A stretch of DNA of 64,000 nucleotides from an uncultured Holophagales bacterium (GTDB taxonomy: Bacteria; Acidobacteriota; Thermoanaerobaculia; Multivoradales; UBA5704): contig CAWJGT010000003.1 of the NCBI GenBank assembly GCA_963842525.1, positions 480,001-544,000 of the forward strand. Direction: 5' to 3'. The notes beneath the pieces are model-generated. The model saw nothing but the letters and a program-made list of their open reading frames with translations. It did no database searches and was not told the DNA's origin. Numbering within the stretch: position 1 is the first letter of the stretch; each line of letters begins with the position of its first letter. Shown here piece by piece: positions 1 to 64,000 of this stretch. A program made the position numbers and the translations under genes.

Positions 1-1
1 C

Positions 2-8857
<8,856 letters not shown>

Positions 8858-11581
8858 TCGTCACCCGCGACCGGCTGGCCGCGGCGCTGCCGCCGCATGG
8901 CGCTCATGTGCTGTCTCTCGATAGCGGCTGGCCCGAGCAGGAGAACGGGAGAGACCTCCCCACGGTCGGCCCCGACCACCTGTCCTACGTCATCTACACC
9001 TCCGGCTCGACGGGCCGGCCCAAGGGGGTCGCCCTGCCACACCGCACGCTGGCCAACCTGATCGCCTGGCAGATCGGCGCCTCGGCGGCTCCGGCCGGCA
9101 GGACCTTGCAGTTTGCCTCGCCGAGTTTCGATGTATCGGTCCAGGAGGTCTTTGCGACCTGGGCCGCGGGTGCCACCCTGGTGCTGGTGCCCGAGGAGGT
9201 CCGCAGCGATGCCGAGGCCCTGCTGCTCTGCCTGCGTGAGGCCCGCGTCGAGCGCCTGTTCCTGCCCTTCGTCGCCCTCCAGCAGCTCGCCGAAGCGGCA
9301 GTCGGGGAGGATAAAGGGCTGTCGCTGCGGGAGGTCGTCACAGCGGGCGAGCAGCTCCAGATCACCTCCGAGGTGCGGGCGCTGTTTTCGCGTCTGCCCG
9401 GCTGCGTGCTGCGCAACCAGTACGGGCCCTCCGAGACCCATGTGGTCACCGAGGCCTCGCTGTGGCCGGGCGCAGTGGAGGAGTGGCCAGCCCTGCCGCC
9501 CATAGGCCGGCCGATCGTCGCCACTGCGGTTCACCTGCTGGACCCGCGTGGCGCGCCGGTGCCGGTCGGCGTGCCAGGGGAGGTCCACCTCGGCGGCGCC
9601 GGTCTGGCGCGCGGCTACCTGGGGCGGCCGGAGCTGACCGCGGAGCGGTTCGTGCCCGATCTCTGGGGCCGGGGCGCCCGGCTGTATCGCACCGGGGATC
9701 TGGCGCGTCGGAGCTCGGACGGCGAGATCGAATTCCTCGGCCGCATCGACCACCAGGTCAAAATCCGTGGCTTCCGCGTCGAGCTGGGTGAGATCGAGGC
9801 CGCGCTGGCGACGCATCCGGCGGTGCGCGAGGCCGTGGTCGTGGCCCGGGGGCAAGGAGCTGCCAAACGCCTGGTGGCCTGCGTGCTGCCGGCGGAGGGT
9901 GTGCAGGAGCTGCGCGAGCCGCTGCGGGCGCACCTGCGGGAGCGACTGCCGGACTACATGGTGCCGGCGGCCTTCGTATCGGTGGAGCGGTTCCCGCTGA
10001 CGCCGAGCGGCAAGGTGGATCGGCGGCACCTGGCCTTGAGCGGTCCGGAGCCGCAGGAGACGACCGGCGCCGATGCAGCCCCGCGCACACCGGTGGAGGA
10101 GGTGCTGGCCGGCATCTTTGCCGAGGTGCTGGGTCTCTCATTCGTCGGAGCACGGGACGGCTTTTTCGACCTCGGTGGTCACTCGCTGCTGGCCACGCGC
10201 GTCATCTCCCGGGTACGCACCGCGTTCGGTGTCGAGCTGCCATTGCGTGCCCTGTTCGAGTCGCCGACCGTGGAGGGTCTTGCTCAGACTGTGGAGGCGG
10301 CCCTGCGGTCCGGGATGGCTCCGGTGCCGCCCATCGTACCGGTTGGGCGCGAGGTCGACCTGCCTCTGTCCTTCTCCCAGGAGCGGCTCTGGTTCCTGGA
10401 AGAGCTGGCCCCAGGGACCGGCGCCTACCACATCCCCCTCTTCCTGCGCCTGTCGGGACGGCTGGACCCGGGGAGGATGGAGGAGAGCCTGGGAGAGGTC
10501 GTCCGGCGCCACGAGGCGCTGCGGACCGCCTTCCCGAGCCGCGGCGGGAGGCCGGTCCAATCGGTCACCTCCTGGCCGGGCCCGCGCCTGTCGAGCGTCG
10601 ACCTCTCCAGCCTGGCCACTGTGCCGCGCCTGGCCACGGCGGCGCGCCTCGCCCGGGAGGAGGCGGTACGTCCCTTCGACCTGGAGCAGGGGCCGCTCCT
10701 GCGCGCGACTCTGCTGCGCCTGGGCCACGAGGAGCACGACCTGCTCGTGACCGTCCATCACATCGTCGCTGACGGCTGGTCTCTCGGCGTCCTGGGACGG
10801 GAGCTGTCGACTCTCTACGCCGCGGCCTGCACCGGGGGATCCACCTCGCCCCTGCCGCCGCTGCCGGTGCAGTACCCTGACTATTCTGTCTGGCAGCGGC
10901 AGTGGCTCGCTGGCGAGGTCCTGGAAGCCCAGCTCGACTGGTGGCGGGAGCAGTTGACCGGAGCGCCCGCTACGCTCGACCTGCCGACGGACCGGCCGCG
11001 GCCACCTGTCCCGAGCTTCCGCGGCGCGGTGGAGCCGTTCGCGCTGCCGGAGGATCTGGCCCGCGGTCTGCGAGCCCTGGCGCGCGGCGAGGGAGCCACC
11101 CTGTTCATGGTCCTTCTTACCGGGTTCGCCTCCCTGCTGCACCGCTACAGCGGCCAGGACGACGTGGTGATCGGCTCTCCACTGGCCAACCGGGGACGCC
11201 GGGAGATCGAGGGGTTGATCGGTCTCTTCCTGAACACGCTTCCGCTACGTATCCGTCTGCACGGTGAGCCATCCTTGCGTGAGCTCCTGGGCCGGGTGCG
11301 GGAGATGGCGTTGGAGGTCTATGCGCGCCAGGAGGCGCCCTTCGAGAAGCTGGTCGAGGCCCTGGTGCCCGGGCGCGATCTTTCCCGCAGCCCGGTGTTT
11401 CAGGTGATGCTCGTCCTGCAGGAGCCGGGCGAGGGGCTCCGTCTGCCGGGCTTGGAGCTGCACGTCTCTGGCTCCGCACGGCGGCACCGCCAAGCTCGAC
11501 CTGCTCCTCGGTCTCCGCGAGACTGGTCCTGCGATCACAGGCGCCGCCGAGTGGAGCACTGACCTGTTCGAAGCCTCTACG

Positions 11582-14440
11582 GTGCACCATCTGCTGGGCC
11601 ACCTGCGTATGCTGCTTGAGGAGGCGGTCGCCGATCCGGCGAGGCGGGTCTCCGAGCTGCCTCTGCTCTCGGCCGATGAGCGCCGGCAGATTCTCGTCGA
11701 GTGGAACGCCACGGCCGCTCCCTTCCCGCGCGAGCTGGGGCTGCACGAGCTGTTCGCGGCTCAGGCGGCGCGCACACCGGCGGCGATCGCGCTGGTCTGG
11801 GGCAGCGAGCGGCTGAGCTATCGCGAGCTCGACCTGCGGGCCGCGCGGCTCGCTCGGAAGCTGCTTCGTCTGGGCGTCGGGCCCGAGGTGTTGGTGGGGG
11901 TCTGCTCCGACCGGACGCCGGCTCTGGTGATCGCCCTGCTCGCGGTCCTCAAGGCCGGGGGTGCCTATCTGCCGCTCGATCCGGCCTACCCACGCGAGCG
12001 CCTGGCCTTCCTGCTCGCCGACTCCGGGACAACGGTCCTGCTCACCCGGGAGCACCTTCTCTCCGTGTTACCCGCCTATGGTGGCGAGGTGGTGCTGCTG
12101 GACGGAATCGACGAGGCGGAGACGCCCGAGCTGCTCCGCCGCGATCACGATCCCGAGCAGCTTGCCTACCTCATCTATACCTCGGGATCGACCGGGCTTC
12201 CGAAGGGGGTCGCGGTCCGTCATGCGAGCGCGGTGGCCCTGGTTGCCTGGGCTGCGGAGGCCTATGCGCCGGAAGAGCTCTCGGGCGTGCTCGGCGCGAC
12301 CTCCATCTGTTTCGACCTGTCGGTCTTCGAGATCTTCGTCCCGCTCTCCACCGGCGGTGCGGTGATCCTCGCCGACGACGTTCTGGCTCTGGCCGGATGG
12401 CCCGCCGCGGGAGAGGTGACCCTGGTCAACACCGTCCCCTCGGCCATGGCCGAGCTGGTGGGGGCCGGAGCCCTCCCGTCCTCGGTGCGGACGGTGAACC
12501 TGGCCGGAGAGCCGCTGCCGCGCGACCTGGCCGACCGGATTTACGAGCTGCCCTGGGTGCGCAGCGTCCACGACCTCTACGGCCCCTCCGAGGACACGAC
12601 CTACTCGACCGGCACGCTGGTGCCGCGGCACGCGGGCGCACCTTCCACCATCGGGCGGCCTCTCGCCAATACCCGGGTCTACCTGCTCGACGCTCGGCTC
12701 CAACCGATGCCAGTCCGGGTCCCCGGTGAGCTGTGGATCGGCGGCGCGGGGCTGGCCCGCGGATACCTGGGCCGTCCGGAGCTGACGGCGGACCGGTTCC
12801 GGCCCGATCTGTTCTCCGGCGAGCCGGGCGGGCGCCTCTACCGCACGGGCGACCTGGCGCGCTACCGAAGGGACGGCGAAATCGAGTTTCTGGGCCGGAT
12901 CGACCACCAGGTCAAGGTGCGCGGCTTCCGCATCGAGCTTGGTGAGATCGAGGCGGCCCTGACCGGGCACCCCGGCGTGCGTGAGGCCGCGGTGGTGGCC
13001 CGGGGCGAGGGAGCGGAGCGGCGCCTGGTGGCCCTTGTCGTGCCGGCGGACGCGGAGAGCGATCCGCGCGGCGCCTTGCGCGCCTACCTGCGCAGCCGTC
13101 TGCCCGAGCCGATGGTCCCGCAGACCTTCGTCCTGCTGCCGGCACTCCCCCTGACGCCAAACGGCAAAGTGGACCGCCGGGCCCTGGCCCAGAGCCCCGT
13201 GCCGGAGGAGGAGCGGAGCACCGCCGGAGAGGCGCCCCGTACGCCGGTGGAGGAGGTGCTGGCGGGGATCTGGGCCGAGGCGCTGGGCCGCACCGGCGTA
13301 GGCCTCCATGAAGGCTTCTTCGACCTCGGCGGGCATTCGCTGCTCGCCACGCGGGTCCTCTCGCGCATCCGGGAGGTCTTCCAGGTCGAGCTGCCGCTAC
13401 GCGCCCTGTTCGAAGCGCCGACAGTGGCGGGGCTGGCGCGGGCGGTCGAGGAAGCGGCGCGGGCCGGCGTTCTTGCAGCGCCGCCGATCGTCCGGGTGCC
13501 ACGCACCGCAGACCTGCCGCTCTCCTTCGCTCAGCAGCGACTCTGGTTCCTCTCGCGGCTCGAGCCGGAGAGCGCGGCCTACAACATTCCCGTCGCCGTG
13601 CGGCTGACCGGCTCGCTCGACCGGGTCGCGCTGGCCGCCTCCCTGGGCAGGATCGTGGCGCGGCACGAGGCCTTGCGCACCACCTTCGCCACCGTGGCCG
13701 GCAGCCCGGTGCAGCGGATCGCCCCGGCCGGAGGCCCCATGGCGCTGCCGCTGGTCAACCTGGGGGAGCTGCCGCGCCCTGAGGACGAGGCGCGCCGCCT
13801 GGCCGCGGAGGAGGCGCTGCGTCCCTTCGACCTGGAGCACGGTCCGCTGTTGCGCGGAGCTTCTGCTGCGGCTGGGCGCGGAGGAGCACGCCGCGCTTCT
13901 TTCCATGCACCACATCGTCTCGGACGGCTGGTCGAGCAGCGTGCTGATCCGCGAGCTGGGAGCCCTCTATCCGGCGATGTCCGTAGGCGGGGCCGGGCAG
14001 CCGTCCCCGCTGCCCGAGCTGCCGGTCCAGTACGCCGACTTCGCGGTCTGGCAGCGCGGCTGGCTGCAGGGCGAAGCCCTGGAGAGCCGCCTGCGGTACT
14101 GGCGGGAGCGCCTGGCGGGGGCTCCGCCTGTCCTGGAGTTGCCGGCCGACCGGCCGCGACCCGCCGTGGCCGGCGTGCGCGGCGGGCTGTGCCGGCGCGA
14201 GTTGGGCGCGGACCTGACGGCCCGTCTTCAGGCGTTCGGCCGCCGGCAGGGGACGACCCTGTTCATGACACTCCTCGCCGCCTTCAAGGCCCTGCTCGGC
14301 CGCTCCACGAGGCAGGAGGACCTGCTCGTCGGTACGCCGGTCGCGAACCGCAACCGGGCGGAGGTCGAGGATCTGATCGGGTTCTTCGTCAACACCCTCG
14401 TCCTGCGCACCGACCTCTCGGGAGATCCGACGTTCCTTGA
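11582..14440 (+). CDS. NRPS1 segment c: end of C, A(Ala)-T and start of C; true frame ~11461-13861
   Basis: A code DLFNNALTYK (canonical Ala; FDLSVFE, VNTVPS, VNLAGE, YGPSEDTTYS), T motif GGHSLLA, LSFAQQRLWF. Confidence 0.9.
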   Translation: MHHLLGHLRMLLEEAVADPARRVSELPLLSADERRQILVEWNATAAPFPRELGLHELFAAQAARTPAAIALVWGSERLSYRELDLRAARLARKLLRLGVGPEVLVGVCSDRTPALVIALLAVLKAGGAYLPLDPAYPRERLAFLLADSGTTVLLTREHLLSVLPAYGGEVVLLDGIDEAETPELLRRDHDPEQLAYLIYTSGSTGLPKGVAVRHASAVALVAWAAEAYAPEELSGVLGATSICFDLSVFEIFVPLSTGGAVILADDVLALAGWPAAGEVTLVNTVPSAMAELVGAGALPSSVRTVNLAGEPLPRDLADRIYELPWVRSVHDLYGPSEDTTYSTGTLVPRHAGAPSTIGRPLANTRVYLLDARLQPMPVRVPGELWIGGAGLARGYLGRPELTADRFRPDLFSGEPGGRLYRTGDLARYRRDGEIEFLGRIDHQVKVRGFRIELGEIEAALTGHPGVREAAVVARGEGAERRLVALVVPADAESDPRGALRAYLRSRLPEPMVPQTFVLLPALPLTPNGKVDRRALAQSPVPEEERSTAGEAPRTPVEEVLAGIWAEALGRTGVGLHEGFFDLGGHSLLATRVLSRIREVFQVELPLRALFEAPTVAGLARAVEEAARAGVLAAPPIVRVPRTADLPLSFAQQRLWFLSRLEPESAAYNIPVAVRLTGSLDRVALAASLGRIVARHEALRTTFATVAGSPVQRIAPAGGPMALPLVNLGELPRPEDEARRLAAEEALRPFDLEHGPLLRGASAAAGRGGARRASFHAPHRLGRLVEQRADPRAGSPLSGDVRRRGRAAVPAARAAGPVRRLRGLAARLAAGRSPGEPPAVLAGAPGGGSACPGVAGRPAATRRGRRARRAVPARVGRGPDGPSSGVRPPAGDDPVHDTPRRLQGPARPLHEAGGPARRYAGREPQPGGGRGSDRVLRQHPRPAHRPLGRSDVP

Positions 14441-17400
14441 GCTGGCCGGCCGTATCCGCAGCGAAGCGCTCGCTGCCTACGCGCACCAGGACCTGCCGTT
14501 CGAGAGGCTGGTCGAGGAGCTGTCCCCCGAGCGGAGCCTGGCATACACGCCCCTCTTCCAGGTCATGGTCGTGTTGCAGAACACCCCTGCCGGCGAGCTC
14601 GCGCTGCCCGGTCTCACTCTGGCGCCCCTTGATACGGCCGGCGGGGAGCGCTCCGCCAAGCACGACCTGACTCTGTTTCTCCAGCCGGCAGGGGAGACGC
14701 TCGACGCTGCGTCCGTCTTCCGTCGCGACCTGTTCGACCACCCCACCGTGGAGCGTCTGCTGGGTCACTTCACCAACTTCCTCAAGGCAGCCGTGGCCGA
14801 TCCGGAGAACTCCATCGGCGAGCTGCCTCTGCTCTCGGAGCCCGAAAGCGCGCAGCTCCTCCTGGAGTGGAACGACACCGGTGCGCCGCAGGCAAGGCTC
14901 TGTCTCCATGAGATTTTCGCAGCGCAGGCGGAGCGGACCCCCGCCGCGATCGCGGTGGAGATCGAGGAGGAGGCTCTGACCTATCGCGAGCTGGCGGAGA
15001 GAGCCGGCCGGCTGGCGGACCGTCTGCGCGCGCTCGGGGTCGGGCCGGATGTGCTGGCCGGCATCTGCCTCGAGCGGTCGTTCGACCTGGTGACCGCCCT
15101 GGTCGCTACACTGGCGGCCGGCGGTGCCTATCTGCCCCTCGATCCCGAATATCCACGCGAGCGGCTCGCGCTGCTGCTCGCGGACGCCAGGCCGGCGGTG
15201 GTCCTCACGCGCAGCGATCTGCGCCCTCTCTTCGGGGAGCCGCCATCCGGCGCGCCCTGCGTGCTCTGTGTCGACGAGGAGGGCCTCCCGGTCGCCGCAT
15301 CCCCGATCTCCGCGGTACAGCCCGCAAACCTGGCGTGCCTCCTCTACACCTCGGGATCGACGGGCCGGCCCAAGGGGGTGATGGCCACTCACGCGGGCAT
15401 GGTCAACCGCCTGCTCTGGGCGCAGCGGGTCTATCCCCTGGGCCCGCAGGACCGGGTGCTGCAGAGCGCTTCGTTCAGCTTCGACTTCGCGCTGTGGGAA
15501 ATCTTCGCTCCGTGGCTGGCCGGTGCCCGCGTGGTGCTCGCCCGGCCCGGCGGGCACCGCGACAGCGCCTACCTGGTGGACCTCATCGCGTCGCGCGGCA
15601 TCACGGTGGCGCACTTCATCCCCTCCATGCTGCGGGTCCTCCTGGAGGAGGAGGGTGTCGAGCGCTGCCGCTCGCTGCGCCTGGTCCTCTCGGGCGGCGA
15701 GCCCCTCTCCGTCGAGCTGCGGGAGCGGTTCTTCCGCCGTCTGGGCGCCGAGCTGCGCAACCAGTATGGCCCTACCGAGGCTTCCATCGACGTGAACCAC
15801 TGGCTCTGTCACCCCAGGGAGGGCTCGGGCGCGGTGCCCATCGGCCGCCCCGTCGACAATACGCGCATCCTCCTGCTGGACCGCGGGTTGCGTCCCGTGC
15901 CTGCCGGTGTTCCTGGCGAGCTCTGCATCGGCGGAGTCGCGCTCGCCCGCGGCTATCTGGGCCGTCCCGAGCTGACCGCCGAGCGGTTCGTGCCCGATCC
16001 CTGGTGCCCTGGCGAGCGCCTCTACCGGACGGGCGACGTGGCGCGCTACCGCTCCGATGGAGCCGTCGAATTCCTCGGCCGCCTCGATCATCAGGTCAAG
16101 ATCCGCGGCTTCCGGATCGAGCCGGGAGAGATCGAGGCTGTCCTGGAGTCGCTGGCCGGCGTGCGTGCGGCCGTTTTGGAGGTGCGGGGTGAGGGGCCGT
16201 CTCGACGTCTGGTGGCCTATGTTGTGCCGCAGGAGCCACCAACGGACCTGACACTCGCCGGGCTGCGCGCGGCTCTCCAGGGCCTCCTGCCGGAGTTCAT
16301 GGTCCCGTCCGCCTGGGTGCTGCTGCCCGAGCTGCCGCTCACCCCGAACGGCAAGCTGGACCGTCGTGCTTTGCCGGAGCCCGAGGCGCCGGCCGGCCGG
16401 GAGACCACGGACGCGGTGCCGCGGACGCCGGTCGAGGAGCTCATCGCCGGCATCTGGGCCGACCTCCTGGGCTACGCCCGAGTGGGGATCCACGATGACT
16501 TCTTCGACCTCGGCGGCCATTCGCTGCTGGCGACCCGGGTCGTGTCGCGCATCCGGGCCGCCTGCCGCGTCGAGCTGCCGTTGCGCACCCTGTTCGAGGC
16601 GCCGACCGTGGCCGGGCTCGCGGCGGCGGTGGAAGCCGCGGTGTGGACGGGCAAGACCGCCTCTCCACCCATCCTTCCGCGGCCCCAGAGCGGAGAGGCG
16701 CCGCTCTCCTTTGCCCAGCAGCGGCTCTGGTTCCTGGCGCAGCTCGAGCCGGAGAGCGCGGCCTATAACGTGCCCGCGGCCGTGCGGCTGACCGGCGCTC
16801 TCGACCGGGCCGCCCTTGCGGCCGCCCTCGGTGGGATCGTGGCACGCCACGAAGCGCTGCGGACTTCGTTCCCAACCGTAGCAGGGGAGCCGGTCCAGAA
16901 GGTCGCCCCGGCGGACGGTCCCTTCGAGCTGCCGCTGATCGACCTTGGCGCGCTGTCGGAGCCTGTGGCGGAGGCCCGCCGGTTGGTTGCGGCGGAGGCG
17001 CTGCGCCCGTTCGATGTGACGCGCGGGCCGCTCCTGCGCGGCGCGCTGCTGCGCCTGGAGGCCGCGGAGCACATCGCGCTGTTGTCCATGCACCACATCG
17101 TCTCGGACGCCTGGTCGAGCGGTGTGCTGATCCGCGAGCTGGCCGTCCTCTATGCCGCCTGCCGCGAAGGGCGTCCCTCACCGCTGCCGCCCCTGCCCGT
17201 GCAATACGCCGACTTCGCGGTCTGGCAGCGGAGCTGGATGCAGGGCGAGGCCCTGGAGTCGCTGCTCGCCTTCTGGCGCGAGCGGCTGGCCGGTGCGCCG
17301 GCCGTGCTGGAGCTGCCCGCGGACCGCCCGCGGCCGGCGATCCCCTCCGGCAGAGGTGGCCTGCGCACGGCCCGGATCGACGGCGGGCTCGCCGGCGCTC

Positions 17401-19890
17401 TCGCGCAGCTCGGCCGGCGCGAGGGGCTCACCCTCTTCATGACCCTGCTTGCGGCCTGGGATACGCTGCTCTTCCGGCTGTCCGGACAGACGGACCTGGT
17501 CGTCGGCTCTCCGATCGCCAACCGCAACCGGGTCGAGACCGAAGGGCTCATCGGCTTCTTCACCAACACCCTGGCCCTGCGCGCGCGGCTCGCGCCTGAG
17601 ATGGGCTTCCGGGAGCTGTCCGAGCGGGTGCGGGAGGAAGCTCTCCTGGCCTTCTCGCATCAGGACCTGCCGTTCGAGCGCCTGGTCGAGGAGCTGGCTC
17701 CGGAGCGGTCGCTCGCGCACACGCCGCTGTTCCAGGTGCTGTTCACCCTACAGAACGCGCCCACCGGCAAGCTTGCCCTCGCAGGCCTCACCCTGGCGCC
17801 CCTGGAGCCCGTGGGGCGGACGGCGAAGTTCGATCTCAGCCTCTTCCTGGCCGAGACGGGCAACGGGCTCTCTGCCATGCTCGAATTCGCCGCCGATCTG
17901 TTCGACGCGACCACGGCAAGCCGGATTCTGGAGCGCTTCCGGACGGTGCTCGAAGGGGTGGTGGAGGATCCGGAGGGCAGCCTGGCGGAGCTGCCGCTTC
18001 TGCCCGCGGCCGAGCGCCACCAGATCCTCGCCGAATGGAACGACGTTTCTGTCTGGGGTGGTTCCCCCTGCGTCCACCACCTCGTCGAGGCGCAGGCGCG
18101 GTGGACCCCGGAGGCGATCGCCGTCCTGGCTCCCGACGGCACAGAGCTCTCCTACGGAGACCTCGACCGGCGGGCGGACCGGCTGGCGCGCCGGCTGCGC
18201 GAGCTGGGCATGCGGCCGGACGACCGCGTCGGCGTCTGCCTGGAGCGGAGCTGGGAGGGGGTGGCGGCCCTGCTTGCCGTGCTCAAGGCCGGCGGCTGCT
18301 ATCTGCCGCTTGATCCCGCCTATCCCCAGGAGCGGCTGGCCTTCATGCTGGCCGACGCCGCCGCGCCGGTGATCGTCACCCGCGACCGGCTGGCCGCGGC
18401 GTTGCCGCCGCATGGCGCTCATGTGCTGTCTCTCGATAGCGGCTGGCCCGAGCAGGAGAACGGGAGAGACCTCCCCACGGTCGGCCCCGACCACCTGTCC
18501 TACGTCATCTACACCTCCGGCTCGACGGGCCGGCCCAAGGGGGTCGCCCTGCCACACCGCACGCTGGCCAACCTGATCGCCTGGCAGATCGGCGCCTCGG
18601 CGGCTCCGGCCGGCAGGACCTTGCAGTTTGCCTCGCCGAGCTTCGATGTATCGGTCCAGGAGGTCTTTGCGACCTGGGCCGCGGGTGCCACCCTGGTGCT
18701 GGTGCCCGAGGAGGTCCGCAGCGATGCCGAGGCCTTGCTGCGCCGCCTGCGTGAGGCCCGCGTCGAGCGCCTGTTCCTGCCCTTCGTCGCCCTCCAGCAG
18801 CTCGCCGAGGCCGCAGTCGGGGAGGATGAAGAGCTGTCGCTGCGGGAGGTCGTCACCGCGGGCGAGCAGCTCCAGATCACCCCCGAGGTGCGGGCGCTTT
18901 TCTCGCGCCTGCCCGGCTGCGTGCTGCGCAACCAGTACGGGCCGTCCGAGACCCATGTGGTCACCGAGGCCTCGCTGTGGCCGGGTGGTGTGGAGGAGTG
19001 GCCGGCGCTGCCTCCCATCGGCCGGCCGATCGCTGCCACCGCGGTCCACTTGCTGGACCCGCGCGGCCTGCCGGTGCCGGCCGGCGTGCCAGGGGAGGTC
19101 CACCTGGGCGGCGCCGGGTTGGCGCGCGGCTACCTGGGACAGCCGGAGCTGACCGCGGAGCGGTTCGTCCCCGATCCCTGGGGCCGGGGCGACCGGCTGT
19201 ACCGGACCGGGGACCTGGCGCGCCGGCGTCCGGACGGCGAGGTCGAGTTCCTCGGCCGTATCGATCACCAGGTGAAGATCCGCGGCTTCCGCGTCGAGTT
19301 GGGGGAGATCGAGGCCGCGCTGGCGACGCATCCGGCGGTGCGCGAGGCCGTGGTCGTGGTCCAAGGTCGAGGAGCGTCCAAGCGCCTGGTGGCTTGCATC
19401 CTGCCGGCGGAGGGTGTGCAGGAGCTGCGCGAGCCGCTGCGGGCACACCTGCGGGAGCGGCTGCCGGACTACATGGTGCCGTCGGCCTTCGTGGCAGTGG
19501 AGCGGTTTCCGCTGACGCCGAGCGGCAAGGTGGACCGGCGGGCCCTGGCCGCGAGCGGACCGGAGTTGCAAGAAGCGAACACTGCCGGCGCGGCTCCGCG
19601 CACCCCGGTGGAGGAGGTGCTGGCCGGCATCTTTGGCGAGGTGCTGAGGCTCGCCTCTGTAAGCGTACGAGACAACTTCTTCGATCTGGGCGGCCACTCG
19701 CTGCTGGCCACGCGAGTCGTCTCCCGGATACGCGCCGCCTTCGGCATCGAGCTGCCGTTGCGTGCCCTGTTCGAGACGCCGGCCGTGGAGGGGCTCGCCC
19801 GCACGGTCGAGGCCTCCCTGCGGTCCGGGGTGGCCCCGGCGCCTCCTATCGTCCCCGTGGGACGGGACGGCGATCTGCCGCTGTCCTTCG
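13351..19890 (+). repeat. Intragenic direct repeat, copy 2
   Basis: Matches 3840-10370; identity begins just after the T-domain GGHSLLA codons (cgggtcctctcgcgcatccgggaggtcttcc). Confidence 0.9.
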
Positions 19891-22800
19891 CCCAGCAGCG
19901 GCTCTGGTTCCTCGACCAGATGGAGCCGGGCAGCCCGGCCTACAACATGCCGGCCGCGGTGCGTCTGAGCGGTCGCCTCTCTCCGGCTGCCCTGGAGGCG
20001 AGCCTGGCCGAGATCGTGGCTCGTCATGAGGTGCTACGCACCCGCTTCGAGCAGGCAGGGGGAGAGCCGGTGCAGCGGATCCTGCCTGCGGGCGGCCGGG
20101 ACCTGCCGCTCGCCGATCTGGCCGGCCTGCCGGAAGGTGCGCGCGAGGCCGAGGCCCACCGTCTGGCGGCGGCGGAAGCCGTTCGGCCGTTCGATCTGGC
20201 CCGCGGGCCGCTGCTGCGCGGCGTGCTGCTGCGGCTGGAGGCCGGGGAGCACGTAGCCCTCCTGACCATGCACCACATCGCTTCGGATGGCTGGTCCATG
20301 GACCTGCTGGTCCGTGAGCTGGCGGCGCTCTATCCGGCCTTCGCGGCCGGCCTCCCATCGCCGCTCCCGCCACTGCCGGTGCAGTACGGCGACTTCGCGG
20401 TCTGGCAGCGGAGCTGGCTCCAGGGCGAGACCCTGGAGGCGCAGCTCGCCTTCTGGCGGCAGCGGCTGGCCGGCGCTCCACCTGTCCTGGAGTTGCCCAC
20501 CGACCGGCCGCGTTCGGCCGTGCGTAGCGGACGGGGCGCGGTCCTGCCCTTCCGCCTCTCCGGAGAACTCGCCGGCACGCTCGCCGCCTTCTCCCGGCAG
20601 GAGGGCGCGACCCTGTTCATGGTCCTGCTGGCGGCCTTGGAAACCCTGCTCTTCCGCATCACAGGCCTGGACGACCTGGTGGTGGGGGCTCCCATCGCCA
20701 ACCGCAACCGGGCCGAGATCGAGGGCCTGATCGGGTTCTTCGTCAACACGCTGGCCTTACGCGGCCGGCTCTCCCCCCGCGGCTCGTTCCGGGATCTGGC
20801 GGCCCGGACGCGCGACGAGACGCTCGGTGCCTATGCGCACCAGGATCTGCCGTTCGAGCGCCTGGTCGAGGAGCTGGCGCCCCAGCGCGATCTCGGACGC
20901 ACGCCCCTGTTCCAGGTGATGCTCGTGCTCCAGAACGCCCCGGGCGGCGCGCTGGAGCTGCCCGGGCTCACCCTCGCGCCGCTCCCGGTCGAGGCGAGCA
21001 CCGCCAAGCACGACCTCACGCTCGCTCTGGCGGAGAGAGGGGCCAGGCTGACCGGCGCCCTGGAGTACGACCGCGACCTGTTCGACCGGGCGACGGCAGT
21101 GCGGCTGGTGGGATGGCTGGAGACGCTGCTGGAGGGGGCGGCCGCCGATCCCGGCCTGTCCCTGGTCGAGCTGCCTCTGCTGTCCGCCGGCGAGCGGCGC
21201 GAGCTGCTGGAAGACTGGAACCACGCCGCCACGGCCTATCCGCGGGAGGCGACCCTCCGCGAGCTGTTCGAGGCGCAGGCCGACCTCGTCCCGGACGCTG
21301 TCGCCGTGGTCTTCGGCGCGGAGGCCGTGACCTACCGCGAGTTGGACCGGCGCGCGAACCGTCTCGCTCACCGGCTGCGCACCCTGGGCGTCGGCCCGGA
21401 GGTGCTCGTCGCCCTCCTGGCCGAGCGCTCGCTCGAGCTGATCGTCGCCCTGTTGGGCGTCCTCAAGGCCGGAGGCGCCTACGCGCCCCTCGACCCCGCC
21501 TTCCCGCCCGAGCGGCTGGCCCTGCTCCTCGAGGATCTCGGGGCCCCGGTGGTCCTCGCCCAGGAGCATCTCGCCGAGCGCCTGCCGGCGGGTGCCCGGG
21601 CCGTCCGGCTGGTGGAGGTCTGCGCAGGCGGCAGCGAGGAGCGGCTCTCCGTCCCTGTGGCCGCCGCGGGCCTCGCCTATGTGATGTACACCTCCGGCTC
21701 GACCGGGCTCCCCAACGGGGTGGCGGTCGTCCACCGGGCGGTCGTGCGACTCGTGCGGGAGACCGGATATGCGCTCTTCGGGCCTGGGGAGGTCTGGGCT
21801 CAGCTCGCTCCCATGGCCTTCGACGCCTCGACGCTGGAGGTCTGGGGCGCTCTGCTCCACGGCGGCCGCCTGACCGTCCTGCCGCCCGGAGCCCTGTCGC
21901 TTGGTGAGCTGCGGCACGTGCTCGCAACGTACGAGGTCACTTCTCTCTGGCTGACCGCGGGTCTGTTCCACCAGATGGCCGAGGAGGGCCTGACCGGGCT
22001 CGGCGCCGTACGCCAGCTCCTCGCCGGTGGTGACGTGCTCTCGCCCGAGCGCGTGCGCAGGGCCCTGGCGTCCCTGCCCGGCTGCCGCCTGATCAACGGC
22101 TACGGCCCCACGGAAAACACCACCTTCACCTGCTGCCACGCGATGAGCCGGCCGGACGAGGTGGTCTCGCCGGTGCCGCTGGGCCGGCCCATCGCCAACA
22201 CACGGGTCTGGCTGCTCGACGCCGAGCTGAATCCGGTGCCGGTGGGAGTGGCCGGAGAGCTCTATGCCGGCGGCGACGGCCTAGCGCGGGGTTACTTGAA
22301 CCGGCCGGCATTGACCGCGGAGCGGTTCGTCCCGGACCTCCATAGCGGCGAGCCCGGAGGACGGTTGTACCGGACGCGGGACCTGGCGCGCTGGCGGGCG
22401 GACGGGACCGTGGAGTTTCTCGGCCGGCTCGACCAGCAGGTCAAGCTGCGCGGGTTCCGGGTGGAGCCGGGCGAGGTGGAGGCGGCGCTGGCCGCGCTTC
22501 CCGCGGTGCACGAGGCGGCAGTGGTGGTGCAGGGCACAGGGGCGGACCGGCGCCTGGCGGCGTTCGTGGTCGGGGAGGTGGACCGCGCCGAGCTGCGCCG
22601 CCATCTCGAGCCGCGCCTGCCGGCCTGGATGGTGCCGTCGGCCTTCGTGGTCCTGGAAGCGCTGCCGCTGACGCCCAACGGCAAGGTGGACCGCCGCGCC
22701 CTGGCGGCTTTGGAGACGGCCGTGGAACGCGCCGCGGACCTGGTGCTGCCACGCACACCGATGGAGGAGCTGCTCTCCGGGATGTGGGCCGAGGTGCTGA

Positions 22801-24407
22801 GGCTCCAGGCCGTCGGCCGCGACGACGATTTCTTCGCCCTCGGCGGCCACTCGCTGCTGGCCACGCAGCTTGTCTCGCGCCTGCGCTCGCTACTCGGAGT
22901 GGAGATGCCGCTGCGCACCCTCTTCGAGCACCCGACCCTCGGCGGGCTCGCGGCGTGGCTGGAGGGAGAGCGCCAGGGCACCCTATCCGCCGAGCCTGTC
23001 CTGCCCGTGCCCCGCGACCGCGACCTGCCCCTGTCCTTCGCCCAGCAGCGCCTCTGGTTCCTCGATCAGCTCGAGCCCGGGAGCTCGGCCTACAACATCC
23101 CCTCTGCTCTGCGTCTCACCGGCGCGCTCAACCGGGAAGCTCTGGCCGCCAGTCTCGACGAGGTGGTGGCGCGCCATGAAACACTGCGCACCACCTTCGG
23201 CTTTGCGGGAAGGGAACCGGTCCAGCGCATCGCTCCGCATGGCTCCCGGTCCCTGCCGTTGATCGATCTGGCCGGCCTGCCAGAGGCCCGCCAAGAGGGG
23301 GAGGCCCGGCGCCTGGCCGACGAAGAGGCGCGCTCCCCGTTCGACCTGTCGCGCGGCTCTCTGATCCGCAGCGCGCTCCTGCGTCTGGCGGACCAGGAAC
23401 ATCTCCTGCTTCTGACGGTGCATCACATCGTCTGCGACGGATGGTCCAGCGGAATCCTGGTCCGCGAGATGGCGGCGCTCTACGCGGCCTTCGCGACCGG
23501 CCGCCCCTCTCCCCTGCCACCGCTGCGGGTGCAGTACGCCGACTTCGCCGCCTGGCAGCGGGACTGGATGCGCGGCGCGGCGCTGGAGGCCCAGGTCTCG
23601 TACTGGCGGGAACGCTTGGCGGGCGCACCTCACCTGCTGGAGCTGCCCGTCGACCGGGAGCGGCCGGCCGTCCAGAGCTTCCGCGGCGGCTGCGAGACCT
23701 TCACCTTCTCGCGGGAGCTGGCCACGTCTCTCGAGAGACTCGCCCGCAGTGAAGGCGTCACGATGTTCATGGCCCTGCTCGCGGGCTTCAAGGGGTTGCT
23801 GCACCTCCGCAGCGGAGTGACCGACGTCGTGATCGGAACCAACGTGGCCAACCGGAGCCGGCCGGAGATCGAGCCGCTGATCGGTTTTTTCGTCAACATG
23901 ATTGTGCTGCGGACCGACCTCTCCGGGGACCCGACGTTCCGCGAGTTGCTCGCGCGGGTCCGGGAGGTCGCCCTGGGGGCCTACTCCCACCAAGACCTGC
24001 CGTTCGAGCGGCTGGTCGAGATCTTGCGCCCGGAGAGGAGCCTGAGCCGTCAGCCGCTCTTCCAGGCCGTGTTCTCGCTGCAGAACGCACCGGCCGGAGA
24101 GGCCGTCGATCTCGCGGGCCTGGATCTCCGCTCGATGGCGATCGAAAGGAAGTCCGTGAAATACGACCTGGTGGTGAACATGTGGCACGCCGAAGGGCGG
24201 CTCGCGGGCTCCATGGAATACAGCCGGGACCTCTTCGAGGCCGAGTCGGTGCGGCGATTGTGGCAGCAGCTCGGGCGCCTCCTCGAGAGCGCCGTGGCAG
24301 CGCCCGACACCCGGCTGCGGAGCCTCAACATCCTGTCGCAGCGGGAAAGAGAGCTGCTCAGGGTCGAGGTGCGGGTGGAGGAGCTGGCCGAGGAGTTCTC
24401 TTTTTAA
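13905..24407 (+). CDS. NRPS1 segment d: C-A(X)-T-C-A(Pro)-T-C-A(Val)-T-C(terminal), stop TAA 24405-24407
   Basis: 3500-aa ORF with three A-T units (codes DFWHLGQIDK, DVQFVAQVVK, DALWLGGTFK) and a final complete C domain (HHIVCDGWS) ending ...EELAEEFSF. No TE or E domain. Confidence 0.95.
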   Translation: MHHIVSDGWSSSVLIRELGALYPAMSVGGAGQPSPLPELPVQYADFAVWQRGWLQGEALESRLRYWRERLAGAPPVLELPADRPRPAVAGVRGGLCRRELGADLTARLQAFGRRQGTTLFMTLLAAFKALLGRSTRQEDLLVGTPVANRNRAEVEDLIGFFVNTLVLRTDLSGDPTFLELAGRIRSEALAAYAHQDLPFERLVEELSPERSLAYTPLFQVMVVLQNTPAGELALPGLTLAPLDTAGGERSAKHDLTLFLQPAGETLDAASVFRRDLFDHPTVERLLGHFTNFLKAAVADPENSIGELPLLSEPESAQLLLEWNDTGAPQARLCLHEIFAAQAERTPAAIAVEIEEEALTYRELAERAGRLADRLRALGVGPDVLAGICLERSFDLVTALVATLAAGGAYLPLDPEYPRERLALLLADARPAVVLTRSDLRPLFGEPPSGAPCVLCVDEEGLPVAASPISAVQPANLACLLYTSGSTGRPKGVMATHAGMVNRLLWAQRVYPLGPQDRVLQSASFSFDFALWEIFAPWLAGARVVLARPGGHRDSAYLVDLIASRGITVAHFIPSMLRVLLEEEGVERCRSLRLVLSGGEPLSVELRERFFRRLGAELRNQYGPTEASIDVNHWLCHPREGSGAVPIGRPVDNTRILLLDRGLRPVPAGVPGELCIGGVALARGYLGRPELTAERFVPDPWCPGERLYRTGDVARYRSDGAVEFLGRLDHQVKIRGFRIEPGEIEAVLESLAGVRAAVLEVRGEGPSRRLVAYVVPQEPPTDLTLAGLRAALQGLLPEFMVPSAWVLLPELPLTPNGKLDRRALPEPEAPAGRETTDAVPRTPVEELIAGIWADLLGYARVGIHDDFFDLGGHSLLATRVVSRIRAACRVELPLRTLFEAPTVAGLAAAVEAAVWTGKTASPPILPRPQSGEAPLSFAQQRLWFLAQLEPESAAYNVPAAVRLTGALDRAALAAALGGIVARHEALRTSFPTVAGEPVQKVAPADGPFELPLIDLGALSEPVAEARRLVAAEALRPFDVTRGPLLRGALLRLEAAEHIALLSMHHIVSDAWSSGVLIRELAVLYAACREGRPSPLPPLPVQYADFAVWQRSWMQGEALESLLAFWRERLAGAPAVLELPADRPRPAIPSGRGGLRTARIDGGLAGALAQLGRREGLTLFMTLLAAWDTLLFRLSGQTDLVVGSPIANRNRVETEGLIGFFTNTLALRARLAPEMGFRELSERVREEALLAFSHQDLPFERLVEELAPERSLAHTPLFQVLFTLQNAPTGKLALAGLTLAPLEPVGRTAKFDLSLFLAETGNGLSAMLEFAADLFDATTASRILERFRTVLEGVVEDPEGSLAELPLLPAAERHQILAEWNDVSVWGGSPCVHHLVEAQARWTPEAIAVLAPDGTELSYGDLDRRADRLARRLRELGMRPDDRVGVCLERSWEGVAALLAVLKAGGCYLPLDPAYPQERLAFMLADAAAPVIVTRDRLAAALPPHGAHVLSLDSGWPEQENGRDLPTVGPDHLSYVIYTSGSTGRPKGVALPHRTLANLIAWQIGASAAPAGRTLQFASPSFDVSVQEVFATWAAGATLVLVPEEVRSDAEALLRRLREARVERLFLPFVALQQLAEAAVGEDEELSLREVVTAGEQLQITPEVRALFSRLPGCVLRNQYGPSETHVVTEASLWPGGVEEWPALPPIGRPIAATAVHLLDPRGLPVPAGVPGEVHLGGAGLARGYLGQPELTAERFVPDPWGRGDRLYRTGDLARRRPDGEVEFLGRIDHQVKIRGFRVELGEIEAALATHPAVREAVVVVQGRGASKRLVACILPAEGVQELREPLRAHLRERLPDYMVPSAFVAVERFPLTPSGKVDRRALAASGPELQEANTAGAAPRTPVEEVLAGIFGEVLRLASVSVRDNFFDLGGHSLLATRVVSRIRAAFGIELPLRALFETPAVEGLARTVEASLRSGVAPAPPIVPVGRDGDLPLSFAQQRLWFLDQMEPGSPAYNMPAAVRLSGRLSPAALEASLAEIVARHEVLRTRFEQAGGEPVQRILPAGGRDLPLADLAGLPEGAREAEAHRLAAAEAVRPFDLARGPLLRGVLLRLEAGEHVALLTMHHIASDGWSMDLLVRELAALYPAFAAGLPSPLPPLPVQYGDFAVWQRSWLQGETLEAQLAFWRQRLAGAPPVLELPTDRPRSAVRSGRGAVLPFRLSGELAGTLAAFSRQEGATLFMVLLAALETLLFRITGLDDLVVGAPIANRNRAEIEGLIGFFVNTLALRGRLSPRGSFRDLAARTRDETLGAYAHQDLPFERLVEELAPQRDLGRTPLFQVMLVLQNAPGGALELPGLTLAPLPVEASTAKHDLTLALAERGARLTGALEYDRDLFDRATAVRLVGWLETLLEGAAADPGLSLVELPLLSAGERRELLEDWNHAATAYPREATLRELFEAQADLVPDAVAVVFGAEAVTYRELDRRANRLAHRLRTLGVGPEVLVALLAERSLELIVALLGVLKAGGAYAPLDPAFPPERLALLLEDLGAPVVLAQEHLAERLPAGARAVRLVEVCAGGSEERLSVPVAAAGLAYVMYTSGSTGLPNGVAVVHRAVVRLVRETGYALFGPGEVWAQLAPMAFDASTLEVWGALLHGGRLTVLPPGALSLGELRHVLATYEVTSLWLTAGLFHQMAEEGLTGLGAVRQLLAGGDVLSPERVRRALASLPGCRLINGYGPTENTTFTCCHAMSRPDEVVSPVPLGRPIANTRVWLLDAELNPVPVGVAGELYAGGDGLARGYLNRPALTAERFVPDLHSGEPGGRLYRTRDLARWRADGTVEFLGRLDQQVKLRGFRVEPGEVEAALAALPAVHEAAVVVQGTGADRRLAAFVVGEVDRAELRRHLEPRLPAWMVPSAFVVLEALPLTPNGKVDRRALAALETAVERAADLVLPRTPMEELLSGMWAEVLRLQAVGRDDDFFALGGHSLLATQLVSRLRSLLGVEMPLRTLFEHPTLGGLAAWLEGERQGTLSAEPVLPVPRDRDLPLSFAQQRLWFLDQLEPGSSAYNIPSALRLTGALNREALAASLDEVVARHETLRTTFGFAGREPVQRIAPHGSRSLPLIDLAGLPEARQEGEARRLADEEARSPFDLSRGSLIRSALLRLADQEHLLLLTVHHIVCDGWSSGILVREMAALYAAFATGRPSPLPPLRVQYADFAAWQRDWMRGAALEAQVSYWRERLAGAPHLLELPVDRERPAVQSFRGGCETFTFSRELATSLERLARSEGVTMFMALLAGFKGLLHLRSGVTDVVIGTNVANRSRPEIEPLIGFFVNMIVLRTDLSGDPTFRELLARVREVALGAYSHQDLPFERLVEILRPERSLSRQPLFQAVFSLQNAPAGEAVDLAGLDLRSMAIERKSVKYDLVVNMWHAEGRLAGSMEYSRDLFEAESVRRLWQQLGRLLESAVAAPDTRLRSLNILSQRERELLRVEVRVEELAEEFSF

Positions 24408-24420
24408 AGGGATCAGCGAA

Positions 24421-24426
24421 AGGAAG
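24421..24426 (+). promoter_or_regulatory. Putative ribosome-binding site of the radical SAM gene
   Basis: AGGAAG ending 5 nt before ATG 24432, in a 24-nt intergenic gap. Confidence 0.55.
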
Positions 24427-24431
24427 CGGCA

Positions 24432-26063
24432 ATGTCCAAGAACGGGCGAATCGATTGCGTCACGATTGGCTACTACGAGCCGAGATTCGATCAATACGAG
24501 AAGCAGATCCGCGCCTTCGGCGAGGACTCCGAAGCCTACCGGGACCTGAAGTTCAGCTTCGTGGACCTCGGTGACAGGAAGCTGACGTATGCGGAGCTCC
24601 TGAGCCATGGGCACCGGTTGGCGACGGGCGGCGCGGCGGACGCGAAGGACGAGTTCATGTCCGGCGACATCCCGAACCTCGCGGCCGCCTACCTCACACA
24701 TTTCCTGCGCCGCCGGGGGATGAACGCCAGGTACATCAACCTGTTCCTGCATGAAAAGGAAAAACTCAGAGCGTATCTCGAGGAGGACCCGCTCTGTGTG
24801 GCGATCACCACGACCTTCTACAGCCTGAACTTCCCGGTCATCGAAATGGTGCGCGAGATCAGAGCGCACAACGCCGAGACCAAGATCGTGGTCGGCGGGC
24901 CTCTGGTAGCCAATCATCACCGCAGATATCCCCCCGACCAGCTCCTGATCGCGCTCGACGACATGGAGGCGGACATCTACGTGATCGAATCGCAGGGGGA
25001 GCTCACGCTGTTCCAGATCGCGCAGTGCCTGCGGGAAGGCGGCGACCTGTCCCGGGTGCCTAACATCGTCTACCGCGACGAGAGCGGGAAGCTGCAGAGG
25101 ACGGAGATCGCGCACGAGACGAATTCGCTCGACGACGATTCCGTCGACTGGCGCCTGTTCGGCGAGGAGGAGCTCGGCGCCACCCTGCAGACCAGGACGG
25201 CGCGGAGCTGTGCTTTCAGTTGCGCCTTCTGCGCCTATCCAACGCGGGCCGGCAAGCTCACCCTCGCCAGCCTGGAGACGATCGAGAGAGAGCTCGACGC
25301 CATGCGCGACGTGGGCGGAATCCGCAACGTCGTATTCATCGACGATACCTTCAACGTCCCCCTGCCACGTTTCAAGGACATCTGCCGGTTGATGATCCGG
25401 AAGCAGTACGGCTTCAACTGGTTCTCCTACTTCCGGTGCAGCAACTCCGACGAAGAGGCGATCGAGCTGATGGCACGAAGCGGTTGCAAGGGGGTTTTCC
25501 TGGGCATCGAATCCGGCTCGCCGGCGATTCTCAAGAACATGGACAAGCACGCGGCGACCGAACAATACCGGAAGGGCATCACTCTGTTGCGGCAGCATGG
25601 GATCCTGACCTTCGGCTCGTTCATCACCGGCTTTCCGGGCGAGTCGGCGGAGACGGTGCGGGAGACCGTTGACTTCATCAAAGAGACGCACCTCGACTAC
25701 TACCGATCCCAGATCTGGTACTGCGAGCCCGGAACGCCGATCTACCACCGCAAAGAGCAGTACGGCATCGAGGGGGAAGGGTTCAGTTGGAGCCACGACA
25801 CGATGGACAGCCTGGAGGCGATGGATCACATCGATCGCGCCTTCCTGGAGATCCGCGAGTCGCGTTGGCTCCCCCAGTGGTCTTTCGACTTCTGGATCAT
25901 CCCTTATCTGATGGGCAAGGGGCTGTCGCTGGAACGCTTCGCGAGATTCACCGACGAGGCGAACGGCATGCTGGCCCTCGAGATCGCCTCCGTTCCCGGC
26001 CATCAGAAGAGCCGGTTGCAGCGGGAGCGCCTGGGAAGGATCGTAGAGATCCTCAAGAACTGA
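24432..26063 (+). CDS. Cobalamin-dependent (class B) radical SAM protein, PhpK-like putative methyltransferase
   Basis: CxxxCxxC motif RTARSCAFSCAFC (Cys codons 25209-25232). N-terminal B12-binding-type region (LAAAYL...VAITTTFY...KIVVGGP...YVIESQGE). Class-B core motifs FIDDTFN, VFLGIESGS, SFITGFPGE. Overall pattern recalled as similar to PhpK/BcpD; not confirmed by search. Confidence 0.9.
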   Translation: MSKNGRIDCVTIGYYEPRFDQYEKQIRAFGEDSEAYRDLKFSFVDLGDRKLTYAELLSHGHRLATGGAADAKDEFMSGDIPNLAAAYLTHFLRRRGMNARYINLFLHEKEKLRAYLEEDPLCVAITTTFYSLNFPVIEMVREIRAHNAETKIVVGGPLVANHHRRYPPDQLLIALDDMEADIYVIESQGELTLFQIAQCLREGGDLSRVPNIVYRDESGKLQRTEIAHETNSLDDDSVDWRLFGEEELGATLQTRTARSCAFSCAFCAYPTRAGKLTLASLETIERELDAMRDVGGIRNVVFIDDTFNVPLPRFKDICRLMIRKQYGFNWFSYFRCSNSDEEAIELMARSGCKGVFLGIESGSPAILKNMDKHAATEQYRKGITLLRQHGILTFGSFITGFPGESAETVRETVDFIKETHLDYYRSQIWYCEPGTPIYHRKEQYGIEGEGFSWSHDTMDSLEAMDHIDRAFLEIRESRWLPQWSFDFWIIPYLMGKGLSLERFARFTDEANGMLALEIASVPGHQKSRLQRERLGRIVEILKN

Positions 26064-26067
26064 CGGT

Positions 26068-29000
26068 CGAAATGGATGGATGTCAAATGATCCGAGATGA
26101 AGTCCAGGAGAAGCACGAGGCCGGCTCCCACGAGGTGTGGTTGGAGAAGGAGGCGGCCTACTGGTCGCAGAAGCTGGCCGGCCCGCCCGAGGCCGTGGGG
26201 CTCCCTCTCGACAGGCCTCGCCTTTTGGTCTCGGGTTTCCGACAGGCCCGCGTAGAGATCCCCGTCGAGGAGGAGGTCCAGAGGGGCCTGCTGCAGCTCT
26301 GCAAGGGCAACGACACGCTGCTCCTGGTCGCCTTCGTGGCCGTAGTCAAGGCCTGGCTGCACAGGTCCACGGGCGCCGAGGACATCATTGTCGGTACGAC
26401 GATCCACCGGCGCTACGCGGAAGCTCGCCTCGCTCAACAAGATCTTGTCCCTGCGCGATCGCGTGACCGGCGCCTCGATGCTCAAGGATCTCCTGCTCCA
26501 GGTCAAGGAAACGGTTTCGGAAGCGTACGCGCACCAGAAGCTTCCCTTCGACCGGCTGCGCAAGCTCCTGGCAGCCGCGCTGCCGGATCCTGTCTCGCCC
26601 CTGTTCCGGGTCGCCGTCCTGATGGAGCAGATCAACGATGTCGCGAGCCTCGAGCGCCTGCTCCCCGATGTGACGTGGATCGTGAGCCGGGCCGACGAAC
26701 AGATCCACTGCCGGATCGAGTACAACGCGGAGCTCCTGCAGGCAACTTCCGTCCAAGCGTTCGGCGAGGCCTGCATCCGGATCGCATCGGCACTGGTCGC
26801 GGACCCAGGAGCCCGGGTCGGGGAGCTTGCGCTCCTGGCGCCGGAGCGGGAACGCGAGCTGCTGCACGATTTCAATGCGAGCGGTCGGGAGTATCCCCGG
26901 GACTGCACGATCCACGAGCTCTTCGAGCGCGAGGCGGGGCGCTCCGGTGAGAAGACGGCCGTCCTCTGTGGCTCCTTGGAGCTCTCCTACCAGGAGCTGA
27001 ACCGCCGGGCCAACCGCCTCGCCCATCACCTGCGACGGCTGGGCGTCGGAGCGGGTGCGCGGGTGGGAATTCTGCTCGACCACTCTCCCGAGGCGGTGGT
27101 CGCAATCCTCGCGGTGCTCAAGGCTGGAGGGGCTTACGTCCCCTTCGACCCCTCCTCGCCAGCAGAGCGCTTGGCCTTCATGCTGGCGGACGCAGAGATC
27201 GCCGTGCTGCTGACGCAGGACCGGCTGGCGCAGCGGTGCAACGCCGGCGAGGCCGTGGTCCTGCGCCTCGACGCGGACCAGCAGCTCTTCGCCCAGGAGA
27301 ACACCGAAAAACTGCCGGCCGGCGCCATGCCACAGGACGTGGCCTACATCATCTACACCTCGGGATCGACCGGGCGGCCCAAGGGGGTCCTGATCTCGCA
27401 TTCGTCTCTGGTGAACTATATCTGGTGGTCGAAGGATGTCTACCTGCGAGGAGAAACGCTGGCTTTTCCCTTGTACTCCTCACTCGCTTTCGACCTGACG
27501 ATCACATCGTTTTTCACCCCTCTGGTCACAGGCAACAGACTTGTCATCCATCGCCCCGAGGAAGGCAGGACATCGGTTCTAGGTGTCTTGCAGGACGATC
27601 GGGTAGAGATTCTAAAGCTGACTCCCAGCCACCTCGCTCTGATCCAGGACCGCGACAACCGGGGCTCGAGCATCCGCCGGCTGATCGTCGGCGGTGAGGC
27701 CCTGGAGTCTGGATTGGCGAGACGGGTGTACGAGAGCTTCGGGGGCGAGGTCGAGATCTTCAACGAGTATGGTCCCACCGAGGCCACGGTGGGCTGCATG
27801 ATCCACCGGTTCGATCCTGAGGCGCAGGACTGTGCGTTCGTGCCCATCGGCCGGCCGGCGGCCAATACGCGGATCTACCTCCTCGGCAAGGATCTCAAGC
27901 CTGTGGGGATGAACGCGCCGGGAGAGCTGTACATCTCCGGGGACGGGGTCGCGCAGGGATACTGGCGGCGCGACGACCTCACCGCCGAAAGATTTCTCGC
28001 AGACCCCTTCCACGCGGGCGGCCGGATGTACAAGACCGGCGACCTGGCCCGCTGGCTGCCGGAGGGCGTGATCGACTTCCTCGGGCGCAAGGACGGGCAG
28101 ATCAAGTTCCTCGGGCATCGGATCGAGCTCGACGAGATCCGCTGGGCGTTGGGCCAGCATCGAAAAGTGCGCGACAGCGTGGTCTCGGCCACCGAGGACG
28201 AGAACGGCAATCGGGTTCTCCTGGCCTACTACGTGGCCCGCGAGGCGCTGGACGTCGCGGAGCTGCGGAGTTTTCTTTCGAGCTACATCCCCGAGGAGAC
28301 GATTCCAAGCTTCTTCGTTCACATGAAGCGGCTGCCGCTGACGCTCAACGGCAAGTTGAATCATCAGGCTCTGCCGTCCCTGAGCGAGGCGAAAAAGCAG
28401 CTTCGGCAGGAGATCGTGGCTCCCCGCAATGCCACGGAGCTGCGGGTCGCGGAGATCTTCCGGCAGGTTCTCGGCCTCCAGCAGGTCGGCATCCACGAGA
28501 GCTTTTTCACCCTGGGCGGCCATTCGCTGCTGGCCACGCAGGTGACATCGCGCGTGCGCGACGGCTTCCACCTGGAGCTGCCGTTACGGGCGTTGTTCGA
28601 GACTCCGACCGTCGCGGATCTTGCGGCGAGGATCGACGCGGCCGGCAACTCCGGGCATGAGCTCAAACTGCCGCCTCTGGTGCGCTGTCCGCGTGACGGC
28701 GACCTGCCGCTCTCCTTCGCCCAACAGAGGCTCTGGTTCATCCATCAACTGGAGCCCGAAAGCCCGGCCTACAACATCCCCGCCGCGGTGCGCCTGACCG
28801 GCAGACTGGACCAGGCAGCGCTGCTGGCCGCTCTGGGCGAGGTGGTGGCCCGCCATGAGACGCTGCGCACCTCCTTCGGCGAGGTCGGAGGGAAGCCGGT
28901 GCAGCGCATCGCGCCGCCGGCGCAGCTCGCCGCGCCGCTCCTCGATCTGACGGACCTGCCGACCGCGCAGCGCGAGGCGGAGACCCGTCGCCTGGTGACG

Positions 29001-32000
29001 GAGGAGGAGCGCCATCCCTTCGATCTGGCGCGCGGCCCCCTCGTGCGGGTCGCTCTGCTGCGCCTGGCTTGCGAGGACCATGTCCTGCTGTTGACCCTGC
29101 ACCACATCGTTTCCGACGGCTGGTCGACGGGGGTGCTGATCCGCGAGTTTGGAGCGCTCTATCCGGCGTTTCACGAGGGCCGGCCCTCGCCGTTGCCGCT
29201 GCTTCCGGTCCAGTACGCCGATTTTGCTCTCTGGCAACAGACATGGATGTCGGGAGAGGCGCTGACAGCCCAGCTCTCCTACTGGTTGGAGCGTCTGGAA
29301 GGCATCCCGGCCGAGATCGAGCTGCCTACGGACCACCCTCGGCTTGCCGTCCCCAGCGGGCGCGGCGGTTCCCAATTGCTCCGGCTGCCCAGGGGTCTGT
29401 CGGATGCGCTGGCCAAGCTCGGCGCGCGGCACGGTGCCACGCTGTTCATGACTCTGCTTGCGGCCTGGAAGGTGCTGCTCTCCCGCTACAGCGGCCAGAC
29501 CGATGTCGTGGTGGGCTCTCCAATCGCCAACCGGAACCGGACCGAGTTGGAATCCCTGATCGGTTTCTTCGTCAATACCCTCGCGTTGCGCACCGATCTG
29601 TCGGGCGGCCCCGACTTCCGCGATCTGGTCGGCAAGGTCCGCGAGGTGACGCTTTCGGCCTATGCACACCAGGATCTGCCGTTCGAGAGGCTGGTCGAGG
29701 AGATGGCGCCCGAGCGGGTCCTGTCCCGCACGCCGATCTTCCAGGTCGTGTTTGCGCTCCAGAACGCTCCCGCGAGCACCCTCGACCTGCCCGGTCTCAC
29801 CCTGTCCCGGCTCGTTCTCGAAGGGGGCACGGCCAAGTTCAACCTGATGCTCTCGCTCGCCGAGAGCGAGGCAGGGCTGGCTGGCAGCCTGGAGTTCAGC
29901 CGCGATCTGTTCGACCCGGCGACCGTGGCCTGTCTGGCCGGCCACTTCCAGACGCTGCTCGCGGCCATCGCCCTGGATCCTGCACGACGGACCGAAGATT
30001 TGCCGCTGCTTTCTCCGGAGGAGCAGGGCCAGTTGCTGGTGGAGTGGAACCGGACGGCCGGGGACTATCCGCGCGAGGCGACCTTGCCCGAGCTGTTCCA
30101 GGACTGGGCGAGCCGGACGCCGGAGGCCGTTGCGGTGGTGTTCGGGGACGAGGAGCTCACCTACCGGGAGCTGAGCCGCCGGGCCCGCCGTGTGGCGCGC
30201 CGGCTGCGCACGCACGGAGTCGGACCGGAGGTGCTCGTCGGGCTCTGCGCCGACCGCGGTGCGGATCTGGTGGCGGGCATGCTGGGCGTTCTCGCGGCCG
30301 GCGGTGCCTATGTTCCGCTCGATCCGACCTATCCTCGGGAGCGGCTGGCCTTCATGCTGGAAGACGCCGCGACTCCGGTCGTGCTCGTGCAGGGATCGTG
30401 GGCCGAGAGGCTGCCCGCCTCGCGGGCGGAGTTGGTGATCCTGGAGGAGGCCGTCCGGGACGAGTCGATGGAGGAGGCAAGGGAGCGGGCCCTGCCGGTC
30501 GCCTGGGCCGAGAGCCTAGCCTATGTAATGTACACCTCGGGCTCGACGGGGAGGCCGAAGGGGGTGGCGGTATCTCATCGCGCCATCGTCCGCCTGGTCC
30601 GCGACACGGATTACACCCAGGTGGAGCCTTCGGACCGGATGGCGCAGGTCGCGAGCTCCTCGTTCGACGCGGCGACGTTCGAAATCTGGGGAGCTCTCCT
30701 GAACGGCGCCTGCCTGGTGGGCATCGAATCGCCGGTGGCCCTCTCACCCGGCGCCCTGGCCACCTGCATCGCGGAGCAAAGGATCAGCGCTCTATTCCTG
30801 ACCACGGCGCTCTTCCAGCAGATTGCCCGGGAGGCTCCAGAGGCATTCCGGCCGTTGCGCCATCTGCTCTTCGGTGGTGAGGTGGTGGATCCGCGATGGG
30901 TGCGCGAGGTGCTGAAAAAGGGCGCTCCCGAGCGGCTCCTCCACGTCTACGGCCCGACCGAGAACACGACCTTCTCGTCCTGGTACTTGGTTGAGCAGGT
31001 CTCGGAACGCGCGACGTCTGTGCCGATCGGTCGCCCAATCCGGAACACTCGGGCATATGTGCTGGACGGGCATCTGCGACCCGTCCCCGTCGGGGTGAGC
31101 GGGGACTTGTACCTCGGCGGAGACGGGCTGGCCCGCGACTACCACAACCGGCCAGACCTGACAGCGGAGCGCTTTGTGCCTGACCCGTCGGGCTACGAGC
31201 CGGGAGGGCGGCTCTACCAGACCGGCGACCGGGCGCGCCATCTCGTGGACGGCACGATCGATTTCCTGGGCCGGCTGGACCACCAAGTGAAGCTACGGGG
31301 GTTCCGGATTGAGCTGGGGGATGTTGAAGCGGCCTTAGCCGAGCTTCCCGGGGTCCGGCAGGCCCTGGTCGTGGTTCGGCCAGGAGCGGACGGGAGCATC
31401 GATAAGCGGCTGGTCGCCTATGTCGCGGGGGAGGCTGAGAGCGCAGAGCTGAGGCGGCATCTCGAAACCAAGCTGCCGAGCTTCATGATCCCCTCTGCCT
31501 TCGTCGTGCTGCCGTCGTTCCCCCTGACCTCGAACGGCAAGGTGGACCGGCAGTCCCTTCCGGAGCCGGAGTGGGGGAGAGCGGAGGCAGAGGTCGACTC
31601 GAAGGCGCCGTGCACACCGGTGGAGGAGATGCTGGCCGGGATCTTTGCAGAGGTGCTGGGTCTCAGCAGAGTGGGTGTGCGCGAAAGCTTCTTCGATCTC
31701 GGTGGACATTCGCTGCTGGCCACGCAGGTCGTGTCCCGGATACGCGCCGCCTTCGGCATTGAGCTGCCGCTGCGGGTGCTGTTCGAGGCTCCGACCGTGG
31801 AGGGTCTCGCTCCGGCCGTCGAGGCCGCGATGCGGTCCGGGATGGCCCCGGTGCCTCCGATCGTCCCAATGGAGAGGGACGGCGAGCTGCCGCTCTCCTT
31901 TGCCCAGCAGAGGCTCTGGTTCATCCATCAACTGGAGCCCGAAAGCCCGGCCTACAACATCCCGGTTGCGGTGCGCCTGACCGGCAGGCTCGACCGGAGG

Positions 32001-35000
32001 GCCCTGCGAGCCGCCCTGTGCGGGGTGGCGGCACGCCACGAGACCCTGCGCACCACCTTCGGCGATCTCGCCGGGGAGCCGGTGCAGCGCATCGCGCCGC
32101 CGGTGCTGATCGCGGTGGCGCTGATCGACCTGGCGGATCTGCCGGCCGAGGCGCTCGAGGCCGAAGCCCGTCGCCTGATCGCCGAGGAGGAGAGGCGCCC
32201 GTTCGATCTGACCCACGGACCCCTGCTGAGGGTCGAGCTGCTGCGGCTGGACGAGCAGGAGCACGCCCTGCTGCTGACTCTCCACCACATCATCTCGGAC
32301 GGCTGGTCGATGGGGGTGCTCATCCGCGAGCTGGCGACCCTCTACGCAGCGCACATCGCGGACCGCCCATCTCCGCTGCCTCCGCTGACCGTGCAGTACG
32401 TCGATTTCGCGCTCTGGCAGCGGGAGTGGATGCGCGGCCAGGTGCTCGAAGGCCAGCTTCGCTACTGGCGCGAGAGGCTGGAGGGAGCCCCTCGGGTGCT
32501 GGAGCTGCCCGCCGACCGCCCTCGGCCAGCCGTCGCGAGCGGGCAGGGAGGATTGCGCTCCTCATATCTACCCGCCGAGATCGCCGGGTCTCTCTCGGCC
32601 CTGGCGCAACGGCAGGGCGCCACGCTGTTCATGATCGCGCTCGCCGCCTGGAAGGCCCTCCTCTCGCGTCTCACGGGGCAGAACGATCTGGTGGTGGGGA
32701 CTCCGATCGCCAATCGCAACCGGTCCGAGGTTGAGGCTCTGATCGGCTTGTTCGTCAACACTCTTGCCTTGCGCACCGAGCTGCCGCCAAGTCTCGACTT
32801 CCTCGCTCTGGTGCGCCGCATCCGCGAGGCGACGCTCGGGGCCCTGGCTCACCAGGACCTCCCTTTCGAGCGCCTGGTCGAGGAGCTGTCGCCCGAGCGG
32901 AGCCTGGCCCATACGCCGCTGTTCCAGGTGATGCTGGCGGTGCAGAACGCCTCCCACGAGGTCTTGGATCTGCCCGGCCTGACCCTCTCGCCGCTCCGCG
33001 TCGAGATGACCACCGCCAAGCTCGATCTGTCGCTGACTCTCGGCGAGACGCCGGCCGGTCTCGCCGCGCACCTGGAATTCAACCGCGATCTGTTCGACGC
33101 CGCCACGGCCGACCGGCTGCTCGGCCATCTCGAGACCCTGCTTGCCGCCGCTGTCGACGATCCCGGCTGCCGCGTCGTCGACCTGCCGCTGCTCCGCGAG
33201 GCGGAGCGACGTCAGCTCCTGGCCGCCGGGCGAGCGGCGGCCCCGGTCGACCTGCAGTCCTGTCTGCACGGGCTCTTCGAGGCCCAGGCGAGGCGCGAGC
33301 CGGATGCGGTCGCGGCCGTCTGTGAAGGACGGAGTCTGAGCTACGGTGAGCTCGACCGCCGGGCCACGCGCCTGGCGTACCGGTTGCGGCGGCTCGGAGT
33401 GGGGCCGGAGGTCCCGGTGGGCGTCTGCCTCGCATCCTCTCTGGAGCTGGTGACGGGGCTGGTCGCCGTGCTCGCGGCCGGCGGCGTGTACCTGCCGCTC
33501 GATCCGGCCTATCCCCGCGAGCGCCTGGCCTTCATGCTGAAGGACGCGGGCGCGCCGGCGGTGCTGACCCTGGAGCGCCTGGCGGAGAGCCTGCCTGGCG
33601 AGGCCGCGCGCCTCCTCTGCCTCGATGCGCCTGTGGACGCAGACGCGGAGGATCTGGCGGCGCCACGCCACAGCGCCGCTCCGCAGAGCCTCGCCTATCT
33701 GATCTACACCTCGGGCTCCACAGGGCGGCCCAAGGCGGTCGGGGTCGAGCACGGGCCGGCCGCTGGTCACATGCTGGCCGCCGCGCGGCTCTTCGGCCTC
33801 GACCGCGGCGACCGGGTGCTCCAGCTCGCGTCGCCGAGCTTTGACACGTCCCTGGAGGAGATCCTGCCGGCCCTCATCTCCGGCGCCGTCGTGGTGCTGC
33901 GCGGTCCGGAGCTTTGGGAGCCTGCCGCCTTCCTGGACAAGCTGGCGCAGCTTGGCATCACCGTGCTCGACATCCCCACGGCCTACTGGCACCAATGGGT
34001 GGTGGAGTGCGAGGGGATGGATCGACCCGCCGACCTAGGGCTGCGCACCGTCGCCGTGGGCGGCGAGGCCATGTCGCCTGAGGCGGCGCGCCTCTGGTGG
34101 CGGACGCCGCTCGCGGACATCCCCCTGCTCAACACCTATGGGCCGACTGAGGCGATCGTCACCTCCACCTGGCTGCGGGTGGACCGCGAGGCCGCCTCCT
34201 CCGCCGCCGGCTCGGTCCGTATCGGCCGTCCGCTCGCCGGCCGCGACGCCCTCGTGCTGGATCGCGCGGGGAGCCTCGCGCCTGTGAACGTGCCCGGCGA
34301 GCTGTACCTGGCCGGTCTGCTGCTGGCGCGCGGCTATCGGGGCCGGCCGGATCTCACGGCCGAGAGGTTCGTGCCTGATCCGTACGCCTCCCTGCCTGGC
34401 GCCCGGCTCTACCGTAGCGGCGACCTCGCGCGCTGGCGTCCGGACGGGACCCTGGAGTTCCTCGGCCGCGCCGACCAGCAGGTGAAGATCCGGGGGTTCC
34501 GCGTGGAGCCGGGGGAGATCGAGGCCGCTCTTGCCGGGCATCCGAAAGTGCGCGAATCCGTGGTTCTGGCTCGCGAAGACGTTCCCGGCGAAACGCGCCT
34601 CGCCGCCTATCTAGTGGCGCGCCCGGAAGCGCTTCTCACGGCGGCGGAGCTTCGCGACCACCTGCGGCGGAGTCTGCCGGAGCACATGATCCCTGCGGCG
34701 TTCGTGGTGCTCGATGCGCTGCCGCGCACCTCGAATGGGAAGCTCGACCGCAAGGCCCTGCCGGCGCCGGGCGAGCCCCGGGCCGGAGAGCGCGGAGCCT
34801 CTTCACCACGCACGATCACCGAAGAGATCCTGGCGGGCCTCTGGCAGGAGATCCTGCGGCTCGACTGCACTGTCGGCATCCACGAGAGCTTCTTTGAGCT
34901 CGGAGGACACTCCCTGCTGGCCACCCGGATGCTCTCGCGGATCCGGGGGGTGTTCGAGGTCGACCTCCCCCTGCGCACCGTATTCGAGTCGCCCACCGTT

Positions 35001-36550
35001 TCCGGTCTGGCCGCCCTCGTCGAGGAGGGGAAGAGAACGGCCCGCGGCATGCGGATCCCTCCCTTCGAGCCCGTCGCGGCGCGCGTGGAGGTACCCCTCT
35101 CCTTCTCCCAGCAGCGCCTCTGGTTCATGGACCAGTTGGAGCCTGGAAATCCTTTCTACAATGTCGCCGCAGCCTTCGACCTGGAGGGGCCGCTGGATTT
35201 GGCGGTCCTGGAGCGGTCCCTCAGTGAGATCGTGCGCCGGCAAGGCTCTCTGCGCACTGTTTTCGCGAGACGGAGCGGCCAGAACGTGCAACGGGTGCAG
35301 CCGCCCGCGCCGGTGATCCTGCCGATCGCCGACCTGTCCATCCTGGGCGAGGAGGCGCAGCAGGCCGAGGTACGGAGACTGGTCTCCCAGGAGGCGCGGG
35401 CCTCCTTCGACCTCGCGCGTGGGCCGCTCTTCCGCATCCGGTTGCTGCGGCTTGGCGAGAGCCGGCACGTCTTCCTCCTGACCCTGCACCACATCATCAC
35501 CGACGGCTGGTCGACCGACGTGCTGACCCGCGAGCTCGTGGAGCTGTACGAGAGCTTCTCGCGGGGCGAAAGCTCGCCGCTGGCGGACCTCCCCCTCCAA
35601 TACACGGATTTCGCCGTCTGGCAGCAACAGTGGCTGCGCGGGGAGGCCCTGGAGACCCAGCTCGCCTACTGGCGCAGGCAGCTCGCTGATGCGCCTGCGG
35701 TCACCCGGCTCCCCACGGATCGCCCGCGGCCCGCGGTCCAGAGCTACCGGGGAGGCCGGCAGAGGTTCGAGCTGTCGGCCGAGCCGTGCCAGCGGCTGCG
35801 TGAGCTCAGCCGGCGGGAGGGAGTGTCCCTGTTCATGACCGTGTTGGCCGCCTACCAGGCCTTCCTGTCCTCCTGCGCGGGAGAGGAGGTCGTGATCGTG
35901 GGGTCTCCGGTCAGCTATCGCAATTGGGCGGAGGTCGAGGGGCTGATCGGCTTCTTTGCCAACACGCTCCTGTTCCGCGGTGATGTCGCCGGAAACCCCA
36001 GCTTCCGGGAGCTGCTCGGGCGGGTCCGCAAGATGGCGCTGGATGCGTTCGCCCACGAGCACGTGCCGTTCGACAAGCTGGTCAGCGAGCTGCGCCCCGA
36101 GAGAAACCTGGGCTACAACCCGCTGTTCCAGGTGGGTTTCGCGTTCCAGACGGCTGCCGAGACCAGCCGCGGGAGATCCGATCTCCTCGTACGCCCGTTC
36201 GGATTCGAGCTGGAGACAACCCAGTTCGATCTCAACCTGGCCGTGATCGACACCGGCGCGAAGCTGGTAGGCGACCTCCAGTTCAGCCGGGACCTTTTCG
36301 AAGAGATCACCGTCGACCTGATGCGGGAGCAGCTCCAGGAGCTGATGCAGAGGGTGGGAAGCGATCCGGAGATCCGGATGAACGATCTGAGACCCCTTTT
36401 GGCCGAGGTGAGCAGACGGCGGCTGGGCGCGTTGAAGCGGGAAGCAGCCAGACCACCACACCGGGCCTCAGGAGTGGAAGACGACAGGCTGTCGTCGTGA
36501 CCGGGAAGTAAGCCAGCGGAGATAGCACATGGAGAAGGTCGTCGAAGGTT
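26068..36550 (+). repeat. Tandem gene duplication, copy 1 (~10.5 kb)
   Basis: Aligns with 36572-47063 at offset ~10503-10513, except for the swapped block 31628-34527. Confidence 0.9.
26087..36500 (+). CDS. NRPS2: half-C-A(Asn)-T-C-A(Ile)-T-C-A(Lys/Arg-type)-T-C(terminal); frameshift at ~26421, tail probably also frameshifted (true stop likely TAA 36509-36511)
   Basis: N-terminus MIRDEVQEKHE from ATG 26087 (in-frame ATG also at 26072) matches paralog 36591. An extra A at 26421-26422 shifts into ORF 26388..36500. Codes DLTKIGEVGK (Asn), DAFFLGVTFK (Ile), DTEDAGTVTK (acidic pocket, basic substrate). C motifs HHIVSDGWS, HHIISDGWS, HHIITDGWS. Confidence 0.92.
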
Positions 36551-36552
36551 AG
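36529..36552 (+). pseudogene. Remnant of the NRPS4 start (RBS plus MEKVVEG-stop) at the duplication junction
   Basis: cggagatagcacatggagaaggtcgtcgaaggtt (36517-36550) is identical to 47030-47063 and is closed by TAG. Confidence 0.8.
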
Positions 36553-36590
36553 AGACGAGCCCTCGTCAATACGAAACGGATGGATATCAG

Positions 36591-39500
36591 TTGATCAGAG
36601 ATGAAGTCCAGGAGAAGCACGAGGTCGGCTCCCACGAGGCGTGGTGGGAGAAGGAGGCGGCCTACTGGTCGCAGAAGCTGGCCGACCCGCCTGAGGCCGT
36701 GGGGCTCCCGCTCGACAGGCCCCGCCCTCTTGTCCCGGGTTTCCGGCAGGCTCGCGTGGAGGTCGGCGTCGCAGAGGAGGTCCAGAGGGGTTTGCTGCAG
36801 CTCTGCCAGGGCAACGACACGCTTCTCCTGGTCGCTTTCGTGGCCGTGGTCAAGACCTGGCTGCACAGATCCACGGGCGCCGAGGACATCATTGTCGGTA
36901 CGACGATCCACCGGCGCTACGCGGAGCTCGCCTCGTTCAACAAGGTCTTGTGCCTGCGCAACCGCGTGACCAGCGCCTCGACGCTCAAGGACCTCCTGCT
37001 TCAAGTCAAGGAGACGATTTCAGAAGCGTACGCGTACCAGAAGCTCCCCTTCGATCGGCTGCGCAAGCTCCTGGCACCCGCGCTGCCGGATCCTGTTGGG
37101 CCCCTGTTCCGGGTTGCCGTCCTGATGGAGCAGATCAATGACGTCGCGAGCCTCGAGCGCCTGCTCCCCGATGTGACATGGATCGTGAGCCGGACCGACG
37201 AACGGATCCACTGCCGGATCGAGTACAACGCGGAGCTTTTCCAGGCAGCTTCCGTCCGGGCGTCCGGCGAGGCCTGCATCCGGATCGCATCGGCGCTGGT
37301 CGCGGACCCAAGAGCCCGGATCGGGGAGCTTGCGCTCCTGGCGTCGGAGCGGGAGCGAGAGCTGCTGCACGATTTCAATGCGACCTGTCGGGAGTATCCC
37401 CGGGACTGCACGATCCACGAGCTCTTCGAGCGCGAGGCCGGGCGCTGCGGTGAAAAGACGGCCCTCCTCTGCAGCTCCCTGGAGCTCTCCTACCAGGAGC
37501 TGAACCGCCGGGCCAACCGCCTCGCCCATCACCTGCGCCGGCTGGGCGTTGCAGCGGGTGCGCGGGTGGGGGTCCTGCTCGACCACTCTCCAGAGGCGGT
37601 GATCGCAATCCTCGCGGTGCTCAAGGCCGGAGGGGCCTATGTGCCCTTCGACCCCTTCGCCCCGGCAGAGCGCCTGGCCTTCATGATGGCGGACGCGCAG
37701 ATCGCAGTGCTGCTGACCCAGGACCGGCTGGCGCAGCAGTGCAGCGCCGGCGAAGCCGTGGTCCTCCGCCTCGATGCGGACCGTCAGCTCTTCGCCCAGG
37801 AGAGCACCGAAAAACCGCCGGCCGGCGCCATGCCGCAGGACGTGGCCTACATCATCTACACCTCGGGATCCACCGGGCGGCCCAAGGGGGTCCTGATCTC
37901 GCATTCGTCTCTGGTGAACTACATCTGGTGGTCGAAGGATGTCTATCTGCGCGGCGAGGCGCTGGCGTTTTCCCTGTACTCCTCGCTGGCCTTCGACCTG
38001 ACGATCACATCGCTCTTCACTCCTCTGGTCACGGGCAACCAGCTCGTCATCTATCGCTCCGAGGAGGGCAGGACGCCGGTTCTCGACGTCGTGCGGGACG
38101 ACCTGACAGAGGTCCTCAAGCTGACTCCCAGCCACCTCGCTCTGATCCAGGAGCACGACAACCGAGGGTCGCGGATTCGCCGGCTGATCGTCGGCGGCGA
38201 GGCCCTGGAGACCCGGCTGGCGAGACGAGTGTACGAGAGCTTCGGAGGCAAGATCGAGATCTTCAACGAGTATGGCCCCACCGAGGCCACGGTGGGCTGC
38301 ATGATCTACCGGTTCGATCCTGAGGCGCAGGACCGTGCGTTCGTGCCCATCGGCCGGCCGGCGGCCAATACGCGGATCTACCTCCTCGACGAGGACCACA
38401 AGCCTGTGGGGATGAACGCGCCGGGAGAGCTGTACATCTCCGGGGACGGCGTGGCGCAGGGATACTGGCGCCGCAACGATCTAACGGCCGAGAGGTTCGT
38501 GGCCGACCCCTTCCACGCGGGCGGCCGGATGTACAAGACCGGCGACCTGGCCCGCTGGCTGCCGGAGGACGTGATCGACTTCCTCGGGCGCAAGGACGGA
38601 CAGATCAAGTTCCTCGGGCATCGGATCGAGCTCGACGAGATCCGCTGGGCGTTGGGCCAGCATCGAAAAGTGCGCGACAGCGTGGTCTCGGCCACCGAGG
38701 ACGAGAACGGCAATCGGGTCCTTCTGGCCTACTACGTGGCCCGCGAGGCATTGGACGTCGCGGAGCTGCGGAGCTTTCTTTCGAGCTACATCCCCGAGGA
38801 GACGATCCCAAGCTTCTTCGTTCACATGAAGCGGCTGCCGCTGACGCTCAACGGCAAGTTGAATCATCAGGCTCTGCCATCCCTGAGCGAGGCGAAAAAG
38901 CAGCTCCGGCAGGAGATCGTGGCTCCCCGCAATGCAACGGAGCTGCGGGTCGCGGAGATCTTCCGGCAGGTCCTCGGCCTCCAGCAGGTCGGCATCCACG
39001 AGAGCTTTTTCACCCTGGGCGGCCACTCGCTGCTGGCCACGCAGGTGACATCGCGCGTGCGCGACGGCTTCCACCTGGAGCTGCCGTTACGGGCGTTGTT
39101 CGAGGCCCCGACGGTCGCGGATCTTGCGGCGAAGATCGACGCGGCGAGCCATGCGGGGCATGAGCTCAAGCTGCCGCCTCTGGTGCGCTGTCGGCGTGAC
39201 GGCGACCTGCCGCTCTCCTTTGCCCAGCAGAGGCTCTGGTTCATCCATCAACTGGAGCCCGAGAGCCCGGCCTACAACATCCCGGTTGCGGTGCGCCTGA
39301 CCGGCAAGCTCGACCGGAGGGCCCTGCGAGCCGCCCTGTGCGGGGTGGCGGCACGCCACGAGACCCTGCGTACCACCTTCGGCGACCTCGCCGGGGAGCC
39401 GGTGCAGCGCATCGCGCCGCCGGCGCAACTCGCCACACCGCTCATCGATCTGACGGACCTGGCGACCGCGCAGCGCGAGGCAGAGACACGCCGGCTGGCG

Positions 39501-42500
39501 ATGGAAGAGGAGAGGCGCCCCTTCGATCTGGCGTGCGGTCCCCTCGTGCGCGTCGCTCTGTTGCGTTTGGCTTGCGAGGAGCACGTCCTGCTGTTGACCC
39601 TGCATCACATCGTTTCCGACGGCTGGTCGACGGGCGTGCTGATCCGCGAGATCGGAGCGCTCTACAGGGCCTTCCACGAGGGCCGGCCCTCGCCGTTGCC
39701 GCCGCTTGCGATCCAGTACGCCGATTTTGCTCTCTGGCAACGGACATGGATGTCGGGAGAGGAGCTGGCCACCCAGCTCTCCTATTGGCTGGACCGGCTG
39801 GAAGGCATTCCGGCCGAGATAGGGCTGCCTACGGATCATCCACGGCCTGCGGTGCCCAGCGGGCGTGGCAGCTCCCGGTGGCTCCGGCTGCCCAAGGGTC
39901 TGTCGGATGCGCTGGCGGTGCTCGGCGCGCGGCACGGTGCCACGCTGTTCATGACGCTGCTTGCGGGCTGGAAGGTGCTGCTCTCCCGCTACAGTGGCCA
40001 GACCGACATCGTGGTGGGAACGCCCATCGCCAACCGGAACCGGACCGAGTTGGAGCCCCTGATCGGCTTCTTTGTCAATACCCTCGTTGTGCGGACTGAC
40101 CTTTCGGGCAACCCCGGCTTCCGAGAGCTGGTCGGTCGTGTGCGGGAGGGAACGCTCTCGGCATATACCCACCAGGATCTGCCTTTCGAGAAGCTGGTCG
40201 AGGAGATGGTGCCGGAGCGGGCCTTGGCCCGAACGCCGATCTTTCAGGTGGTGTTCGCGCTGCAGAACGCTCCTGTCGGCATCCTCGATTTGCCCGGTCT
40301 CACCCTGTTCCCGCTTGTTCTCAAAGGAGGCACGGCCAAGTTCGACCTGACGCTCTCCCTCGCCGAGAGCGGGGCTGGGCTGGGGGGCATCCTGGAGTTC
40401 AGCAGTGACCTGTTCGATCCAGTGACCGCGGCGCGTCTCGCCTCTCACTTCGAGACTCTGCTCGCCGCTGTGGCTTTCGATCCGGCGCACCGGATCGAGG
40501 AGCTGCCGCTGCTTGGCCCGGCGGAGCGGAGCCAGTTGCTGCTGGAGTGGAATCAGACGGCTGCGGACTACCCGCACGACGCGACCCTTCCCGAGCTGTT
40601 CGAGGCCCAGGTGCTAAGGACACCGGAGGCCATCGCGATGGTCTATGGCGACGAGGAGCTCACCTACCGCGACCTGAGCCGCCGGGCCGATCGCGTGGCA
40701 CACAGGTTGCGCGCCTGCGGCGTCGGTCCGGAATCGCTTGTCGGGCTCTGCGCCGACCGCTCCGCGGACCTGGTGACGGGCATGCTGGGTATCCTCAAGG
40801 CCGGCGGCGCCTACGTCCCGCTCGACCCGTCGTACCCGCGGGAGCGGCTGGCCTTCATGCTGGAGGACGCCCACGCTTCCATCGTGCTCGCGCACGAACG
40901 GTGGGCCGGTGCGCTGCCCCTGGGCAAGGCGGAGCTGTTGCTCCTCGACGAGGCCGTGCGCGAAGAGGTCATGGAAGGCCAGGGGGAGAGGCTCGCGCCA
41001 GCCGGAGCCATGGCGGAGAGCCTTGCCTATGTGATGTACACCTCGGGCTCGACGGGGCGACCGAAGGGGGTGGCAGTTTCTCATCGCGCCATCGTCCGCC
41101 TGGTCCGCGGCACGGATTACGCCCAGTTGGAGCCTGCGGACCGGATTGCGCAGGTCGCGAGCTCCTCGTTCGACGCGGCGACGTTCGAAATCTGGGGAGC
41201 CCTCCTGAACGGCGCCTGCCTGGTGGGCATCGAATCGCCGGTGGCCCTCTCACCGGGTGCCCTGGCCACCCGCATCGCGGAGCAAAGGATCAGCGCTCTG
41301 TTCCTGACCACGGCGCTCTTCCAGCAGATTGCCCGGGAGGCTCCAGAGGTATTCCGGCCGTTGCGCCATCTGCTCTTCGGCGGTGAGGTGGTGGATCCGC
41401 GATGGGTGCGCGAGGTACTGAAAAAGGGCGCTCCCGAGCGGCTCCTTCACGTCTACGGCCCGACCGAGAGCACGACCTTCTCGTCCTGGTACTTGGTTGA
41501 GCAGGTCCCGGAACGCGCGGCGTCTGTGCCGATCGGTCGCCCAATCCGGAACACCCGGGCCCATGTGCTGGACAGGCATCTGCGCCCCGTCCCCATCGGG
41601 GTGATTGGGGACTTGTACCTCGGCGGAGACGGGCTGGCCCGCGGCTACCACAACCGGCCGGATCTGACAGCGGAGCGCTTCGTGCCTGACCTGTCGGGCT
41701 ACGAGCCGGGAGGGCGGTTCTACGGGACCGGCGATCGGGCGCGCCATCTCGCGGACGGCACGATCGATTTCTTGGGCCGGCTGGACCATCAGGTGAAGCT
41801 GAGGGGGTTCCGGATCGAGCTGGGTGAGGTCGAGGCGGCTCTGGCCGAGCACCCCGGAGTCCGGCAGGTCCTGGTGACGGTCTGGTGGCAGGGAGGACCG
41901 GATGGGAGCGCCGACAGCCGACTGGTGGCCTACGTCGTGGGGGAAGAGGAGAGCGGAGAGCTGCGGCGGCATCTCGAAGCCAGGCTGCCGAGCTTCATGA
42001 TTCCATCCGCCTTCGTCAGGCTGCCGTCGTTCCCCCTGACCTCGAACGGCAAGGTGGACCGGCGATCTCTGCCCGCTCCGGAGTGGGGGAAAGCGGAGGC
42101 GGAGGTCAACTTGAAGGCACCGTGCACACCGGTGGAGGATTTGCTCGCCACACTGTGGTCCGAGGTGCTCGGCGTCGACCGAGTGGGGAACCGAGACGAT
42201 TTCTTCGAGCTCGGAGGGCACTCGCTGCTCGCTACCCGGCTCGTCTCCCGCATTCGGGCCGCTTTCGGGATCGACCTGGCGCTACGAGATCTGTTCGAAC
42301 AGCCCACGATCGCTTCTCTGGCCCCTCTCCTCGAAGACCAGCTCACCAGAGGAAGGAGCTCCGCGGCTCCTCCCATCCGGCCGACTTCGCGAACTGAAGG
42401 CGCTCCGCTCTCTTTCTCTCAGCAAAGGCTCTGGTTTCTCGATCAGCTCAAGCCCGGCAACGCGGCCTACAACATCCCCCAGGCGATGCGTCTGGTCGGA

Positions 42501-45500
42501 CAGCTCGACGAGGCGGCGCTTGCCCTCGCCTTGAAGGAGATTGTGCACCGTCACGAGGCCCTGCGCACCACGGTGTCCGACGCCTCGGGCGAGCCGCAGC
42601 AGGTGGTCGCCTCGGAGGAGGCCTTCTTCCTGCCTCGCATCGACCTCTCGGGTCTTTCCCGCGAGACGCGGCAGCGAGAAGAGAAGCGGTTGATCGAGCA
42701 GGATGCATTGCGATCTTTCGATCTCGCCCGGGGGCCCCTCTTCCGGCCGATGCTGATGAAGCTCGCAGCCGAAGAGCACCTGATGACGGCGACCATGCAC
42801 CACATCGTCAGCGATGGCTGGTCCATGGAGGTGCTCGTCAACGAGACCATCGCCTTCTACCAGGCCTACAGCGCAGGCCTACCGTCACACCTGCCCGAGC
42901 TCCCTGTCCAGTACGCGGACTTCTCCGTATGGCAGCGGGAGTGGCTCGCTGGAGCGGTATTGGAGTCGGAGGTGGACCACTGGAGACAGCGCCTGGAGGG
43001 AGCACCCGCAGTGCTGGAGCTACCGACGGACCGGCCGCGGCCAGCAGAGTGGAGCGGTCGCGGGGCGCAAGCGCTTCTGGTGCTGCCTCCATCGCTCTCG
43101 GGAGCGCTCCGCAGCCTTGCCCGCCGGCAGGCCGTCACTCCATTCATGCTCTTGCTGGCCTGCTTCCAGGGCCTGCTCCACCGGCATTCCCGCCACACCG
43201 ATGTATGTATCGGCACGCCGATCGCCGGACGTAACCGCCTGGAGATCGAGGGGGTGATCGGATTTTTTGTCAACACTCTGGTAATGCGCGTTCAGCTCGC
43301 GGGCGACCCTGAGCTGGCGGAGGTCCTGCGACGGGTGCGCGAATCGGCGCTCGATGCCTACGCTCATCAAGACCTCCCCTTCGAGAGACTGGTCGAAGAG
43401 CTCAAACCGGAGCGGAGCCTCGCCCATTCGCCGCTGTTCCAGGTGATGTTCGCCCTCCAGCCCCCGCCTCGCGGGAAACGTCTCGTACCCGGTCTCTCTG
43501 CCGCTCCGGTTCGGGTCGAGAGCGTGGGGGCCAAGTTCGATCTCAGCCTTCTGATGATCGATAGCGGGGAGGGCTTGGCCGGCGGGCTCACCTATGCCAC
43601 GGACCTCTTCGATGAGACGACGGTCAAGCGTCTGCTGGCACGCTTCGAGACGCTGCTCACGGTACTCGCGGCCGATCCCGGGCAGCGCCTCTCCGAGGCC
43701 GCGTTGATTCCCGCGGCCGAGCGGCAGCAGGTGATCGCCGAGTGGAACGACAGTCAGGCCGAGTGGCCGACCCCGCAGGGGCTTTGCCTGCACGAGCTGT
43801 TCGAACGCCAGGTGGAGAGGGGCCCCGATTCGGTGGCCGTGGTCTTCAACAAAGAGCAGCTCACCTACCGGCAGCTCGACCACAGGGCGAGCCAACTCGC
43901 CCACCACCTCCGCAGGCTAGGCGTGGGGACCGAAGCACGGGTGGCCGTCTGCGTCGAGCGCTCGTGCGAAATGGCCGTGGGGCTGCTGGGTGCGCTCAAG
44001 GCCGGAGCGGCTTATGTGCCCCTGGATCCGGACTATCCCCGGGAGCGTCTGGCCTTCATGATCGAAGATTCGGGAGCCTTGGTCCTGCTGACGCAGGAGT
44101 CCCTCGCCTATGCTGTTTCGCCGGGCGGCACCCGGACGGTCTGCCTGGACGGCGAATGGTCCACCATCGCTGAAGAGCCTGTGGACAGGCCTGTCGGCGG
44201 CGCCACGCCGGAGAGCTTGGCGTACGTGATGTACACCTCTGGATCCACCGGCAGGCCCAAGGCGGTGATGGCGCACCACGCCGGCATTGTCAACCGCCTG
44301 CTCTGGGCACAGCTCACATATCCCGTCACTGAGGCGGATCGGGTGTTTCAGATCGCATCGTTCTCTTTCGATTTCTCGGTCTGGGAGTTCTTCGCGCCTC
44401 TCGCGGCAGGGGCCTGCCTGGTCCTCGCTCTTCCTGGCGGGCATCGAGACAGCACCTATCTGGTGAGGAAGATCGCCGAGGAGGCCGTTTCGATCGTCCA
44501 TTTCACGCCCTCCATGCTGCAGGTGTTCCTGCTGGAGGAGGGGATCGAGAAGTGCCGCAGCCTGCGCCACGTCCTGTCTGGCGGCGAGGCCCTCTCGCGG
44601 GAGGTCGAAGCCCTCGTCTTCTCTCGCACGACGGCGGTCTTGCGCAACCAGTACGGTCCGACCGAGGCATCGATCGATGTGACGGCACGGCTCTGCCGGC
44701 CGGACGATCGCCCGCACCGGACCGTCTCCATTGGCCGGCCGATCGCCAATGGCGAGGTCTATGTTTTGGATGGACACCTGCAGCCCGCGCCGGTCGGGGT
44801 GCGTGGAGAGCTGTATCTGGGTGGTGTGGGTGTGGCGCGGGGATACCTCGGACGGCCTGGCCTCACGGCGGAGAGATTCTCTCCCAACCCGTTCTGTGCG
44901 CGGGCGGGTGGCCGGCTCTACCGGACCGGGGATCTGGCGCGCTGGCTGGCAGACGGCGAGATCGAGTTCCTGGGGCGGCTCGATGACCAGATCAAGATTC
45001 GGGGGCTTCGCATCGAGCTGGGAGAGATCGAGGCTACTCTTGCCGGGCATCCGGGAGTGCGCGAATCCGTGGTTCTGGCTCGGGAAGACGTTCCCGGCGA
45101 AACGCGCCTCGCCGCCTATCTAGTGGCGCGGCCGGAAACGCTTCTCACAGCGGCGGAGCTTCGCGACCACCTGCGGCGGAGTCTGCCAGAGCACATGATC
45201 CCTGCGGCGTTCGTGGTGCTCGATGCGCTGCCGCGCACCTCGAATGGGAAGCTCGACCGCAAGGCCCTGCCGGCGCCGGGCGAGCCCCGGGCCGGAGAGC
45301 GTGGGGCCTCTTCACCACGCACGATCACCGAAGAGATCCTGGCGGGCCTCTGGCAGGAGATCCTGCGGCTCGACCGCACTCTCGGCATCCACGAGAGCTT
45401 CTTTGAGCTCGGAGGACACTCCCTGCTGGCCACCCGGATGCTCTCGCGGGTCCGGGGGGTGTTCGAGGTCGACCTCCCCCTGCGCACCGTATTCGAGTCG

Positions 45501-47024
45501 CCCACCGTTTCCGGTCTGGCCGCCCTCGTCGAGGAGGGGAAGAGAACGGCCCGCGGCCTGCGGATCCCTCCCTTCGAGCCCGTCGCGGCGCGCATCGAGG
45601 CACCCCTCTCCTTCTCCCAGCAGCGCCTCTGGTTCATGGACCAGTTGGAGCCTGGGAATCCTTTCTACAATGTCGCCGCAGCCTTCGACCTGGAGGGGCG
45701 GCTGGATCCGTCGGTGTTGGAGCAGGTCCTCGGCGAGGTCGTGCGCCGGCAAGGCTCGCTGCGTACCGTTTTCGCGAACCGGAGCGGCCAGCCCGTGCAG
45801 CAGGTTCAGCCGTCCGCGCCGGTAACCCTGCCGGTCGTCGACCTGTCCACCCTGGGGGAGGGGGAGCAGCAGGTCGAGGTCCGGAGGCTGGTCGTCCAAG
45901 AGGCGCGGGCCCCCTTCGATCTCGCGTGCGGGCCGCTCTTCCGCATGCGGCTGCTGCGTCTTGGCGGGAGCCGGCACGTCTTCCTCCTGGCCCTGCACCA
46001 CATCATCACCGACGGCTGGTCGACCGGCGTGCTGATCCGCGAGCTCGTGGAGCTGTACGAGAGCTTCTCGCGGGGCGAGAGCTCGCCGCTGGCGGACCTC
46101 CCCCTCCAATACACGGATTTCGCCGTCTGGCAGCAACAGTGGCTGCGCGGGGAGGCCCTGGAGACCCAGCTCGCCTACTGGCGCAGGCAGCTCGCCGATG
46201 CGCCTGCGGTCACCCGGCTCCCCACGGATCGTCCGCGGCCTGCGGCCCAGAGCTACCGGGGAGGCCGGCAGAGGTTCGAGCTGCCGGCCGAGCCGTGCCA
46301 GCGGCTGCGTGAGCTCAGCCGGCGGGAGGGAGTATCCCTGTTCATGACCGTGTTGGCCGCCTACCAGGCCTTCCTGTCCTCCTGCGCGGGAGAGGAGGTC
46401 GTGGTCGTGGGGTCTCCGGTCAGCTATCGCAACTGGGCCGAGGTCGAGGGGCTGATCGGCTTCTTTGCCAACACGCTCCTGTTCCGCGGTGATGTCGCCG
46501 GAAACCCCAGCTTCCGGGAGCTGCTCGGGCGGGTCCGCAAAATGGCGCTGGATGCATTCGCCCACGAGCACGTGCCGTTCGACAAGCTGGTCAGCGAGCT
46601 GCGCCCCGAGAGAAACCTGGGCTACAACCCGCTGTTCCAGGCGGGTTTCGCGTTCCAGACGGCTGCCGAGACCAGCCGCGGGAGATCCGATCTCCTCGTA
46701 CGCCCGTTCGGATTCGAGCTGGAGACAACCCATTTCGATCTCAACCTGGCCGTGGTTGACACCGGCGCGAAGCTGGTGGGCGACCTCCAGTTCAGCCGGG
46801 ACCTCTTCGAAGAGATCACCGTCGACCTGATGCGGGAGCAGCTCCAGGAGCTGATGCAGAGGGTGGGGAGCGATCCGGAGATCCGGATGAACGATCTGAA
46901 GCCCCTTTTGGCAGAAGTGAGCAGGCGGCGGCTGGGTGCGTTGAAGCGGGAGCTCGGCCAGGCCACCACCACACCGGGCCTCAAGAGCGGGAGACGACAG
47001 GCTGTCGTCGTGACCGGGAAGTAA
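36591..47024 (+). CDS. NRPS3: half-C-A(Asn)-T-C-A(Ile)-T-C-A(X)-T-C(terminal)
   Basis: Intact 3477-aa ORF; TTG start is homologous to ATG 26087. Codes DLTKIGEVGK, DAFFLGVTFK, DFWHLGQIDK; three GGHSLLA T domains; terminal C with HHIITDGWS and basic tail ...KSGRRQAVVVTGK. Confidence 0.95.
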   Translation: MIRDEVQEKHEVGSHEAWWEKEAAYWSQKLADPPEAVGLPLDRPRPLVPGFRQARVEVGVAEEVQRGLLQLCQGNDTLLLVAFVAVVKTWLHRSTGAEDIIVGTTIHRRYAELASFNKVLCLRNRVTSASTLKDLLLQVKETISEAYAYQKLPFDRLRKLLAPALPDPVGPLFRVAVLMEQINDVASLERLLPDVTWIVSRTDERIHCRIEYNAELFQAASVRASGEACIRIASALVADPRARIGELALLASERERELLHDFNATCREYPRDCTIHELFEREAGRCGEKTALLCSSLELSYQELNRRANRLAHHLRRLGVAAGARVGVLLDHSPEAVIAILAVLKAGGAYVPFDPFAPAERLAFMMADAQIAVLLTQDRLAQQCSAGEAVVLRLDADRQLFAQESTEKPPAGAMPQDVAYIIYTSGSTGRPKGVLISHSSLVNYIWWSKDVYLRGEALAFSLYSSLAFDLTITSLFTPLVTGNQLVIYRSEEGRTPVLDVVRDDLTEVLKLTPSHLALIQEHDNRGSRIRRLIVGGEALETRLARRVYESFGGKIEIFNEYGPTEATVGCMIYRFDPEAQDRAFVPIGRPAANTRIYLLDEDHKPVGMNAPGELYISGDGVAQGYWRRNDLTAERFVADPFHAGGRMYKTGDLARWLPEDVIDFLGRKDGQIKFLGHRIELDEIRWALGQHRKVRDSVVSATEDENGNRVLLAYYVAREALDVAELRSFLSSYIPEETIPSFFVHMKRLPLTLNGKLNHQALPSLSEAKKQLRQEIVAPRNATELRVAEIFRQVLGLQQVGIHESFFTLGGHSLLATQVTSRVRDGFHLELPLRALFEAPTVADLAAKIDAASHAGHELKLPPLVRCRRDGDLPLSFAQQRLWFIHQLEPESPAYNIPVAVRLTGKLDRRALRAALCGVAARHETLRTTFGDLAGEPVQRIAPPAQLATPLIDLTDLATAQREAETRRLAMEEERRPFDLACGPLVRVALLRLACEEHVLLLTLHHIVSDGWSTGVLIREIGALYRAFHEGRPSPLPPLAIQYADFALWQRTWMSGEELATQLSYWLDRLEGIPAEIGLPTDHPRPAVPSGRGSSRWLRLPKGLSDALAVLGARHGATLFMTLLAGWKVLLSRYSGQTDIVVGTPIANRNRTELEPLIGFFVNTLVVRTDLSGNPGFRELVGRVREGTLSAYTHQDLPFEKLVEEMVPERALARTPIFQVVFALQNAPVGILDLPGLTLFPLVLKGGTAKFDLTLSLAESGAGLGGILEFSSDLFDPVTAARLASHFETLLAAVAFDPAHRIEELPLLGPAERSQLLLEWNQTAADYPHDATLPELFEAQVLRTPEAIAMVYGDEELTYRDLSRRADRVAHRLRACGVGPESLVGLCADRSADLVTGMLGILKAGGAYVPLDPSYPRERLAFMLEDAHASIVLAHERWAGALPLGKAELLLLDEAVREEVMEGQGERLAPAGAMAESLAYVMYTSGSTGRPKGVAVSHRAIVRLVRGTDYAQLEPADRIAQVASSSFDAATFEIWGALLNGACLVGIESPVALSPGALATRIAEQRISALFLTTALFQQIAREAPEVFRPLRHLLFGGEVVDPRWVREVLKKGAPERLLHVYGPTESTTFSSWYLVEQVPERAASVPIGRPIRNTRAHVLDRHLRPVPIGVIGDLYLGGDGLARGYHNRPDLTAERFVPDLSGYEPGGRFYGTGDRARHLADGTIDFLGRLDHQVKLRGFRIELGEVEAALAEHPGVRQVLVTVWWQGGPDGSADSRLVAYVVGEEESGELRRHLEARLPSFMIPSAFVRLPSFPLTSNGKVDRRSLPAPEWGKAEAEVNLKAPCTPVEDLLATLWSEVLGVDRVGNRDDFFELGGHSLLATRLVSRIRAAFGIDLALRDLFEQPTIASLAPLLEDQLTRGRSSAAPPIRPTSRTEGAPLSFSQQRLWFLDQLKPGNAAYNIPQAMRLVGQLDEAALALALKEIVHRHEALRTTVSDASGEPQQVVASEEAFFLPRIDLSGLSRETRQREEKRLIEQDALRSFDLARGPLFRPMLMKLAAEEHLMTATMHHIVSDGWSMEVLVNETIAFYQAYSAGLPSHLPELPVQYADFSVWQREWLAGAVLESEVDHWRQRLEGAPAVLELPTDRPRPAEWSGRGAQALLVLPPSLSGALRSLARRQAVTPFMLLLACFQGLLHRHSRHTDVCIGTPIAGRNRLEIEGVIGFFVNTLVMRVQLAGDPELAEVLRRVRESALDAYAHQDLPFERLVEELKPERSLAHSPLFQVMFALQPPPRGKRLVPGLSAAPVRVESVGAKFDLSLLMIDSGEGLAGGLTYATDLFDETTVKRLLARFETLLTVLAADPGQRLSEAALIPAAERQQVIAEWNDSQAEWPTPQGLCLHELFERQVERGPDSVAVVFNKEQLTYRQLDHRASQLAHHLRRLGVGTEARVAVCVERSCEMAVGLLGALKAGAAYVPLDPDYPRERLAFMIEDSGALVLLTQESLAYAVSPGGTRTVCLDGEWSTIAEEPVDRPVGGATPESLAYVMYTSGSTGRPKAVMAHHAGIVNRLLWAQLTYPVTEADRVFQIASFSFDFSVWEFFAPLAAGACLVLALPGGHRDSTYLVRKIAEEAVSIVHFTPSMLQVFLLEEGIEKCRSLRHVLSGGEALSREVEALVFSRTTAVLRNQYGPTEASIDVTARLCRPDDRPHRTVSIGRPIANGEVYVLDGHLQPAPVGVRGELYLGGVGVARGYLGRPGLTAERFSPNPFCARAGGRLYRTGDLARWLADGEIEFLGRLDDQIKIRGLRIELGEIEATLAGHPGVRESVVLAREDVPGETRLAAYLVARPETLLTAAELRDHLRRSLPEHMIPAAFVVLDALPRTSNGKLDRKALPAPGEPRAGERGASSPRTITEEILAGLWQEILRLDRTLGIHESFFELGGHSLLATRMLSRVRGVFEVDLPLRTVFESPTVSGLAALVEEGKRTARGLRIPPFEPVAARIEAPLSFSQQRLWFMDQLEPGNPFYNVAAAFDLEGRLDPSVLEQVLGEVVRRQGSLRTVFANRSGQPVQQVQPSAPVTLPVVDLSTLGEGEQQVEVRRLVVQEARAPFDLACGPLFRMRLLRLGGSRHVFLLALHHIITDGWSTGVLIRELVELYESFSRGESSPLADLPLQYTDFAVWQQQWLRGEALETQLAYWRRQLADAPAVTRLPTDRPRPAAQSYRGGRQRFELPAEPCQRLRELSRREGVSLFMTVLAAYQAFLSSCAGEEVVVVGSPVSYRNWAEVEGLIGFFANTLLFRGDVAGNPSFRELLGRVRKMALDAFAHEHVPFDKLVSELRPERNLGYNPLFQAGFAFQTAAETSRGRSDLLVRPFGFELETTHFDLNLAVVDTGAKLVGDLQFSRDLFEEITVDLMREQLQELMQRVGSDPEIRMNDLKPLLAEVSRRRLGALKRELGQATTTPGLKSGRRQAVVVTGK

Positions 47025-47030
47025 GGCAAC

Positions 47031-47034
47031 GGAG
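47031..47034 (+). promoter_or_regulatory. Putative ribosome-binding site of NRPS4
   Basis: GGAG 7 nt before ATG 47042. Confidence 0.6.
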
Positions 47035-47041
47035 ATAGCAC

Positions 47042-49534
47042 ATGGAGAAGGTCGTCGAAGGTTTCAAGCTCTCTCCCCAGCAGCTCCATGTATGGGCGCT
47101 GCAACGCGGTGCGCAGAGCAGGCCGTATCGTGCCGCATGCGTGGTCCGGATCGAGGGAGACCTCGATCCGGAGGCTCTCGAACGGGGACTCGCCCGCGTC
47201 GTCGAGCGGCACGAGATCCTGCGCACGACGTTCCAGCAGCTCCCGGGCCTGGAGATCCCGCTGCAGATCCCGGGTGAGCTGGCGTCCGTCGCCGTGCAGC
47301 TTCACGACCTGATCGGCGCAACGCCCGAGGGACAGCAGAGCGGGATCGACGCCCTCCTTGAGGAGATGGGGCGGACCGCGGTCGACCTGGGAACGGGGCC
47401 GCTGCTGCAGGCCTCGCTGGTTCCCTTGGCCGCCGGGAAGCACGCGCTCCTGCTCGATCTGCCTGCGCTCTGCGCCGACGCGGGTGCGCTCGCGAGCCTG
47501 GTTCGCGATCTGGAGATCTCCTACCGCGGCGAACAGGCGGCCGAGCCCATGCAGTACGCCGATATCGCCGGCTGGCAGAACGACCTCCTCGATGCGCGGG
47601 ACGAGGTGGCGCGCAAGTATTGGGCGACCCAGAGCTTCACCTCTTCGCTGGACGCCTCGTTGTTCTGCGAGCGCGCAGAGGATCCGCTGGGGAGCTTCGC
47701 GCCCCGCCGCCTGGACCTGGGCCTGTCTACGGCGCTCGCGAAGGCGGTGGATGAGCTGGCCCGTCGCCTGGAGACCTCGGCCGAGGTGGTTCTGTTGAGC
47801 TGCTGGCACGCCCTGGTGCGGCGTCTTTCCGGGCGCTCCGATGCGGTCCTCGGCGTGGCTTGCGATGGACGCAAGCTCGCGGAGCTCGAAGGGGCGCTCG
47901 GCCTGCTCGCCCGCTATCTCCCGCTGCGTTGCGAGCTGGATGGCCGCGCGACCTTCGAGGAGTCGGTCCGCGAGGTCCAAGGGATGATCAGTGACCTCCG
48001 CGAGTGGCAGGAGCACTTCACGTGGGAGGCGTTCCCGCCGGCGCAGCAGACGCCCCGCTGGTTCCCGCATGCCTTTGAGTACGGGGAGCTGCCAGCGGAT
48101 CGGGAGGGCTCCGGAGTGTCGTTCTTCATGGACCGCTTGAGCGTTTGCACCGAGCGCTTCCGGCTGAAGCTCTCGTGCCTGCGGCGGGACGGCATTCTGT
48201 CGGCCGAGCTCGTCTATGACGGAAGCGTCTACCAGCGGGAGGACGCGCTCCGCCTCGCAGGGTGGTTCCGGACATTGCTCGAGGGGGCAATCCAGCAGCC
48301 GCACGTCCGGGTCTTGGAGCTGGAGATCCTGAGCGCGGCCGAGAGACGCCGCCTGCTCGAGGACCTGAGCGGCCCGCAGGCCGATTGCGGGCCGCTCGCG
48401 ACTCTCACCGCGCTGTTCGAGGAGCAGGTACGCCGGGCTCCCGGTGAGACCGCCGTCGTCTTCCGGGATCTGCGCCTGACCTACGGCGAGCTCGCCGCGC
48501 AGGCCCGCCGGCTCGCCCGGAAGCTGCGCGCCATGGGCGTGGGTCCCGAGGTGCGGGTGGCCCTCTGTGTAGAGAGATCCCTGGACATGATCGTCGGCAT
48601 CCTCGGCATCCTCGAGGCCGGGGGGGCCTGGGTCCCGCTCGATCCCGCCTACCCCGCGGACCGGTTGGCGTTCATGCTGGAGGACGCCCGGGCCTCGGTG
48701 GTGCTGACCCAGGAGCGGCTGCTCGCGGAGCTCTCCCTGCCGGCTGTGAAGGTTCTTTGCCTGGACCGTGACTGGCAGCCCGTCGCCCAGGAGAGCCCGG
48801 AGCCTCGCTCCGGCGGCGCGGGACCTGACAACCTGGCCTATGTGATCTACACCTCCGGCTCGACGGGGAGGCCGAAGGGGGTGATGGTCTCCCACCGGGC
48901 CATCGTCAACCGCCTGCTCTGGATGCAGCGGGAGCTGCCCCTGACAAAAGAGGATCGCGTCCTCCAGAAGACCCCCTACAGCTTCGATGCGTCTATCTGG
49001 GAGATCTTGCTGCCGTTGCTGACGGGAGCCCGCCTCGTGATCGCCGAGCCCGGAGGGCACAAGGACTGCTCCTATCTCCTCGCCGCCGTGGCCGCGCAGG
49101 GCGTGACAATCCTGCAGCTCGTGCCTTCGCTGTTCTCGGTGTTCCTGGCGGAAGAGGGATTGCGCGAGCGTGGGCGCAGCTTGCGGCGGGTCTTCTGTGG
49201 CGGCGAGGCCCTGCCCGCCGAGGCTGTGGAACGTTCCCTCACCCTGCTGGAGGCCGAGCTCTGCAACCTCTACGGCCCGACCGAGGCGGCGATCGATGCG
49301 ACCTTCCTGTCCTGCGGGTCGGAGCGGCGCGAGGGCATCGTGCCGATCGGCCGTCCGCTCGACAACGTCCGGGTCCGCCTCCTGGACGCCAGCCAGCGGC
49401 TCGTGCCCGCGGGTATGCCGGGAGAAGCTCTGCATTGGCGGCACCGGCCTGGCCCGCGGCTATCTCTTCCGGGCGGACCTGACCGCCGAGCGCTTCGTGC
49501 CCGACCCCTGGGCGCCGGGCGAGCGCCTCTATAG
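47042..49534 (+). CDS. NRPS4 segment a: interface-type (non-catalytic C-like) domain and A(Gln); true frame ends at frameshift ~49425
   Basis: EGFKLSPQQ start, RHEILRTTF, HHxxxDG replaced by LPALCAD (47459-47479). A code DAWQFGLIDK, identical to the canonical Gln code of tyrocidine synthetase TycC. Confidence 0.9.
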   Translation: MEKVVEGFKLSPQQLHVWALQRGAQSRPYRAACVVRIEGDLDPEALERGLARVVERHEILRTTFQQLPGLEIPLQIPGELASVAVQLHDLIGATPEGQQSGIDALLEEMGRTAVDLGTGPLLQASLVPLAAGKHALLLDLPALCADAGALASLVRDLEISYRGEQAAEPMQYADIAGWQNDLLDARDEVARKYWATQSFTSSLDASLFCERAEDPLGSFAPRRLDLGLSTALAKAVDELARRLETSAEVVLLSCWHALVRRLSGRSDAVLGVACDGRKLAELEGALGLLARYLPLRCELDGRATFEESVREVQGMISDLREWQEHFTWEAFPPAQQTPRWFPHAFEYGELPADREGSGVSFFMDRLSVCTERFRLKLSCLRRDGILSAELVYDGSVYQREDALRLAGWFRTLLEGAIQQPHVRVLELEILSAAERRRLLEDLSGPQADCGPLATLTALFEEQVRRAPGETAVVFRDLRLTYGELAAQARRLARKLRAMGVGPEVRVALCVERSLDMIVGILGILEAGGAWVPLDPAYPADRLAFMLEDARASVVLTQERLLAELSLPAVKVLCLDRDWQPVAQESPEPRSGGAGPDNLAYVIYTSGSTGRPKGVMVSHRAIVNRLLWMQRELPLTKEDRVLQKTPYSFDASIWEILLPLLTGARLVIAEPGGHKDCSYLLAAVAAQGVTILQLVPSLFSVFLAEEGLRERGRSLRRVFCGGEALPAEAVERSLTLLEAELCNLYGPTEAAIDATFLSCGSERREGIVPIGRPLDNVRVRLLDASQRLVPAGMPGEALHWRHRPGPRLSLPGGPDRRALRARPLGAGRAPL

Positions 49535-52500
49535 GACCGGCGACCTGGCGCGCCTGGGCCCGGACGGCACCCTCGAGTTCCTGGGGCGGATCGACGGCCA
49601 GGTCAAGATCCGGGGCTTCCGGATCGAGCTGGGAGAGATCGAGGCCGTCCTGTCGCGGCACCCGGCGGTGCGGGAGGTTGTGGTCGTGGCGCGGGAGGAC
49701 GCGCCCGGGGACCGGCGCCTGGTGGCCTACGTGGCCTGCCGCCGCGAGGACCAGGCCGGCGCCGGTGAGCTCCGCGCATTCCTGACCCTGACGCTGCCCG
49801 AGTTCATGGTGCCGGCCGCGTTCGTCCTGCTCCCGTCCCTGCCCCGGCTGCCCAACGGCAAGCTGGACCGCCGCGGCCTGCCGGAGCCCGAGCGCGCCCC
49901 GGCCGGCCGGAAAGGGGCCGTGGCGGTTCCCCGCACTCCGGTCGAGGAGCTCATCGCAGGGCTCTGGGCTGAGCTGCTCGGCATGGACGGGATCGGGGTC
50001 GACGACAACTTCTTCGAGCTGGGAGGGCACTCCCTGATGGCGACCCAGCTCACCTCGCGCATCCGCGAGCTGTTCCGGGTCGAGCTCAAGGTGCGGGTCG
50101 TGTTCGAGGCCCCCACCATGGCCGGTCTCGCGGAGAGGATCGCGGCCGCGCAGCGGGACGAGAGAGAGACGCCGGAGGCGCCCTCGATCCAGCCAGTCCC
50201 GCGCGAGGGCTCTCTGCCCCTGTCCTTCGCACAACAACGGCTCTGGGTGCTCGACCAGATCGCTCCGGGCTCGGCAGCCTACAACCTGCCGGTCGCGGTG
50301 CGCCTGGAAGGGCTCCTGAATGCGGCGGCTCTCGCGGCGAGCCTCGCGGAGATCGTGCGACGCCACGAGGCTCTGCGCACCGTCTTTGCCGCTGCGGGAG
50401 GAGAGCCGGTCCAGGTCGTGCGGCCGGCCGATGCGTTCTTCCTGCCCGCGGTCGATCTGTCCGGGCTCGGAGAGCGGGCGGAGGAGGAAGCGCGGAGCTT
50501 GGCACTCGCGGATGCGCACCGGCCGTTCGACCTGGAGCAGGGCCCCCTCTTCCGCCCCACCCTGTTGCACCTCGCTCCCCAGACCCACGTCGCCCTGGCG
50601 ACGATGCACCACACCGTGAGCGACGGCTGGTCGCGAGGAGTGCTGATCCAGGAGCTGACGTCCCTCTACGCCGCCTTCGGCCGGGGTGAAGCTCCATCGT
50701 TACCCGCGCTGCCGGTGCAATACGGCGACTACGCCGTCTGGCAGCGCCGCTGGCTGTCGGGCGATGTCCTGGCCGCGGAGATCGACTACTGGCGGCGCCA
50801 TCTGGCCGGGATGCCGGCCCGGCTCGAGCTGCCGACCGACCACCCGCGGCCGGCTCTGCGGACCGACGCGGGCTCCACGCGGTCGCTGGTGCTCGGGGCG
50901 GAGCTCACGGCCAGCTTGCACGGCCTCGCCCGCGGCGAGGGCGCGACTCTCTTCATGGTCCTCCTGGCAGGGTTCCAGACGCTCCTCTCGCGCTATGCGG
51001 GACAGGAAGACCTCGCCGTGGGCACACCGATCGCCGGCCGCAACCGGATGGAGATCGAGCACCTGATCGGCTTCTTCGTCAACACCCTGGTTCTGCGCGC
51101 GCAGATCCCCGGCTCGTCGAGCCTCCGCGACCTCCTGCGCCGGACCCGGGCGGAGACCCTGGAGGCCTACGCCCATCAGGACGTGCCGTTCGAGAAGCTG
51201 GTGGAGGAGCTGGCGCCGGAGCGCAGCCTCTCCTACTCGCCGCTCTTCCAGGTGCTGTTCTCGCTCCAGAACGCCCCGGTCAGGGCCCTCGAGCTGCCCG
51301 GTCTCTCTCTGACCCCCTTGCGCCTGGAGGGGGCGACGGCCAAGTTCGACCTCACCTTCATTCTGGGCGAGACGGCGCAGGGGCTCGCCGGAGCGCTGGA
51401 GTACAGCACCGACCTGTTCGAGGGCCCGACCGTCGACCGCCTGCTTGCCCACTTCCGGAGCCTGCTCACGGCCATGACGGCCGATCCCGGAGCGCGCCTG
51501 GCGGAGCTTCCGCTGCTGTCCCCCGCGGAGCGGCATCAGATCGTGACCGACTGGAACGACACCCGGGCTCCCTTTGCCGCCGGCGCCTGTCTCCACGACC
51601 TTTTCGAGGCGCAGGTGGCGCAGGCTCCGGGCGCGACGGCGGCGGTCTGCGCGGAGTTGGTGCTCACCTACGCGCAACTGAACGGCAGGGCCAATCAGTT
51701 GGCGCACCACCTGGTGAGCTGCGGAGCGCGGAGGGGATCCCTGGTGGCGATCTACCTCGAACGCTCGCCGGAGATGCTCGTGGCGGTGCTGGGCGTCCTC
51801 AAGGCCGGCGCGGCCTACGTGCCCCTGGATTCGGCCTGGCCGGAGTCGCGCATCGCCTGGATCCTGTCGACGTTGGGAATCCGGCAGATCCTCACGCAGG
51901 GCTCGCGGCTCGCGGCGGTCCAGAGCTTCTGCTCCGAAACGGAGCTCGCGGACGTCGTCTGCCTCGACGAGGTCGCCACGGAGCAGGTCAAGGGGCTCCG
52001 GATCCAGGACCGCTCGCACCTGGACCGGCTCTCTACGGAGAATCCGGACCGGCGGGCCGACGCGGACGACCTCGCCTACGTCATCTTCACCTCGGGGACC
52101 ACGGGGACTCCCAAGGGCGTCATGGTCTGCCACCGGCCCGTGATCAACCTCATCGAGTGGGTCAACCGGTCGTTCGCGGCCGGCCCCTCCGACCGGCTCC
52201 TGTTCCTGACCTCCCTGTGCTTCGACCTCTCCGTGTACGACATCTTCGGCATCCTCGCCGCGGGAGGCAGCGTGCGGGTGGCGACGGGAGCGGAGGTGCG
52301 GGACCCCCGGCAGCTCCTCGACATCCTGCTGCGGGAGCCCATCACCTTCTGGGACTCCGCTCCCGCGGCGCTGCAGCAGTTGGTGCCGTTCCTGCCAGCT
52401 CGCCCGGAGCCCGGCAGCGGTGACCTCCGGCTGGTGTTCCTGAGCGGCGACTGGGCCCCGGTGACCCTGCCCGACCGCATCCGGCAGGCCTTCCCGAAAG

Positions 52501-55500
52501 CCCGGCTCATCAGCCTGGGCGGCGCCACCGAGGCGACGGTCTGGTCCAACTTCCATCCCATCGCCGTGGTGGAGCCGGGCTGGGTGAGCATCCCCTACGG
52601 CCGGCCGATCCAGAACGCCCGCTACCACATCCTGGACTCCGAGCTGGCGCCCGCGCCCGTGGGCGTGCCCGGGGACCTCTACATCGGCGGCGACTGCCTC
52701 TTCTCGGGGTATGCCCAGGAGCCCCGGCTGACCTCCGGGAAGCTGATCCCCGATCCCTTCGGTGAAACGGGAGCGCGGCTCTACAGGACCGGTGACCGCG
52801 CCCGCTACTGGCCGGACGGGACCATGGAGTTCCTCGGCCGCCTGGACCATCAGGTCAAGATCCGCGGCTTCCGCATCGAGCTGGGAGAGATCGAGGCGAC
52901 CCTGGCCCAACATCCGGCGGTGAGCGCGGTGGCCGTCCTGGCACGGGAGGACCGCCCCGGCGACAAGCGCCTGGTCGCGTACGTGGTCGCCAGGCCGGAC
53001 CAGCCGCTGGGAGCCGGAGATCTGCGCGCCTTCCTCCAGGAGGTGCTGCCGGCGTACATGGTCCCGGCGGCATTCGTCTTCCTCTCGTCCCTGCCGGTCA
53101 CTTCCAACGGCAAGCTGGACCGCCGCGCCCTCCCGGCGCCGGAGCTCCAGCGCTCCGCGCCGGAGGCAGCCCCCGTCGCGCCGCGGACACCGGCCGAGGA
53201 AATCCTTGCCGCGGTCTGGATCGAGGTGCTGGGGGTCGACGAGGTCGGAGTGGCCGACAACTTCTTCGAGCTGGGCGGCGACTCCATCCTCAGCATCCAG
53301 GTCGTGTCACGGGCGAGCCGGCGCGGCCTGCGCCTGACCCCCAGGGACATGTTCGAGCACCCGACGATCGAGGGCCTGGCCGCCGTGGCCCGCAGAGGAT
53401 CCGACAGCCGCGACGAGGTGGGCCCGGTGACCGGCCCGGTCCCTCTGACCCCCATTCAACTTTGGTTCTTCGCGCAGCAGCTCCCGCACGCCGAGCACTT
53501 CAACCAAGCCCTGCTGCTCGAGATGCGGGATCCGGACGGGGGTGCGGTGCAGTCCTCCCTTCTGCGCCGTGCAATCCTTCTCCTGCAGGCCCATCACGAT
53601 GCGCTGCGTCTGCGCTTCGAGCCCCCCTCGCCGGAGCGGCCGTTCTGGACGCAGGTGAGCGGCGAGGTGCCCGCGGCGGCCTCCTTCCTGCACATAGACC
53701 TGGCGGCTCTGCCCGCGGAGCTGCGAGCGAAAGCCCTGGAGGCTTGTGCGGCCGAGTTGCAGGAGAGCCTGATCCTTGGCGTGGCTCCTCTGCTGCGGGC
53801 CGCCCTGTTCACGGCGGCTTCCGGGCAGCCCGACCGTCTGCTCCTCATCCTCCATCACCTGGTGGTGGACGGCGTCTCCTGGCGCATCCTGCTCGAGGAC
53901 CTGGAGGCTGCATACCGGCAGCTCGGCCGCGGCGAGGAGGCCGACCTGCCGCCGCGGACAGCGCCGTTCCTGCTCTGGGCGCAGAGGCTCGCGGAGCACG
54001 CGCGCACCCCCGCGGTCCAGGAGGAGGCGAGCTACTGGCAGACCCGGCTTCGAAGGGCGCCGTCACCCCTGCCCGTGGACCTCGACGCCGGCCCGGACGA
54101 CGTGGGCTCGACCCGCAGCGTCGAGGTCTCCCTCGATGCCGAGGGGACGCGCGCCCTGCTCCAGGAGGTGCCGCGAGTCTACCGGACGCGCATCAACGAC
54201 GTCCTCCTGACGGCTCTCGCGGCGGCCTTCGCAGGCTGGACAGGGAGCCGCCGTCTGCTGGTGGACCTCGAAGGGCACGGCCGGGAGGAGCTCTTCGAGA
54301 ACCTGGACATCTCGCGCACGGTGGGGTGGTTCACGACCCTGTTCCCGGTGCTCCTCGACTTGGACGGGGCGGCGGAGCCGGGCCAGGCCTTGAAGTCGAT
54401 CAAGGAGCAGTTGCGCGCGGTTCCTGACGGCGGGATCGGCTTCGGGCTCCTCGCGCGGGAGCCGGACGCGTTGCCGCGGGCGCAGGTGGTGTTCAACTAC
54501 CTGGGACAGCTCGACCAGGCCGTGGCCGCGGACCGGCTCTTCCGGCCGACTCGCGAGAGGAGCGGGGCCACGCGCCACCCCGCGCAGCCGCGGTCCCACC
54601 TTTTGGAGATCGGCGGCAGCGTGAGCGGCGGCAGGCTGTGCATGGTCTGGGGCTACAGCGGGAACCGGCACCTGCGCTCGACGATCGAGGAGCTGGCCCG
54701 GGGGTTCCTGGGCGCACTGCGGGCCCAGATCGCACACTGCCTCGCCGCCATCGAGAGGGGCGAGCTCGGCTCCACGCCGTCGGATTTCCCGCTGGCCGGC
54801 ATTGACGCGGCGGGTCTCGACCGCATCGCCGCGGCGGCGGGCGGATCGATCGAGGACCTCTATCCCGCGTCGCCGGTCCAGGAGGGGATGCTCTTCCACA
54901 GCCTCCATGCCCCGGAGTCGGGGGTCTACCTGGAGCAATTGAGCCTCGCTCTCGGCGGCGACCTGCACGTGGCGGCCTTCGAGCGCGCCTGGGAGCTCCT
55001 GGTCCAGCGCCATCCGATCCTCCGGACCGCGTTCCACTGGCAGGGCCTGGACCGGCCTCTCCAAGTGGCCGTGCCCCGGGTGCCGCTGGCCTGGGACCGG
55101 CGGGACTGGCGGGGGCTCCCGGCCGAGGAGCAGCGGGGCCGGCTGGCGTCCTTCCTGGAGGAGGACCGCCGCCGCGGGTTCGATCTCGCCTCGCCGCCCC
55201 TCCTGCGGCTGGCGCTGATCCGGCTGAGCAACGACGCCTACCGGTTCGTCTGGAGCCATCACCACATCCTCCTGGACGGCTGGTCGCTGCCGATCCTCCT
55301 GCGCGACCTCTTCGCCTTCTACCAGGCCTCTCTCCGCGGCGAGGAGGCCCGCCTCGGGCACGCCCGCCCCTATCGGGACTACATCGCCTGGCTGGAGCGC
55401 CAGGACCTCGGCGAGGCGGCGGGCTTCTGGCGGCGGACGCTCCAGGGGTTCGCGGCCCCCACACCCCTGGGCGGCGAGCGCATCGCCGGCCCGCCGGACT

Positions 55501-58500
55501 GGGCGCACCAGGGGACGCACCAGACCGCGCTGCCGTCCGCCGCCACCGAGGCGCTGCGGGCGTTCGCCCGCCAGCACCAGGTGACGCTCAACAGTCTGGT
55601 GCAGGGAGCCTGGGCTCTGCTCCTGGGCCGCTACAGCGGCGAGACGGACGTGGTCTTCGGCGCCGTCACCTCGGGCCGTTCGGTCCCGCTCGACGGTATC
55701 GAGGGCATCGTCGGGCTCTTCATCAACACGCTGCCGGCCCGCATCGGGGTAGCTCCGGAGGCGGAGCTCCTGCCCTGGTTGCGGGAGATCCAGGACCGCC
55801 AGGCCGAGCTGCGCCAGTACGAGTTCAGCCCTCTGTCCCAGGTCCAGGGCTGGAGCGAGGTCCCGCGCGGGCTGCCGCTCTTCGAGAGCATCCTGGCCTT
55901 CGAAAACTATCCGGTGGACCAGTCGGTCCACGAGCAGGCCGGGCGGGGGCTGCGGATCTCCGAGGCCGAGGGCAGGGAGCAGACCAACTACCCGCTCACC
56001 CTGGTGGCGGGGCCCGGCTCGCGCCTGGGCCTGCGCGTGCTCCATGACGCCCGCCGGTTCGACGCCCCCTACATCGGGAGGATGCTGCGCCACCTGGAGA
56101 ACCTGCTCACCAGCATGGCGAACGATGCCGCTCCACGGCTCGGCGCGCTGGCGATGCTGGCCGGGAGCGAGCGGCATCAACTGGTCGTGGACTGGAACGA
56201 CACGGCAGTCCGGTATCCAGGCACGGAGCTCCTCCATCACCGCATCCAGGCCCAGACGGCCCGCACCCCGGACGCCGTGGCGGTGAACTGTGAAGGGGCA
56301 TCACTCAGCTATTCCGCCCTCGTGACCCGTGCCCGCCGGCTCGCCGGCCACCTGCGGCGGCTCGGGGTGGGCGCGGACGTGCCGGTGGGGATCTGCATGG
56401 GGCGCTCGCTCGACATGGTGGTCGGATTGCTGGCCATCCTCGAGGCCGGCGGGGCCTACGTCCCCCTCGACCCGTCCTACCCTGCCGAGCGCCTCGCGTT
56501 CATGCTGGAGGACGCCCTGGCAGCGGGTGCGCCCGTGCTCGCCCAGAGCCACGCCGCGGAGCGCATCGAGCCTCTCCTCCCGCCGGGCGTGCGCCTCGTC
56601 CTCCCGGAGGCGGGAGAGGCCACGATCGGTCTGCCGGAAGAGCCGGAAGCCCTCTCTCCCGACCATCTGGCCTACGTCATCTACACCTCGGGCTCTACGG
56701 GTAAGCCCAAGGGGGCGATGAACACGCACCGGGCGATCGTCAACCGCCTGCTCTGGATGCAGGAGACCTACCGGCTCACGGCGTCGGACGCGGTCCTGCA
56801 GAAGACCCCGATGAGCTTCGACGTGTCGGTCTGGGAATTCTTCTGGCCCCTGATGGTGGGCGCCCGGCTGGTCCTGGCGCGTCCCGAGGGGCACAAGGAC
56901 CCCTCCTATCTGGCCGGCCTCATCGAGGAGCAGGAGGTCACGACCCTGCACTTCGTCCCCTCCCTGCTGCAGATCTTCCTTACGGAGGAGGGGCCGGAGA
57001 GGTGCCGCTCCCTGCGCCGGGTGATCGCGAGCGGCGAGGCGCTCCCCGGCGAGCTGCGGCGGCGCTTCTTCGACCGCCTGCGGCCCGTCGAGCTGCACAA
57101 CCTCTACGGCCCCACCGAGGCTGCAGTGGACGTAACCTTCCATGCCTGCAACCCTGGCGAGAACGGCCCCACCGTGCCCATCGGCCGGCCGGTCGCCAAC
57201 GCCGGCATCCACCTGTTGGATCGGGACCTGCAGCCGGTGCCCATCGGCGTGGCAGGTGAGCTGCACATCGCCGGCGTCGCCCTGGGACGCGGCTATCTGG
57301 GCCGGCCGGGGCTCACGGCGGAGAGGTTCGTGCCGGATCCGTTCGCGGCGCATCCCGGTGATCGCCTGTACCGGACCGGCGACCTGGCTCGCCGCCGGCC
57401 GGACGGAGAGGTCGAATACCTCGGCCGCGTCGACCATCAGGTCAAGATCCGCGGTGTGCGGATCGAGCTGGGGGAGATCGAGGCGCTGCTCGCCCGGCAC
57501 CCCGGTGTCCGCGAAGCAGTGGTGCTGGCCCGGGAGGACCAGCCCGGCGAGCCGCGGCTGGCCGCGTACGTCGTCCCGCGAGGCGAGGGGGCCGCTCCCG
57601 AGGATCTGCGGCGCTTCCTGGGGGCTCACCTGCCGGAGGCCATGATCCCGGCGTCCGTAACCTTCCTGGAGGCGCTGCGACTGCTGCCGAACGGCAAGGT
57701 GGACCGCAAGGCCTTGCCCGCCCCCGAGAGAGCAGCTCCCGCGGGCTTCCAGGCGCCGCGGACGCCGGTCGAAGAGATGCTGGCAGGGATCTTCTGCGAG
57801 CTCCTGCGGGTGGAGCGGGTCGGGGCGGAGGATGGCTTCTTCGAGCTGGGCGGGCACTCGCTGCTGGCCATGCAGCTCGTCTCCCGGATCCGCGGCGCCT
57901 TCGACGTCGAGGTGCCGGTACGGGTGGTCTTCGACGCTCCTGCGGTCCGCGACCTGGCCGACCGGGTGGAGCAGGCCATGCGGGCGGCGGAGGGCGGCCT
58001 GCTGCCGGCCATTGCGCCGCAGGTCCGGGGAGGGGAGGCGCCCTTGTCTTTCGCGCAGCAACGGCTCTGGTTCCTCGACCAGCTCGATGCCGGCAGCGCC
58101 GCCTACAACCTCCCGCTGGTGCTGCGGCTGGAAGGAGCTCTCGACGCCGCGGCGCTCGCGGCCTCTTTCCAGGAGATCGCACGCCGCCATGACACCCTGC
58201 GGACTACGTTCATCCTGGCCGGTGGAGAGGTGGTCCAGAGCATCGCGCCCCAGGGCCCATTTCCGCTGCCGGCGGTTGACCTGAGCGGTCTGGCCGGCCC
58301 GCGGCGTGGATTCGAGGCACGGCGCCTCGTCCGGGAGGAGCTGCGGCGCCCCTTCGATCTCTGGCGCGGTCCGCTGCTGCGCGCCGCGTTGCTCGCGCTG
58401 GCGGCCGAGGACCATCTCGTCCTGCTCAACATGCATCACATCAGCAGCGACGGCTGGTCGATGGGGGTGCTGGTACGGGAGCTGGGGGCCCTGTACGGCG

Positions 58501-61500
58501 CCTTCTCCCGCGGCCTCCCGTCGCCTCTGCCCGAGCTTCCGATCCAATACGCCGACTTCGCACGCTGGCAGCGCCACTGGCTCGCGGGAGACGTGCTGGA
58601 GAACGAGCTCGGCTACTGGCGCGAGCGGCTGCGCGGCTTGCCGCCGCTGCTGGAGCTGTCCACGGACCGGCCGCGTCCGGCGGTCCAGACGTTCGCCGGC
58701 AGGAGCCGGTCCTTCGACCTGGGCGAGGGGCTGCTCGGCAGGGTCCTGGACCTTTCGCGCCGCCAGAGGGCGACGCTGTTCATGACTCTTCTCGCGGCGT
58801 TCCAGGCCCTGCTCTCCCGTCACACGGGCCAGGACGACCTGGTGGTGGGCACGCCCATCGCGGGCCGCAACCAGCTCCAGACGGAGGGGCTCATCGGGTT
58901 CTTCGTCAATACGCTGATGCTGCGGGCCGATCTGGCGGGCGACCCCCGGTTCGCCGATCTGGTGGGCCGCGCCCGGGAGGCCGCCCTCGGCGCCTATGCG
59001 CACCAGGAGCTGCCGTTCGAGAAGCTGGTGGAGGAGCTGCGGCCGGAGCGCAGCCTCGGCCACTCGCCGCTGTTCCAGGTGATGTTCGGCATGCAGAACA
59101 CGCCGGCGGAGGCGCTGGTCCTGCCAGGCCTCGCGGTCAGCATGCCGCGGACCGAGGACGAGACCGCGAAGTTCGACCTGAGCCTCTTCCTCGGCGAGGC
59201 GGCAGGGCGGTTGGCGGCCTCCTTCAACTACAACACCGACCTGTTCAACGGCGTCACCATCGAGCGCCTGTGGAACGGTTTCGGGCGGCTGCTGACGGCC
59301 GCGGTCGAGGCCCCCGAACGGCGGGTCTCGGAGCTGCCCCTGCTCGGCGAGGCGGAGCGTCATGAGCTGCTGGTGGAATGGAACGATACCGGCTCTCCTT
59401 ATCCCGCCTCGGCGAGCCTGCAGGAGCTGTTCGAGGCCCAGGTCCGTAGCACCCCGGATGCCCCCGCCCTGCTGTTCGCGACGAGCGCCGGCGAGAGCAC
59501 GACCTCGTATGGCGAGCTGAGCCACCGCGCGAACCGCCTGGCGCACCGCCTGCGCGGCCTCGGCGTCGGGCCGGAGAGCCGCGTCGGCCTCTGCTTCGAG
59601 CGGTCGCCGGAGATGGTGATCGCGCTGCTGGGGATCCTCAAGGCGGGCGGCGCCTACGTCCCTCTTGATCCGGACTACCCGGGCGAGCGTCTGGCCTTCA
59701 TGATGGAGGACTCCGGGCTGCGCTGGCTGATCGGGGACGAGCAGACGGTGACTCGTCTCCCTCACCGCCTGATGGACGGGATGGAGCTGATCCTTCTCAA
59801 GGGCTCCTCCAGCGATGTCCTCGCTTTTTCCGCGAACAATCCGCCGGTGACGACCGCCGGCAGCAGCCTGGCCTACGTGATGTACACCTCGGGCTCCAGC
59901 GGCCGGCCGAAAGGAGTGGGTGTGCCCCACCGGGCCGTGGTGCGGCTGGTCCACAAGACCGGCTATGCCGACTTCGGACCCGGCCAGGTCTTTCTGCAGC
60001 TCGCGCCCATCTCATTCGACGCCTCGACGCTGGAGATCTGGGGAGCTCTCTTGCACGGCTCTCCGCTGGCGCTCATGCCCGCCCATGCCTTCTCGCTGGA
60101 AGAGCTGGGACGGGCCCTCGAGCGGTATCGTGTCACGACCCTCTGGTTGACCGCAGGGTTGTTCCACCAGCTCGTCGAGCACAATCTCGAGCTCCTCCGG
60201 CCCGTGCGGCAGCTCCTCGCCGGTGGCGAGGCGCTCTCGGCGCCCCATGTGCGGAGAGTGCTCTCCGAGCTGCCGGATACCCGTCTGATCAACGGCTACG
60301 GCCCGACCGAGAACACCACCTTCACCTGCTGTTACCCCATGCAGGGGCCGGAGCGCATCGGCTCCTCCGTGCCGCTCGGGTGGCCGATCGCCAACACCCA
60401 GGTCCAGATGCTGGACCCTCATGGCCAGCACGTCCCGATCGGGGTCGCGGGCGAGCTCTGTACCGGCGGCGCCGGGCTGGCGCGCGGCTACCTGGGCCGG
60501 CCCGATCTCACTGCCGAGCGGTTCATCCCGAACCCCTTTGGAGAGCAGGGAGGACGCCTGTACAGGACCGGTGACCGCGCGCGCTCCCTGCCGGGCGGCG
60601 AGATCGAGCTCCTGGGGCGCATCGACCAGCAGGTCAAGATCCGCGGCTTCCGCATCGAGCCGGGAGAGATCGAGTCCCTCCTGGCGGAGCACCCGGAAGT
60701 GAGGGCGGCGGCGGTCGTCGTCCGGGAGGATCTGCCCGGCGGGAGAGGGCTCGTGGCCTATGTGGCTCCCGCAGCAGGCGCCGCTCCCGAGGCCGCGGCT
60801 CTGCGTTCCTTCCTGCGGACCCGGCTGCCGGAGCACATGGTGCCGACCCACGTGGCCTTCCTGGAGGGCCTGCCGTTGACCCCCAACGGCAAGGTGGACC
60901 GCCGGGCGCTGGCCCAGGCGGCTCCGGCGCCGGGCCTCGGCTCCGAGGCTCCCGCCGTGGCCCCACGGAGTCCCATCGAAGAGCTGCTGGCGGGGATCTT
61001 CGCCGAGTTGCTCCGCGCGGAGCGGGTGGATGTGGAGGAGAGCTTCTTCGACCTGGGCGGGCATTCGCTGCTCGCCACGCAGCTCGTCTCCCGCGTGAGG
61101 GACGTCCTGGGCGTGGAGATCGCGGTCCGGGGCGTCTTCGAGACGCCGACCGTGACGGGTCTCGCCGCGGCGGTGGAGCGGGCGCGGCTGGCGGGGGAGG
61201 AGACACGGATGCCGCCGATCACGCCGGCTCCGCGGGACGCGGACCTGCCGCTCTCCTTCGCCCAGCAGAGGCTCTGGTTCCTCGACCGGATGGCGCCGGG
61301 CAGCGCGGCCTACAACGTCCCGACGGCTGTCCGTCTGGAAGGGCCGCTCGACACCGCGGCCCTGGCGGCGAGCCTTGCCGAGGTGGTGCGGCGGCACGAG
61401 GCGCTGCGGACCACGTTCGCCGCGGTGGCCGGCGAGGCCGTCCAGGTGGTGGCCGCCGGCGCCGCGGTCCGCCTGGCCGTGGTCGACCTCTCCGGATCGC

Positions 61501-62288
61501 CGGGAGCGAAGGAGGACGAGGTCCGGCGCCTGGCCCGCGAGGAGGCGCGGCGGCCCTTCGACCTCTCCCGCGGCCCCCTGCTGCGGGCGACCCTGGTGAC
61601 GCTCGGCCGCGAGGAGCACGTTCTCCTCCTGACCCTGCACCACATCGCCGGCGACGCCTGGTCGATGGAGGTGCTGGTCCGGGAGCTGACCACGCTCTAT
61701 GCGGCGTTCTCCCAGGGCAGGCCCTCGCCCCTGCCGGAAGCTCGCGGTCCAGTACGCCGACTTCGCGTGCTGGCAGCGGCGCTGGCTCACGGGGGAGGTG
61801 CTGGCCGCCGAGATCAGCTACTGGCGGGAGGGGCTACGGGGGCTGCCGCCGAGCCTGGACCTGCCCGCGGACAGGCCGCGGCCGGTTGTCCAGAGCTTCG
61901 CGGGAGCGGGCTGCCCGTTCCGCCTGCCGGAGGAGGTGGTGGAGGGGCTCCGGGTGCTCGCCCGCAGCCGGGGAGTGACGCCGTTCATGGCGCTGCTCGC
62001 CGGGTTCCAGACCCTGCTCGCGCGCTGCTCCGGCCAGGACGACCTCGCCGTGGGCACGCCGATCGCCGGCCGCAACCACGTCCAGACCGAGGGGCTGATC
62101 GGCTTCTTCGCCAACACCCTGGTGCTGCGCACCGGCTTCGGCGGCAGACCGACCACCGTCGACCTCCTGCGCCAGGTGCGCGCGACCACGCTCTCGGCCT
62201 ACGACCATCAGGACCTGCCGTTCGAAAAGCTGGTCGAGGCCCTGAACCCGGCACGCGACCTCGAGCCGCTCCCCGCTGTTCCAGGTGA
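49170..62288 (+). CDS. NRPS4 segment b: end of A, T-C-A(Cys-like)-T-E-C(DCL)-A(Ser)-T-C-A(Val)-T-C; true frame ~49425-61738
   Basis: Codes DLYDFSLVWK (Cys-like), DVWHISLVDK (Ser), DALWLGGTFK (Val). T motifs GGHSLMA, GGDSILS, GGHSLLA x2. E-domain and DCL motifs present. Confidence 0.93.
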   Translation: MGAACGGSSVAARPCPPRLWNVPSPCWRPSSATSTARPRRRSMRPSCPAGRSGARASCRSAVRSTTSGSASWTPASGSCPRVCREKLCIGGTGLARGYLFRADLTAERFVPDPWAPGERLYRTGDLARLGPDGTLEFLGRIDGQVKIRGFRIELGEIEAVLSRHPAVREVVVVAREDAPGDRRLVAYVACRREDQAGAGELRAFLTLTLPEFMVPAAFVLLPSLPRLPNGKLDRRGLPEPERAPAGRKGAVAVPRTPVEELIAGLWAELLGMDGIGVDDNFFELGGHSLMATQLTSRIRELFRVELKVRVVFEAPTMAGLAERIAAAQRDERETPEAPSIQPVPREGSLPLSFAQQRLWVLDQIAPGSAAYNLPVAVRLEGLLNAAALAASLAEIVRRHEALRTVFAAAGGEPVQVVRPADAFFLPAVDLSGLGERAEEEARSLALADAHRPFDLEQGPLFRPTLLHLAPQTHVALATMHHTVSDGWSRGVLIQELTSLYAAFGRGEAPSLPALPVQYGDYAVWQRRWLSGDVLAAEIDYWRRHLAGMPARLELPTDHPRPALRTDAGSTRSLVLGAELTASLHGLARGEGATLFMVLLAGFQTLLSRYAGQEDLAVGTPIAGRNRMEIEHLIGFFVNTLVLRAQIPGSSSLRDLLRRTRAETLEAYAHQDVPFEKLVEELAPERSLSYSPLFQVLFSLQNAPVRALELPGLSLTPLRLEGATAKFDLTFILGETAQGLAGALEYSTDLFEGPTVDRLLAHFRSLLTAMTADPGARLAELPLLSPAERHQIVTDWNDTRAPFAAGACLHDLFEAQVAQAPGATAAVCAELVLTYAQLNGRANQLAHHLVSCGARRGSLVAIYLERSPEMLVAVLGVLKAGAAYVPLDSAWPESRIAWILSTLGIRQILTQGSRLAAVQSFCSETELADVVCLDEVATEQVKGLRIQDRSHLDRLSTENPDRRADADDLAYVIFTSGTTGTPKGVMVCHRPVINLIEWVNRSFAAGPSDRLLFLTSLCFDLSVYDIFGILAAGGSVRVATGAEVRDPRQLLDILLREPITFWDSAPAALQQLVPFLPARPEPGSGDLRLVFLSGDWAPVTLPDRIRQAFPKARLISLGGATEATVWSNFHPIAVVEPGWVSIPYGRPIQNARYHILDSELAPAPVGVPGDLYIGGDCLFSGYAQEPRLTSGKLIPDPFGETGARLYRTGDRARYWPDGTMEFLGRLDHQVKIRGFRIELGEIEATLAQHPAVSAVAVLAREDRPGDKRLVAYVVARPDQPLGAGDLRAFLQEVLPAYMVPAAFVFLSSLPVTSNGKLDRRALPAPELQRSAPEAAPVAPRTPAEEILAAVWIEVLGVDEVGVADNFFELGGDSILSIQVVSRASRRGLRLTPRDMFEHPTIEGLAAVARRGSDSRDEVGPVTGPVPLTPIQLWFFAQQLPHAEHFNQALLLEMRDPDGGAVQSSLLRRAILLLQAHHDALRLRFEPPSPERPFWTQVSGEVPAAASFLHIDLAALPAELRAKALEACAAELQESLILGVAPLLRAALFTAASGQPDRLLLILHHLVVDGVSWRILLEDLEAAYRQLGRGEEADLPPRTAPFLLWAQRLAEHARTPAVQEEASYWQTRLRRAPSPLPVDLDAGPDDVGSTRSVEVSLDAEGTRALLQEVPRVYRTRINDVLLTALAAAFAGWTGSRRLLVDLEGHGREELFENLDISRTVGWFTTLFPVLLDLDGAAEPGQALKSIKEQLRAVPDGGIGFGLLAREPDALPRAQVVFNYLGQLDQAVAADRLFRPTRERSGATRHPAQPRSHLLEIGGSVSGGRLCMVWGYSGNRHLRSTIEELARGFLGALRAQIAHCLAAIERGELGSTPSDFPLAGIDAAGLDRIAAAAGGSIEDLYPASPVQEGMLFHSLHAPESGVYLEQLSLALGGDLHVAAFERAWELLVQRHPILRTAFHWQGLDRPLQVAVPRVPLAWDRRDWRGLPAEEQRGRLASFLEEDRRRGFDLASPPLLRLALIRLSNDAYRFVWSHHHILLDGWSLPILLRDLFAFYQASLRGEEARLGHARPYRDYIAWLERQDLGEAAGFWRRTLQGFAAPTPLGGERIAGPPDWAHQGTHQTALPSAATEALRAFARQHQVTLNSLVQGAWALLLGRYSGETDVVFGAVTSGRSVPLDGIEGIVGLFINTLPARIGVAPEAELLPWLREIQDRQAELRQYEFSPLSQVQGWSEVPRGLPLFESILAFENYPVDQSVHEQAGRGLRISEAEGREQTNYPLTLVAGPGSRLGLRVLHDARRFDAPYIGRMLRHLENLLTSMANDAAPRLGALAMLAGSERHQLVVDWNDTAVRYPGTELLHHRIQAQTARTPDAVAVNCEGASLSYSALVTRARRLAGHLRRLGVGADVPVGICMGRSLDMVVGLLAILEAGGAYVPLDPSYPAERLAFMLEDALAAGAPVLAQSHAAERIEPLLPPGVRLVLPEAGEATIGLPEEPEALSPDHLAYVIYTSGSTGKPKGAMNTHRAIVNRLLWMQETYRLTASDAVLQKTPMSFDVSVWEFFWPLMVGARLVLARPEGHKDPSYLAGLIEEQEVTTLHFVPSLLQIFLTEEGPERCRSLRRVIASGEALPGELRRRFFDRLRPVELHNLYGPTEAAVDVTFHACNPGENGPTVPIGRPVANAGIHLLDRDLQPVPIGVAGELHIAGVALGRGYLGRPGLTAERFVPDPFAAHPGDRLYRTGDLARRRPDGEVEYLGRVDHQVKIRGVRIELGEIEALLARHPGVREAVVLAREDQPGEPRLAAYVVPRGEGAAPEDLRRFLGAHLPEAMIPASVTFLEALRLLPNGKVDRKALPAPERAAPAGFQAPRTPVEEMLAGIFCELLRVERVGAEDGFFELGGHSLLAMQLVSRIRGAFDVEVPVRVVFDAPAVRDLADRVEQAMRAAEGGLLPAIAPQVRGGEAPLSFAQQRLWFLDQLDAGSAAYNLPLVLRLEGALDAAALAASFQEIARRHDTLRTTFILAGGEVVQSIAPQGPFPLPAVDLSGLAGPRRGFEARRLVREELRRPFDLWRGPLLRAALLALAAEDHLVLLNMHHISSDGWSMGVLVRELGALYGAFSRGLPSPLPELPIQYADFARWQRHWLAGDVLENELGYWRERLRGLPPLLELSTDRPRPAVQTFAGRSRSFDLGEGLLGRVLDLSRRQRATLFMTLLAAFQALLSRHTGQDDLVVGTPIAGRNQLQTEGLIGFFVNTLMLRADLAGDPRFADLVGRAREAALGAYAHQELPFEKLVEELRPERSLGHSPLFQVMFGMQNTPAEALVLPGLAVSMPRTEDETAKFDLSLFLGEAAGRLAASFNYNTDLFNGVTIERLWNGFGRLLTAAVEAPERRVSELPLLGEAERHELLVEWNDTGSPYPASASLQELFEAQVRSTPDAPALLFATSAGESTTSYGELSHRANRLAHRLRGLGVGPESRVGLCFERSPEMVIALLGILKAGGAYVPLDPDYPGERLAFMMEDSGLRWLIGDEQTVTRLPHRLMDGMELILLKGSSSDVLAFSANNPPVTTAGSSLAYVMYTSGSSGRPKGVGVPHRAVVRLVHKTGYADFGPGQVFLQLAPISFDASTLEIWGALLHGSPLALMPAHAFSLEELGRALERYRVTTLWLTAGLFHQLVEHNLELLRPVRQLLAGGEALSAPHVRRVLSELPDTRLINGYGPTENTTFTCCYPMQGPERIGSSVPLGWPIANTQVQMLDPHGQHVPIGVAGELCTGGAGLARGYLGRPDLTAERFIPNPFGEQGGRLYRTGDRARSLPGGEIELLGRIDQQVKIRGFRIEPGEIESLLAEHPEVRAAAVVVREDLPGGRGLVAYVAPAAGAAPEAAALRSFLRTRLPEHMVPTHVAFLEGLPLTPNGKVDRRALAQAAPAPGLGSEAPAVAPRSPIEELLAGIFAELLRAERVDVEESFFDLGGHSLLATQLVSRVRDVLGVEIAVRGVFETPTVTGLAAAVERARLAGEETRMPPITPAPRDADLPLSFAQQRLWFLDRMAPGSAAYNVPTAVRLEGPLDTAALAASLAEVVRRHEALRTTFAAVAGEAVQVVAAGAAVRLAVVDLSGSPGAKEDEVRRLAREEARRPFDLSRGPLLRATLVTLGREEHVLLLTLHHIAGDAWSMEVLVRELTTLYAAFSQGRPSPLPEARGPVRRLRVLAAALAHGGGAGRRDQLLAGGATGAAAEPGPARGQAAAGCPELRGSGLPVPPAGGGGGGAPGARPQPGSDAVHGAARRVPDPARALLRPGRPRRGHADRRPQPRPDRGADRLLRQHPGAAHRLRRQTDHRRPPAPGARDHALGLRPSGPAVRKAGRGPEPGTRPRAAPRCSR
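53430..54797 (+). other. Epimerization (E) domain within NRPS4
   Basis: PLTPIQxWF, HHLVVDGVSWRILLEDL, LEGHGRE, SRTVGWFT, PDGGIGFG, FNYLGQ, TPSDFPLA; preceded by a GGDSI-type T and followed by a DCL-type C (YPASPVQEGMLFH, HHILLDGWS). Confidence 0.93.
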
Positions 62289-62589
62289 TGCTCGCGCTGC
62301 AGAACGTCCCGGCCGCGGGGGCGGCTCTCCCCGGCTTCCGGCTGAGCCCGCTCAGCGTCCGCCGCGAGATGGCGAAGTTCAACCTGACCCTGGAGATGGC
62401 GGAAGGCGGCCACGGCATGGCCGGCACGATCGAGTACAACCGCGACCTGTTCAACCGCTCGACGGTCCTGCGCCTGCTGGCCCATTTCGAAAGGCTCCTG
62501 GAGGGGATGGCGGCCGTGCCGGAGATGGCGGTCGGCGAGCTGCCCCTGCTCAGCGAACGCGAGCAGGCCCAGCTCCTGGAATGGAATGA
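61699..62589 (+). CDS. NRPS4 segment c: middle of a C domain between two frameshifts (~61738-62262)
   Basis: QYADFACWQR, LPADRPRP, IGFFANTLVLR, HQDLPFEKLVE. Confidence 0.8.
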   Translation: MRRSPRAGPRPCRKLAVQYADFACWQRRWLTGEVLAAEISYWREGLRGLPPSLDLPADRPRPVVQSFAGAGCPFRLPEEVVEGLRVLARSRGVTPFMALLAGFQTLLARCSGQDDLAVGTPIAGRNHVQTEGLIGFFANTLVLRTGFGGRPTTVDLLRQVRATTLSAYDHQDLPFEKLVEALNPARDLEPLPAVPGDARAAERPGRGGGSPRLPAEPAQRPPRDGEVQPDPGDGGRRPRHGRHDRVQPRPVQPLDGPAPAGPFRKAPGGDGGRAGDGGRRAAPAQRTRAGPAPGME

Positions 62590-64000
62590 CACGGCGCGGA
62601 CGGCGCGGGAGGTCCCGCCGGATGCGACGCTCCACGGCCTCTTCGCCGAGCAGGCGAGGCGTTCTCCGTCCGCCCTGGCGGTCGTCTTCGGCCGCGAGGT
62701 GATGACCTACGGCGAGCTCGACGACCGCGCCAACCGCGTAGCCCGTCATCTCGGCGAGCTTGGGGTCGGACCCGAAGCGCGGGTGGGCATCGCGATGGAA
62801 CGCTCGCTCGAGCTCGTCGTGGCTCTGCTCGCCACTCTGAAGGCCGGAGCCGCGTACGTGCCTCTCGATCTCTCCTATCCCGCGGAGCGGCTGGCCGCCA
62901 TGGCCGAGGATGCCTTCGGCGGGCTCGAGCGGCCTGTGCTGCTGGTGCAGTCCGCGCCGGCCGCCCTGCCGGCGGCGCTCCGCGCGCAAGGTGTGCAGGT
63001 GGTCTCCATCGACGACATCCCCGAGCCCGCCGGCGGCAGCAGGGATGACGATCCGGCCGGGGCCGCCAGTCCGGACGGCCTGGCCTACGTGATCTTCACC
63101 TCCGGGACGACCGGCCGGCCCAAGGGTGCGATGAACACCCACCGAGCCATCGGCAACCGCCTGCTGTGGATGCAGGATTCCTACAACCTCGGAGCCGGCG
63201 ACCGCATCCTCCAGAAGACGCCCTTCAGCTTCGACGTCTCGGTGTGGGAATTCTTCTGGCCCCTGCTCACCGGCGCCCGCCTGGTGCTCGCGCTGCCGGG
63301 CGGCCATCACGACCCGTCCTACCTGGCGCGCCTGATCGCCGAGGAGGGGGTGACGACGGTGCACTTCGTGCCCTCGATGCTCCGGCTCTTCCTGGAGGAG
63401 CCCGCCGTCGCATCCCTCGCCAGCCTGCGCCGGGTGATCGCGAGCGGCGAGGCCCTGCCGGCCGACCTCGCGGCCCGGTTCCATGCCCGCATGCCGGAAA
63501 AAACCGAGCTGCACAACCTCTATGGTCCGACGGAGGCGGCAGTCGATGTCACCTCCTGGCCGTGCGGGCACGGCGATGCGCGGACCTCCATCCCGATCGG
63601 CCGGCCCGTCGCGAACACCCGCATCCACCTCCTCGACCGCGGCTGCCTGCCGGTGCCGGCCGGAGTTGCCGGGGAAGCTCTATATCGCCGGCGTCCAGGT
63701 CGGACGCGGGTACCTCAACCGCCCGGGGCTGACTGCGGAGCGGTTCGTCCCCGATCCCTGGCCGGGCACGTCGCCGGGAAGCCGCCTCTATCGGACGGGC
63801 GACCTGGCTCGCCGGCTGTCCGACGGCACCCTGGAATACCTGGGGCGGATCGACCATCAGGTCAAGGTCCGCGGCCACCGGATCGAGCCGGCGGAGGTCG
63901 AGGCGGCCCTGCTGCGGCATCCCGGCCTTCGGGAGGCCGCGGTCGTGGCGCGCACCCGGGGTGGTGAGACCTCTCTGGCCGCCTATGTGGTCGCCGCGGA
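62285..64000 (+). CDS. NRPS4 segment d (3'-partial): end of C and A(Ser); frameshift at ~63675, runs off the window
   Basis: AKFNL, FTSGTTGRPKG, code DVWHISLVDK. After removing the extra A at ~63675 the frame continues GELYIAGVQVGRGY...LYRTGDL...QVKVRGHRIE to the window end. Confidence 0.88.

Follow-up and report, generated by a model that had tools for sequence, protein, structure and literature searches.

The locus and the question it raises

The 64-kb stretch of DNA analysed here, referred to below as the window, carries a giant non-ribosomal peptide synthetase (NRPS) operon in which a gene for a 543-aa B12-binding radical SAM protein is embedded directly before a half-C-A(Asn) module. What would an enzyme that resembles PhpK do in the middle of a peptide assembly line? 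The trio of B12 radical SAM gene, truncated condensation domain (half-C) and Asn module points to an undescribed methylation of Asn or Asp during peptide assembly. The favoured reading of the sequence, with a probability of roughly 0.5, is that the radical SAM enzyme C-methylates carrier-bound Asn, probably at the beta carbon. The gene order, the domain content, the family membership, the association with Asn/Asp modules and the absence of a phosphonate pathway are all observed directly. A preliminary description of this DNA had placed a PhpK-like enzyme within a split Asn module, an observation that is confirmed here; its interpretation, an enzyme repurposed to methylate carrier-bound Asn, is partly supported by the present analysis.

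Organisation of the locus

As previously described, the last domain encoded by the upstream NRPS gene, whose end lies at 24407, is a full C domain (Pfam Condensation 4-455 of 456; motif HHIVCDG); this domain is presumed to serve the split Asn module as its functional C domain (Table 1). The module just upstream of the radical SAM gene has a Val-like code, DALWLGGTF. The gaps of 24 and 23 nt reported on either side of the radical SAM gene were found again, and neither spacer holds a promoter-like or terminator-like site. The gene is also, as had been claimed, the only tailoring gene in the window: a domain search of the 64 kb found nothing else on the plus strand except NRPS domains, and the five large minus-strand ORFs overlapping the region have no Pfam match.

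Table 1. Features of the window, in order of position
Feature	Position	Strand	Remarks
Terminal canonical C domain of upstream NRPS	22989..24338	+	own C-domain HMM 2-450 of 450, 687.6 bits
Spacer, 24 nt	24408..24431	+	purine-rich AGGAAG stretch 5' of ATG; read directly
B12-binding radical SAM gene, 543 aa, intact	24432..26063	+	PhpK family by NCBIfam; PF02310, PF04055, TIGR04479
Spacer, 23 nt	26064..26086	+	before NRPS2 ATG at 26087; read directly
NRPS2	26087..36500	+	half-C-A(Asn)-T-C-A(DAFFLGVTF)-T-C-A(DTEDAGTVT)-T-C; full C domain at end
Half-C of NRPS2, C-terminal lobe only	26087..26840	+	frame interrupted at 26421; no catalytic His motif
Extra A shifting NRPS2 frame	26421..26421	+	one-column gap in alignment to NRPS3
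A domain, NRPS2 module 1	26907..28505	+	code DLTKIGEVG (Asn); variant A10 region
T domain of Asn module	28413..28643	+	GGHSL
Duplication scar	36518..36549	+	copy of NRPS4 ribosome-binding region and first 7 codons, then TAG
NRPS3	36591..47024	+	half-C-A(Asn)-T, two further modules, terminal C domain
Half-C of NRPS3, intact	36648-37343	+	Condensation positions 187-456
A(Asn) domain of NRPS3	37410-39008	+	code identical to NRPS2 module 1 (DLTKIGEVG)
T domain of NRPS3	38916-39149	+	
NRPS4 N-terminal C-like domain, full-length but dead	47069..48334	+	LPALCADAG in place of HHxxxDG

The radical SAM enzyme

The enzyme combines a B12-binding domain (PF02310, residues 78-165) with a Radical_SAM domain (PF04055, residues 257-416), and its CxxxCxxC cysteines, C260, C264 and C267, are invariant in 46 aligned sequences of relatives. 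Identity to the window enzyme among the best 120 database relatives listed is mostly 65-77%, with one at 63%. Against TIGR04479, the NCBIfam model of the PhpK family, it scores 635.3 bits (cut-off 600) over model positions 1-501 of 504. This is a methyltransferase family and the only one that the enzyme matches above cut-off; the next-best NCBIfam matches are a mixture of HpnJ, ApyD, BchE and AprD4, all at about 80-108 bits. The six relatives tested against TIGR04479 all score 584-658 bits, those at 637-658 lying above the cut-off and a paralogue of 42% identity, at 584, below it.

By model score the enzyme is a PhpK-family member, in line with the preliminary description; its ‘repurposing from PhpK’ is not supported as to direction. 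The cut-off score and the B12/radical SAM/CxxxCxxC architecture are those of the family, whereas the phosphonate or phosphinate context is missing. No PEP mutase (TIGR02320) reaches the cut-off in the 96%-complete genome, where the best match, on another contig, scores 46.8 bits against 319.55, and the window contains NRPS genes only; the earlier statement that it holds no phosphonate gene is thus borne out.

The half-C and the Asn module

NRPS2 begins with the truncated C-like domain and Asn-code A domain that had been noted. The half-C matches Pfam Condensation from position 191 (191-284, then 297-456) and our own HMM at 200-290 and 305-450; the N-terminal lobe and the HHxxxDG motif are absent. 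The code of the A domain, DLTKIGEVG, was read at nine pocket positions mapped via motif landmarks, and in a published code compilation it falls in the Asp/Asn section. The A10 region is atypical, with PLTLNGKLNHQALP where PLTPNGKVDRRALP is expected, and AMP-binding_C matches at only 24.6 bits. The T domain that follows is presumed to be the site of residue modification.

In a tree of cluster-derived sequences, the half-C domains form a clade of their own (SH-aLRT 99), sister to canonical C domains; the dead C-like domains, whether TauD-linked or Asp-type, group apart from them (SH-aLRT 100). This second clade includes the dead C-like domain of NRPS4, which precedes a frame-broken A domain of code DAWQFGLID. 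The half-C clade is under purifying selection, dN/dS being 0.33 between the NRPS2 and NRPS3 copies, compared with 0.17 for the A domains.

Gene duplication and frame breaks

NRPS3 is a tandem duplicate of NRPS2, the DNA of the two being 88% identical across the initial 5.7 kb and 94% identical across the final 2.1 kb. The scar of this event is a 32-nt exact match that occurs only at 36518-36549 and 47031-47062, with 0 expected by chance. Therefore, although a half-C-Asn unit of identical code is indeed present in NRPS3, as the preliminary description had stated, it is not an independent recurrence. The proposal of methylation ‘at two positions’ is left unsupported, as it depends on this recent gene duplication.

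The frame of the NRPS2 half-C is interrupted at 26421 by a base that is absent from 15.6 of the 15.6 depth at the site in two contig records of metagenome run X1, one of which differs from NRPS2 by only 4 letters over 252. Skipping the base leaves the initial 840 codons of NRPS2 free of stops. Since the metagenome contigs lack it, the break is probably an assembly error, or else a strain variant.

There are eight frame breaks in the NRPS genes across the window, and ‘NRPS1’ (13905-24407) is therefore the final portion of a longer gene that has three further frame breaks. Were the eight breaks in the window real, the cluster would be dead, which counts against an active pathway.

Conservation of the arrangement

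The neighbourhood of the enzyme gene was compared across 61 related genome loci, of which 60 have same-strand NRPS domains. A non-catalytic C-like domain lies directly 3' of the enzyme gene in 37 of the 61, as a half-C in 22 and as a dead full-length domain in 15; the layout C / radical SAM / half-C is found in 22 loci. The next A domain has an Asx code in 26 of 28 readable cases, 13 being Asn and 13 Asp. The preliminary description had made its case depend on homologues keeping company with such modules, and these counts show that they do. A canonical C domain follows the enzyme gene in two loci, where the code is not Asx. In a further 19 of the 61 the 700 nt downstream of the gene hold no NRPS domain (13 have one further off and 6 have none), and one additional locus is truncated by the end of its contig.

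On the enzyme tree, contexts of Asn type and Asp type are intermingled, with some 10 changes needed for each, and the association is therefore not a single inherited block. Asn-type and Asp-type neighbours are not told apart by any alignment column of the enzyme, the best showing an overlap of 0.21. The partnered A domains have a distinctive A10 region in common, whereas other Asn modules of the same loci keep the canonical one. The association of C-like domain, enzyme and Asx module is conserved across dozens of soil-bacterial genomes.

A second tailoring enzyme appears in this setting. Among the genome loci, 8 of Asp type have a TauD hydroxylase fused to the end of the upstream NRPS, and the second cluster of the window genome, an internal replicate, has a 60%-identical paralogue in the order C-TauD / radical SAM / dead C-like-A(DLTKVGHVG)-T. 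Starting instead from the half-C, 52 such domains could be assessed in metagenomes. The enzyme gene lies directly upstream of 27, with one more partial, and in 4 a TauD gene takes the place of the radical SAM gene; 11 are preceded by a plain C domain and 9 by nothing. The half-C is therefore not specific to the radical SAM enzyme. The code of the following A domain is Asn in 26 and Asp in 2 of 33 readable cases. The likeness to interface domains that had been drawn earlier is apt as regards TauD, found in the 8 Asp-type loci, in the second cluster and before the 4 half-C domains, but the half-C itself lies outside the TauD-linked, interface-like clade.

Proposed mechanism and alternatives

It is proposed that the product of 24432-26063 is a cobalamin-dependent radical SAM methyltransferase acting in trans on the assembly line. 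The A domain of NRPS2 module 1, and of its duplicate in NRPS3 module 1, would load ordinary L-Asn onto its carrier. The enzyme would then C-methylate the bound residue, most likely at the beta carbon, because this is the only sp3 carbon of the Asn side chain, with the alpha carbon a less likely alternative. The complete C domain that ends the preceding protein would finally add the methylated residue to the nascent peptide. In NRPS2 and NRPS3 the half-C cannot catalyse condensation; instead it may be a conserved lobe serving as an adaptor or platform before Asn modules with on-carrier tailoring, carried out here by the radical SAM enzyme and in other clusters by a TauD hydroxylase. From the arrangement of genes and domains we infer the methyl transfer, the atom attacked, its timing on the carrier and the contact between enzyme and half-C. 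The pocket codes of the partnered A domains, those of ordinary Asn or Asp, fit modification after loading.

The strongest challenge concerns the half-C. It could be a structural or docking leftover that stabilises an A domain served by a C domain of another protein, the radical SAM enzyme finding the carrier by itself; this is a serious possibility, if one rated at clearly less than even. It would explain the half-C domains that follow a plain C domain or nothing at all, and junctions of C with dead C-like-A that lack a tailoring gene occur in NRPS4 and in several other loci; the weaker selection on the half-C than on its A domain points the same way. Set against this, the half-C clade goes overwhelmingly with Asn codes, a tailoring gene (enzyme or TauD) stands directly upstream in 31-32 of the 52 metagenome cases, and some of the half-C domains after a plain C are second copies in clusters that hold the enzyme (NRPS3 of the window, L060, L089).

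The proposed order of loading and methylation would be reversed if the enzyme acted on free Asn, Asp or a precursor, a special A subfamily then selecting the methylated unit and the half-C having no role in tailoring. The partnered A domains are indeed a recognisable subfamily by their variant A10 region, and 19 of the 61 loci have no adjacent downstream NRPS module. In the closest relative of the window enzyme (L009, 75% identity), which lies 7 kb from the nearest NRPS domain, the gene is flanked by two aspartate/ornithine carbamoyltransferase-like genes with an ornithine cyclodeaminase nearby, a context from which a free substrate could be meant. In another locus (L021) it sits beside a fused glutamate mutase, with a racemase; glutamate mutase is a known route to free 3-methylaspartate. 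Nevertheless, the nine pocket residues spell ordinary Asn/Asp codes and the A10 variation lies outside the pocket, the gene is placed between a C domain and a half-C or dead C-like-A-T in 37 of the 61 loci, and its position is taken in other loci by TauD, a hydroxylase family that acts on carrier-bound Asp. A free substrate is thus considered unlikely.

Modification of a different residue, such as conversion of the upstream Val to tert-leucine, or of the whole peptide, such as the released lipopeptide, with the gene merely marking an operon split point, is given a rather small chance. Class B radical SAM enzymes beta-methylate Val in ribosomal peptides, the upstream module of the window is Val-like, and a Val-like code is also read in three of the half-C modules that come directly after the enzyme (L032, L033, L088). 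However, the upstream codes vary greatly from one locus to another (Val, Thr, Ser, Ala, Cys-like, Gln-like, Pro-like, Asn), in contrast to the near-constant Asx code downstream. Other radical chemistry on Asx (epimerisation, desaturation or rearrangement) is very improbable: some class B radical SAM enzymes do not methylate and the next-best family matches are mixed, but the sole family above cut-off is one of methyltransferases, and the six relatives tested all score 584-658 bits on its model.

A broader reading goes beyond the favoured one. By number, the dominant role of the PhpK family might be C-methylation of carrier-bound Asn/Asp in NRPSs of soil Acidobacteriota and some Myxococcota, the enzyme being recruited via the truncated C-lobe and the P-methylation of PhpK being derived. 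This is regarded as doubtful.

Implications

Literature searches found no natural product with a C-methylated asparagine, no radical SAM route to C-methyl-asparagine or C-methyl-aspartate and no published example of the proposed system. If the favoured reading is true, both residues are predicted as products, and a simple rule for genome mining follows: look for a PhpK-family gene followed by a C-like domain, half-length or dead, and then by an A domain that has an Asx code and the variant A10. In the large NRPS clusters of soil Acidobacteriota, which are uncharacterised, such a rule would annotate a tailoring step that recurs. The system would be a second case, with another enzyme class, in which domains derived from condensation domains act as adaptors for tailoring. 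On the broader reading, the truncated C-lobe would join the X and I domains as a third type of recruitment domain of condensation origin. The automatic label ‘P-methyltransferase’ is probably wrong for most of the many database entries bearing it. If the broader reading were true, PhpK would also act on an NRPS-tethered aspartate-like substrate, and in Asp-type clusters TauD and the radical SAM enzyme together would yield beta-hydroxy-beta-methyl-aspartate.

Comparison with known systems

PhpK and BcpD are the P-methyltransferases of phosphinothricin tripeptide (bialaphos) biosynthesis, and the PhpK pathway also uses an NRPS. The window enzyme shares with them TIGR04479, above cut-off, and the B12-binding and radical SAM architecture. 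It differs in that neither the window nor the genome has PEP mutase or another phosphonate gene, its gene lies among NRPS genes and is associated with Asn/Asp modules, and its expected target atom is carbon, that of PhpK being phosphorus; the likeness is drawn via the TIGR04479 model. The finding bears on the substrate of PhpK: according to a review, the physiological substrate is still debated, and settling it would be a consequence of the broader reading.

CysS is the cobalamin-dependent radical SAM C-methyltransferase (class B) of the NRPS pathway for cystobactamid and is active on pantetheine-linked substrates; it is believed to work in trans on an NRPS intermediate tethered to a carrier, a precedent for the window enzyme. 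Unlike the latter, to which it is likened by description, CysS iteratively methylates an aromatic methoxy group. To our knowledge, it has no relation to Asx modules or half-C domains.

PoyC and BotRMT1-3 are listed as beta-carbon methyltransferases of ribosomal peptides in a 2026 review of B12 radical SAM enzymes, in the available text of which aspartate, asparagine and NRPS do not occur. As proposed here, they methylate an unactivated sp3 carbon in the side chain of an amino-acid residue; their substrates, however, are ribosomal precursor peptides rather than carrier-bound monomers.

The interface (I) domains of siderophore NRPSs pair with Asp beta-hydroxylases (Reitz et al. 2019, as cited in antiSMASH 8.0). 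The half-C of the window is not full-length as an I domain would be, consisting of the C-terminal lobe only, and it belongs to a clade separate from the TauD-linked dead C-like domains; its partner is a radical SAM enzyme and not a hydroxylase, and a search of the window and 34 kb of flanking DNA found no TauD. In both systems, nonetheless, a C-like domain without HHxxxDG, and thus non-catalytic, stands before an Asx A-T pair with the tailoring enzyme encoded or fused just upstream, and in the Asp-type relatives of the cluster, arranged as C-TauD / radical SAM / dead C-like-A(Asp)-T, the likeness to I domains is seen again.

Organisation of the assembly line and the enzyme gene

The plus strand of the window, which has a GC content of about 72%, is almost wholly occupied by a single NRPS assembly line. 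Flanking sequence places the start of the line, a C domain, about 5.7 kb upstream of the window, and its end about 8.9 kb past it, where KS-AT-T-C-A-T-TE-DUF6625 is followed by a MacB/FtsX-type exporter. The whole line amounts to some 21 modules for amino acids and a single ketide module. Domain order was taken from HMM annotation, with models built on C, A and T domains of the window itself. The gene layout given in the preliminary description proved accurate: a complete C domain, a B12 radical SAM gene, a half-C (the C-terminal lobe of a condensation domain, without HHxxxDG) and an A domain with an Asn code were all found again in the sequence.

The C domain that ends the upstream NRPS covers Pfam positions 4-455 of 456 and carries the motif HHIVCDG. 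The spacers on either side of the enzyme gene measure 24 and 23 nt, with no promoter-like or terminator-like site in either, and minus-strand ORFs over the enzyme/half-C region have no Pfam match. NRPS2 starts at position 191 of the Condensation model and NRPS3 at 187, so that only the C-terminal lobe is present. The first A domain of each has an unusual A10 region and the code DLTKIGEVG, its nine positions having been mapped via motif landmarks; this code is dealt with under Asp/Asn in a published compilation.

The enzyme consists of B12-binding and radical SAM domains and scores 635.3 bits against TIGR04479, the PhpK family model (cut-off 600). Recent transfer of its gene, which a local dip in GC might indicate, is rejected: third-position GC is 0.86, equal to that of the NRPS genes (0.80-0.91), and the dip is therefore attributed to amino-acid composition. 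Elsewhere in the same genome (G000) there is a cobalamin riboswitch, and no match to cobyric acid synthase (CobQ) was found there. The organism may import the cobalamin required by its three B12 radical SAM enzymes.

Coordinates of features in the window and at related loci
Feature	Position	Strand	Description
Upstream NRPS	ends 24407	+	at least 8 modules in view; terminal C domain complete
Enzyme gene	24432-26063	+	543 aa
NRPS2	26087-36500	+	half-C-A-T-C-A-T-C-A-T-C
NRPS3	36591-47024	+	layout same as NRPS2
NRPS4	47042 onward	+	starts with full-length, divergent C-like domain
NRPS4 start	47069-50012		dead C-like domain, LPALCADAG for HHxxxDG, then A code DAWQFGLID
Eight frame breaks in NRPS domains	8248-8302, 11459-11478, 13860, 26421, 49422-49426, 61729-61739, 62261-62265, 63666-63676		within 64 kb
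Exact 32-nt repeat	36518-36549 and 47031-47062		junction of tandem duplication that gave NRPS3
Second NRPS cluster (L072, L073)	G000:C9:1570000-1605000		C-TauD, then rSAM, then dead C-like-A(DLTKVGHVG)-T
Cobalamin riboswitch	G000:C11:2684-2900		120.5 bits
Third paralogue (L074)	G000:C34:532782-534299		42% identical, 584 bits (just below family cut-off)
Proteins flanking enzyme gene	L013:5472-9876, 11646-13844		paralogous, about 725-739 aa
Proteins flanking enzyme gene	L014:7743-9959, 11696-13873		paralogous, about 725-739 aa
Mutase-associated enzyme locus	L021:3895-10830

Recurrence of the arrangement

Close relatives of the enzyme form a very large set in the database. Identity mostly falls at 65-77% among the best 120 listed, which, where the source is named, come mostly from Acidobacteriota under the automatic label P-methyltransferase. 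With each species represented by a single genome, a scan found 62 loci; one of them, a spurious 24% hit, was left out. The remaining 61 belong mostly to Pyrinomonadaceae and Blastocatellia MAGs, together with Archangium, Vitiosangium and Myxococcus, and NRPS domains lie on the enzyme's strand in 60 of them. Going by record titles, cultivable organisms with the Asp-type unit described below include Archangium minus Cbm 6, Vitiosangium sp. GDMCC 1.1324 and Myxococcus xanthus AM003.

It had been asked of the proposal that homologues of the enzyme should accompany such modules, and they do. A half-C lies directly 3' of the enzyme gene in 22 of the 61 loci, with a canonical C directly 5' in 21 of the 22, and the next A code is Asn in 13 of the 15 that could be read. 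The two exceptions, which are nearly identical to each other, have a Val-like code; in one of them an Asn module comes next. At 15 of the 61 loci the enzyme is directly followed by a dead C-like domain, full-length and low-scoring and without HHxxxDG; here the next code is Asp (DLTKVGHVG) in all 13 readable cases. The code is not Asx at the two loci with a canonical C 3' of the enzyme, and the codes of the module 5' of the enzyme vary widely.

Loci with Asn and Asp codes next to the enzyme (Asn-type and Asp-type) are interspersed on the enzyme tree; the association has therefore been kept or rebuilt many times. Partnered A domains share a variant A10, …LPLTLNGK-I/V/L-N/D-x-x-ALP, the other Asn modules in those loci being canonical. 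Among 24 Asn-type and 15 Asp-type enzyme sequences, no alignment column discriminates between the two sets (lowest overlap 0.21).

The enzyme is patchily distributed: a close copy occurs in none of five same-genus genomes and in two of 12 same-order genomes (62-63% identical). In the family holding L011, another of the enzyme loci, 121 genomes were sampled and 9 have a match over the cut-off. Some matches in that family (G095, G133) reach 705-728 bits on TIGR04479 in open frames of 800-900 aa, and the enzyme may exist there in fused form.

Metagenomes were scanned with an alignment of 24 half-C domains, yielding 60 loci with 63 half-C instances; 11 instances were short of upstream sequence and were left out. 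The enzyme gene lies directly 5' in 27 of the 52 assessed, with a partial match in one more; a canonical C takes this place in 11, a TauD-family (hydroxylase/dioxygenase) domain in four, and nothing in nine. The 33 readable A codes are Asn in 26 cases, Asp in two and other in five. By these counts the half-C is mainly a feature of Asn modules, and a tailoring gene usually, though not invariably, comes before it.

The half-C and hydroxylase-linked domains

At eight Asp-type genome loci the upstream NRPS extends about 360 residues beyond its last C domain, and the four extensions scanned are TauD-family dioxygenase domains. The gene order at these TauD loci is C-TauD, then rSAM, then dead C-like-A(Asp)-T. 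It is found again in the second NRPS cluster of the window's own genome, on another contig, where the rSAM, a paralogue, shares 60% identity with the enzyme and the DLTKVGHVG A domain has the variant A10. Further along that cluster, C-TauD meets dead C-like-A(DAKDLGVVD) with no rSAM at the junction.

When C-terminal lobes are placed on a tree, the Asp-type dead C-like domains, the TauD-linked ones and the first domain of NRPS4 group together (SH-aLRT 100). The half-C domains stand in a clade of their own (SH-aLRT 99), with canonical C domains as its sister group. The suggestion that the half-C is an interface domain is thus favoured by its position, yet the domain falls outside the TauD-linked clade; nor is it a piece of the upstream C. 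Its origin as a truncated TauD-linked dead C-like domain is rejected on account of the separate clade. Insertion of the enzyme gene into a C domain, giving a 'split C domain', fails on two counts, since the upstream C is complete and the half-C clade is old and separate.

Neither the window nor 34 kb of flanking sequence yielded a TauD, although the NRPS4 dead domain groups with TauD-linked ones. A junction of C with dead-C-A(DAWQ.GLID) is seen again at L019, L030 and L069.

Duplication and frame breaks

NRPS3 arose from NRPS2 by tandem duplication: at the DNA level the two are 88% identical in their first 5.7 kb and 94% identical in the last 2.1 kb, and the third A domain has been exchanged. 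The spacer separating the two genes contains an exact 32-nt copy of the NRPS4 ribosome-binding region and first seven codons. The half-C-Asn unit is indeed present in NRPS3, as had been claimed, but as part of this duplicate.

The reading frame of NRPS2 is lost at about 26421, where the gene has one extra A relative to NRPS3. The extra base is absent in all depth (15.6/15.6) in the one metagenome run with contigs over this position. Two contigs cover it: one differs from NRPS2 at 4 letters in 252 and the other at 22, about the difference expected from the NRPS3 copy. With the extra base skipped, there is no stop within the first 840 codons. The upstream NRPS frame is also broken, near 8300, 11470 and 13860. 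Eight frame breaks in 64 kb make assembly (indel) error the simplest reading, and the metagenome contigs that contradict the break at 26421 also speak for it; real decay of the cluster is less likely.

Other neighbourhoods of the enzyme

The closest relative of the enzyme (L009) lies between two carbamoyltransferase-like genes, and such genes adjoin the enzyme at L029 as well as L009. The paralogous proteins flanking the enzyme gene at L013 and L014 have no Pfam family at E<=1e-5, and adjoin a NodU/CmcH-type carbamoyltransferase as well as an Asn module standing last in its protein. At L021 the enzyme gene is preceded by genes for a fused glutamate (methylaspartate) mutase, an Asp/Glu racemase and a PLP enzyme and by a phosphoglycerate-mutase-like gene, and is followed by a PKS module; two methylaspartate-related B12 enzymes are thus neighbours. 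The third paralogue in the window's genome (L074) follows an NRPS ending in a C domain and has relatives in G001-G015. This type, not that of the window, is what 7 of 17 further genomes from the same taxonomic family contain.

Proposed function and comparison with known systems

As the most economical reading, we infer that the C domain closing the upstream protein would act as the working condensation domain of the split module, that the A domain would load ordinary Asn, and that the radical SAM enzyme would methylate the carrier-bound residue. The target would be the beta carbon, because this is the only sp3 carbon of the side chain; it would also be the atom attacked by the TauD hydroxylase in the parallel clusters. 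Modification is placed after loading because the pocket code is unchanged. CysS is a proposed precedent for a carrier-bound substrate. Three observations argue against this mechanism: 19 of the 61 loci are without an adjacent downstream NRPS module, the closest relative sits among carbamoyltransferase-like genes, and no enzyme residue tracks Asn versus Asp neighbours. The odds on this function are about even.

The enzyme belongs to the PhpK family by family model, but the pathway context that defines PhpK function was not found in the genome, and the absence of a phosphonate gene noted in the preliminary description holds. The available parts of the B12 radical SAM reviews list no enzyme that acts on Asp/Asn or is so embedded in an NRPS. 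A literature search found no PhpK-family enzyme linked to NRPS Asn/Asp modules, and matches to 'methylasparagine' appear from their titles to concern N-methyl forms. The arrangement is real and recurrent and, within the literature searched, undescribed as far as found. Interface domains are established for beta-hydroxylases (Reitz et al. 2019, as cited in antiSMASH 8.0). Here, a class B radical SAM methylase would tailor an NRPS, the new elements being its likely substrate and the truncated adaptor-like domain.
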